Assembly: GCA_964057225.1 (NCBI GenBank)
Contig: OZ059895.1
Coordinates: 15,252,001-15,316,000, forward strand
Direction: 5' to 3'
DNA: 64,000 nucleotides
From: Auanema rhodensis
Taxonomy: Eukaryota > Animalia > Nematoda
Part shown: one piece after another, positions 1 through 64,000 of the stretch
Numbering within the stretch: the stretch's first letter is position 1
Layout: each line of letters begins with the position of its first letter
The notes under the pieces: generated by a model
Told to the model about the DNA's origin: nothing
Databases searched by the model: none
The model's input: the letters and a program-made list of their open reading frames with translations, nothing else
Made by a program: the position numbers and the translations under genes

Positions 1-188
1 AAGGATAGATTGTGCATATTACTGGTGGAACATGACGGAAAATCATCTGCCAAAGATACATTTAAGGTTCATCATTATCACTTTTATCTCATGTCATGAT
101 ATTTTGAATGAAAAACAAAAAGAAATAATACATAATTATTTTCAGAAAACTGGACTACAGCCCACAAACATATGTGTGCCGTTATTAG
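1..188 (+). CDS. Possible last two exons of an upstream gene, product unknown
   Basis: An open frame (RIDCAYYWWNMTENHLPKIHL) is followed by a GT..TTTTCAG intron at 67-145 and then KLDYSPQTYVCRY*. A second frame is also open, so the frame is uncertain. Confidence 0.3.
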
Positions 189-1769
189 TAGCAGATGAAT
201 GATGATTATATGTAAAATTGCATTTCTAAAAGAGAAAACATTTCCGAAACAAATCACCTGAGAAGAGCTTTATTTTTGTTATCCAATTCTCACATATTAC
301 TACCTTTTCTTATTTTTGTCGTCTGAAAGAGTATATATATATAAATATATAAATATATAAATATATATATATATACATGAATATATTTTTCTAAAACAAA
401 ATAAAAATAAAAATAATTTCGTATACAACCGCTTTAATTGAACTTTAAATGAAAAATGAGTTATCATGATGTTTGGCGTACGTGAAAATTTGAACTGTGT
501 TGTCGTCGTGATCATTTCATTTACAACGGAAATGAAAAAGTTCCTTGTTCATTACTTAAAAGATCAATTTGAAAATAAAAGAAAAAATATCTCCGTGATT
601 TTGTCAGTTTATTCTCTGTCTTTTGTTCTGTCATTTAACTCACGAAAGATCATTAAGTACATCATGGGGGTAATAGTATATGACAAATAAGATACAAACA
701 GACAGACAGACACACACACACATCTAATACAGGAAAGAAGCTATAGTTGTCAATTAAAGGTCTGCAAGTCCAAACAAAACAATAATATTAATATCGCATA
801 ATAAGACTTCTATAATATCATTATTTATATAATAAGTTAGTTCTAGAGAACAACAACAAAAAATAGTAATACAATATTTTAAATTTCTTATATTTGCTAT
901 ATTTGCTATATTCTGATATCGATTATAGAATATATGTATAGCTCTTCAACGACACACCAGTATTTGTATGAGAAATGAAACGTGGAAAAGGATGACTATT
1001 GCTATAAATGGTCCATGAAAAGGCTTCATCATTTCTTTATCATTACGATAAAAGTAATACTCCTTGTAGTGCTAGTAAAAGTGGGCGAGCCTGAGCATCT
1101 AAGATGAAATGATAAAGAGATTAGTTGACTTGAAATTGTTTTTGTGAACTATTTTAGATCAGTTTTCAATAATTCAATTATATTCTTGTATTACTTTTGG
1201 TTTCCTTTTGTTCAATAAATTTATTTTTACTCCTCTTTTGTGTCGATTCTTCCACAGTTGTATTTCACTATGAAAGAGTGAAAGACAAACATATAATAAT
1301 AATGGTCATGATTCAAATAAACGTTTATTTCATATTTCAGCCTTTATTGATAACTATCATTTTACTTTCATGCTTGTATGCATCATAAAGTAAAGAATTT
1401 AATAGAAATCAAAAAGAGAGAGAGAGAGAAAAAAAGGTGAAAATGAGTGAAAAAACGTCTCCCAACAGTATTACACGTTTATTATTGTTTTTGTGCTTCA
1501 AAATTTCCAGCGAAATTTGCTGCCAGTTGTTGTAATGCATATGGCCATATACTACAAGATTTATTCTACAGCTTAGTTTGTGTATATCCACATACTATTT
1601 GATTTTTTAACTTAGTTTCTCAAATATATGTCTTAAACAGGGTTTATGATCTCTATTCGTTATGAAACAATATTGAAAGTTTTCTCATTTTCAACTGTAT
1701 TTTATTTTTAAAAATTAATTACCATAAATTGAATTTAATTATATATTTTCAGAATATATAAAGTATTGG

Positions 1770-3760
1770 ATGAAGATCCCTACTGTTCGATATAATGTAC
1801 TGAAACATGTGGATGTACCTATTCATTACCACACTTTAAAAAAGGTTTTAGCTTTCTTAGCAGTTTTAATTGCAGTTTATATATTATATACTAAGAGGGA
1901 AGGTTAGTTAAATCATGTTTTCTTAAAAATTTGTGAAGTTTCCAACTTTTTAGAACATATTCGTAAACAATATGTACTTGAATGGGAAGAGTTCTTATCA
2001 AATATCAAACAGAATTATCTTAGCATTGAAGGTAATGGTGGTCGTGTAGGTAATCAAGTAAGTTCACCTTCATATTTTCTCAAAATCAGTTATAACTTCT
2101 AAAACTACTGAACGATGACGAATTCATTCAGATATTCACATTGGCATCTGGCTGGGGTATAGCTAAAAAACTCAATCGAACCTTCTATATTTCTAAAAAT
2201 TCGGATGAACGCTTTAGTATTGAGAGACAACGTTCAATAACCGAGAAAATATTTCCCAAACTGAAAAATTTGTATGTATATATGGTTAGTTGTAATCATA
2301 CATCAATTAAACCGAACACTTACAACTATAACTTGAATTCAGAAGCCTCCGGCATCCATGGAAACCGCAGTCGAGCATGACTATCAAAACGGAAAGCAGT
2401 GTTGTTGTACCTATGAAGACCCTTTAAAGTAATGAAATTCTTTAGCCTGAAACTAACCAGTGACTTTATTTTAGACATCGTAATGAAAAAAGCAAATTTC
2501 TATTATTGAAAACAAAATTTACTCAGAATATGCTCAACTTTTTTGATTCTATGGACGAGTTCAAGACATATCTGGAATTTAGTCCAGACATTAAATCCTT
2601 TGGACAAGCATATATTAAGAAAAATCACATGTGTGTCTACAATTCTGCTTCTCTCTCATTGATTCTTTTTTTATTTTAAACTTTTTCCTTTTTCAGAAAT
2701 GCATCTGATCATATAGCCTGTGTTCATATACGAAAAACGGATTTTGTAGGCTTAAACCGAAATGTACCGGATGATGTTCTTGAAGCATTAATAGAATATT
2801 TCATGTCGAAAAATGTAAATTTATTTTTTTCAATTGAAATCTTCTGCCCTCCTTCGCCTACTCTCGATCTCGTTCTCTACATCTCTCTATTTCAGAATCA
2901 TAATAGGCTATTGTTCTTTGGAGATGACAGAAACTTTATGAATACATTATTAGAACGTTTAAAAAATAATAAGAATTTAGCCATTGCATCGGTAATTAGC
3001 ATCAGTTTTTCCTCTTTATTATCCTTCATTATACGACATTTTTCCAGGATTCTCTTGTTAGTGAGAATGAAAGTGGGGTCGATCTGTATCTTGCCAGTGA
3101 AGTATGCACAGCATTTCTTATAACTCATCCCGTTCGTTTTAATTCCTTTTTATTATATTTAATATATATTTACGGAAATGACATACGTTTATAGGCGACA
3201 ACATTTGGTTTTTGGTCAGCTTTTTTAACAAAAAATTGGAAAGACGTCTATTATTATTATATTCCAAATCAAGAAATAACATTGTATAAAAAAGGCTTCC
3301 CGTGAGTTTTTCTCCTTTTTTTTCTGTTTTTGATTGAGCTTCATGCTGCTGCTACTGCTGGCTATTGCTGCTTCTACAGCTTCTTCTACTGTTACCGGTA
3401 GTGCATGCTGGTTTTTGCAACTAATTGTGACAGATGTTGATGCTTCAATGCTCTTCAGAATTTTATTAGTTTTATTCTTTTTTATCTGAAAAAATAGACT
3501 TTTATTTGGTTGAAAATCTTTATTGCGACGACTATAATATCAGCACAACCAGTCAAGTCAGCATTCATTTTGAAATAACTATGTCTGTCAGGCTGAGCTA
3601 TATAATTTTAATTTTCGTTCTAAGACCGCTTTCCAATGCTTATTATTTTCCTCTGATATTCAAATACATTTAAAGAGTTTTTATGATATATTCCAGATTA
3701 CCATGGAATCCAATCGGCTATCAAAATAAATTGGTAGCACCCATAGAGCTTACTCCATAA
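1770..3760 (+). CDS. Alpha-1,2-fucosyltransferase (glycosyltransferase family 11), multi-exon type II membrane protein
   Basis: Spliced translation gives an N-terminal TM segment (VLAFLAVLIAVYILY) and the GT11 motifs GGRVGNQ|IFTLASGWGIAKKLNRT, ACVHIRKTDF, LFFGDD and TTFGFWSAFL. A TTTTCAG trans-splice-type acceptor lies at 1746-1752. Confidence 0.85.
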
Positions 3761-3947
3761 CTTAGGTTTCTTAATCTTATTTACTTTAATTTTTTTTTGC
3801 TTTATGTTATATGTGATAATGAATATCCAAACACAATAATATTATATGGATTATAGTTGATAGATCAAAGGAATTTTACAAAAAAATTATTCAAATGTTT
3901 GTGTGTTGCTCCGTATTTTTTGAATTTTAGAAACAATTTAAACTGTC

Positions 3948-4026
3948 AAGAATCAGATGTTGAAGCTTTCTACTGTAAATGGAGAAATAAACAGAATGTA
4001 ACCAATTTTTGGAGAAAGTTGGAGAT
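3948..4026. repeat. 79-bp segment with an inverted copy at 8448-8526
   Basis: Direct comparison: the reverse complement matches with 2 mismatches. Confidence 0.9.
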
Positions 4027-4714
4027 GAATGTAGCTGAACCCTACTGGACCTTGCCTACTAAAAGTTGTATGTACACAAATTTGATGAAATATGTTAGAA
4101 CATCATGCTTATGATAGCTTTTTGATTTTGAAAACAAATGAAATGTTTAAAGGGAATATGCGTATCTTCATGTAATTTCTAGGCTATAAACGAGGAGGAA
4201 GATGGTAAACAAATGAAGTACAATTAGATAATAAGGTTCATAAGGTTTATAAGTGATCTACTAATTGTTTTTTCTTTTATTAATCTGAACAGAAACTGTT
4301 TCTAGTTGAGAGTGAGGGTTCATAAAACAAATAAAACTTCAAATAGAAGAATCCGATAATGGTTTGTTCTCATTCTTTAGTATGGGTGCATGCAAACAAG
4401 TAAGATTGAACTTGATTGTACAACACATAAGCCCTTGAACGCTTGTCCCGAAATGGAAGAGATAGCAAGTTTCAAGAATTAAAACAATAATAAGCCTTTC
4501 GGCTCTCCAAAAAATATGATGTTTTAGATCACTAGTCGACAGCTAAACTGTGACTCTGTGATCAAATTGGGGGTTTGTGGTTTTTAAGGTTTTTAAAAAT
4601 TTACCAAACTATTGCAAAATAAGTTCATCGTATCATAAGCACGTGTTGTACATATATTGAAATTTCATAATATGCTAATGAGAAGTTGTTTTGATGATAG
4701 CATTTGAGCGTGGC

Positions 4715-4760
4715 AATAATATGTATTTTGCCGTTCTAGCGCACCTTTTCGCCCATCCTC
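4715..4760 (-). repeat. Diverged third TIR-like copy
   Basis: The reverse complement GATGGGCGAAAAGGTGCGCTAGAA resembles the 4839/8425 TIR. Its inner part (4715-4738) recurs inverted at 8553-8576 with 1 mismatch. Confidence 0.6.
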
Positions 4761-4947
4761 AATTTTCTGCATTTTTAAGCCATTTTAAGGCTGAATATCA
4801 ATGATTTTGTGTCTAAACTCATTGTATCTTTAAAAATGGATGGTCGAGAAAAGTGCGCTAACATTTTTAATAAAAATAATGTTCAATAAATGGTGAAGTC
4901 CAGAGGATCTGCGTCGCAAGCTCCTCCAGGAGTACCTGAGAATCTAA

Positions 4948-5154
4948 GATTCAATAACTAAAAATAAAGGAAATATTTTTTACTTTGACTCCTTCGGATT
5001 GGATCCACCAATAGAACTTCAAAAATATTTAAAAGATGAAAAAGATAAAGATAAAATAGAACTCTCCACATTTCAAATTCAAGAATTCGGAACTAATCAC
5101 TGCGGTTATTACTGCTTACTTCTTCTAAAGTTACTGGAACATTTGGAAGTTTAG
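4948..5154 (+). pseudogene. Maverick/Polinton adenovirus-type cysteine protease (adenain/PRO) fragment
   Basis: An intronless ATG-less frame reads FFYFDSFGLDPPIELQKYL...STFQIQEFGTNHCGYYCLLLL, carrying the YFDSFG and Q-x6-CG-x2-C motifs of Polinton maturation proteases. The upstream catalytic His region is missing. Confidence 0.8.
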
Positions 5155-5219
5155 GATTCTCTATTTCATCTTGAATTCTTTTATTGTAATAATCTACAAA
5201 CTCTTGACGTCTTCCCGTA

Positions 5220-5662
5220 CCGTCGAGAAATATTCGTTTTTGTTGCGGAGCAGAAGCGAAGACGGAATCTCAAACCGTCGATCTCTGTTTTGTAGAGTCA
5301 GCTCATGAGGAATCCATTTATCCAGCTTTTTCGTTTTTTCCAATGTTATTTAAATGCTCAGATACAGTTGCTATACTGACGTGAAGTTCAGTGGCAAGTT
5401 TTCTGACCGTTGTACGTGGATTAGATTCCACCAGACTCTTCAGAACGTCTTCATCAATCAGTGAATGACGACCACGACCTTTCACATCTTCTAAATTAAA
5501 ATCTCCGTTTCGGAATTTCTGGAACCAACGATCCACTGTGGATTCATGAACACTGCCTTGTCTCCATACTTCATTAATATTCCTAGTTGTTTGAGCTGCA
5601 CTTCGTCCGAGTTTGAACTCATAGAAAAAAATTTGACAAAACTGTTTTTTTGAAACATCCAT
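5220..5662 (-). mobile_element. Truncated mariner (Mos1/Hsmar-like) transposase, DNA-binding half
   Basis: The HTH region reads FFYEFKLGRSAAQTTRNINEVW, RWFQKFRNGDFNLED and GR..HS. After a frameshift it continues KKLDKWIPHELT, then breaks off before the DDD domain. Confidence 0.9.
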
Positions 5663-5829
5663 TTTGAATCACTATAACTACTTTATTTTCAGATTAATTT
5701 TGACCCAACTTAAACCCAGTAAAGTAACAACTAAAAAGTATAAGTTGTTAAAAAAAAGAAAAACCAATAATTTTGAGCAAAAAAATCGAAAGAACCATAT
5801 TAACCGTATTATTGCGTATTGCCACCGTA

Positions 5830-6651
5830 TTAAAATTCTCCAGCAACTTGTAAATCTGAATAAACTTGTCTTCTTATTCTACCAATCCTTTGATTTCCAA
5901 AAGTCTCGGAATTTTTAGATTTTCTGTTTTCTAATTCTGCGAGAGCATATTTAGCAAACTTAGTAACATATTCATCATAACTTGGAAAATTATCACAGTC
6001 TTCTCTAGTTTTTACAAAATCAGAGATTTCTAGATCTTTAAATTTCAAGTAAACTTCATAACTTGGTATCTTGGAGCAATCATTTTTGATATTTAAATAT
6101 TCTTCATAATTTGGTAATGGGATAGGTTTTAATTCTTCATTTCCATTTGCTTCTAGGAAGCTTTGCTTTCGCTTGATATTTCTTTTGGTTCTAGTAGCTG
6201 TATAATTATTATTAGTATTATTCATTGTCACCTCTTTAAATTTCACAAGCGAATCTGAAGGAGATCCTTTGAGTCTTTCTCGTTCTAATTTTTCTGGTTT
6301 TCTTTTTTCAAATTCTAGATATTTCTTCATCTTTTCATCTCTCCTCTTTTCAAATTCTATACGATCAGCTTCGTATTCATCTCTTACTTCTTTATCTTTT
6401 TGATACGATCCTGGATTTGAACTCATTTCTTTCAGACTACGAGTTAATGTTAGTGCTTGTGGTGTTGGAATTTTTGGAATTTTATTTTGTAACTGACGTA
6501 CTGCAAAACCTTCTTCACTAATTATGAGATCAAGATTACAATCTCTCACAATTTTGTTTTTAATCAAACTCAGAGCAATTTGTTTTTTACTATTTATCCA
6601 CAGTCCATATTCATGATTCCATTTAGTTTTCCAATTGAAATATATGGTGTG
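5830..6651 (-). CDS. Intronless orphan ORF, about 274 open codons and 5'-truncated (first ATG at 6426); charged coiled-coil plus three [LIF]PxY motifs
   Basis: The frame is open from 6651 to the stop at 5830 with no introns. It contains LPNYEEY, IPSYEVY and FPSYDEY. No family is recognised. Confidence 0.5.
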   Translation of the reverse strand, partial: HTIYFNWKTKWNHEYGLWINSKKQIALSLIKNKIVRDCNLDLIISEEGFAVRQLQNKIPKIPTPQALTLTRSLKEMSSNPGSYQKDKEVRDEYEADRIEFEKRRDEKMKKYLEFEKRKPEKLERERLKGSPSDSLVKFKEVTMNNTNNNYTATRTKRNIKRKQSFLEANGNEELKPIPLPNYEEYLNIKNDCSKIPSYEVYLKFKDLEISDFVKTREDCDNFPSYDEYVTKFAKYALAELENRKSKNSETFGNQRIGRIRRQVYSDLQVAGEF

Positions 6652-6842
6652 TCAATTGAAACGTAGCTACCCGTGGGAATTTCGAAAAAATATGATAATT
6701 TTTCAAATTTTTAAATTTTTAAAAAAATAATTACAAAATTTAAATATATTTAAATCTAATATTACAAAAAAAATTTTAATTTAATTTTTTTCACCTGAAA
6801 AAACTTTTTTTTTCACCTATTTCAATTTTTTCTGTTTTTGTT

Positions 6843-7335
6843 ATGGATGTAGCTCATATGCGCCATGTCTTTCTTTCTCATTTTGAAATTGGTGTTTCTG
6901 CTCATGAAGCCTACCGAAAAATGAAAGCTGTATATGGAGAATCTTCTCCAGCATATAGCACATGTAAGAAGTGGTTTGCCCGCTTCAAAACCGGCGAGAT
7001 CGATCTTGCAGATCGTCAAAGACCCGGTACCAGTCAGAAATTCAGTGATTCTGACCTTCAGAATGTTCTCGAACAGACTCCTGGAGCAACCCAACTCCAG
7101 ATCGGGAAAAAACTGAAGGTCAGCAGAACTGCTGTTTCTCTCCGGCTTAAAAAAATGGGGAAAAGTCACAAAATTTCTCCGTTTTCCCCCTATGTCTTGT
7201 CTGAGAGCAATCTTAGGACAAGAGTAACTTTAGCTCAGGATCTTCTGAAATTGAGCCAAAGAATTTAAAGGGTTGGTGACAGGAGATGAGAAGTGGATTC
7301 TCTATTCCAACCCAACCAGACCAAAGTTTTGGCTT
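6843..7335 (+). mobile_element. Second truncated mariner transposase, from a different subfamily
   Basis: The HTH region reads CKKWFARFKTGEIDLADRQRPG. After a frameshift near 7265 it continues GLVTGDEKWILYSNP (first catalytic Asp), then is replaced by unrelated GC-richer DNA. Confidence 0.9.
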
Positions 7336-7615
7336 CTCTCTTTTACCTAACAACACACTCTTAAAACACTTTCGCTCCTGACAATCTCTCGATGTTTAGG
7401 CGTGACCACTTTCTCTTTATGTGACCTTTTTTTCTCTTCCTGTGGCCGAGCACAATCACACATATGCTCCAGTTGAACTAGACGCACGCGACGCGACACG
7501 CAAACGCTTTGGGCTAGAGTGGAAGGGTGATGAGAGTGACGCGTGACCAGAGACGCAGTGGAACACGGGACGTCCGCAACACTCATTTGCTAATAACTGT
7601 CTCATTAGGTTAACA

Positions 7616-8406
7616 ATGGAAAAAATACGTGCAGAGAAGCTTGAACAGATGCTCTTCACATCGTCGAAACCCGATGAGGTTGCGCATAGATGCGTCGTCG
7701 CAATAGATGCAAAACACGCGGTGTCATTTCGACATGGCCAACATTCAATGCTGGAAGAAAACGAGACGGTGGTTTTGTACAACGTAGTCGATCCGACGCT
7801 GCAATACGAGGTTTTTTTCTCAATTATTTGAACAAGTTGCTGAATTTAAGCTGCTTTTCACTGAAGTTCTTGTTATTTTTCAGGCCATCGTTTCTGCAGT
7901 TTCGGATCATCAAGATATTATAATATTCAAACTAACCGTTGGAGAATTTATGAGCTACCCACATGCTACGGATACTCTGTATCCTGGTAAACCATACCTG
8001 CAGTTGGGTGTTAACCCCCGCCGACAGGCGCTATGGAAAGAAGGAATTGTTTCGGAAAGGAAAGGCATGTCTAATTTCTTAACTTTACAGATGTTAATTG
8101 TTTGATTTAGTTGGATTCTACGTCGGCACTTCTCATGGAAGCATCGGCGATTCGGGATCGGGAATATTTGATTCTTTTGGGCAGTTCCTTGGACTTTCGA
8201 TAGGCAAGAAGTCTTCCGCCTTCAAAGATCGCGAGAATATGCCGATCGGAGAAGTGGCTGATCATCACCCGGACACGCAAATAATTAACGCGGATGTCAT
8301 TTTGTGCGTTTCGGGTCTCGTTGATGAAGAAGTAAGTTGATTTATTATTAGTTAGAGAATTGGTTTAATTGTTATGTTTCAGTTCGATTTTTATTCAAAC
8401 TGTTAG
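7616..8406 (+). CDS. Trypsin/chymotrypsin-fold serine protease without signal peptide (wosp-like cargo candidate); 3' end provided by the TIR
   Basis: Exons of about 7616-7810, 7884-8064, 8111-8331 and 8383-8406 splice in frame. The putative triad is His (AVSFRHG), Asp (HQDIIIF) and Ser (IGDSGSGIF). Intron 2 requires a GC donor. Confidence 0.75.
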
Positions 8407-8898
8407 CGCACTTTTCTCGACCATCTTTCATATTACTGATTCTTGAGATCTCCAACTTTCTCCCAAAATGGGTTACATTCTGTTTATTTCTCCATTTACA
8501 GTAGAAAGCTTCAACATCTGATTCTTAGATATCAACAGCTGCTGTATAAAGTTAGAACGGCAAAAAACATATTATTCGTGGTAGAGTTCATGTGGCACAT
8601 GCTGCGCGATAGAGCGCGATTCTGGCGATTTAAAATGTTTTTTCAACTGTTTTAATAAATTTTTTTTAACACCATCGAAATATTTAATAATGTAGATATC
8701 TTGATATTGTATCGGAAATGAAGTTCGAAAGTATTCTGGATGTTCAAGTATGTTTGTGTTCATTAAAAAAAATGAATATTATTAATATTTATTACATGGT
8801 TGGTCAGACCGATTATTGGAGTTTTTAACTAAAAATGCCTTTTTGCCTTGTCTCAGTTGTTAAATACTCGTATAGTTGCACTCATTACAGTTTTGCTA

Positions 8899-9832
8899 TT
8901 AGCAGATATTGCATGTGGTGGCGCAAAGCTTCTTTCTCTCGGCATTATCGTAGAATGGGTTGGTGCAGAATCCGTTCTTAGCCCAAGCGGCGCAGCTAAA
9001 AGTTAATTTTCATGATGTGACTTTCATTAAAATATGATGAGGCTTACTTTTGGCTGGTATTAGGAACTGGTTTACAGGCTCCTGGGTTAGTTCCTGGGTT
9101 TGTTCCTGGGTTGGTGCTGCCTACAATCAAATGTTTAGATAGCGTGTGAACATGAATAGGAGCTTACTGCAGAGGTCACAGGTACGTTGGCAGTTGGTGC
9201 TGACGAAGGACTTGAAGCTGTCGATGAAGCACATTTGTGATTGTGTGGAACAGTCAACAGCCTTATCGATGCAACCTCCCAAAAGACAGAATCCGCAAGA
9301 GGCTGGGCAATCTTGAGCAATGATTTCTCTCCAGGCTGGATCGTTGCACATAGCCTTGGTCACAGTACTGCATGTGAGTCTTGGTTCTGAAAATGAGTAT
9401 TCTACAATGTGTACTGAAGAAAAGTTGTTTATACTGGCAGCATTCGAGCACTTCCATTCAGGGGTTTCACAGCAGTATCCACAGGTCTTGGGGCAGTTCT
9501 TAATAGCAATAGCTTTCAAATCCTCGTCAACGGTAGTAGTATCAGAAGTCTGAAATCGGTTCGATATTCTCGTCATGGATGATGTTCTTACCTCGCACGT
9601 TGGTGGTCTATCAGGAGTAGCGATATCAACAGCTGCTGTATAAAGTTTTTCGCAGGTGGCATCTGGATATTTGTTTTCACAGTTTACGGCAGATGGGAGG
9701 AACTGAAGTGAGAATTGCTTATGGCATTTAGAATAGAAAGGCACAAACATTTGTTCCATCGGTACAGTTGGTATCGACGAGACCAGCGGAAGCTGTTGCA
9801 AGGATGCAGGCGAAGAGAACGAAGCTGAACAT
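8899..9832 (-). CDS. Secreted multi-ShKT (ShK toxin-like) domain protein, copy 1
   Basis: Signal peptide MFSFVLFACILATASA is followed by repeated C..CPKTCGYC / CPASCGFC / CQRTCDLC / CATTCNIC ShKT C-termini and a TNPG x3 linker. Confidence 0.9.
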
Positions 9833-11139
9833 TGGTGCTCTGACAGCAGAATGATTGTGATATCTCTGACAAGGCTTATATAGTTGAAGATAGTGTCACA
9901 AGTTCTGTTAAAACCTTGGCCCATTACCATCTGAATCAACATAATCAGACAATGCCACGAAAAAAAAAACGAAACATCCATTTGTATCAATAAATCCAAT
10001 ATGCTTTATCTAGCTTAAAGATCAAGGCCATTCAGCAAATTAAATAATTGCAGTGAGAGAAGTATTCTTTAGCGTTTGCCATTTTCCGGAAGTTCGCTCA
10101 ATTTCAATACAGTTCATATATTTTGATATTTTGATGTTGAAAATGTCTGATACGCCAATTAGAACACTTCTATCTCACAGTTCATACACAGTTCCCTCGC
10201 AGATCCGAACTTTCAGCGTAGTTTTTGATCTCAATATGGAAGAAGTCGCGCATGCTTATGCTCAAACCTCCCTTCTTAATCAATTTTAAATCCTTTTACG
10301 TAACTATCATGACAGAGCGGTATCTGAGATCCCGATCAGATAAACAAGACAATATTTTATTGGATCTATATCAGATCTATATAAGAATTTGTAGCTTTTT
10401 AATAGAATAAGCATTTTCATCCAGCTTAGCAGATTAGATTATGTCTTTTTCCATTCACCAGCACGAGTATCAATCCGAACAGTGGGCTTCTACATACTTT
10501 AGAACATCAAGGATACTGTAGAAGAGATCTTCTTACACCTATGCTCAACTTTGTTGTTGAAGTTGAAAGGCAGTTGAAACAGTGTTAGTTTATTCTGAAC
10601 CCACTCATCTCTCTCACCAATTCCATTTTCATTATCACATGTTCAATTTTTTTGCTTGTAATATTTGGACAAAAAACTGATTTTTTTATGAAAAAAAAAT
10701 GAACAATGTGACTATTTTGTCAATCTATATCAATTATTTGCTCAAATGATATTTGGATAGCATTCCTATTCAGTACCATTTCAAATATGAACTACCGGTG
10801 TTTCAAACGCCTCAGATGTGTTTTAGGATATAGAATTCAATTAGAAACCTCCTCTTCAACTTTATTTTTCTTGTAAACTTTAGAAATTGGCTTGTATTGC
10901 ATACATTTTACCGCTCGGTTAAACCCATGTGAAAAACTGTGCGCGATTCGGCAGAGAGAAAGAGAAGAAAACGAATGCATGATAGCCAATAAAACTTATT
11001 TTAAATTACTATATAATTATTTATTTTAGAATATATATTTGTATAGTTATGTGTATAGTATTATATAATATATGAGTGTAGATAGTGAAAGACAATATAG
11101 TTAGAGAAAGATGTTGGTAAGCTTTCAGCTTTATCCAGC

Positions 11140-12065
11140 TTAGTTATTGCAGAGTCCGCATGTTCTACCACACGTTTGCTTCTTTTGGTGCTCTGGATAG
11201 AAGACGCTGGTGCAGTATCCGTTCTTTTTCCATGAAACACAGCTGAAGTAAAGTTTGTAAGGAAGGAAGATGGTATAACAAGGACAAACCTTGGAGAGCT
11301 GTCATGACAAGTACCGTTTCCAGAATTTATCTTTTCGCAGAGTCCGCAGGTACGTTTGCAGTTAGTCTGAATAGATGGAGCGCTTTATGTGATAATCTAT
11401 TTTATTGTTTTTTACTCTCGAGAAATCTTCAAGCCCGTGCATAAAACAGACGGAAGGATTCAAATGACAATCGGGAGCAGCGTCTATGCATCCACCGTCC
11501 ATGCAGAATCCGCAAGAGGCTGGGCAATCTTGAGCAATAATCTCTCTCCATGTTGGATCATTGCACATAGCCTTGGTGATTGTCTTGCAAGCAAGTCTTG
11601 GAACTAGAAAAGCTTCGTGAGCCTATGAATCGAGGTAAAATAAACTTACTGGGAGCATTTTCGCAGCTCCACTCTTTGGTGATGCAACAATATCCACAGG
11701 TTTTGGGACAATTAGCTATAGCGATATCTCTGATTTCAACGTCCAGAGTAGTTCCATCAGAAGACTTTAAACAGATAGATAGAGCTAAACATTTCTAATC
11801 GAATAAAAAGTTCTTACGAAGCAAGCTTTTGGTCGTTCATCTCCTTTACCAACTTCAATCTTTCCTGTATAAATGGCTTCACATGCAGCATCTGCATAAA
11901 CATTTTGGCAATTAGCAGCAGAAGCAAGATACTGTAAGAAGACAATAGAACTATTGAAGTCATGAAACGGATGATTACGTTAGTTCCATCCGTACAGTTG
12001 GTATCAACTGGAGCACCAGCATAAGCTACCATGATGATAGAAGCGAAAATGAGACACTTATACAT
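11140..12065 (-). CDS. Secreted multi-ShKT protein, copy 2
   Basis: Signal peptide MYKCLIFASIIMVAYA; motifs CPKTCGYC, CPASCGFC, CKRTCGLC and CGRTCGLC; exon layout matches copy 1. Confidence 0.9.
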
Positions 12066-12728
12066 TACTAGTATGAGAATTAGATCGTTGCCAGATGATG
12101 ATCTGATATTACCAGTTATGTTGCTTTTCCTTATATAGTCGTCGGTAAAAATTTATTTGTCAGCCTATATGGCTTCATGAAAAGACGTCTGAGCCAATAG
12201 TAAATGCTTTGTCTCCATTCATTTTGGTTGAAACTTTCGTCAAAAAACTCCAAAAATTAGAGCTTTGTTGTCGCCTTATATGTTATTGTTTATAAAATTT
12301 ATTATTTAGTACTTGAATAAACAAAATAAATTTTATATTTATCTTCTTTTCAGTTCAATCAAATAAACTGCTAATCTTTTTACGATGGAAAAACTGTTCT
12401 ATGTGCTGTAGCACCCATTTCATACGAATTTCATGAAAATCCAATATTTTTTTGAATGTAAATGAACCGATTGCTGCTTCACCATTCGTTCAAATATCAA
12501 TGTTTTTATTGCTTTAATAGGAAATGATATAGAATGTTTCTCATGTTATATGTTAAGAAAGAAAAATGTGGATGAAATCATCTTGTCATCCTCTCCGAAC
12601 TAGCTGAGACTGTGAAGAAACAGAATCTCAGCGTTCATTATCTTTTAAATATTTGGTGGTAAGATGCTGATTTATAATACATTTTTATTAAAAAAATATT
12701 TATTTGAAAAGATATAATTATTAATTTA

Positions 12729-14578
12729 TTACGGAATAACGTCAGAGAAATATGCTGTGAATCTGTAAGAAGGTAAAAGTTCCACATACAATTCGTTAAC
12801 TTCCAATTTCACTAAAATGTAAGGAGATGTCGATCTAAACTTCACAACAGATGAGTTACGATCAGGAAATCTGAAAGAGTTAATTGATTTACTTTGGAAA
12901 TGTATATTTAAGCTTTCAATATTGATTGCAATATCTCAATAATAGGATTGACGGACGAGCTTCATGCTAAGGAGCCCAAGATTTACTAAAACTTAAGCAA
13001 ATGAGCATCGAAGCATCAGGTTAATGTTCCATTTATTAAGTTTACAGAAGAAAGCGGAAAAGCAGCTTATCGGGCTAGTTGAAATAGGAGTCTTACCTTC
13101 CCAATATTGGATATCTAACAGTAGGACCATCGTAGATAGTAAGTACATCGAAAGGATTAATTCGAACCTCATAGAACCAGAGTTCAATTCTGAAAAAGAA
13201 TCATATTAATAAAATAATTATGTTTAATTCAAATAGAACCTCCGATAACTTTTGGATGTTAGTTGATATGTGCAATTATAATATGGATAGTTATTTGGAA
13301 ATCGACAACTTGTAATCTGGAAAATAAATTAGAACTGGGAATGATTGATAACTTATCATACCATTCCAGGAGTATATAATACTCCATCATTACAACCAGA
13401 TGATATTTTTCCTGATACAGAAGTAGCGGCTGATGTTACCTCAGTATTCCCTGGTCCAACAGTCATATTTTCAGCTTCTGAATCCGATACTGTGTCGGTG
13501 ACATTCATTTCATGAGCATTCCCTGGTCCAACAGTCATATTTTCAGCTTCTGAATCCGATACTGTGTCGGTGACATTCATTTCATGAGCATTCCCTGGTC
13601 CAACAGTCATATTTTCAGCTTCTGAATCCGATACTGTGTCGGTGACATTCATTTCATGAGCATTCCCTGGTCCAACAGTCATATTTTCAGCTTCTGAATC
13701 CGATACTGTGTCGGTGACATTCATTTCATGAGCATTCTCTGGTCCAACAGTCATATTTTCAGCTTCTGAATCCGATACTGTGTCGGTGACATTCATTTCA
13801 TGAGCATTCCCTGGTTCAGCAGTCATACTTCCAGCTTCTGCTTTTGGAGCTTCATAGCTTGATGTTTGTGTACTCATCAGTTCCGTAGTGTAGTTTATTG
13901 GTACTTGTGTAGTCGTAGAGTTATTGCTATTACTGGTTTGACACACATGAGAGCTAAGCCATTGAAAACAGTATTGAGGAAGCCATTTACCCGAATCAGG
14001 TCCATTTGCATTCATTTTGTAGCAAGTTAGTATATGTGAATTATCTGAAAATAGTTACAGAGTTAGAAAGCTTTCTTATGCATAAAATCGTATAACCTGA
14101 TTCGAAATTAGTAAATGAATCATTAGTGAGTTTAGTACTGTCGTCATACATGCAAAAACCATTATTCACCCTATAACATCGAATTCCAATCCATGCTTCA
14201 TCCCCAGGTTCCAACAAAGAACGAATCAGTTCATTTGACTGAAAGTCATCAATACATCCGTTGTTCTATATTATTCAAGCTCATCACTTACAGCTGCATT
14301 TTTCGGCATAGCAAGATAGCCGTTTTCTTTGTATTCACAATGCTCTGATGCTTTAAAATATGAAACTTCGCATCCTTTGTAAATCGAAAATAAATGTTTT
14401 TTTCCTAAAGTATGAAGAAACGATTTCGAACCTTATAGCAATGCGTATCGTCGCAAACACTTCGGCTGGTAAATTCACATGCTTTTACTATAAATGTTTT
14501 GATTAAAGCAATGAACTAAAACTACAACTTCAATTTACCATAAATGAAGAAAGTCGGAAAAATTAGGAATATCTTCAT
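12729..14578 (-). CDS. Secreted C-type lectin + Ser/Thr/acidic repeat stalk + CUB domain protein (one splice acceptor looks defective)
   Basis: Signal peptide MKIFLIFPTFFIYVKA. CTLD motifs: CYK, ASEHC..GYLA, EAWIGI, GKW..QYC..SHVCQ. CUB motifs: FPNNYPYNNCTYQL and DVLTIYDGP. Confidence 0.8.
13446..13838 (-). repeat. Coding 72-bp minisatellite, about 5.4 copies (24-aa unit GPGNAHEMNVTDTVSDSEAENMTV)
   Basis: Units start at 13447, 13519, 13591, 13663, 13735 and 13807 and are nearly identical. Confidence 0.95.
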
Positions 14579-16385
14579 AATATCCAAGACAACGCAATAT
14601 TACAGAGATAGTGTTATGTATAACATTAAGTAATCCTGCTTTTATACTTTTTTCAAGTTTTAAAAATATAACATCCGGCAATAAGATGGTGAAAAATATT
14701 AATGATAAGAAGTGTAAGCTTGTTGTTGTCATTAAAATTTTTAAAAATTCAAATTAAATCTAATGTTTAGATTGTGATTCATTTTCAAAAAATTTATGAC
14801 AAGCTCATTTTCAACTTTAATCTTTCAAACATACCTTTTTAGATCACATTCCCTGAATTTTCGTAGTGAAATCTCGTCATCAAATGATATAACTAAAAGG
14901 AACTAATCAATCGATTGTATTAACTAATTTGAATTTGAATATGTGTTGTTGTTTTAATTTTTTTCATTTTCAGATAAAGTGCCAAGTAATGCGGTCGGAT
15001 TTTCGAAAAATTAGCATAACATATGCACCAACAAATGCACCCGGATATGTACGCGGAAATGTACGCGGACACGTCTACTGAGCAAATTTAGAATCAAATT
15101 TCATGACAATTGTTTTCTTTTAATATCTATTTATATAATAGTTAAAGTGATGGATTAAATAAACATTTTATATATACATGTACCGTACGAGATTCAGTAT
15201 GATCATACAACATTGAACATATATATTTTTGAAAAAAAAACCTAAATATATATTTTTTTAGATTGATATCATGTTTTGAACCAATTTCTTTTTTTAACTT
15301 TATCTGGATAAAAGTAGCTGTCATAAAATTTGTTTTTCTTCTAATATTCACAGCTGAAACCAATGCCCTATGATGCATTTATCAATTAACTTACTTAGGA
15401 CTGTGATCAATTACAGGACATGACGTGATGGATTGTTTTGCAGCTAAAAATATAAAATATTTTATCATTAGTATCTTAGATAACTATTGCAGCGCATGTA
15501 TGCTGGCAATGATCTGTGGTGGATCTGACAAAATTCGGAATCTCACATATTGGAGGATCTGTTAAACAATATTTTTTTCTCCAATACATCCGTGTAAAAT
15601 CTCATGTTCTTCAAGCTTTTGGGTTATCCTGTGCTAAAGTCCGTTTTTATTCTGCTTATATACATTTAATTACTGTACTGCAGTTTAATCTACGAACAGT
15701 TTAATTCAATTTAAGTACATCGGATAGCAATAAAATCCACGTATTTTCTACATTATCACAATTCCAATCTTTGTACATGCAGCAATAGTCACACGTTTTC
15801 AAGCAATTTATAATAGACGATGTATCTCGCGTCTTCATCAAGTTCGTCGAATCCTGAGCTACTGCAGAGATGCTGTACTTAAAAGTGCAAAAAGATGAAT
15901 CAGCAATATCTCAGATTCATTAACTATATATCACATTTATAGTAATATAGTATATTTTTGCGTCAGTTTCTTCCTTTACCCCACATCTACGTCAGTACCT
16001 ATACCCTAGCGTACTGCTACAAGTTGTTTGCTAGCACTCAGATATACTAAGTACAGTTACCTTTATTCAAAAGAAAAACGATTTAAAATGAATATTTTCG
16101 GAATAGTGTAATAAACTCAATTTCACATTAACAGAGCGTCATTATTCTCTGTATGAACCATATGAAACCATAAATGATTATCATCTAATATGTAATCAAT
16201 CAATGTTTTTAAGTTCAGATTTTCAAACTTTCAGGATAACAGAAACAGGAATTCATATAAATTATGATAACGTAAAATATTTATTCATGTGTGGTCAAAT
16301 CACATGATTTAAGATTTCAGTTTAAGTGAAAAAGTGAAAATTTGAAAGCTCATTTCTAACATCTTCCTTATCATTATGGCGAAAT

Positions 16386-17323
16386 TTAGCAGAGTCCGCA
16401 ACTCTTCTGGCATCTCTTCTTTCTGATCTCGTTGTTGTAGAAGGAATTCGTACAGAATGCATTCTTCACATAGTTGGAGCAGCTATAAATGATATTATAC
16501 TTGTTGGATAAAACTTGAAATCCCTCACTTGGGGTCGGCATCAACGCAGGTTCCTGGGTTAGTTGGGCTCTTAGTTGTGGCTCCTGGGGATGTTTTATCG
16601 CAGAGTCCGCAAGTACGTTTGCAGTTGGTCTACAGACAGCAGCATTAGTTTTGAAAATTTGCTTCATAATCTTACTTGGACAAAGGTTTCGAGACCATTC
16701 ATGAAGCAGATAGATGGGTTGAGGTTACAGTCTGGAGCAGCATCAATACATCCCCCGAGGTTACAGAATCCACAGACAGCTGGACAGTCAGCAGCAATAA
16801 CTTCTCTCCATAATGGATCCTTGCACATCTTGTCGGTTATGGTGCTACAACTGATTCTTGGCACTTAAAGTAGCAGGATTAGGAATATATTCTAGGTTTG
16901 GGGATCATTTACGTCTAGCGTTATCGCACTTGAAAGCTGAAGATTCACAACAGTATCCACAAGATTTGGGACAAGTTTCGATAGCCAAAGCCTTCAATTC
17001 TTCATCAACAGTAGTACCATCAGTGCTCTTAAGAAATATCTGGTTCATAATGGTTTTGAATTTGAACTTACAAAACAGGTTTGAGATCTGTCGACAGCGG
17101 CTCCAGCAACCATACCAGCATCTGGTTTGTAGAGCTTTTTGCAAGAAGTATCAGCTTGAATATTGTCGCAGTTGAAAGCTGTGGGTAAGAACTGAAATAA
17201 ATTGGTTGATGAAGTAATATCATATGAAAAGCTTACGTTGGTACCGTCGGTACAGTTAAGATCAACGATGCCGCCAGCAGAGGCAAAGCCGAGAAGGGCG
17301 AAGAAAACGACTTTAGAATACAT
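16386..17323 (-). CDS. Secreted multi-ShKT protein, copy 3
   Basis: Signal peptide MYSKVVFFALLGFASA; motifs CPKSCGYC, CPAVCGFC, CKRTCGLC and CQKSCGLC. Confidence 0.9.
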
Positions 17324-17859
17324 TGGAATAATGAAAATTGAGCTTTCCTAGCTTTCGTTTTTCGTGCTTAATGAGTACTTCAGCACTTATATAAGACTCG
17401 GAAGCAATAGCGTTCATTGTTTCGAAACATATCTACCACAAGGCTGTATCAACAAAATTACAGTTGATCATATTATTTTGCCGATATTGTTTAAATATTC
17501 GAAACTGTAACTTTTGATCTTCAAATTGAAATTCATGTGGGTCCTTGTTCAGAACAATAATGTATACGACGCCTCCGTTTTTTTTTCAGCAGCTGCATTT
17601 GATTAACTCGACGTGTATATGATATACCTGCAAGTATTTAATGCATGAAACTATCATCAACTCGAGGATTCATGCCTACGCTCTTGTACCGTTTCTATCA
17701 GCTCTCTCATTTCCATACCATGTCATGTATACCGGGTTGCATGCTGATGAAAGTAAGTGGTTTAAGATTTTGAACGACTGATATACTCTCGTACCTTTAA
17801 TTAGAATAGCATTAGAGCGCGATTTAAAATCAAAAATCATTTTATTCAGTTCATTCTCC

Positions 17860-18260
17860 CTCGACCGTCTCCACAATCTCAATTTTTAAACTCAAGTAGA
17901 TTCATAGAAATATCTTGAAGTTTTCATTCCTTAAACTGTGTTCCATTGATCGGAACAAATGGTAATCTGTTTGAGCAAGATCTAGAGAGTATCGAGAGTT
18001 GTGGGCTTGTTTCAAAACCGCCCACCCTAGCTCATGAACCGTCTGTTGAGCTTTTGCAAAACGGTTTGGGCGCTTAGTCATGCAGCAACCCAATGCTATT
18101 GTTTATCAGCCCCTCTTTAACTTCAATGACAGTATAAAGCTTTCTGAGTTGATCAGAATAATATTCTCCATCTATGATTCTTAAATAAGGAGAACGCTCA
18201 CAGAAGATAATTCCATTTTTATTCCATGAAACAGGAGCGGTAATCAGTTAAAAATGATGT
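17860..18260 (-). mobile_element. Degraded mariner catalytic-domain relic; boundaries approximate
   Basis: The translation ELGWAVL...YSLDLAQTDYHLFRSMEHSL matches the mariner YSPDLAPxDYHLF motif, with an upstream WNKNGII...EYYSDQL segment. Confidence 0.8.
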
Positions 18261-19621
18261 GGGCTATTTTGCATGAACTCTACTATGTCTTTCAGTATAG
18301 CATCAAAAATATTTCTGTTATGATGACGTCCGCGCCACATAAACTCACATAAGTAGCTCTCTAGCATCTCAGGCTTAACTCCCCACATCTTTTAAAACAT
18401 ATTTTTCGCTGTGTTCCATAAACCCTCGATTCTATTTGTGTGAGCACCAGTGTTTGGGTAAACGAAATTGTATTAGTCAGAACAAAGCTTAGAAGTTGGC
18501 AGAAACAATCTCTCTGGTAGAAAGCTGTTGGCAGCTTCTTTTTTCTCAACACGCCACTTTAAGGAGAACATAGAGAGGGGTAATATGATATTAATAATAT
18601 TTTTCGTTTCAATTTTAAAATTCTATTATTGTTTTTTTGCACTAACTATATTTACTTTATATTTTCTAAAATTAATATTATTACTCCAAATTATTTTCAA
18701 GCAACTGCGCGAGTTTTTGCAAAAGGGGCGGAGTTAGAATTTGGGCGGGTTATAAACTGTAGTAGAACCCACCCAGGAGCTCCTTTTTGGCAGTTTGTGG
18801 GTTCGCCCTGAAAATAATAGAAACTTCCTGCCGGAGTTAACCCAAAACTTAAGCTTTTTTGAAGTTGGGTTTAATTTCATGAGTTTCTTCAAGACTTCAG
18901 ATACAATTTTTTTATTGTGTTAAGAGTACACTAAAGGTCTATTTTTCTTTTGAACGGGATAATTTGGTTATACGTCGACCAATTTCTCTTCATAGATTTT
19001 TAGTAAAATTCAGATGTTCGAGCTTACTTGTTTGAAGCTATGCTCCAGATAAATCTTTGTTATTGATCGAGCTTGGTGCTTAGAATCATTTTGAAAATTT
19101 TCTAATTAACGTGTTACTAGCCCCAAAATTTTGTTATATCAAAATATTCAAAAAACATTATTTAAATCTATTTTTATTGTAAAAACATATATTTTTTTAA
19201 TTGAATATATACTATATAAACTTGTAAAATTTATGATTTGTTTTGTAATTTGAAACAATTTTTTGAGGACCTAAGGACTCTAAGAAGAGATGGTCCGACT
19301 TTCATCGCATTTGGCTGTTCATCTTGTATGAACAACAGCAAAAAAGTGAGTCCAAAATTTTTCTGAATTTCTTTTGTAAAATTTCGAGTAATGAGTGGAA
19401 CCACGGAACAAGTTCGATACCAATGTATTCAACATTAGTTTTCAATTAAACTTTTTAATTTGTGTGTCGTGTCTTTGTATACTTTGTATGTAATATTACA
19501 TGATAGCGTAAAATATTTATTCATGTGTGGTCAAATCACATGATTTAAGATTTCAGTTTAAGTGAAAAAGTGAAAATTTGAAAGCTCATTTCTAACATCT
19601 TCCTTATCATTATGGCGAAAT

Positions 19622-20559
19622 TTAGCAGAGTCCGCAACTCTTCTGGCATCTCTTCTTTCTGATCTCGTTGTTGTAGAAGGAATTCGTACAGAATCCATTC
19701 TTCACAAAGCTGGGGCAGCTATAAATGATATTATACTTGTTGGATAAAACTTGAAATCCCTCACCTGGGGTCGGCATCAACGCAGGTTCCTGGGTTAGTT
19801 GGGCTCTTAGTTGTGGCTCCTGGGGCTGTTGATTCGCAGAGTCCGCAAGTACGTTTGCAGTTGGTCTACAGACAGCAGCATTAGTTTTGAAAATTTGCTT
19901 CATAATCTTACTTGGACAAAGGTTTCGAGACCATTCATGAAGCAGATAGATGGGTTGAGGTTACAGTCTGGAGCAGCATCAATACATCCCCCGAGGTTAC
20001 AGAATCCACAGACAGCTGGACAGTCAGCAGCAATGACTTCTCTCCATAATGGATCCTTGCACATCTTGTCGGTTATGGTGCTACAACTGATTCTTGGCAC
20101 TTAAAGTAGCAGGATTAGGAATATATTCTAGGTTTGGGGATCATTTACGTCTAGCGTTATCGCACTTGAAAGCTGAAGATTCACAACAGTATCCACAAGA
20201 TTTGGGACAAGTTTCGATAGCCAAAGCCTTCAATTCTTCATCAATAGCAGTACCATCCTCGCTCTTAAGAAATATCTGGTTCATATTGGTTTTGAATTTG
20301 AACTTACGAAACAGGTTTGAGGTCTGTCGACATCGGCTCCAGCAACCATACCAGCATCTGGTTTGTAGAGTTTTTGGCAAGAAGTATCAGCTTGAATATT
20401 GTCGCAGTTGAAAGCTGTGGGTAAGAACTGAAATAAATTGGTTGATGAAGTAATATCATATGAAAAGCTTACGTTGGTACCGTCGGTACAGTTAAGATCA
20501 ACGATGCCGCCAGCAGAGGCAAAGCCGAGAAGGGCGAAGAAAACGACTTTAGAATACAT
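19622..20559 (-). CDS. Secreted multi-ShKT protein, copy 4 (near-identical paralog of copy 3)
   Basis: About 19500-20569 aligns almost base-for-base with about 16264-17333, introns included. Confidence 0.9.
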
Positions 20560-22257
20560 TGGAATAATGTTGAAGCGACTGTTAATGATGTAGCTAATGA
20601 TCAGATCAAGCCTTATATATGATCGGGGAGATGCCTCACCATTGTTTCTCAACACATGTATATAATCAGCTGATTAAATAAAATTAGAATAAAAGTTATT
20701 GAAACTATAATAGTGCAATGATTGTTATATTTGCTTAAGCAGGTTATGTAACATTATCTATCATGTTGTCAATGCAAAATGATATTTTCCGTTGAATACA
20801 TGTAATAGCTTCCTTACGGCAGAAGGTGTATTGTATTGTTCCGTTTTTTCAGCTCGATTTGATTAATCCGATGTGTAATGCCAGTCCACAACTATTATTA
20901 TGGAATATAGCACATAGAAACATCATGAATGCATTTATCGTTATGATTTTTATTCGTCATAATCGATATGGTAAAATCTCGGAAAATCTGGATAACAGCG
21001 ATACCTATACATTAATCATGATTTTCAGGTTTTATAACACTGTGATGTGCTGACTTTCACAATGGAAAACGATCGTGACTCAATTGCAGTGTTCATAACT
21101 TGATAATGGACTCATCTCGTTGACCTTGAATCTATTGCAAGGCAAGTTGCTGACCCTTACCAATCTCTCATTCAGTTAGATTTAACATATTCTCGTATGG
21201 AGATACGTTACTAAAATCGTGCGTGTGCACATATCCTTTTTTTCCCTCACGTCATCAAAAGTTCCGGCAATTTCTAGTGCATAAAACTAGTTTTTACGTT
21301 AAAAAAATACGATAGGATAGCATTAGCAATATTTCAGTGAAGTCTACTCCATTGACCTGTAATGATAACCTTGATAATAGCCTTGAAAACGTGGAGAACA
21401 TTGAGGTTTTCTAGCTTTTACTTATCGTTGCGACTTCCTTCATTTATGTTTTGAGTCCGCTGCGGAACGGTTGTGCTATTTCTCACCACAATTACAAACC
21501 TCCGCCACTCGTCCACGCTATTAATGATGTAAAGCTTTCTCAATCTATTGCTTCAAAATTTTCGTTTTCTTTTCGAAAATGAAGTTTTAATTTCCCAATT
21601 CAATTTATTATTCGAATTTTTAAATAAAAACAAGATTATTCTAATTATGTTGAAATTCATTTTCATTAGCAGCCATTTTATTATAAAATAGAGAATTTTT
21701 CTTTTTTAATTGCAGTTTCGTAAATCGTCGACTAAACTATATTTTTTCTCATATTGTGAGCTTCTCTATCGTGGCAAATACAACTACTGTCCAGTGCGTA
21801 TTTGGCATTTTCAACGGAGCTGAATGGGAACTCAGCCGTTCCTATGACGATTTGTCATGCCAATCAATATTCTAATGAAATTTGAACTCTTTATCTATTC
21901 TATGCAATTATATTTTGAATATAATTTCGTTTGATTATAATGTTTTGCTTATATGACAAAAAGAAAGCAATGTGATGTTCGAAATCATTCTAGAATTTTA
22001 AATTTTTTTTCTACTTCATGCGTTCTAACTAGTATCGGTCATTAGCCTCCGCGACCAGAGTATAATGCAAAGGGTAACGCGGCGTGGCCAGAGCCTATGT
22101 ACGAGAGTAATCGATGCAACGCATCGATCATTTGCTTTTCAAACCTTTTTAATTTTACTTAAAGCTTAAATCGAAATCCCTTATTGCCAACTGCGCTTTA
22201 TCTTGTTTGTGTTTTAAAAATCATACATCAACTATTTTCTATATTATGTATTTAGGT

Positions 22258-24670
22258 ATGAGGAGGGGTATACATTGGCTATTTGTAGCCATATTAATAC
22301 AAACAGCAACATGCGATGTTGATGATGACAAAGTATGTTTTATTTATCTAATTTTTATTATATTTGATTTTTCATAGGATACTTTCATTCCAACCAAATT
22401 TGTGGTTCCTAAACTTTCTGCTACTCCCAATTTGGTAGAATATTTCGGAAGTAAAGATGTTCTCGGCAAAAGATGGGTTAAAAGTATTGCTAAGAAAGAC
22501 GGAGTAGATAAGGAAATTGCTAAATACAACGGTATTATCGTGCAAAAGCTTTTAACTGACTATCCTCCATTTTAAAGGTGAATGGGCTATCGATGAACCA
22601 ACTCAAGCTTCAATTGAAGGAGATTTTGGTCTTATTGTAAAAACTAAAGCTCGCCATCATGCTATTTCCAGCAGATTAACAAAACCTTTCGTCTTCGATA
22701 ATAAGCCACTTGTTATTCAGTGAGTTATAACCCTCATTATTTTTTGACCATTATACATAATCGCTTTTAGGTACCAAGTACAATATGAAGAAGGTCAAGA
22801 GTGCGGTGGTGGTTATTTGAAGCTTCTGAGTGAGGGAGCGGAAAAAGATCTCGGTGGATTTACTGTAAATTTTGGTACTATGTATGCTTTTTAAAATTTG
22901 TATTTATTCAGGATACCACTCCTTATTCAATAATGTTTGGTCCTGATAAATGCGGTGCTAGTGGAAAAGTTCACCTGATCTTCAGATATAAAAATCCAAA
23001 GAACAATACAATTTATGTAAGCTATTTTTCAATCAATGCGTTTCAATTTGCGTTTGTTAGGAGCATCATGCTAAACAACCTTCAAGTCTTGGAATTACCT
23101 ACTGGGATGATCACAAGCCTCATATGTATACAGCTATTGTTAAACCAGATGGTGAATTCTCTGTTAATGTTGATGACAAAAATATTTTTTACGGTAATAT
23201 GCTCAAGGTAATTTGCTTTATTATGTTGAAATAAGCTGGAAACTTATTGTTTAAGGATCTTACCCCATCTCTTGTCCCACCTAAGATTATTGACGATCCA
23301 TCAGATAAGAAGCCACAAGACTGGGATGATAGGTAGTTATCGAGATTTAGTGCAAATAAAATTTTTTGGAAATTTTAGAGCGGAGATTGATGATATGGAA
23401 GCTAAAAAGCCTGAAGATTGGGATGAGAGCCAACCACAACAGATTGTTGATGAATCTGCTGTTATTCCTGATGATTGGCTTGAAGATGAAGTAAGTTTCA
23501 CTTGAGTTGAGTTTGAGATTTTAAACTCTTCCTTATTTTAGCCTGAGTTGATTCCTGACCCAGAAGCTAAAAAGCCTGATGATTGGGATACTGATATGGA
23601 TGGTGAATGGGAGCCACCTTCAATTGACAACCCAGCTTGCAAGGGTGCTTCCGGATGTGGACCATGGAAGAAGCCTCTAATCGCTAATCCTAAATACAAG
23701 GTTGTTTAATGTTGCTAATAACTAAGCCTATTATTAATCTTGTAGGGCAAGTGGATTCGCCCTAAAATAACTAACCCAGCTTACAAGGGTGTATGGAAGC
23801 CAAAGCAAGTGGAAAATCCTCACTTCTTTGAGCCTACTGCTTTCGGTGGCCTTCCTACTATTTCTGCTGTAGGTATCGAACTATGGACCATGAGCCAAAA
23901 TATAATTTTCGGTTAGTCTTTAAGCCTTATACTTGTATTAACTTGTTATTTGTTATTAAGATAACATTCTCATTACTGACTCTGAAGATGTTGCCGCGGA
24001 AGTTGCTAAGCAAACCTATTACGTGAGAAAGTCTGAGGATGCCCGCTTAGCTGCAAGCATGGGAGAAGGGGGAGGATTCTTCCAATATTTCATTGATGCT
24101 GCCGAGGCAATTTTCCTCTCTAATTCCTGTTATATTGCGAGTTCTTTTTCAGGAAAAGCCATGGCTTTGGGCAGTTTATGTCTTTGGAATTCTTATCCCA
24201 ACCGTCTTCGTTGGAGTTTTCTGCTTTGGAAGAAAATCCACTCCTCACGATACCTACTCTTATAACAAGAAACACGATGTATTCTTAGAGGATGATGATA
24301 AGGTAAGCCGTTCTTGTTTTTAATTATAAGTTAATTTATTCTAAAGATTCCAAATCTTGTTGACGAGGAGGGAAATGAAGTGAAGGATGGCGAGGAAGTA
24401 GGTGATGACTCTGAAGACATCGAAGAGCTTGAAGAAGCTGAAGCTGCTATTGAGGTATGAATAAGCCTTTATAATTCTATTTCTAAAAGTTGCATTTTTC
24501 AGGAAGCTGAGTTGAAGGAATCACCTAAACCTGCTCCAAAGAATACTAAACCAGTATCTAAAGCCATGACACAAATTGAAGCTGATGATAGTGAAAGTGA
24601 CGGTGATAGACATGTTGTTGAAAAGAAATCTCCAGTTGTGAATAAGAGAAAAGCTCGTAGACAGGATTAG
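22258..24670 (+). CDS. cnx-1: Calnexin
   Basis: Signal peptide; [10 protein letters not shown]; [11 protein letters not shown]; P-domain KPEDWDE/KPDDWD and GxW repeats; VGIELWTM; TM segment [15 protein letters not shown]; acidic tail ending KRKARRQD; 14 exons. Confidence 0.95.
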
Positions 24671-24989
24671 GTTCCTGAGCTGTTGCTTGATTATAGGTTG
24701 TTTTTTAATTAATTCAATAATTAAAAATGATTATCATTCATATTGTTTGGTACGGGTTTTCCGTACTACCTTTGTCATTATGTATGATTGGTTGAACATT
24801 TATGAATTTTTTTCTTTATTTTTCCATCTGCAATCCTCGGTCTCGCATCAGTTCTCGATTGCTACTCATGTTACTGTGCTATTTATTATTTTTTTGTCTT
24901 ATAAAAATCTTTATAATTGACTTCAGTAAACATATACAACAGTATAACGATAATCAACAACTTCCTAGGAAAATCTAATTAATTAACAA

Positions 24990-25817
24990 TTATTTTAGTT
25001 GAGAAATCTTCGAATTTGTATAGACATTTCGTTCGAAAACATCTTTGAATCCGTAATATTTGGTATCGAGTTGTTGGGAAAGTTCACGAGCGGACCACTA
25101 AAAATGAAATAATGAAGTAACTTCGTTGTAATGGTTAAAAAACGAATCGAACCTGCTTAGTTTCGTCGTGTAACTTCAATTGTTCTTCGGGGATTGGTTC
25201 AATATTCTTTGCAACTTCGCATGTTCCATCAGGATGCAACTGAAAATTTTGGCTAAACATTTATAATATTTAAGTAATACGCACTCGAACGCCCTGCACG
25301 TCACTCATAGTAGGCTCTCCATTTGGGAACCGAATAGGTTTCAACTCAATCAGGTGTTTGATATGCCACAGCTCTCGATTGACGGCTTCCGTATTCATGA
25401 AAACTTCAGCTTTACCAACCTGTTATTAACCAAATATACACAAAAATTAATATAATAATAATAATACCTTCCAATCGGAACCGAAAAGTGTTTCTACTCT
25501 TTCTTTGGTCCATTTAGGCTGAGTGGCGAGATCACGATAAACCCAAGCCATCCATAGTTTGGATGGAGCTTCAGTCTAAAATATTCAATAAAGCTGAACG
25601 CTAAAAAAACTTAAACTTACACTTTCTTCTTGATGTTCATATCTAAATTCATCCAAAGATCCTTCGGATTGGAAGTCATACTCCTTTATACCGTCATTAC
25701 GACGAGGCAAATAACGAAGCCATTTGCCTCCTGTTCTATATACCCATCGATCTAAAGATTAAATATTGAAATTTAAGCTCAGCATTAACTACACTCACTT
25801 CTGATAACTTTGGCCAT
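24990..25817 (-). CDS. mrpl-30: Mitochondrial ribosomal protein uL30m
   Basis: The spliced product contains PSKLWMAWVYRDLATQPKWTK...FMNTEAVNRELWHIKHLIELKPIRFPNGEPT, the L30 signature. Confidence 0.85.
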
Positions 25818-25956
25818 CTATGATTAATTTAAAATAGGGCTAAAATTGGATAAGAAAATAAAATAAAATAAAAAATAAAAGCAAGGTAATCAGCGATAGA
25901 AACGATAAAAATAAAAATTCTATTAAAATAAATAATTTAGTCAGGCAAATAAGTAA

Positions 25957-27213
25957 CTATTCATTAATTACAAGTGGAGATTCCATAGTACTAAGTGCAT
26001 CCCAATCAATGGTTTCAAAAAATTGATGCTTTTTTAGCGCTGATTGACCACCCATCTCAGGAACACCTAATCGTTTGGTAGGCTGAAATTCTCGAAAGTT
26101 GAAACATGAATTTTTGAATATGAAACTTACGTCTTCAATTAGAATTTTCCGGACCAGATCAGCGGCATCTGCGGGAAAATCTTCCGGTATGGTATAGGAA
26201 ACACTTTGAATACGTTTGAAGATCAAGTACTCAGACTCGTCATGAAAGCAATGAGACCCTAGAAAGGCTATAATCATACAAGATCGAGAAACAAATATCA
26301 AAACCTGTTAATAATTGATAAACTATCACAGCAAAGGACCAAATATCAATAGCTTCGCTAATAGTATCTCCTTTAAGCATCTGAAAAGAAACAAAGCAGA
26401 AAATATAGAATTATACAGCAAATTGAACAAACCTCAGGAGGTATATATTGTGCGGTACCAACGAAGGAGAATCGCCTTCTTCTGTCATGCTTCGGAGGCT
26501 CAACTGTAGTATCCTGAAGGTCTTTTACACAGCCAAAATCAGATATTAGTACATAACGTTGACTGGTGATTAGTAAATTTTCAGGTTTCAAGTCACGATG
26601 TAAAATTGAGAGTGAATGAAGATATTCTTAAAAGAAAATATAAAAACAATGTGTTTTGAAATAAAACTTACGAATTCCGCTTAGTGTTTGAGCTAGTAAA
26701 AATTGGGCAACGTTATAAGAGAATTTTTTTTCTTGTTGTTTTAACATAATGTGAAACAGATCTCCATCTGAGAATAAGAATTAGAACTTGATACATTGAT
26801 AATACACTTACATTCAGCATAAGTAACTACAAAATATAAATGTTCACTATCTTGTAATGTTTGGAATAAAGTAGTTACAAAGGCATTACCAGGAGTAGTA
26901 GAAGCTATACGAGCTAAAGCTCGTTTTTCTCGATGAATTTGAGGTACGAGACCTTCTTTGATTAGTTGACGCTTGAAACACATTTTTAAAGCAATTGTAC
27001 GATTTAGCCCAAATAGTTCTTTGGCAGAATAAACGACACTAAACGAGCCATCCCCAATTTCTTTAATAACCTGTAACAGATGATCGAAATGAAATTTTAA
27101 CATAGTAATAGCTTCACTTTATAATCTGCTAACGTCTTACTACCCGTTACATTAGTTCTGCTGGTTTCTGGATGTCTTAGATTAGCGGGAATAAGTTGCT
27201 CATCTTCATTCAT
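25957..27213 (-). CDS. PDK1-like AGC Ser/Thr kinase lacking the C-terminal PH domain
   Basis: Motifs [35 protein letters not shown] and EYLIFKRI are PDK1-type. The stop follows immediately after the kinase domain. Confidence 0.85.
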
Positions 27214-27750
27214 TTTGTTAAATTAGTAAAAATAAAATATATATATATATACAAGAGGAGAACACTAATTCTGTTCGATGTTTAACAGCTTCATCAAGAA
27301 CTTTGTAAACAGCGTGCGTATTAACCCTGCGTCAGATCTCCAGATCTTCGAGCTTGTTTAAACTTGAATACCTATTAAGTCTTTAACATATTAATGCGGA
27401 CGCAAATATGAGTAACGTGAAAATTATTTATTAACATGATTAGGTGGAAGAACATGTGTTTTAATGAAATAGTGAGTAAAGTGAATTATTTGTATCACAC
27501 GATCTTATTTGATCCATCTATAAATATTTAGAAATATAAGGAAATACGATGAAAATTCAAAAACCACATGAATTGGGCATTTTCTATTGAAAAAGAATAT
27601 TACACTCGTGATCAGGTAATCTGAAACATCTAAGTGTTCTAGGTTCGGAGGTGGCTGAAATAAAATACTGGACCAATAGTATAGATAGAGCTTTTAAATA
27701 AGTTACTTGACTTGCAAAACAGTTGATTATTTCTTTGTCCATATTTCTCA

Positions 27751-29557
27751 ATGGGGTTTGCTACGCTAGCTGTTTTTCTCTTCATTCGATTAACTTCATG
27801 TTCCTTTTTCGATATAGAGAAGAATTTAAGAGGTACCAAACATCTGTAGATTAAAAATAAACTTTTGAAATTTCAGGTTATGAACAATATATGACCAACT
27901 TAGATAGATTAAACAGCAAATTATTTCAAAATTATGATAGTTATGCGGCTCCAATATATACGTTGTGTATGTTTCATATCTGGACTCTTATGTGCTTTTG
28001 TCAGATTTCATAATCGAAAATTGAAAAAAATCATTTTGTCTATTGTCTTCGCATGAATCGGTTGTGTTACTGAAAAGTATACGTCGACCTAACTGTTATA
28101 TTTTCAATTTCAGCCCCATATTCGCGTTGGTCGGATCTGATTGCGAATGGATCATATCCTGATCCTTTTCCCATATCTGTCGAATTTATATATTTATATT
28201 TAGTCAAAGTTGTAAGTGTGAAGTGTACAAAGTTCTTTTAAGTTTTGTATCGGCTCTTACTATATGAATTTCAGTCAGAAGTAGAAGAATCTATTGACCT
28301 TCTTTTGGATTATAAAATAGTATTATTTTGATTTTATATCTTATTTGAATAATTATTTCATCTTAGGATTGGCAAGATTATCGATTACGATGGGATCCTC
28401 GAGATTATGGTGGCTTGTATTCCCATTACTATCAAAGAGATAAAGTTTGGGTTCCGGATATTAGCCCTATGGATGTGTAAATTATTTTTTTAATATATTA
28501 GATTTTAAATAGTGTTTGAATAGGCATTCTGTAGGAGATATACGTAGTGATCATCAACAGCTTGTTCTGGTATTACATCATACGATTACATTGTACTTAA
28601 CACTTCTCACTTAAGGTCTCATATGATGGAACTATGAGCTTTTATTCTACTATACGTACTTCTGCTATTTGTAACTTCAATGTGAGCCTTTGTTCTTATG
28701 ATATCTCAGCATTGCATTCTTTTTTCAGCTCTCGAGATTTCCATTTGATATCCAAGTGTGTGATGTGCCTATCGAGACTCGTTCATTGTTTCAGCCTTAT
28801 TTCAATTTATCAATAACTGTATGAATTCGACTTTAGATTTGATTATGTTATCTCTTGTAGTATGGAACATATTCATTGAGGGGTAATGGAGAATGGAATG
28901 TAACGGATGTTAACGTCGAGAAGAGAGAATATCTGTTTGATGATCCTGAAAATTCATATACAGAGGTAATTTTATAAATAACATTGCTTTCATGTAATTT
29001 CCTTCAGGCTGTTATATCTGTCGTGATTAAGAGACATCCAATTTATTATATTTTAATGTTTATGCTTCCCACATTCGTTATCAATACTATTTCCATTTTC
29101 GGGATTTTTCTCCCTCAAGCTGATAGCATGGGAAGAGTAATATAAATCTTTTAAAATTCATTATGAATTTAAATGTTATAGCTTACAGTTGGCTTAACGA
29201 ACAGTATGAGCATGACATTCTTGTTAGGAGTTTTAAGTGGAATGATTCCTCGGACAAGTGTTTTTCCATTACTTGGTATGAGTAAAGCAATACACAACTT
29301 GTACTGCTTTAAATTATTATAGGAATTTTCTTTCTTTCTGAATTAGCTCTCATAACATTGGCTTTAGTACTTGTCACTGTGATTGGTAATCGTAGACTGG
29401 GTAAGAAAGAAAGCAAAACTATGTATGTTTGTAAATTCCTTTCCCTAAAATAGATAATGCTGATTTCAGTTGGTCCAAACTCTATTTATACCATTTGTTC
29501 AACGTTATGATGCAGTTATGCAATATAATCATCTTCGTCGTTTTTCTATGTAGCTAA
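27751..29557 (+). CDS. Divergent Cys-loop ligand-gated ion channel subunit (lgc family, non-alpha)
   Basis: Signal peptide [17 protein letters not shown]; WQDYRLRW; VWVPDI; Cys-loop [15 protein letters not shown] (C-x13-C); GNGEW; KRHPIYY followed by four TM helices. Confidence 0.85.
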
Positions 29558-29664
29558 TTTTAATCTGACGATTACAGTAATCGATTTATTCTCGTAAAAT
29601 CTGTTAGATTTTCAGTTTTTAACTCTAATTGTACAAAGATGGTTTTGGTTTCAAACACCCGTGT

Positions 29665-29736
29665 GCCTCATTGGCTCAGGGGCAGAGCGTCTGTCTAGTA
29701 AACAGAAGGTCGCTGGTTCGATTCCAGCATGAGGCA
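29665..29736 (+). tRNA. tRNA-Thr(AGT)
   Basis: Cloverleaf with a GCCTCAT/ATGAGGC acceptor stem, a TCTGT/ACAGA anticodon stem with loop CT-AGT-AA, a GGTTCGATTCC T arm, and a downstream T-run terminator. Confidence 0.95.
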
Positions 29737-30823
29737 GTTTCTTTTACTCTTTTTTAAAAAGTGTGCTGTATCAAGGTACTAAAACATTTAATTCAGTATG
29801 TTATTAGTTATACTCTGAAAGATTATCACAAATCTTTATATGTATATAATCTATTTACTGCATTTAAGGAATTACACAACTTGATTTCCTCATTGTTACA
29901 GCTTTACTTCAATTTTTTGAAAACAAAATGTGGTTAATCACGCTATAGTAATATTATAATTGAAAAAATGCTTTTCTTTTCCGAAATTAGTTAATGATTC
30001 TATTTTAAAATGAAACTAGGCTAAGAATTTCTTTAGTTAAAAAGAATATACGTAATTCAAAAATGGAATATACTACTCTAAATTGTAATTTGAAATACTC
30101 AATTATCAATGCATTGAGTTGGAGAAACACAGACAAAGGACTGAAAAAATAATGTTTTAGTTTTTATTGTATTGTTAATATATTGATGATTTGATGAATC
30201 ATTGTATTTGTATGGATTTACACCAAAATTTGATATTTCTTTCATAATGCTATATGTTGACAAAGCTGCAGCACAGCTCAGGTCACGCGCTCTCTCTCTG
30301 TTTTCACAGTAGAAATCTTGACAAACATGAGTATCTGCATCGAAACCAAAAAATATATTGTTTAATAAACTTTATTATGTATTTAGATGTAAAGCAATTG
30401 ACGAGAGCAACTGTTTTGAACTGAAGCTATACACGATGAGCAGGACTTGAGAGCTGGATGGTTATGATGTAAGTGAAAATTATTGAAAAAAAACGAGTCC
30501 TGGCGGAAAAAACTGACGAAAACAGAAAACTGTTATGGAGTAGCAAGTAAAGCAAAAGATAAACGATAACAGAATCTAGAATTAGGACATTGGCCGGGAC
30601 ACAGATCGACTCTCTGGACTCAACAGGGTACAGGAAAGAAGAGAAATATGACTTAAACGGTACAATAGCACCTACTAAAACTCATTGCCACATAGCAAAT
30701 ACCATAATAGGTCAGAAAAAAACGAATTATTAAAATAAATAAATAAAAATTTGATATTCATGAGTTTCAGCTAATGAATATTCGCCGAAAACCATTCATA
30801 GATATGGGAAACAGGCTGGCTGC

Positions 30824-33800
30824 CTACTGCAGGAAATCATCCAAAGCCACCGGAGCATCGGCGAGATATTTGTCACGACAGATACCGCTCACAGGAATCT
30901 GTAAGAAAAATAATTTGTTTGCATGTAACACTGTGGCAAAATCTGATAAGAAAAAGCTTGAAAAGCGGTGTACCTGATGAGCTGGACATTTGTCTTCACA
31001 TTTTTTTACGATGCGTTCGTCAATAATTCGGAGAACTTGTACCTTACCTCCTGGGCAGGGTGAGCCTGGAAAGGACACAATGAGCTTTTTAGTTCAGAAT
31101 AATTAAAGCAACTTACGTGTCTCAGTCTTTCCGGTTCCAGTAGTTTTACGACTGGTAAGTGTACCAGACGATCCTTCTCCGACAGAGCAGCATTGGTATT
31201 TGCGGTTGATGTTATTACGGATGCATCTGTAAAGTCATATATTTAGCAAATTCAATCTGAATTTGAAATCTTACGTGTATCCGGTTGGACACGACTTGGA
31301 CTTAGTTCCACTGCACTGAACAGGAGTTCCGGTTGATGGGAAAAGAAGAGCAATACCGGCTGGACATCCATAAGCGTCTTTTCCACCAGATGCTGGTGCA
31401 GAAGAGCAGCAGTAGTATTTCTAAAATGGTTGAGACATAAGTATCAGTTCAACTTGTTTGAATATTACCTTGGATTTCTTTGAGAATGTGCACTTGAATC
31501 CAGCTGGACAAGGGGTTGATGTACATTGTTGTGGTTGTCCATTGACGAGATAAGCACTTCCCTTATCACAGACATTATTTTCAGTAGATTCGCCCTCTTC
31601 TGGTTCTTCGGTTTTAGGCTTTAACTGGCTGAATCGCTCAATTGGCTGAGCTGGCTTAGTGGCCTTTGATGCTCCAGCTCCACGCCCACAGCAGATATTC
31701 TGTTGTGCAGTTTGAGAGAACTGACAACTGTATCCGCGTGGACAAGTGTTGATACGTTGAGGAGAACAGAATCTAACGCTATCACTGCCACGCTCAACGA
31801 ATGGCATTTGTCCAGCAACAGGACAAGTCTTCATTGGACGAGAAGCCTTCTTGACACATTCGTCATCAACAACATCTTCTCCTTCAGCACAATCGCAAAT
31901 GCTGTCTTGGCAAGTAGATCCACCTTGACATTGCTCGTCAACCTCACAAGCAGCAGCGATGGCTGCACGTGGAAGACATGATCCCTTAACTTCAACCTAA
32001 AGAAGCAAAATAATTTTTTGCTGTGACAGTTGTGCGAACCTCATCCTCGGTACAAGAAACTTGGCAAACTCCATCAACTTCACGATGACCCTCAGGGCAA
32101 GCGCAAGATCCATCCTTGCAAACAGCTGGGCTAGGGCATTGAACTTGGTTAGAACACATTTCTCCAATTGAAACCTTATCAAGGCATACACCATCAACGG
32201 CAACTTGTTTGTCGGTACATGCTGAAAAGAAATTTTAATAAAGTTTATAGATGAATATGCTAACTTGGCTCGTTGGTAGTACAACAGAGTTGAGATCCGG
32301 AGATGGAGCGTTGACAACTGAATCCACTGGGGCATGTGCTCTGTCCAATAACACAAGATTGTGGCTCTCCAGTCATACCGATGAAAGCAACAGCATCATT
32401 AGGACAACCTCCAGACATACCACAACACTAAAATTAAAAAAAGATGAGTTTAACATATGAAGCTGCAAATATTTACTTGGAATTGATTGTTTCCATTAGA
32501 GAATTGACAGAAATATCCAGTTGGACAGTTCTGAGATCCAGCAGTACAGATTCTTGGAGAGTTTGTGGCTGGCTCGCGGAAAGCAACCTAAAGAAGAATA
32601 CGTTACAAGGTTAACTATATCCATGTCACACCTGGTTGTTGGGACATCCAAGGGCAGCAATTGACTTGGGAGTAGTGATTGGAGTAGCTCCGCAGCACTG
32701 GTAACGTTGGTTAGCCAAAGACCATTGACAAGAATAGCCGTTTGGACATGGGGCATTAGGTGGATTGAATGGATCACATGGAGCAATAGCATTGTCCTTC
32801 ATGTAGACATACTCATTAGGAGGACAACCATCTAAAAATTGAAGATATAATTGAAGTAACATTGTGAGATGTAGCTTACCAGAAACACTGGCGACCTCTC
32901 CCTTACAACAGTATCCAGTTGTGAATTCGTTTTGAGTACTCTGACAGCTGTAGCCGTTAGGACAAGTGATGAAAGCTCCAACAGTACAACTGCGTGGCAT
33001 TTGGCTGTTCTCCTCAATATAGAACTCAGCCTTATTTGGACACAGATAGTTGCTCGAACAGCAGTAACCCTGAAAACGGTTAAGATTAAGTTTAGATCAA
33101 ATCACGGTGATAAAATTACCTGGAAAGCTCCGGGTACGTCCGATTGACAGGAATAACCATTGGGGCATTGGTTGCTGTTGCTGCTGATGGTACAACGAAT
33201 TGGTCCCTTAGAAGAAGGTTCACGGTAGAGAGCCTTGCCAGCAGGGCACAGATCACCAGTGATAGAAGCACAACAGTAGTAGCGATTCTTGAGAGCGTTG
33301 AAACGGCAAAGGTAGTTAGATGGGCATGAGCCTTCAACGTTGATGAGACACTCGCGAACAGACATGTCTACGGCGTTAACATAGGCTTTTTCTCCTTCTG
33401 GGCAGACATCTAAACGAGGAAATTAAGATGAACGAAGAAAAAGAGATGAAATGCTTACCCATGTTAGTGGCTCCACAGCAAACGCTGTTTCCACTAAGTT
33501 GATCGTAAGTACAACCGAAGTTGGTTGGACAACTGTTGGAGAGAGCAGCATTACATTCATAAGGCAAGTTGGTGTTGGGGTTAACGTAAGCAACATCTCC
33601 AGGAGTACAGGCAGCAGACAAGCAGAAGTTGTTACATTGCTCCAAGGTGGCGAAGTTGTTCAAATTTCCACTGCATCCATTGTATGTGAATTGAGTACAT
33701 TCCTTGGTAACAATGTTGAAGTAGAATCTAGCAGCGGCAGAGCTAGAGCAGGAGCTTCCTTGTTGAGGAGGAAGGGAACATATATAACTGCGAGTTGGGC

Positions 33801-36800
33801 AACAACGATTGACAACACTGCTTCCAGAGTTAACAGAAGTACATTCGTGGGTGGTTGGGCATACTTGGCTGGCAGAGCAAACCATAAGTTGTCCGAACTC
33901 ATTGCGTTCAGGAGTTCCTCCATTTGGACATCCTCCGACTCCGCAATATCCTTCACAATCCTCACGGGTAGCGAAGTTGTTACTGTTTCCGTCACATCCG
34001 TTGTATTGGTAGCTTTCACATTCTTGAGTCTGAGAGTTGTAGTAGTATCTGAAAGTATAGGTTGGAAAAAATATTTTCTACTAAAGCAAAAACCTGTAGG
34101 AAGATCCAGATCCACAAGTAACTCCCTTATGGGGGGATAAAGTACAGGTGTAAGCCTTAGTTGGACAACAACCCCATACGTATCCATCAAAGTAACATTC
34201 ATAATTGACTGGGCAAGAGTTTCCAGATCCAGAGTTGGAGCATACGTAGTAGTTACCCTGGTAATCCTTGTAAGCGTCTCCTTGTGGACATTGTGGTTCA
34301 GCTGAAATCAGGAAATTTGCTTGAGTACAATTTAAGTTTTAACTCACGAATGATATTCTCGCAGGTATTCTGACACTCGAGAAGAGTTTCGAAGTTGTTG
34401 TCATTACCCTGGCAACCGGTGTAATCGAAAATCTCACAGGCACGAGTAACGGCATTGTACCAATAACGACGAACAGATTGCTTACAATCTCCAAGACGAA
34501 GTGGTTGAGAACAGATAGCTTCTGTAAATTTGATTCATAGTCTCATGGATAGCAGCTTGAAAAACATACGTGGACGAGGACAGCAGACATTGTGATCGCT
34601 CTGGCATTCATGAGTACTTGGGCAATCAGCGTTCGTGCTACATCTTTGGTTAGCTAAAATAAAAATATCAAAAATTGCTTATAGATGAAGTAAAATTACC
34701 AGCTCCGATCTTAAGTGGGGTACCGTACTTGCACTGAAGCTTAGCACAGAACAACTCGCATTCGGCAGATGACTTGAAGTTGTTGTAGTTTCCGAGACCT
34801 CCATTATAGGTGAAAGCAATACAACGTCCTTGTTCAGCATCGTAATAATAACGACTTGAGGTAGAATAAGTCAATCCAAAGCTCTTCATCATGGTGACTC
34901 CAGCATCGAAGTTGGTAGTTCTGAATGAATATCTCTCATTACCGTATGTCAAAGTTATATTCAAATACCTGAGAAGGTCGATTGGGCGTCCTCCAGAGTT
35001 GCTACAGATGCTAGCAACAGTAGGACAGCAAAGCTGCATGGATCCGATGGAAGTACATTCGTAGTTGCTGGTACAACTGCTAGCAGTTTGACAGTTGTTA
35101 ACAGGTTCATCCTCATTTTGACTTCCTCCGACCAAATATTGTGGTGAACCACGCTTGCAAGCTATAATATTGTTTAGTAATAAAGATCATAAAAGTTGTT
35201 TTCAATAAAGTTTTAATTTATAAAGCTTAAAAATATTCAAAAAATGAAAATTCGCGCGTATTTTTTAGTCTAAATATTTCATTTGAATATTTTATGATAA
35301 GCGGTTGCATATGTCTCCTGAGCATTATTTCGCAAGGTTAGTTCATTTTTTTTCAACAACTATTGTTAATTAGCTAATTATATGTTGTTTTTGTTATTAT
35401 ATTATATTCTTTATTCTGTAAAGTAGACGAAAAGTTATTCATAATAACATTGAGCCAATGCGCTCATTTCATTCGAGTGTTTTGGATATGTCTTCGTTTC
35501 TTTTGTAGTCAGACAACTGAAGTTCTTATTATTATGCTCTCAATTTCAAAGGCTATCTCGCATAGAATTTACTACTAGACACTTCATTTCGGCTTCATCA
35601 ACCAAGCTCTTCCTTGCTTCTTCGGTTAGCTCACTTCTTTCCGCGTTCTTTCACTGTTGAGCTGTTTGAGCACGAATGCGTCCGATTATCAAGTGTTTAC
35701 CCTCACTTTGTACCGTCCACCCTATTACAAACACATTCGTCTTTACTTCATTATCCTTCACGTAGCCGTCAGATGTAATATTAGCAGGCAAACTGTCTCC
35801 TCTCCTTTGTTCAGCTCATCTAGATATATCTCTCATTCTCATTTTCCTTTTCTTTTCCCCTTTTTCAGTCATATCTTCTCTGTCACTAACTTTCCATCTC
35901 ATTCAAGAAAAAGGCACGGCTGGAAAGAGTATGAAGAGGTCGGCAGTTTCTCTGACTACTTCAACTTGTACCGGAAAGTGGACAGCACACGATAGTATTG
36001 CAACCGCATATAGTCAATACCAAAGGATATTGTGAATTTCTCAATCCCATTATCACTTTGAACATATAAACTTACTGTCTCTACAGTAGGATTCGCAGTG
36101 CTCGCGGGTCTTGAAGTTGTTGGGGGATTGCATCTCAGTCTCATCCCAAGGGTCCCACATGAACTGTTCGCAGGTTCCGGTAACGGCATTGTACCACCAT
36201 CTGAAATGCATATCATAAGTACAATAGTAATAATACAATATTGGACCTTGGTCTAACACCGGCTGGAGCAGAAGAGCCAGAGTCAGCTTCACGCTTGGGT
36301 TGAATACAAGTGAAAGCTGAAAATACAGTGGGTCAATAAATATTAATATGACCATTCTCTATCACGAAATCACATGGAGCAGAACGCTTAACGATCGCGA
36401 ATACATCATGAATTGATCGTTATTTACCAATAAGCTCAATAGATTTCTCACACGTAACGTCATTTTGCGTCGGCCTTCGATTGAAACCGAAAGCCAAATG
36501 ACTACCGTGCGTAGGTGAATGCATCCGTCGTGTGTCTTACCTCTGTTAGGGCAGCAAATACCGTCAGTGGCTGGGTGAATATCATATACACCTTCCATAG
36601 CAGTTTTAACACTGGCAAGAGAGCTGGTAGATGTAACACAGTCGAAGATATCGGCAATGTAGATGCCATTTCCAGATGATGGATCGTTGGAATATACACA
36701 AGCTCCACCTGAAATTAAAGAAATTGATGAGGATTCATTGCATTCATAACATTGGGTGTGTGTACTTGCTTCTTGTTTCTCATTTATGTTTTGACTGATT

Positions 36801-38957
36801 GACCACTACAGCTAAGTGAGTTGCTTTCAAGTGTGACAACAAAGGACAAAAATCAGTAAACGACTTTCTGATTTCACGTTCAATTTAACATAGACAAGAC
36901 GACGTTGACAACAAAAAGACTGACCACAGGGAACGAAATACAAGAGCAAATGAGCTGAGCAAACATGTATAATGCACTTTTCAATGACCTTTCTCACGAA
37001 CTGCATATATACAGATAGCAACAGACGAAACAATGTCCAGTTAACTATTTTAGCCAAAGAAACATGAGTAGATTAGTCTAGGTTTCTAATTAATCAAAAT
37101 TGTTTTTTAATCTATCGATGGTCTTTGCTGATTCAATGAATTTGGTCGCATCATGCAAACAGTAGAAAGCGTTTTGGTCAATCATCATGGCGAGAAAGGA
37201 AGGAGAGGCGAGTGGTAAGAGTACGTAATTGAAATACAGAAGCTTATTCTCTCGTATGTTTCGTGTTTGCATCATCATTCTTTTATTTTCTTTTTTTTTT
37301 CGAAATAGACGACCCTTTCTAGACTTGTACGACTAATCGCCCAAAATTGCTCTCGTAATGTTGTGATTGGTCTTGTAGTCAAATATTTGATGGTCTAAGG
37401 TAGAGAAGAAAAGAGATCGAAGAGCTTTAAAGCTTAGAAAAACATATAGAGGATACTACTTATGATGATGAAACGGACCTAACGATCAACGTGTACGAAG
37501 ATTTGGTAGATTGAGAAGCTTCTTTAATGATTTTGTTCTCATGAGGTGGCGGCAAAAATGAGAATGAGACAAAGATTTGCTTGCACGAAGTTCGAAAATA
37601 TTTGAAAACGATGTCAAAACCAAATACAAAAGCTTGCTAGTTGTCAACAACAAAGCAAAATGGCAAAACGGAAATATGAAATGTGAATTACCTCCGTTAG
37701 CAACGAATGTAGTGTAATCAGTGGAAGCAGATGAGCAGAATTGAAGTGGATTAACGTGCTCTCCCATGGGAATGTCAGCGTTATCAGGATCAGTCATAGC
37801 TGGATTACGGAGCTGAGAGACTGGCATGGTAAGAAGATCGTCATCATATTCAGGAAGTGGACATCTGCAAGATATAGTCAGTGAGAATGATTGTGAACGA
37901 TACAAGACGTACTTTGGTACTGGATCGCCGTCTTCTCCGGAGTGAAGAACACAAACGACTCCATCTCTGGATTTGGCTTGAACGTAAGGAATTCCGTTAA
38001 CATCTTCTGGACATTCGCAACGAGACTTTTCGCATCTGAATAAGCAGATTGTGAGCATGGTAAGTTGTACGGAACGGCGTAAGAGTAAACAAGATGGAAA
38101 AGGTGTTACCTGGACTCTGGCCAGACAGCAGAACACTGTTCAGCGTATTGACATCCACTCTCTCCTGGATTCTTCTTAAGATAACAGTATCCTTGGATGG
38201 CAACAAAGTTGCTCAAGCATGTACATGATCCAGTAGAGCAGAACATACCCTAGAGAGGTTACAGATGAGTTTTTATAGAAGATTCATCATGACTTACAGT
38301 GAGACAGTCAGTGTTGAAAGAACAGAAATCTCCAACACGTCCAGATCCGGCAACACCTTGACGCTTGTATCGAACATTTCCAGAACGACACTTGCCATCG
38401 ATGAAGAACTCTTTGCGAGCGCAAAGCTTGCGTTCAACTTCCTTCTTGATCAAATTACAAACAAGAAAAGCATTCTCGTGCATATCAGTTTTACTGAAAA
38501 GTTTAAGAACAAAATAAGAAAATGCTGTTGCAAAGGCTGCAGCTTACTTGGTAGCTTGATCACAGTACAGAGATTCGGCAGTAAATTCTTCATCACATGA
38601 CATACCGACGTCCAAAAGTGTACAAGAATCGCAGTCATTACCGATTTCACATCGTTTATTGGCTGCGACGCCTCCTGCAACAAACCAAGACTTATTGGAC
38701 GCAGTAAGTTGAAAAAAGTTTCAAGTTTGAGCATAGGCTGTTACGGAATATGAGTTTCATTTACAAGGCTTTGATTGATTTAGTTAAATAATAGAAAAAA
38801 AAAGAACTCAAGTCTTATTTGAAATAAAATTTGAAAAACATAACGGTGCATATGCTCGGTTAAGCTCAAGTTTATGGAAGAAGAAACTGGATTGAAAATG
38901 AATATTGTTCTAGAACTTACCTAATAATAGGAGCGTCACTCCAATGAGCCACTTCAT
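30824..38957 (-). CDS. Large secreted Kunitz/BPTI + Lustrin(WR1/DC) + EB-module extracellular matrix protein, paralog A
   Basis: Starts [12 protein letters not shown]. Five Kunitz-like repeats (for example [24 protein letters not shown]) alternate with C..CP..Y.C..CC Lustrin modules over many exons. Confidence 0.85.
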
Positions 38958-40637
38958 GATTGGTCTAAGACCTTTGAAATCCTATCAGTGAATACAGATA
39001 ATAGCTTGTTGGCGGCAGCAACAGACTAATTTGCAAAAATTGAAAGAGAATTGAAAATTTTCAGATCAAATGTTGACAGCTTCTACTGGAATAATAGTAG
39101 TATTCACGATAGTTAGTAGATAAAGAGAGAGAGAAACGAGAGAACAAGATATATCTATATATAAATAGAGAGAGATAGAGAAAGAGAGAGCTAATTGGAG
39201 TTGAGTAGCTCGTCTGACTGACCGTCAGTCGTGTGCTGTTGCTGTTGCTCTGAATAGTCTTAAGTTAGAAGAGAAGAACCTCCCACCTCCTAAGATGGTG
39301 AAGCCAGCCCCCCTCCGTTAAGCGTCCGACTCCGCCTTGTTGTCTCTCTCTTCGTAATACTATGAATTTTGTTCATTGGCTTAAGGTAAAATGAGGCGAG
39401 AGAGAAGATAGAAGAGATGAGAGGGATAGAGAGAGAGAGAGAGAGAGATAGAGGAGGAGGAAATGAGAATAGTGAGGTGTTAGGGAGACGTGAGACAGAG
39501 ATGGAACGGGAATATAAAAAAGTAAAAGAAAAACTTGATTGAACGCTATCATCTGCTCAAAAAAACGAATTCTTTTTGAAATTCTGACCATAAGAAGTAT
39601 GATCATTGTGCTCCATTACATGCTCTTGAACTTCATCTTCTATGAATACCTCTCTTTCTCTCTTTCTCTCTCTCTCCCTTTCAAATTTTGTTCATTGTGT
39701 TCGTTGCTACTACTATTATAAGAAGAATCCTCAAAAGGATGATAAGGCCAACTTTTTGTAACCGTCTACCACACTTCAGTCAGTTCACGTCGTCAACCTC
39801 ACATCTCTTCGTTGTCTTTATCTCGGCACTTGACAACAGAAAAATCACTGAACGGTCATCAAAAGCAAACAGATGAGTCGTCGTAAACGTTAGTTAGTTT
39901 CCATTGGGATTAGTATGGCGTTTCGTCACGAAGACGGGACGTCGAACACTCTGTTTCTGCAGTTAACCTCGCTCAAAGAGTCTGAAACGCCGACGCATCG
40001 ATGGTCAGTTTCACTACATCTACACGAGATCGTGGTTTACACAGAAGGCGAGTCAGCAGACAGAAACTAAAAATAGCTGAAGGGAGCATAAAAGGAGAAG
40101 TGTGGTTAAAGGTTGAAAATGACAAAAAGCGAATAAATAGCCGTTTTCATCGTATGTATATGCTATAGTTAGCAGTATTATGCTTTCAGATGAGTCTCGA
40201 GAATAAAAAAAATCAGAAGAATAGTTGTGAAAATTCATTGAACGAACGAAACAGCACCAACAGCAAGAGCACTAGCTTCAGCAGCAGCAGCAGCAACTGC
40301 TGAAGTAGTCATACTGTAGTTTATTGCAAATATAGATATGTATTTATATATTATTTTTAATATATATGATATATATGGTATAAATAGACAAGAAAAACTG
40401 GAACAACAGTGTCAAATCAAGTGTAGTGATGGTTGTAGAGAAGAAGAAGAAGAAGGAGAAGGAGAAGAAACACATCGTATAGTATATTGTCATCTGAATT
40501 TCAATTATGAAACAGACGTCATAGTCGTAGTTTTGTGATCAAATTGAGAAAATGGGATCTGAAGGAAAAGGAACGTCATGTGAAGTATCAACGAGATTGA
40601 TGGCAGTAGCAGTACAGTTACCAAAGAAGTAGAACTA

Positions 40638-43439
40638 TCAACGTCGTCGACATTCTACTGAACGAGATCGGTTGCAAGCAGGAGCTGAAAAATAGATATA
40701 ACTCAAGCTTTCGCTATCAACATGATGAATTTTTTGGTTTTTGCTTTTATGTTCAAATCAAATTCGAATTCTTATTGTGAGAATGGGTTATAACTTACTA
40801 CATAAGAAGCCATGTTGACTTTCTTCTGTGACGTAACCACGCGGACACATTGGCTGCGCTTGTCGACGACGGCGTCGTCCATCCACGGATGATGCACAGC
40901 ATTTTTTGCCCAAACATTGGTAGCCTTCTGGACATTGTCGCAATGAGTTGCATGCTAACGGCAGCTGAAACACAATTGTGTTGAAAATGATATGAACAGG
41001 TTGAACAGAATACTTACGTCAGTGGAAGGGAAAAGCAGAGGAATGTCTCCGTTCGGACAACGAGCGGCTGAACCGATATTTCGGCCTGGCAGAACACGAT
41101 TGCTGAAATGCAGCTTGAAGCATTAGAATTGTAACTATCTCAACTTACTTTGTAGGCTTGGCTCTTTCCGTAATTCGACTAGTGTAAGGTACATAAGTTC
41201 CCGTCTTTGGTTTATACGCAGTTGTAGTACCACGACCAGCATATGGCACGTATGTTCCAGGTTTCAGATTGTTACTGTTCACGGTGCCACGAACAGCAAG
41301 AGGTATGACATTTCCGGACTTCTTCGTAGAACTTATAACACCAGTCAGAGGACGAATCAGCTTCTTGGCATTAATACCACAACAGATATACCGTTTGACA
41401 GTCTTTGAGTAAGAGCAGACAGATGTCTTTGGACATGCCAGTGCTCCAACACAGTCTTGAAGATCATAGTCCGTAGTAAGAATAGGAGAACGTCCGATAC
41501 CGCAGAGATTTGCTGAAAATACATTCGCTCATACACTATCACTATCCGATATCAAGTACAAGTACCTAGACAACGATTCTTGAATGGAGCTAATCCTTCT
41601 GGACAATGACAGACGCCCTTCGTAGTGCATTCAGATCCATTTTGACACTGCTCATCGGCTTCACAGTCTTCATTCAATCCTACCATCTTTAAGCATTTTC
41701 CATTAACCTTAAACGAATGATATCAGATTATGCAATTCCATCGTCATCACATACGTCAATTTCATCTGATTGACATCCCATCTTCTCACATACACCATCG
41801 CGTTCTTCATAGTTTTTGATGCATTGACAAAGCCTATTGATGCATTCAGCTCCAGTATTACATTGAGTTGATAGAATACAAGTAGCTCCCGGTGTTCCAC
41901 GTAATCTGAACCGTAGAGCATGTAAAACGCAGTTATTTCAAGTTCTATTAATGCTTAAAGCTTGAAGCTCAAGTTCAATGCTATATATGAGATGATCAAT
42001 CATTATCTTCTTTACTTCCTCATAATCATCTTTTTCGTTTTCATTATCAGCGTCAGCTCACACACTTCGCTTTTTCCTTTTTTTTTGCTGTGACTAAACA
42101 TACGTACATCTGGCTATCCGTCTATTGACCTTTCAACTCTTAGCAAAACATTGTCTTAAGTACGTCCAACAGATTTTCTTTCATCCTAATTAGTTGTGCA
42201 ACTTAGCAAAAAATGCTTTAAGCTCACAAAAGGCTTGCGCCGATTATAGAAAAGTACATACTTGCATTTTCCATTTGTCCAGACACTATCTGATGGACAC
42301 TTGTTTTCAAGCTTTACTGTTGTTTCAGGCTCTTCTGATGTTGTGATCGTCGCGCTAGCATCTGTAGATGTCATTGGGACATCTTTACCTCCCTTAAAGA
42401 TCATAAGAGTATTTGTTAAAACATCCAAATATGCTGAAAACTTACAATTCGTGGAACTAATGGTCGCTCTTCTGGTGGTGAAGTACAACAGATATTACGA
42501 CTTGTACGTGTTCTCTGACAACTATAGCCATCAGGGCATGTGGGATTGCGTGGATTACATTCTAATGGTCCTCCAGTTAAGTCAATGAATGCTACTGATT
42601 CATTTGGACAGCCTACAGTATCAGTTAGTGATTCACATTCAAGCTTGGAATCGTACCTGCTTTATGACCGCAACATTGAAATTGTTTATTTTTATCAGAA
42701 AATTGACAAAAGTATCCTGTTGGACAGCTTTGACCAGAAGCAGTACATATAACTGGTCGATTATCATTAACTAAAGCTACTTGAGATAGTGGACATCCAA
42801 GTTCTACAAATAAAATTTTACATGTTAATATAAATTTTTAAATTCAAATTTAAAAAAAAAAGAAGAAGCGCCAAATATGACGTAACACGTGAACGTGAAC
42901 GCATACCATTTATTGTATTCAGATGTATTGAATTGGTTGATAGAATTTGTTGTTGATATCTAATATCATTTAATGCTTTTCATAATGCTTTAAGTTGCTA
43001 TTTTGTCTTCTTTTCTCAAACTTTAAGTTTCTTACTTGAAATGCTATGTACATACATATGGTATGTAGACTTTGTGCTCATTCTTTTCAATCATTAGTAA
43101 AAACGATTTCACGTAATCTCAAATAAGATTAAGGTTTTCCTTCTAAGCCGTATAACCAAACGAGAAACTTCTTTTGACGAAACGGCTGTTTGCGTATGCT
43201 GTTCTCCCATATATAGCAAAGAAGATGTAATGTGTAAGCGCCTTTACTGCCGACAGACAGTGTATAGGAACATACGAAAATGTTCGCAAGTGGAAGGTAG
43301 ATGAGCGAACGAAAGAGAGATGGTTGAAGGAGTATGGTGAGATGAAGTTATTTAAAGGAGAAAAATGAATAGAAGAAACTAGTAGAGGGGCTAGAGGTAA
43401 CAGGCTGACAGAGAGAGAGAAAGAAAAAGAGAGAGGGAC

Positions 43440-43471
<32 letters not shown>

Positions 43472-45701
43472 TAGAACAGCATCATCAGCGTGAGACAGCG
43501 ATAGTAAAGTGAGTTCGTAAAGAGTATGAACCGAAAAGGAGTTAGAAGAAGGTGAACAACATGTGGATATTGTTCCGCGTGTGATCGTTCGGAAACACTT
43601 TTTCTCTTCATTCGGCTCAACCATCTCTTGTTTTAGGCTATGTTTAACAGTATTAAGTATCATCATTACCCACGACGAAAGACACGCGAGCCAAACAAAG
43701 AATTTCCATTTATTTGAAAAAAAAAAGCTGCGGAGCCGTATGAATGGAATGCGAGGGTGGGAAAAACGAGGGAAATTCGAAAAAAATGGCGATTCAACTT
43801 CGTTTTTTTAAAAATTTGGTTGAGAAGAACGGTGAGGTTAGAAGCTTACCTTCTTGCTCTATTTCTTCTTCTTCTATTGGATCTTTTCCACAGCATTGAT
43901 AACGTTGGAAAGCGATGGCAAATTGACATGAATACGTTGTTGGGCAGCCCTGAAAAATGCGGATCGTCAAGTTTTATCTTTTGGAAGAAAAGGATACCTT
44001 GTTTTCAAGATTGAACGGATCACATTGGACGATTTCATTTTTCTTAGTGAACGCATATTCATTTGGAGGACATCCTTCTGAAAAGAATTCAGAACTTAGA
44101 TGATGGAAATTTTCAAAAATTTTGTCAATGAATTGCTGTTGTTGTTGTTGTTGTTGTTGTTGATGATGATGATGATGATGTTGCTGCACGAATGGTAAAC
44201 GAACCAGATATAGCATTGATTTCTCCTTTACAACAGAATCCGCTGGCTGACGATGGTGAGCTACGATGACAGCGATATCCTGATGGACAGCTGATAAAGG
44301 CTCCTGGAGTACAAATCTTTGGCATTTTCGTCTTGTCATCCACTAAGAATTCAGCATCTCCTTTACACACATCTACAACAATGAGCATAAGTATACTGTA
44401 ATGAATGTTGCCCTAATGCTACTTTTAGCTGAACAGCAATAGCCTTGAAGAACACTCTTGCTTCGACTTTGACATGTATAGCCATCGCTACATGTGTTCG
44501 CATGTCCTATCGTACATCTTTGAGGCAAAGTCGTCTTTGGAGCACGAAACAAGGCTCGACCATCTGGACAAACATCTGAAAAAACATATAATTTGCATCA
44601 TCATGTTCATATTTTGTCATCAAAATGAGCTAAAAGGTAAATGAATTGATGACGATCGGATAGATAGCTGCTACTGTTTGCTCTCTTACGTGATCTAATG
44701 AGAAGCAACAACGGTCAACACCACATCGGTCAGGCCGGCCAACATGATGATGAAGAAGAAGAAAAAGAAGTAGCTAGCTCAATGATGAAGATAATCATCG
44801 ATGTTAATCAGAAAAAGGGAAACTGAATATTTTGCTTCTGCTCATCGTGTTTATCACTCTTACTATATCATATAAATCAGCTCTTTTTCATTATTATTTG
44901 TATTAGTAAGTAGACATATACATACAACAGATGCTTCAACTTTTTGATAATTTGAGAGCAAATGAGTGAGGAGTTCCTCTTAATGTTTGCCGCGTTCACG
45001 CAAAAAAGCGAGCGAACATCATCTGTCATTCTCGGACCTGGTACAGCTTTGTCGAATGAGGAAGAAGCTTTTCGTTTTATGTTTTAAGATGAAAACCAAC
45101 GTTTTTCTCGCAGCAGAATGATCGTTTAATTATTTGTTAATACATGTTCTTAACTAAGATTTAATAGAATAGTGGTAAAGCTTAAGTTTGTAAGCGTATC
45201 GCCAGGTGTTCTCAACGACGACGATGCTTCTGATGACAGTCTGTGACGTGACAATGAAAATGCTTTTTCGATAGTTCAGGCACGCGAAACATCGTTCTAT
45301 TCTCAATTGTGTATTTGAACAGTTTCTTCTATTATAACAAAGGAGCGGCATGTGATCTTGGCAGATCTGTATCTCTCTAACCCTATCTTACTTGGGTGTG
45401 TATACTACTATACATGATGAGATCTATTTACCTTATATAGGTAGCAACAATCAAACTTTCTAAAGAGAGTTTAGGGAGGTTCAGGAGAGAGAGAGAGAGA
45501 GAGGGAGAGAGAGAGAGGGAGTACATCTCTACAGAAAAGAGATATTTCAATATAAAATATGATGACACAGAGAAAATGAGAGAATTCTATTGAGAAGATT
45601 GTCTGCAAGCATCAGAAGACGAAGGTATATGTTTCTGACCATGTTTGTATATAATATAAACATATGTATAGTAGCTCTTACACTCCCTCATTGCCTCCCT
45701 T

Positions 45702-45764
<63 letters not shown>

Positions 45765-47270
45765 ATCTCTCTCTCTCTCTCCCTGCTCTTGCTTTAACTC
45801 TTCTTGTCATCTTTCTATGTCTTTCTCTTCATTCAATAAACTTCAACTTTAGAATATGATCTTACTTAGATTAGAAGAGGTTAATAGGGACCAAGAATTT
45901 TAAAATTCAACTATCAAACAACAGGTAAATTGAACAAACGAAGTTGAGCAATGGGAACGATGAGGTAGTTAGAGAGGGAAGGAGGGAGCCGAGGGGACAA
46001 ACATCCGTAGTAGAACATACTATAAAGAGAATGACACAACGGAATGAGAGAGAGAGGGTAGTAGCTAGTTGATGTTACATCATACATTATGATTTTTCAA
46101 ATTTCAATTGTATGAATATTGAACTAACTATCTGTAGTTGGTGCACAGCAGTAGTATCGATTCTTCTGAGCGCTGAATCTGCATAAGAAGTTAGCTGGAC
46201 AGCTGCCGGGTATGTTGATAGCACATTCTCTTACAGTCTCATCCATGGGATTGATGAATGCACGCTCACCACTTGGGCACACATCTGAAAACAGTGACAC
46301 ATGATTGGCTGAGTTATGTTGTTGTCGAAGAGAAGCAACGTTGTGCTCATCTAGCAGATCGTACCCATGCTCGTAGAGCCACAACACACATATCCTGATG
46401 TGAGTGAGTTGAAGCGACAATGGAAATTAGCTGGACAACTGTTCTTCAGCACACTATTACAGTCATAAGCTCGTTTACTATTGATATCCTTATAAGCAAC
46501 TTCACCAACACCACAGCCTGAATAAAGGTTGAAACATTTTCTAAAACTTGAATGTAAGCATTAAAGCTTACCAACTGATGAGCAGAAGTTGTTGCATTCT
46601 CCTTGAGAACCAAAGTTATTCAGATTACCATTACATCCATTATATTGGAATGATGTACAATCTTTTGTTACAATATTAAAGTAATATCTATAAAATTAGA
46701 ATTTTGAAATAACTATTTTCCCGCCGCAAATGCTCTATGTCACGAACCTTGTTACCGATATTTTGGAGCAATGATTTCCTTGTTGTGGCGGCTGACTACA
46801 TATATGAGCTGAAATGATGAAACTTGAATTTAGCAGCATGTTTTGAGCATTATGAACCAACCTTTTGTAGGACAACATCTACTAGCTACATTTCCATTCG
46901 AAGGAATTGTAATACATTCATGAGTTGATGGACATAGCTTGACGTCTGAACAGGACATCTGACGATTGGAGCCTTCATCTCGCAATGGATTTCCTCCATT
47001 TGGACAACCTGAATGAAGTGCTCATCATAGATCCGATCACAACAGATGTTACCTCCAACTCCACAGTACTGCTGACATTCGTCAGAATTCAAGAAGTTAT
47101 TGCTGTTACCATCACATCCTTCATATTGGAAAGTTTCACATGATTGCTTATTTGAATTGAAGTAATAGCGATATGATCTTCCGGAACCACATTGAACTCC
47201 CTTATCCGGATTCAATGAGCAGGTAAATGCTGTAACGAACAAACGAAGATTCAAGAAAATCCATGAGCAA

Positions 47271-47317
<47 letters not shown>

Positions 47318-50300
47318 ATTTCTTTGCTTGTAATACCTTTAGTTGGACAGCAACCATAGGTTGTTCCATCATACGTACACACATAGTTAACTGGACATTT
47401 CGGTCCATTCTGCTTATCCGAGCATTGCTGGTAATTGCCATTACGATCCTTGTAAGCTCGACCATGTGGACATTTTGGTTCCACTGAAACACAGAATATA
47501 GATGACGATGTTAAGATGGCAGAAGACATCAGAATCTTACTTGCTATTCCACGACAACGTTGTTGACAATGTACAAGAGAAGCAAAGTTATTATCATTTC
47601 CCTGACATCCAGTATAATGGAATAATTCGCATTGTCTTGTTGCAGCATTATACCAATATCTTCGAACAGATGATGTACAATCTCCTAATCGTTTAGGCTG
47701 TGTACACAATGATTCTGAAGTTCGTTATATACTATATATATATAGTTAACGAAGAGCTCTATATAGTTAACGAAGAGCACTAGCAACATACGAGGTGTTG
47801 GACAGCAGACTTTGTGACTTCCTTGACATGTATGAGATGATGGACAATCATTATTCGTCTCACATCGTTGCCATTCTTCACCAATTCTCAAAGGATTACC
47901 ATTTTCACAGACTACTGTAAGAATACAAGCATTATGTTTGAACTTTTAAAATCATTTTCAACATTTTGAACAAAAAGCTTCGCATTCCTGTTTTGTCACA
48001 AAGTTGTTGTAATTTCCAAGTCCGTTGTACATGAAGTTGACACATCGTCCTTGTTCAGCATCATAGTAATAGCGAATAGTAGACTTTCTGAAGTATTGTA
48101 ACATCAATAAAGCTTGATGTAACTCCATTATCAACATACTGTCCAGCAATTAATGCTCCTCGATCATAGCTCTCTAATGGCTTTGAAGGATATGCTCGTC
48201 CACCAGCAGCACTACAGATATTCGCTAAAATAAAATGTTTTTACATGATTCATGATGAATATACATCATATGAGGGGTTGCTCTTTTGAATGTCGATGTG
48301 TAGCCATTGGATGATTCCGAAGGCTCAACGTCTAGATTCAGATTTTCAACATTTCGAACTGGCCGGAGTATGTTAACTAGCTCAATTTCTCAGAATGGAT
48401 GAAGAAGGAAGCTTTAATTGAAATGACGTCATATCAAAAAGGAAATGATTCGGCTTGCTATTACGTCATCATTCCATTTTGAATTGTTTACACTGGATGA
48501 ACGGTTGCTCATGGCCAACCTCAAGTACTTACCGGTCGTTGGACAACACATCTGTTGTGATCCCAGAAGAACACAGGTATGTTCAGAACCACATTTGGAC
48601 ATTGAAGCTAAGCAATTGGTCTTTGGAACTTCATCAACAATTGAATGTTTTGAAGCTACAAATTCACTTGTTCCACGTTTACAAGCTGCAATAAAGCATC
48701 AGATATAAGATGTTGATGAAGAAACATCATACTATCACGGCAGTACGATTCACAATGTTCAGCTGTTTTGAAGTTGTTGGGTGAAGCTCCTTGTATGGTA
48801 TCTGGATCCCACATAAACTGTACGCAACTTCCAGTTGCTGAGTTATACCACCAGCGAGGAATTGATGGCTCTGGTCCTGCTTCCATTGGCTGCGTACAGG
48901 TGAAAGCTGAAAACGACCAATTCTGAATGATGATGCAACGTGATGGAACAGATACCTCGATTATGACAACAGACTCCATCAACGCTATCAGCATAATCAG
49001 GGAAAAGATGCTTACTGACCTAAGGAGAGTTGAAGTTCGAAAAGCTTGTGGAGAAACTTAAATTCAAACCTGAGGGTGTGAAACACAGTTATAGATGTCA
49101 GCAATGTAGATGTCATCATCACCATCGGGATAGATACACCAAGTTGAACCATCTCCGCCGTTGGAGTTGAAAACTTCGTTTGAACGTGAGTTACAAAGGA
49201 CAGGCCTAGAAGAGATTCATGAAGTTGATGAGCACAACGAGAAGTTTTCTTACATATATTCTCCAGGATTCATAGGATGCGTTGTTGGATTGGCTAAGAC
49301 TGTAGCTGGATTAGGAACTCCATTATGAGCTTCTGGCAAAGGACAGCTGGGTGGAATTCCGGCAGAAACACAAACAGTTCCATCTCTGAAGCGTAACGAT
49401 CTGATGAGCAGCATTGCTCCGACATAGTTCTAACCTTGTGCGACTGGGTATAGTTTCCTCGGGACATTCACACATTCCAGAAGATGAGCAACGAGCACCA
49501 GGCCATACAGCTTCGCACTGTCTTGTTTCAACACAACCAGATTCTCCAGGATTAATTTCTGAAAGAAGTCATGATTTCAGCAATTTTTTAGGAGCTTTTT
49601 CTAATTTTACTTGGCCAGCAATGATGAGCAATGGACACGAAATCGGTCAGACATCCACAGATACCTCCTCCACAGAACATTCCACGTTGACAATCAGTAT
49701 TGAATGAACATGAATCACCAACACGTGAAGATCCTGAAAGATAGTTAGTTATCCATCAGAAGGCTTATCACGACGTCTGTATGGCTATACCAGTTGAGGA
49801 ACGTTTATGACGATGCCTTGAGAAATCCTCGTAGCTGTGGAAGAAGCTTGACCCTTCTGCTTCGTCCTCATTCTCATTTTCCTCGTTCTCATAATCATCT
49901 TCGGCAGGTTGGCATCTTCTGGTTGCCGGATTGAAGAAGCCTGGCATCTTCTCATGTGAGCAATCAAGTACTTTCATCACGAAATCAACACATATCAAGT
50001 ATTTCGATGAAGAATATCCAACATCCCTAGAAAGATCACCATCTAACATAGCTATCTTATTCAACTAAGGTTGCAGGAAGTTTCATTTCGTTTTTTTTCG
50101 AGGAGGTCAGCACGAGACAGGTAAAAGCTGTCAAGTTGATGGCGTAAGCGATGAATGGTCATTTATTTACTTTTCTAATATCATACCGTACAATAGTTAG
50201 ACATATTCAGAATTGAAAAAAAAATTCATTTCAATCAAATAAGTTTTTAAGTCAAAAGTAGGCTGTTAATTCAAGTTTTTGAAAATGAACTACTCCCCAA

Positions 50301-50445
50301 CCACCCCCGTCAAGTAAGACTTCGATAGGTTGGAACTTTGAGAATTTTCTACCATTTCAAAATTATTTTTTATACGAATAGTTAGCTTGTTGTTGATCAT
50401 TCATTCCATTCATCGTTATCAAGATTCAGTTGAAGTTTCAAGACA

Positions 50446-50511
<66 letters not shown>

Positions 50512-50772
50512 AATTTAAGATTAAACTGACTTTGTTTCATTTCGACAGTAATAGTATGGAAGATGTTCATTTGTATTACATGATTCTCCTGGCGTTATCA
50601 AATCACACTCAGAACAGGCTAAACCTTCTTCACAGTAAGCAGATACAGAAGGTGCAAAAGCTAAAAATATCAAAATAGATAAGCTGAAGATAGGAAAAAG
50701 GAATGAGAAGGATAAAGTATTAGAAACAAGGTATTAGTACAGTTGAATAGGAAAAAGGAATCTTCTAGATAT

Positions 50773-50812
<40 letters not shown>

Positions 50813-50882
50813 TATTATGAGTTGAAGAAGATATTCTGGGTGCAAACTGCCTACCTAATAGTGCTGCCAATACGAAGAGCAT
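40638..50882 (-). CDS. Large secreted Kunitz/Lustrin/EB protein, paralog B
   Basis: Starts [17 protein letters not shown]. Domain order is colinear with paralog A, sharing [27 protein letters not shown] and [11 protein letters not shown]. Confidence 0.85.
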
Positions 50883-52800
50883 TATGCTCGATCACAATAT
50901 ACAGAGAGATTTGATTGTAATCTCTTTATTAAAATAATTTTGAAAATCTAATCTCTATTGTGCGTTTAAGCTTCTTAAATACAAAATATAAAGCTAGATC
51001 TTCGATGTAAAATGAAATAATTCAGTTTGAATACTGTTTTAGAGAGAAATAATAGTCAAGCGATTAGATGGAGTAGCTTTAGCTCGGTTTGATTGAGATT
51101 AAGATTTCTCTATAACCGTATCGTTTTCTTCCGGAAATGGGTGGGGCTAATATGCTTACCATGTGCGAGAGATATCATTGTACTATGAGGGAAAAGCAGT
51201 GCAAGAGTATGATGATTTGCACAGAGTTTACAAGTGAGGTCAGACAGATTGCTTTCGAGAGGGAAAGAGATAGGGGCAGAGAGAGAGAGTCAGAAAGAGG
51301 GAGAGTGAGTAAGAGAAGAGAGAAGGAAATATAGAAAAAATGGTGAGAAACGAGGTAATGGTCGAGCTGAGGAGCCACGCAGTGACACCTATCTGTTGAC
51401 ACTTTGATGCATTCATCGGATGCAATTACGAGATCTAATAGCGCCAACGGCTTTTATTTGTAACTAATTCAAGACCTACGTAAAGATAAAGATAAAGATA
51501 CTGTTCCTCATCAACGATACTGAATACTGACACGAATGCCTGGTACGAATCGCCACCCTTCATTTGCACTTGGCACGTTCGCCTGCCAAACTGGATAATG
51601 GACCGTTGTTGGACGACGGTGTTCACGGAAGTTCACCGATAGATATCTTATTTCTTTTCTTTTGATAAAACTCTCAAAACTCTTATTGGGATGAAACATC
51701 TCTTCTCGTTGAATCCAAGTATTTCCTTGCTTAGTCATATGATCAAGCTAGTTATTAGCTCTGGATTTGGAAAAAGTATTGCGAAAAGCTTAGCAGCCTT
51801 TTCAATGATATCAGTGCGTATACTCCATTTCGAGTGTATTTCTATATAAACATGCTCAGCCATTTCATTTACTTTATGAAATCGTTAAGTACTTCAAGCT
51901 TTATATCAAAACTATACAAATTCTTTGAATTATGAGCCAAATATGAGAAAAAAAAGTTTTTTAATGAGCCAATGAGCAGCAACCGAATAAGCAGAATTTT
52001 CATTTTCAAATTAATGGACGCAATCAGCGGTTGTATTTCGACAAATATTTGAATTTCTTAAATAATCTTTATTATTTTTATTTGTTAAATATGTATTTTT
52101 CTTCTATTTAATTCTATTTAATATTCAAATATATTTAATTTTAATTTACAGTTTTGTTCAGCCAATTCTTAGAAAAACTCTAGTTCTTGAAGAAATTGAT
52201 CAAAGTTGTTGTTGAAGAAAGAGCATAAAACATTTCTTTCTTTTAAAATTTAAAAACATCAATGTATATACAAGTACTTTGCTAATTTGTTTTTTCATTT
52301 TCCATAAACTTTAAAGTTCTTGTCATTTAGCCAATAATCTTTAAACTTAGAATATTTATTTGAATTTTATAAGAGAAAAAAATATATTTTTGAATGTAAA
52401 ATGTAATGATAAATGTAAAATTTATATATATTTCTCTAATAAGTAAGCTTATAAATAGAATTTTGTACATTTTTTTCAAGATATTATAAAGAAAATATGT
52501 GTAGGAATATATCTATATGATACTTAAACTCTTGTATTTTTCCGACATGTACAGATAGAACCGGCGTTTTCGAATGAGATGTGAACATGACCAAAAATGG
52601 TGCAAAATTAATACAAAAAATGAAAGTTTTTTTTGGAAAGTGCAGTAGAACTTGAATAAGCTGCCATATTTTGAGATCAAAAAGAAAAAAAACAATATTA
52701 AGTGTAGAAAGAGAAAGAGAAAGAGAAAGATATAGAGAGAGAAAGAGAGCGCGAGATCGATAAGAATTAAGTTTCTGTTGCCATATACGTGCTGGAGCAT

Positions 52801-53135
52801 TCAACGAATCTGTTGAACTAAAACTTGAAGAGATTTAACATGAGATCTGGCTGCTTGCAGTAGACGCATACAATCATGTCGTTCAGCCATATCTGGAATT
52901 TTTTGGAGGCTTAAGCCTGATAAGTTGACAAGCTGATTACCATTAAAGAACTTGATCATATCGGTGAAATCCATATCATTATTGATGATAACATCACGAT
53001 AATTCGTTACCATTGCCAAGGCAAAGAATAAGGCAAAGTGTTGAGTGAAAGTACGAGAAGCTGACCATATCGTCTCCCAAACACGATAAGTGCTATCGTA
53101 TGATAATTCTGAAGAGAATATGATTGTAATTCACG

Positions 53136-53177
<42 letters not shown>

Positions 53178-55673
53178 TCAAGCTAAATATACCTCTCTTA
53201 AAATCTAATAAGAACCATCGATAACTGAAATATAAATGAGTAAAATCATCTGATGATGTCAATCGAGTATATATAGCGCTGTCTACCACCTGCAAATATT
53301 TATAATTCAGTATGATGATGATGATGATGTAAGATTTAAAAACTTCAGAAGCTTATGAAGTACACATTACCTGTAGAAGAGCTCGAAGATTCGATAAACA
53401 TTGATCCATTCCGTTTCTTTGTGGAAAATTATCTCTAAGTCTTTCCATAATTATTGTGAAACATTCAAGAGATAAAGCTTCTGAAATTTCATTAGAAATT
53501 AGCTTTTCAATTCAATTTTTGAATCAAAAAATCACTTACCATCTTCAAAAATGACTAAGAGTGGCGCTAAGATATCACACATACCCTGAATATATCCTTC
53601 TTCTAAATTTCTTCGAACATACGTACACATGACTCGTCTGAAAATACAATTCAGAAGATGATGTTGGTTGATGTGTGTGCTGTATGTGCTACGTACCGAA
53701 GACTTTCTAGGTTTTCCTTGTTGGAGAAGAAAATAAGATTACGATCACATCGTTCAACATCCTTATCAATTCGATGTAAATTTGTTCCAAATTGAGCTAA
53801 AATCACATCTTCTTCTTTAGGTTTCTCCTGAATTATCAGTTGACATATATAGATTACGAAGAAGATGATGTAAACATACTGGCTCGATTTCTTCCGGCTT
53901 ATCCTCCTCGAACACATCGCTCATAATGGAATCATCCTTAGGAATTGGAGAATTTTTTCGATGACGAGCTTAAGACGAAAATTCATATCCGTCGTTATAA
54001 CTTCAGATCATACCTGCTATGAAGGCTTCCTCATCGCGTCGTCGTACCTCAGCTTCCAGCACACGCCACTGCTCCACATCCTCTCTACAACCATTTGTCA
54101 AACAACGTAATGAGAAAGGAAACGACAACAACAAACCTGTATCTGGCAGTAAATTGGGACGTTTTGGGCTCCGTTGATTCCTGCCAATCAAAGAGTTTGA
54201 GTAAATATGGCCAGGCCTGAAAAGAATATTGTAATGAGTTTTCTGGGCTGAGAAATTCGAAAGAGAGACCTGTCTGCGAAGCTCCTTAGGATTTGATCCC
54301 TCGATTCCCTTCGAGTAAACACGTAGAAGGAATTCCTCTTCCAATTCCGGCTAAACGACATTCACATTGGGGAGGCAAATTCATTGGATGAAGATGAAGC
54401 TAATCAAATGACTTACAGTTCGTTCCGTACGACATACTTTCCAGAAAGCATCATCAACCGGCTGTAACTCCGTGTCATTTTCCATTTGACGAGTATTAAC
54501 CAAGTAAAGTAAATGCTCACGAATCGTTCGAAGATGTCGACAGTATGTCAACCCTGAAAAACGCTTCCACTACTTAATATTTTATTTTGAGAAGAAATGA
54601 AGTGAATTTGAAATCAGCTTCAGTTTTGCATGGAATGCATGGGATTACAAGGGAATGTGAAATGAACAAGTAACTTACAACCAGTAAAAGCTCTTTTCAG
54701 AATTTCATGACGCACAGATTGACATGCTCGATCAAGTTGTAAGCTGAAATTAAAGTTTTGAACAGCCGATATAGGAAATGAGTATGAAATTGGAAAAAAG
54801 TAAGGATAGATGTTTATAAAGAGAATAATATTGTTAGAACGAACTTGACCAGATTTTCCACGTTGTTCTTGATGTAAGGCGAATTAGGCAATGATTGACT
54901 GTAATGTATAACTTCTTGTTCAATTTTTCGATAATTTTCAACAAAATATAACTTAGGAGAAGAAAAAGAGGACAAGTTCAGCAAAAAACAATAACAAACT
55001 CTTCACAAACACAGGAAATAAGTACTGACTGAATATATTACACAAGCTTCACGAGTAGCAGTAACGTACCATTCATTTTCTATGAAAGCTGTCGGTGACG
55101 GTAATTCTGGTGATGGTATCGGATCTTTTCCAGATGTACGAACTATACGAAATACTAAATCCATGATGGCTACCGGAGCTGTTACTGCTGTCGATCGCTT
55201 TCGTAATCTGGGCAGCATTTTTTCTGCAAAAAAAAAAGATGAGAAGAAGAAGAAGAAGACGCAGAAGAAGAAGCAGAAGAAGGAAGTATAATTTGATTAT
55301 CAGATTAGCTAACTAACCGGATCCGTTTCCTGTCCACAATGGTGGTTCTAAACGAAGTAATGGAGCCAATCCGCTTTCCAGCGACGTCAAGAATGTCAAC
55401 GCGTGTTGCCCAGCCGGCAGCTGAAGGGGAGGCGACTGCACGCCCTCACAGTCAACAAACGATAACGTACATTCTGAATTTTCATCTGAAATGGAAAGAA
55501 AACAGATATGAGAAACAACAACATACATAGAATTGAACAGACAGATAGACAGACAGACAAACAGAATATTGAATCATATGTATTCTTAGATTAAAGAACA
55601 ACAAAAAGGAAGTTATAAAGAAAATCTTGAATGAATTAACTTTTCCTTTACTTTCACTTTCACTCGCTTCCCC

Positions 55674-55739
<66 letters not shown>

Positions 55740-56459
55740 GCTCTCAGCTGTTGGTCCAGTTGCACATGTGTGATGGTAGCTTGATAAGACATATTACTGC
55801 TACTAAGTTAATCGTGATTCTATCTGTTTTTCAAATCTCAGATATGTCCAATGCAAATGATTTCAAGCTTAGCTCTTCGAGTTTGCGTATATTCGTGAAA
55901 AACTTGATAGCATGTAGAGTTGAAACAATGGAGATACGAATGAGAACATGTTCCCTTTTTTTCAATTTCAATAACATCTTTTGTATAAAATTTTTGAATC
56001 GATTTATATTATAACTATATGTATAGTATAGCATATTTACTTATATATATAAGCTGAAACAAGAATAACATCATCATGATCCAATACATGTTAGTAAGCA
56101 CTGGAAGACAGTACAAGAGAGTTGAAACCATAACTTTCAACTAGACTTTCAACTGTTTTATTTTTCCTTTTCGTATACTAAAGCTAAAATGAAAGTAGAA
56201 GCCCATTTTAATACATATTGTTGTATATATGTTCTGAAGATTGCTAACAATATCGTATAAATTACTGAAAAAATGCATAAAAAGATGCTTCTATATCCCT
56301 TCTCTTACTCATGATCGAATATTCTACGGAAGATGAAAAGCTTCAGTACGGAACGTTCAAGAATATTAGATGTTGAGGGCAAAATTCAAAAATTGAAAAA
56401 GGCACAAGACTACTTCAGCATAAAGACTATTTCGTTTTCTAAGTTTTATTGAGGAATAT

Positions 56460-56521
<62 letters not shown>

Positions 56522-57680
56522 TTTAAAACTAAGATTAGTACCTCTTTGATGAAGATGAATGTAAATAATATCATTGATGTCAATGCTAATGGCATGTTTC
56601 CACAACCACTGTTCATCTTTATCACGTACAGCAGCTGATGATGGCTGTGAGCTATAATTAATATAAAAAATTATAAAGCTTAACTATATATGTGCTTGAA
56701 TATAATTGAAAATAAAATGAATGAAAAACAATTATCTTCAACATAGCTCTTACCTGGCATGCATTAGCTGATTTGGTGTCCATTTCAATGATAGTTGTCC
56801 ATCATGACTCTTATGTAAAGACAAATAACCTATAAATATTCAAAATTTATAATAAAACATATAGTTAAGAAGAATTAATATTAGATGATGCAACCGTTTT
56901 TCATAATAATTTCATTGAAAATAAATAAAAATTAGTTTTTCACGTACTCACGTGCCTTGCTTCACGTACTCATGTGCCTTGCTTCACGTACTCACGTGCT
57001 TTGCTTCACGTACTCACGTGCTTTGCTTCACGTACTCACGTGCCTTGCTTCACGTACTCATGTGCCTTGCTTCACGTACTCATGTGCCTTGCTTCACGTA
57101 CTCATGTGCCTTGCTTTACATACTCACGTGCTTTGCTTCACGTACTCACGTGCCTTGCTTTAGGTGTATATGCTAATGCACATTCACGATATTGTTTTCA
57201 AATCTGAAGAAGTACTCCAATTCTTCGAATTATTTTGGTAAGATGCCAAGAGTTTCTTGCCTAGCTTGCTTGGTTGCAAAAAATAAAAAAAAACGAATTT
57301 GTCGAACAAACAAAAAAATTGCTAAATTGGGAAGGATAACGTGGAGAATATTAAAGTAAAAGCATCATCCGTTATTATGAAAAACACAAAAAATAAAAGT
57401 TTTATTTTTGAAATTCAATAGGAGGTTATTAGCCAAATAAAGAAATGATATTCATAGAGGAAGAAGGTGGGGAGGGAGGGAGGAGAGGGAGGGGAAAGAG
57501 TGAGGAAAGAGTTTTCTAGGGTATTTCCTATATGTTTAAACTTTTCTTTCTTTTGATTTTTGCAAAAAAAAAAAAGGAGAAGAAGGAGAAGAAAGAAAGA
57601 CTGACTAATCAAGCAAAAAAAAATTGAATTTTAATGAAGAAAAAATACTTTTTAGCTCTCAAATGCCCAAAAGATATACT

Positions 57681-57730
<50 letters not shown>

Positions 57731-58078
57731 GATGTGTGTGAGTGTGTGGCTTTCACTTGATGTGGAAGCTAAAAAGCAACAACATAGCCTATTATAAAGC
57801 TTTAAATTCAGATAAACTGTGTACGTGTGTGTGTGTGTATGTATGTATATACATCAGATTATATGAGTATCTGAATATGAATGTGTTGTATGCTGAGTAT
57901 GTAGACGTGAGTGTGTCAGATGTAGGATGAGATGTGTAAAATAAGAAGAAATGAAGCTTCGATATGTATATATGAAGATTCTCAATTAGTCGTCAGTCAG
58001 GCAGAAAATTAAGATAATAAGTAGAAGTGAAGGAAAACTCGTTTGATGATGTATGTATGTGTAAGTTGAGTAGAAGCG

Positions 58079-58110
<32 letters not shown>

Positions 58111-59570
58111 TTGATGTGCTTCATAAGCTTATAACATCAAACAGACGACACATGTATATACTCATGTATGTATATCTTTTTACGCACAAAATTCATTTCA
58201 AACAATGATCAAAACCCTAAAATGCTCGTTCATTTGCAGTTGTCAGAATAGAAAAAGCATTACCGAAAAAGCCTTTTAATGCTGCACTTTGAGCTGTTAA
58301 TGTTTGCTCAAAGTCAAATTAGAATATGACGTTTGGTATCTAAACTTATTCGAATACTTCATGAAGCATACAAGGACAGACACATGTGCTCTTTTAGTCT
58401 TTTTCAATCTCTCTTTGTAACTTTTCAACGATTTTAACTTGTTTGAAAATCAAGTCTCGACATACTCGAAGAGAGAGAGAGAGACAGAGAGAGAGGGACA
58501 GAGAGAAAGAGGAGAGAGGGAGGAGGGGAGGAGTAAGTGAGTGGGTGAACGAAAATTTTTTTTCCTAATTACAACAGAGAAAAATCCCTGGTGGCAAGAC
58601 TTTCCAACAAAACATTACGATTCGAAAATGGAAAAAATGGGTTAAAGGCTGGATGATTGATGCTTTGAAACTCGACTTAAAGAAATGCCGGAAGAAAATA
58701 AAAGATCTCATATCAGGAATATCAACCGGAAAATCAGGTTGATTCAAATATTCAGAATATGCTCCAACTAATTCAGTAAACTAAAGAAAAGCTCAACGAA
58801 CCTTTAACTGGAACTTCGTTTTCCTTGCTGGCTAAACAGACGTTATTCTTTCCATATAGAAGAGAAGATTTGAAGTTGTGATGAAGCGAATAGACATAAT
58901 CTCTGCTACTAACGGATGAGGAACGGTGATCCACTGACGAACCAACTATGCTACTACATTGGCGCTGCATCTAAAGATTGGCTCTAAGCTATATTGGCCA
59001 AGTTTAGGATGTAAACCAACCTGAAGGGGAGGGCGAGACGTAGATGTCGACGAACTGCTGGCTATGGAGCTGACAGATGAGATACCACGTCGATCACACA
59101 TCTCTTCAGCTGATGGCTCACACGGTTCTGCCATCGACATTCTCTTATATGTCACAGCGCATGGACCAACTGTAGATGAATAGATTGAAAAGAAACAGAT
59201 TCAAAATCTCAATGAAGATGAGGATAAAGGCGAAGAAAAGAAAAGAAATGACTGGCTGGTTGGCTGGCTGGCTGGCTGACTGACTGACTCGCTGGCTAGC
59301 CTCCGAAGGAACAAAAGATCATGACAAGACCAAAATTGCTATGACTATCCTTTCTCAACACAACTTGACTTGAGCCTTTTGTCTACGAGCTTCAACACAA
59401 AATGATTGTAAGGCTGTGCATACGACGACACGTGGTTTTTGGCCAAGATCTTGGGACAAGTTCAGCATGCATAAGTTTTGAAGTGAAGCTATTTACAGCT
59501 TTTTTCAATGAGGTTGGTCAGAGCTAATGAGAATATATCACGCCCCAAAACGAAAATGGGAATCGCACAT

Positions 59571-59601
<31 letters not shown>

Positions 59602-60310
59602 GAGATAGACAGAGAAAGAAGAAATAAACAACAGATGAGAGAAATGCAGAGTTGTTGCACATACGACCACCACCACCACCACCGAACACACACACACACA
59701 TGATCCCGCGAGTAATTTGGAAATCTGACGAGATCTCAATAAGAATTTATAACTCATTCAAAATAAATATCAACAATATGAGTTAGAATTACGAGAGATT
59801 GGGGCGAAGAGCAAACGGAAACAGCCTAATCTCCGGTTAGTTTAGGCAGTTTACAACATGAAGATGAGATATGAATTCATGACCAAGAAGCTTGGTGTCG
59901 GAGAGAAAGAGGCAGAGAGAGAGTAGGGGAGACAGAGATGGAGAGAGGGAAGGAGAGAGAGAGAGATGGAGAAGACCAAAAAAGGGAGAGAATGAAGAAG
60001 TATGAGAGCAAGAATTGAAATATGAAAAAGGAAATTATTTGAATGTTAAACCTGAGACCAACATACGGTCTACTGAAGCACAAACTGGAGAAGCCTGCAG
60101 AATAGGAAAGCATTCATTGATGAGATGAAAACGAAAAGACGAAAAAAAGAAAGAAGAGAAACAAGCTATATTAGGTTTTCAATAGACAGCCTAAGCTGCA
60201 TGTTGTTTGTTGCAGAGTTGTCGAAACATTCACACATATCAACAACAACAACAATAACAAATGAAAAGCCACGTGTGGAAATTGGAAATGAAGAGAAACA
60301 AAAACCATTT

Positions 60311-60349
<39 letters not shown>

Positions 60350-60802
60350 AGACACACGAAGAAAAAGAAGAGCAAAGACGGAAGGACAACAAGCAGCTCA
60401 GAAAATAGAGAGATTGGCTTTTGAAATGGAAATTGTGAATATTTCGACGTTCTCATGGCATTGCAGAAAACAGAGAGCAAATCGGAGAAACTATATCCGG
60501 TCAGAAGAGAATGGATTTGAAAAAAAAATGCAAATGAAGGAAAATTGAATAAGAGTAAGAGACATGGGTTGTAAAAGACATTTTAAGGAATCAAATGTGT
60601 GAACAAGTTTGACAAAGCTTAAAAGGAAAATAGAATATTCAGAAGGTTTTCTCTCGATTTAATACGAATTCGTTATGAAGTAGCAGATTAATCAGGCTTT
60701 TCTCATTCGAAAAATTCAAACACAAAAATGGAATTGGTTGTAATTAACTAAAAAAAGAAAGATAGAAAAAGCAACTACAACAAGAATAAATTACATTTAT
60801 GA

Positions 60803-60872
<70 letters not shown>

Positions 60873-61346
60873 GACGGAAGGCTTCGAAAAGAAAGGGGAC
60901 CAAATCGGAATATTTCAGATCTCATGATGTGGGTCGACTTGGCTGCGCCCATTACTGAAGCCATGATATGGCATTGGGTCTTCGAATAGCCATATTTGGA
61001 TATGGAATAAATGAAGAAATGAGCGTATTCAGCTTATACAGACAACCTTCTACTCTTGAAACAACTCAGCAGCATGCTCTGCTTCTCCTACGGCTTATTC
61101 AGCCTGAAGGGCATTTGTGGTCTCGTATTGATTGGCAGAAGGCCAAACGGAGACGACGGATATAGGAGACGAAAGAGAGAAAGAGAGACTAAAAGAAAGA
61201 TAGAGGTGGCAAATGAGTGCATATTCTCTCTCTATCGTCTTTCTCCTTTTAGAGTAAACGGAGACTGAGCTCGAAAAATGAATTCTGTTACAAAGTGGAC
61301 CAACGCTCACAACCATGAGACGATGAGAGATAAAGATATAGAGTGA

Positions 61347-61410
<64 letters not shown>

Positions 61411-61834
61411 CTTCAAAATTCTTTTTTTTGCTGTTGTTGTCATCTGGAATGATCTCAAAGAGAACTAGCTTCAAGATGATGAAAGTTGTGGGTGATTGTG
61501 ATGGTGGGAGAATCACACTGGTCATAAGCTGAACGAAGAAAAGCAAGAGAGAGAGAGAGAGAGAGAGAGAGAGTAACTGAAGGGATTTTCTAATCAGTTT
61601 TTCAGAGTAACTGCTCCATATCCGTTTCTTTAGTATATCAAAGACCTACAGATTTTAGATGAATGGAAAATTAAAAAATTCGAACAGATTATACTAGCTA
61701 GCTTCATCGAAAATTCGGTTTAAAACCGAATGACACAAAGCTCATTACCAGTAAGAATTTAGTTCCTTTTTTTGTATTTGCCTTCAACATCTTCCCTTTC
61801 CTCCCTCCTCTCTTTCTCTCTAACTCTTTATTTC

Positions 61835-61887
<53 letters not shown>

Positions 61888-62475
61888 TCCTCTCTTTATT
61901 CTTTTTGCGCTCATTTTTAACTCTCAAAGCGATAAACCAACAATAGAATTTGAAGCAAAAAAATTGTCCATGAAGCAAAATACAATATGATTTCGTTATT
62001 TGACTCTAGCAGTAGCTGGGCAATGATATGCCAGCTTTAGCCTCTAACGTAGTGCAGGAAGTGAAAATAATTCAGACAGAGAGAGAGAGAGAAAGAAAGA
62101 GAGAGCATTCGTTGCTGGACGACAACGTCAACGATGCCAGCAACGTCGACAACGTAAGATGAGGGGTAAGGCGTCATCACAACGTTTGAGTTTCGTTGTC
62201 GACGTCGACGACGATGGCAATGACGTCGGCATAAGAGATCAAGTAAAACACATGGCAGATTAAAGGAGTGAAAGTAATAGGATAACATTCATGACAGCAA
62301 CAAGTTCAAAATTGAAAAATATAAAACTAACGAAGTAAAGCAGCAACCATTCCACCTTTTGATCTATCCATCATCAATGCAGACGGATCATAAAGTCGGC
62401 TGACACTGAAAACAATGAATGGCGATTAGGATATATCAAACTGAATAGAACAGTCTCTCTTTCTCTCTCATCTAA

Positions 62476-62537
<62 letters not shown>

Positions 62538-62876
62538 TCCTTCCTTCTCTCTCATCATCATGAGTTTCGAAAACCTTTTATGTGTTGTTAGATATACTAC
62601 GATATCATGTAGAATACGCATGTGTAGTGCTTCACGAATCCAAGTAAGATGATGTTTAGTGCCCGGCCTACAAAATCCGTTGAAGTTTCTTTTAATTCAG
62701 CTTTTCCTTGTCTCAACTTACATTTGAGGATTCAGCTCATTCATTTTAGCTAACACACGTTCAGCCTGAGGGCATTTTTTACTAGCTGTATGAAGAAGAG
62801 CGAGAGATGTTTGAGTGCCAAATATTCCGAGAAGCCGACGTCGTAAACCGTCCATCAAACATGATTCGATTGCAGC
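52801..62876 (-). CDS. tbc-8: RUN + TBC domain Rab-GAP (SGSM1/2 family); 5' exons not found, probably beyond the window
   Basis: RUN exons at 62333-62876 read [23 protein letters not shown] and ALLLGPCA. The TBC domain has [30 protein letters not shown] and [15 protein letters not shown]. Confidence 0.85.
56941..57160. repeat. Intronic 22-bp minisatellite, about 10 copies (CACGTACTCA[C/T]GTGC[C/T]TTGCTT)
   Basis: Units start every 22 nt from 56941 to 57139. Confidence 0.95.
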
Positions 62877-62973
62877 TGAAATTTCAATAAACGATTATGA
62901 AAACAAGGTGAATATGAGATTATAAATAGAAATTGAGTTTGGATAAGATTCATTTTCACTTACGTTTCATCTC

Positions 62974-63236
<263 letters not shown>

Positions 63237-64000
63237 GAGAGCAATAAGGCATAAAATATATTTTTCCCTGTTATAACTATCAATTAGGATATGCCATCAA
63301 GAGCTATCATGAAACTCAAAGTCTAAATATCAATTTTGAGATATAATTACGTAATTGATCACATATTAGCATATACTATATCCAACTAATATATGATTCA
63401 CGTGAAATGCGTGGCACACGTGAAATACGTGGTACACACGTGATATATCGTATTTCCAATTTACGAGAGTACAGTAAGCGGTTGCATTCAAACTTGCCCT
63501 CATTTCAAATAATAATAATAATAATAATAATCTGATAATATTAATTAAAAAATAAAATAAAATAAGTTAACTATGCACAATAGTTATTATAGTATAATAT
63601 TACAGTTTTTGTTTGTGTTAACTATACGTATAACTATATGTATATATTAAAATTTTAAAAAATATTTTTATTATTATTTGTCAATATTTTCTTCTTTTTT
63701 TTTTTTTAAATTTAATGATCTGTATGAATTGAAAAGTTGTCTCTTCATACTCACTACCTATAACTATACACATATTTTGATTATAAAAATATAAATATAT
63801 AGATATATTGCATCAGAATCAATTGTATATTACAAACTAAAAGATGAAAAACAAATTTATATATATATATATTAAGCATATAATTTATAAGAAAAAGATA
63901 GATATACTATATAAAGAAAACAAAAAATAATATTTTTCTGATCATAATACATGTATCCATCGCCTCCCTCCTAACCGCCACCCTCCCTTCCTCCCTCCAG

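What the first reader, a model, noticed from the sequence alone, without database searches (positions are those of the whole stretch)
4839..8425. Composite TIR-bounded element packaging Maverick genes and a wosp-like protease: a possible second vehicle for Maverick cargo
Seen: 39-bp inverted repeats in element orientation enclose, in order, an adenain fragment, mariner HTH A, an intronless orphan ORF, mariner B (cut just after DEKW) and a spliced serine protease. Established: nematode Mavericks carry cargo such as wosp serine proteases across species, and one such protease forms part of the C. briggsae msft-1 toxin (Widen et al. 2023, Science). Inference: Maverick pieces and their cargo have been recaptured between short Tc1/mariner-type TIRs. 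This Pack-mariner-like unit could be moved in trans and could spread a horizontally acquired protease, here into a ShKT/lectin defence-gene cluster.
Basis: partly seen in the sequence, partly recalled or inferred. Interest (0 to 1): 0.85.

Follow-up and report, generated by a model that had tools for sequence, protein, structure and literature searches.

The report
Decayed Maverick relic with protease cargo
The 39-base inverted repeats are real, but they look like inner leftovers of the longer end-repeats of one decayed virus-like Maverick insertion in an Auanema-like nematode. That insertion still carries a nearly whole HtrA-like protease gene; it is not a new mariner-type vehicle for Maverick cargo.

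Summary
The 39-nt inverted repeat (4839-4877 / 8387-8425, 37/39) is real and unique in the window. It has no TA and no other flanking duplication, and it is not the outer boundary. A second inverted pair lies outside it (4715-4738 / 8553-8576, 23/24) and is abutted by CGTGGC / CGTGGT. Between the two right-hand arms lie 127 nt, mostly short copies of nearby host DNA, including 26 nt of the neighbouring ShKT exon.

Contents:
- two unrelated mariner N-terminal fragments;
- a fragment of a larger nematode protein family, so not an orphan ORF;
- an unverifiable adenain-like stretch;
- a GC-rich, spliced protease gene.

The three main protease exons align collinearly (59-70% identity) to a 210-aa Caenorhabditis family with a conserved His/Asp/Ser triad and a DegS/HtrA fold.

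The host is Auanema-like, not Caenorhabditis. In Auanema sp. JU1783 the same intergenic interval is about 180 bp, against about 5.1 kb here.

Best reading: a decayed, internally deleted Maverick/Polinton relic (4715-8576) with remnants of its own end-repeats, nested mariner debris and a repair patchwork. The Pack-mariner reading is not supported. Copy number and an empty-site allele could not be tested, because the source genome is not in the collections.

The parts
4709..4714 (.). Left copy of the candidate 6-bp target-site duplication (CGTGGC)
   Evidence: Abuts the outer left arm. It matches 5 of 6 bases of the hexamer abutting the outer right arm. Empirical chance at a fixed boundary is about 0.007.
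4715..4738 (.). Outer left arm (24 nt), proposed tip of the left terminal inverted repeat
   Evidence: 23/24 complementary to 8553-8576.
4739..4838 (.). Middle of the left end region (100 nt), with no partner on the right
   Evidence: No match to 8426-8552 or anywhere else in the window. A weak likeness of 4739-4758 to the arm tip did not pass an edit-distance test.
4839..4877 (.). Inner left arm, the finding's left 39-nt 'TIR'
   Evidence: 37/39 complementary to 8387-8425 and unique in the window. No TA or 2-10-bp direct repeat at its edge.
4948..5151 (+).
   Evidence: No Pfam family at E <= 1 and no relevant PDB match at E <= 10. At most the C-terminal half of such a protease.
5197..5668 (-). 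Mariner fragment A: N-terminal DNA-binding part and linker only; catalytic domain absent
   Evidence: HTH_48 at E 2.3e-17. The next stretch matches the SETMAR/Mos1 linker at E 1e-12. The following stretch is not mariner. One frame change, one truncation.
5827..6710 (-). Fragment (middle part) of a nematode protein family of 330-450+ aa; possibly the Polinton PC1/fusogen or another Polinton ORF
   Evidence: 58-67% identity to C. japonica A0A8R1I341 and to C. briggsae CBG09973, CBG03968, CBG25980 and CBG02913. Cut at both ends, with one frame change. No Pfam or PDB match, and the AF2 model failed.
6843..7347 (+). Mariner fragment B, a different subfamily from A: N-terminal part up to the first catalytic motif, the rest absent
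   Evidence: HTH_48 at E 2.6e-15. Matches Mos1 residues 9-138 at E 8e-23. The DEKW stretch is in another frame. One frame change, one truncation.
7348..7615 (+). GC-rich region upstream of the protease gene
   Evidence: GC 41-52% against about 30% in the flanks and 36% for the window. This fits the high-GC cargo region described for nematode Mavericks (10.1101/2022.07.12.499685).
7616..8406 (+). Spliced HtrA-like serine protease gene (wosp-like): three main exons plus a short last exon that runs into the right arm
   Evidence: The exon pieces, searched apart, align collinearly to P0007 at 66, 59 and 70% identity. The His/Asp/Ser columns are invariant or nearly so in the family. Trypsin_2 is borderline. 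The AF2 model of P0007 matches DegS/HtrA1. The family's conserved C-terminal tail is missing, which counts as one truncation.
8387..8425 (.). Inner right arm, the finding's right 39-nt 'TIR'
   Evidence: It overlaps the end of the protease reading frame.
8426..8552 (.). 127-nt patchwork between the inner and outer right arms. 8436-8446 is the reverse complement of 3946-3956. 8448-8526 is the reverse complement of 3948-4026 (77/79). 8528-8553 is a direct copy of 9622-9647 (26/26).
   Evidence: The 26-nt source lies inside the conserved coding exon of the ShKT gene, so the copy here is secondary.
8553..8576 (.). Outer right arm (24 nt), proposed tip of the right terminal inverted repeat
   Evidence: 23/24 complementary to 4715-4738.
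8577..8582 (.). Right copy of the candidate 6-bp target-site duplication (CGTGGT)
3948..4026 (.). Source, or twin, of the 79-nt patch; lies outside the element
   Evidence: 97.5% inverted match to 8448-8526.
9622..9647 (.). Source of the 26-nt patch, inside the ShKT gene's coding exon
   Evidence: 26/26 direct match to 8528-8553.
2004..3751 (+). Left host neighbour: conserved multi-exon gene, orthologue of a 349-aa gene of Auanema sp. JU1783
   Evidence: Collinear tblastx matches to L001 15279-13853.
8899..9999 (-). Right host neighbour: first gene of a tandem ShKT cluster
   Evidence: ShK domain at E 1e-15. Paralogues near 11.4-12.0, 15.4-15.9, 16.7-17.2 and 19.9-20.4 kb. Orthologous to L001 10001-13665.

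Best explanation
Window 4715-8576 (3.86 kb) is the decayed remnant of one Maverick/Polinton-type insertion in the genome of an Auanema-like rhabditid nematode.

Shown:
- The roughly 5-kb interval between two convergent host genes is lineage-specific.
- It contains foreign, GC-rich DNA with a near-complete HtrA-like (wosp-like) protease gene next to one end.
- It also holds a fragment of a nematode-wide multi-copy protein family and two unrelated truncated mariner copies.
- The two ends share an outer 24-nt and an inner 39-nt inverted segment in mirrored order.
- The outer segments are abutted by a 5/6 direct hexamer.
- The middle of the right end consists of short copies of nearby host DNA.

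Inferred history:
- A Maverick carrying the protease as cargo next to one TIR integrated here and made a 6-bp duplication.
- Mariners landed in it.
- Large internal deletions removed the core genes, the distal halves of both mariners and the tail of the protease gene together with the inner part of the right TIR.
- A break in the right TIR was repaired by template switching to sequences within about 5 kb.

On this reading the 39-nt 'TIRs' are surviving inner pieces of the Maverick's own long TIRs, not Tc1/mariner-type ends. The relic has no integrase, polymerase or capsid gene and is most likely immobile. The protease gene keeps open main exons and its catalytic triad. It may still be expressed, or it may be a young pseudogene.
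For: - Inverted pairs and their mirrored order (outer 24 nt, inner 39 nt).
- 5/6 hexamer abutting the outer pair, empirical P about 0.007; none at the 39-nt pair.
- Polintons have 100-1500-bp TIRs and 5-8-bp TSDs and are reported in Auanema rhodensis: (PMC10748475; 10.1101/2023.08.22.554363).
- Cargo lies between a TIR and the rest of the element, is GC-rich and has introns. Here the protease region is 41-52% GC and sits next to the right end.
- Protease family, triad and HtrA fold.
- The ORF belongs to a multi-copy Caenorhabditis/Heterorhabditis family.
- Synteny with Auanema sp. JU1783 and a 180-bp interval there.
- No other transposon or Maverick domain elsewhere in the window.
- The 26-nt patch source lies in a conserved ShKT exon, so the patchwork is secondary.
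Against: - No core Maverick gene (pPolB, integrase, capsid, ATPase) is present.
- The two supposedly Maverick genes are unverified. The adenain-like stretch has no Pfam or PDB match at the thresholds used. The ORF family gave no Pfam or PDB match and its model failed.
- The end sequences could not be compared with any Maverick, because fetching such elements was left out.
- The hexamer match is imperfect and could be chance.
- The middles of the two ends are unrelated, so the 'long TIR' is inferred from two short blocks.
- Neither copy number nor an empty allele is known.
Confidence: 0.55

Rival explanations
1. There are no terminal repeats at all. A piece of foreign DNA (about 4878-8386) was joined to the chromosome, and its right junction was sealed by a chain of four or five short templated patches copied from DNA within about 5 kb (microhomology- or template-switch repair). 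The 39-nt 'TIR' and the 24-nt pair would just be two of those patches, copied in inverted orientation from the left flank.
For: - The 190 nt at 8387-8576 is almost wholly accounted for by copies of 4839-4877, 3946-3956, 3948-4026, 9622-9647 and 4715-4738.
- One patch certainly comes from a host exon.
- Family homology of the protease stops where the first patch begins.
- The patches are of similar age, at 95-100% identity.
Against: - The two blocks shared with the left end sit in exactly the mirrored order and orientation expected of TIRs, with the outer block outermost. Random patch order would give this about 1 time in 12.
- The outermost block is abutted by a 5/6 direct hexamer that copying would not produce.
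Confidence: 0.22
2. The finding's reading, with adjusted bounds: a non-autonomous TIR element (a Pack-type or 'mini-Maverick' unit) that captured Maverick fragments and the protease. It would still be movable in trans and so act as a second vehicle for the cargo.
For: - Inverted ends at 95-96% identity.
- A possible target-site duplication at the outer pair.
- A precedent exists: msft-1 was captured by a MULE in C. briggsae.
Against: - No TA, and no likeness of the arms to the resident mariner ends.
- There is only one copy in 64 kb.
- The right end is disrupted by 127 nt of patchwork.
- The contents look like deletion debris: every gene but one is truncated and both mariners lack their distal halves.
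- No second copy or empty site could be shown, because exact look-ups of three window ORFs found nothing on record, so other assemblies of this species could not be reached.
Confidence: 0.08
3. An unrelated graveyard. The arms belong to a short non-autonomous element or MITE family of this genome. The Maverick-like pieces, mariners and protease are independent insertions that happen to lie between two copies.
For: - The interval also holds about 1.3 kb of further unexplained lineage-specific DNA (3760-4714 and 8577-8890).
- There is a weak hairpin-like likeness of 4739-4758 to the arm tip.
Against: - That likeness failed the edit-distance test, where chance gives about 3 hits per 64 kb at 5 edits or fewer.
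- No further copy of either arm exists in 64 kb or in the 23.7-kb Auanema sp. JU1783 locus.
- The two arm blocks are mirrored at both ends, which two independent MITE copies would not explain.
Confidence: 0.12

Closest known systems
Pseudogenised Mavericks/Polintons of nematodes carrying wosp (wasp) protease cargo (Widen et al., 10.1101/2022.07.12.499685; Jeong et al., PMC10748475)
   Same: - An intron-bearing HtrA-like protease in a GC-rich region next to one end repeat.
- Long-TIR and roughly 6-bp TSD pattern.
- Decay by stops, frame changes and deletions.
- High protein identity to distant nematode genera.
- Polintons are already reported in Auanema rhodensis.
   Different: - Only about 3.9 kb remains and no core gene survives.
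[quoted passage not shown]
- Auanema is not among the species listed with this protease family in the 2022 preprint.
- The end repeats are reduced to 24 + 39 nt.
msft-1/tlpr-1: a wosp protease captured inside a MULE with 870-bp TIRs in C. briggsae (same preprint)
   Same: A Maverick-derived protease sitting between inverted repeats of a cut-and-paste-like unit. This is the precedent behind the finding's idea.
   Different: - In C. briggsae the TIRs are long and 96.7% identical, a transposase lies inside, and the insertion site differs between wild isolates.
- Here there is no matching transposase, no TA or MULE-type duplication at the 39-nt pair, and no evidence of a second site.
Pack-MULE / Pack-TIR and internally deleted non-autonomous DNA transposons formed by abortive gap repair with filler DNA (my own knowledge, not tested here)
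   Same: Gene fragments between inverted ends, with short templated filler segments.
   Different: The filler here lies in the end region between the inner and outer arm rather than in the body. The arms are not those of the mariners inside.
Templated insertions at double-strand-break repair junctions (template switching, polymerase-theta-type end joining; my own knowledge)
   Same: A chain of short copies (11-79 nt) of nearby sequence in both orientations, joined with 0-1 nt of overlap.
   Different: The sources lie up to about 4.5 kb away and the patches are longer than the few-nucleotide to tens-of-nucleotide inserts usually described. No mechanism can be assigned from sequence alone.

Membership tests
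Tc1/mariner-type non-autonomous element (Pack-mariner, MITE) | TA target-site duplication directly flanking the terminal inverted repeats | tested here: not met
   No TA and no 2-10-bp direct repeat at 4839 / 8425, even with the boundary shifted by up to 3 nt either way.
Tc1/mariner-type non-autonomous element (Pack-mariner, MITE) | Terminal repeats shared with an autonomous mariner/Tc1 of the same genome | tested here: inconclusive
   The arms have no match to the 5' regions of the two mariner fragments inside, nor elsewhere in the window. The rest of the genome could not be searched.
Tc1/mariner-type non-autonomous element (Pack-mariner, MITE) | Several copies with the same ends at different sites, or an empty-site allele | not testable with these tools
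   The source genome is not in the collections. Exact look-ups of three window ORFs found nothing on record.
Maverick / Polinton | Terminal inverted repeats of 100-1500 bp (PMC10748475) | tested here: inconclusive
   The end regions are 163 and 190 nt and share an outer 24-nt and an inner 39-nt block in mirrored order. Their middles are unrelated.
Maverick / Polinton | Target-site duplication of 5-8 bp, typically 6 | tested here: inconclusive
   CGTGGC / CGTGGT abut the outer arms: 5 of 6, P about 0.007. No empty site is available to confirm it.
Maverick / Polinton | Core genes: protein-primed PolB, integrase, packaging ATPase, capsid proteins, adenain-like protease | tested here: not met
   None was detected in the element. 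A separate scan of 99 open stretches of 85 aa or more elsewhere in the window found none either. The adenain-like stretch is unverified. This is the expected state for a relic, not for a member in working order.
Maverick / Polinton | Nematode-specific PC1/fusogen gene (730 aa or more, signal peptide, C-terminal membrane helix, gB-like domain I-II, long central helix) | tested here: inconclusive
   The ORF family has a long central helix (P0001 residues 225-288). Read by eye from the alignment, P0004 has a C-terminal hydrophobic stretch. The model as a whole has pLDDT 39, and the PDB and Pfam searches are blank.
WOSP (WASP) worm HtrA-like serine proteases | HtrA/Deg-like trypsin fold with a His-Asp-Ser triad and no PDZ domain | tested here: met
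   The AF2 model of the closest intact relative, P0007 (pLDDT 82.6), matches DegS-deltaPDZ, HtrA1, Rv3671c and MamO at probability 1.0 and TM 0.60-0.67. The triad columns are invariant or nearly so. The same motifs are visible in the window's exon pieces.
WOSP (WASP) worm HtrA-like serine proteases | N-terminal ubiquitin-like domain (described for MSFT-1; said to be modular in the family) | tested here: not met
   The window gene and its about 210-aa relatives start directly with the protease domain.
WOSP (WASP) worm HtrA-like serine proteases | Sequence relatedness to a named WOSP (MSFT-1, CBG29787, CBG26403 and others) | tested here: inconclusive
   No hit carries such a name. The species range overlaps the published list. 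Three C. bovis copies on one contig, with accession numbers two apart, resemble the listed CBOVI.g591-593, but the identifiers cannot be linked.
WOSP (WASP) worm HtrA-like serine proteases | Physical association of relatives with Maverick genes (20% within 6 kb in the preprint) | not tested
   Looking up the loci of relatives could bring in Maverick DNA, so the step was left out and referred.
Mariner (Tc1/mariner superfamily) transposase | HTH_48 N-terminal domain and a DDD catalytic domain | tested here: inconclusive
   HTH_48 is met in both fragments. The catalytic domain is absent in A. Only its first motif is present in B.
Adenain (peptidase C5, clan CE; Maverick PRO) | His-Glu/Asp-Gln-Cys catalytic arrangement, recognisable by profile | tested here: not met
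   No Pfam family at E <= 1 and no relevant PDB match at E <= 10 for 4948-5151. Any His-bearing half is absent. The protein I had in mind is the adenovirus-type maturation protease.

The most novel reading that the evidence does not exclude
The 3.9-kb unit is a 'mini-Maverick': a non-autonomous derivative that keeps just enough of both Maverick ends, plus a wosp-like protease, and is present at several sites in Auanema genomes. It would be a cargo-only satellite of Mavericks.
Probability: 0.07. Interest if true: 0.7.

Novelty: new member of a known kind. Interest (0 to 1): 0.3.

Why it matters
If the best reading holds, this is an ordinary outcome of known biology. Mavericks deliver HtrA-like protease cargo across nematode genera and then decay in place.

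Three modest points are added:
- A wosp-like gene in an Auanema-like genome, a genus not in the 2022 list of carriers. It is 59-70% identical, exon by exon, to its closest Caenorhabditis relative (P0007), while a neighbouring host ShKT protein is only 39% identical. That contrast fits horizontal arrival but does not prove it, because ShKT proteins evolve fast.
- A family variant without the ubiquitin-like domain.
- A clear small example of a multi-patch templated repair scar inside an element's end.

The result also cautions that short inverted repeats around transposon debris need a flanking-duplication check and a look further out before they are called TIRs.

Tried and rejected
- **Third, degenerate copy of the arm tip at 4739-4758 (small MITE with TA ends).** Rejected. 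It needs more than 5 edits, and chance gives about 3 such hits per 64 kb.
- **Mariner A as an internally deleted element with both ends.** Rejected. The stretch beyond the linker is not mariner.
- **79-nt pair 3948-4026 / 8448-8526 as outer TIRs.** Rejected. It is not nested with the 24-nt pair and has no flanking repeat.
- **Fold identification of the ORF family.** The AF2 model was too poor (pLDDT 39), so no fold search was run on it. The PDB profile search was blank.
- **Exact look-ups of three window ORFs (a ShKT ORF, a mariner ORF and a repeat-bearing ORF), to reach other assemblies of the same species.** None is on record.
- **Alignment of the 180-bp Auanema sp. JU1783 intergenic region to the window.** Only 14-15-nt matches beside the ShKT gene's 3' end, so no empty site at base resolution.
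- **Rfam and tandem-repeat scans.** Nothing in the element.
- **Joining the protease exons.** The exons were searched and compared one by one by reference, so no joined model was tested.

Full report
**1. Observation**

The 39-nt inverted repeat is real. Its arms are 4839-4877 and 8387-8425, 37 of 39 complementary, and 3509 nt lie between them. A 25-nt core occurs only at these two places in 64 kb and never in 100 shuffles.

A sensitive comparison of the two flanks shows more.
- 3948-4026 is 97.5% complementary to 8448-8526 (79 nt).
- 4715-4738 is 96% complementary to 8553-8576 (24 nt).
- 8528-8553 is an exact direct copy of 9622-9647.

So the 190 nt at 8387-8576 are almost wholly made of blocks that recur nearby. 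In order they are: the 39-nt arm, 22 nt that include an 11-nt copy of 3946-3956, the 79-nt block, one base, the 26-nt block, and the 24-nt block.

**2. Contents**

- Two mariner N-termini are confirmed by Pfam HTH_48 (E 2e-17 and 3e-15) and by matches to SETMAR and Mos1.
  - They belong to different subfamilies and point away from each other.
  - Fragment A ends after the linker, and the next stretch is not mariner.
  - Fragment B ends just after the first catalytic motif.
  - Each has one frame change and one truncation.
- The 'orphan ORF' is not an orphan.
  - It is 58-67% identical to the middle of proteins of 327-453 aa from C. japonica, C. briggsae (four proteins) and Heterorhabditis.
  - One of these (CBG25980) continues for about 285 more residues, with a hydrophobic stretch near its end.
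  - The window copy is cut at both ends and has one frame change.
  - The family has no Pfam or PDB match.
  - An AlphaFold model of P0001 was too poor to use (pLDDT 39). Only a 64-residue helix was confident.
  - That layout recalls the Maverick fusogen MFUS-1/PC1, which has domains I-II, then a long helix, then a membrane anchor. This is a lead, not a test.
- The 'adenain fragment' (4948-5151) gave no Pfam or PDB match. I cannot confirm it.

**3. The protease**

- Exon 3 alone found 31 proteins, most of about 200-220 aa.
- The three exon pieces align in order to residues 1-65, 68-125 and 127-199 of P0007 (C. japonica, 210 aa) at 66, 59 and 70% identity.
- Other close relatives are in C. bovis (three copies on one contig, with accession numbers two apart), C. 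sp. 36, C. nigoni and C. auriculariae.
- In an alignment of 14 members, His40 and Asp76 are invariant and Ser140 is nearly so (90% or more), inside a Gly138-Asp139-Ser140-Gly141 motif whose two glycines are invariant. The same motifs are seen in the window's pieces.
- Pfam Trypsin_2 is borderline.
- The AlphaFold model of P0007 (pLDDT 82.6) matches DegS-deltaPDZ, HtrA1, Rv3671c and MamO at probability 1.0 and TM 0.60-0.67.
- This meets the structural definition of the worm HtrA-like serine proteases of Widen et al.. The ubiquitin-like N-domain is absent, and no hit carries a published WOSP name.
- State of the gene: the three main exons have no stop or frame change. The second intron lacks a canonical donor in the required frame, and a Logan relative (P0014) reads through the matching stretch. 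The conserved 11-residue tail of the close relatives is missing, and the reading frame instead ends inside the right arm. That counts as one truncation.
- The gene and its upstream region are 41-52% GC, against about 30% around them.

**4. Host and setting**

- The neighbouring ShKT ORF is closest to Auanema sp. JU1783 (53%), and only 39% identical to Caenorhabditis proteins.
- The JU1783 locus L001 is syntenic in reverse: an MSP-domain gene, a 349-aa gene, then the ShKT cluster with a calreticulin-family gene beyond it.
- There the two convergent 3' ends are about 180 bp apart. In the window they are about 5.1 kb apart (3760-8890).
- L001 has nothing like the protease, the ORF or the mariners.
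- So the whole interval is lineage-specific.
- A scan of 99 open stretches of 85 aa or more elsewhere in the window found no other transposon or Maverick domain, and no lectin domain.
- Polintons are already reported in Auanema rhodensis.

**5. What the repeats are**

- The 39-nt pair has no TA and no 2-10-bp flanking direct repeat.
- It has no likeness to the resident mariner ends.
- The outer 24-nt pair is abutted by CGTGGC on the left and CGTGGT on the right. This is 5 of 6, with an empirical chance of about 0.007 at a fixed boundary.
- The two shared blocks lie in mirrored order: the 24-nt block outside and the 39-nt block inside at both ends.
- Polintons have TIRs of 100-1500 bp and TSDs of 5-8 bp, and their cargo lies next to one TIR.
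- The 26-nt block comes from a conserved ShKT coding exon. The middle of the right end is therefore a later, local patchwork.

The simplest history has four steps. A Maverick with protease cargo integrated here. Mariners inserted into it. Deletions removed nearly everything else, including the inner right TIR and the protease tail. A break in the right end was repaired by template switching. I give this reading 0.55.

**6. Rivals**

- All inverted blocks are repair patches and there are no TIRs (0.22). The mirrored order and the flanking hexamer disfavour this.
- A still-mobilisable Pack-type or mini-Maverick unit, which is the finding's idea (0.08). Against it: no TA, a disrupted end, debris-like contents and a single copy in the window.
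- Arms from an unrelated MITE family (0.12). No further copy exists in the window or in L001, and the putative third copy failed a chance test.

**7. Limits and steps left out**

- The source genome is not in the collections: exact look-ups of three window ORFs found nothing on record. Copy number and an empty-site allele could not be tested.
- I did not look up the genomic surroundings of relatives of the protease or the ORF, and I did not scan the viral collection with the end sequences. Either step could fetch Maverick DNA, a virus-like element of animals. This is listed under referred steps.

- (my scripts) and searches printed open stretches and frame translations with coordinates for the region, in the manner of the ORF listing. 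These show where frames of the broken genes end. None of those places is repeated in the notes or in this report, and nothing was deleted.

**9. Verdict**

The Pack-mariner interpretation is not supported, although the Maverick-cargo flavour of the locus is. This is a new member of a known kind, of modest interest.

Noticed in passing
window 8387-8576, with sources at 3946-4026, 4715-4738, 4839-4877 and 9622-9647: A 190-nt stretch made almost wholly of 11-79-nt copies of sequences up to about 4.5 kb away, in both orientations, joined with 0-1 nt of overlap. It looks like a multi-jump template-switch repair scar.
   Followed up: partly
window 1-22000 against L001 (Auanema sp. JU1783, CALQYR020007486.1): Conserved synteny in reverse orientation: MSP-domain gene, 349-aa gene, tandem ShKT cluster, calreticulin-family gene. 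The window therefore comes from an Auanema-like rhabditid, not from Caenorhabditis as the finding assumed.
   Followed up: yes
window 8899-9999, 11136-12094, about 15440-15850, 16390-17350, 19620-20550 (all on the - strand): Five tandem ShKT-domain genes or gene pieces, 60-65% identical in DNA. Auanema sp. JU1783 has four in the same place.
   Followed up: partly
window 3857-4111 (+): An 85-codon open stretch rich in cysteines, with no Pfam match and no counterpart in the JU1783 locus. Seventy-nine nt of it are the twin of the patch at 8448-8526.
   Followed up: partly
window 13446-13840: An array of 5.5 copies of a 72-nt unit (98% matches) inside a 219-codon ORF on the - strand. This suggests a repeat-bearing, possibly secreted, protein.
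   Followed up: no
window about 31400-49000 (- strand): Many exons with Kunitz and lustrin cysteine-rich domains, probably one very large multi-Kunitz protein gene.
   Followed up: no
window 29665-29736 (+): One tRNA gene, the only Rfam match in the window.
   Followed up: no
proteins P0008-P0014 and others (Logan assemblies): Many short predicted proteins are single exons or intron read-throughs of the same protease family from unannotated sequencing runs. P0014 reads through the stretch that matches the window's second intron, so that intron is shared.
   Followed up: partly
proteins P0038, P0055, P0056 (C. bovis): Three near-identical protease genes on one 5.3-Mb contig, with accession numbers two apart. 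They are reminiscent of the three consecutive C. bovis WASP genes in the preprint's list.
   Followed up: partly
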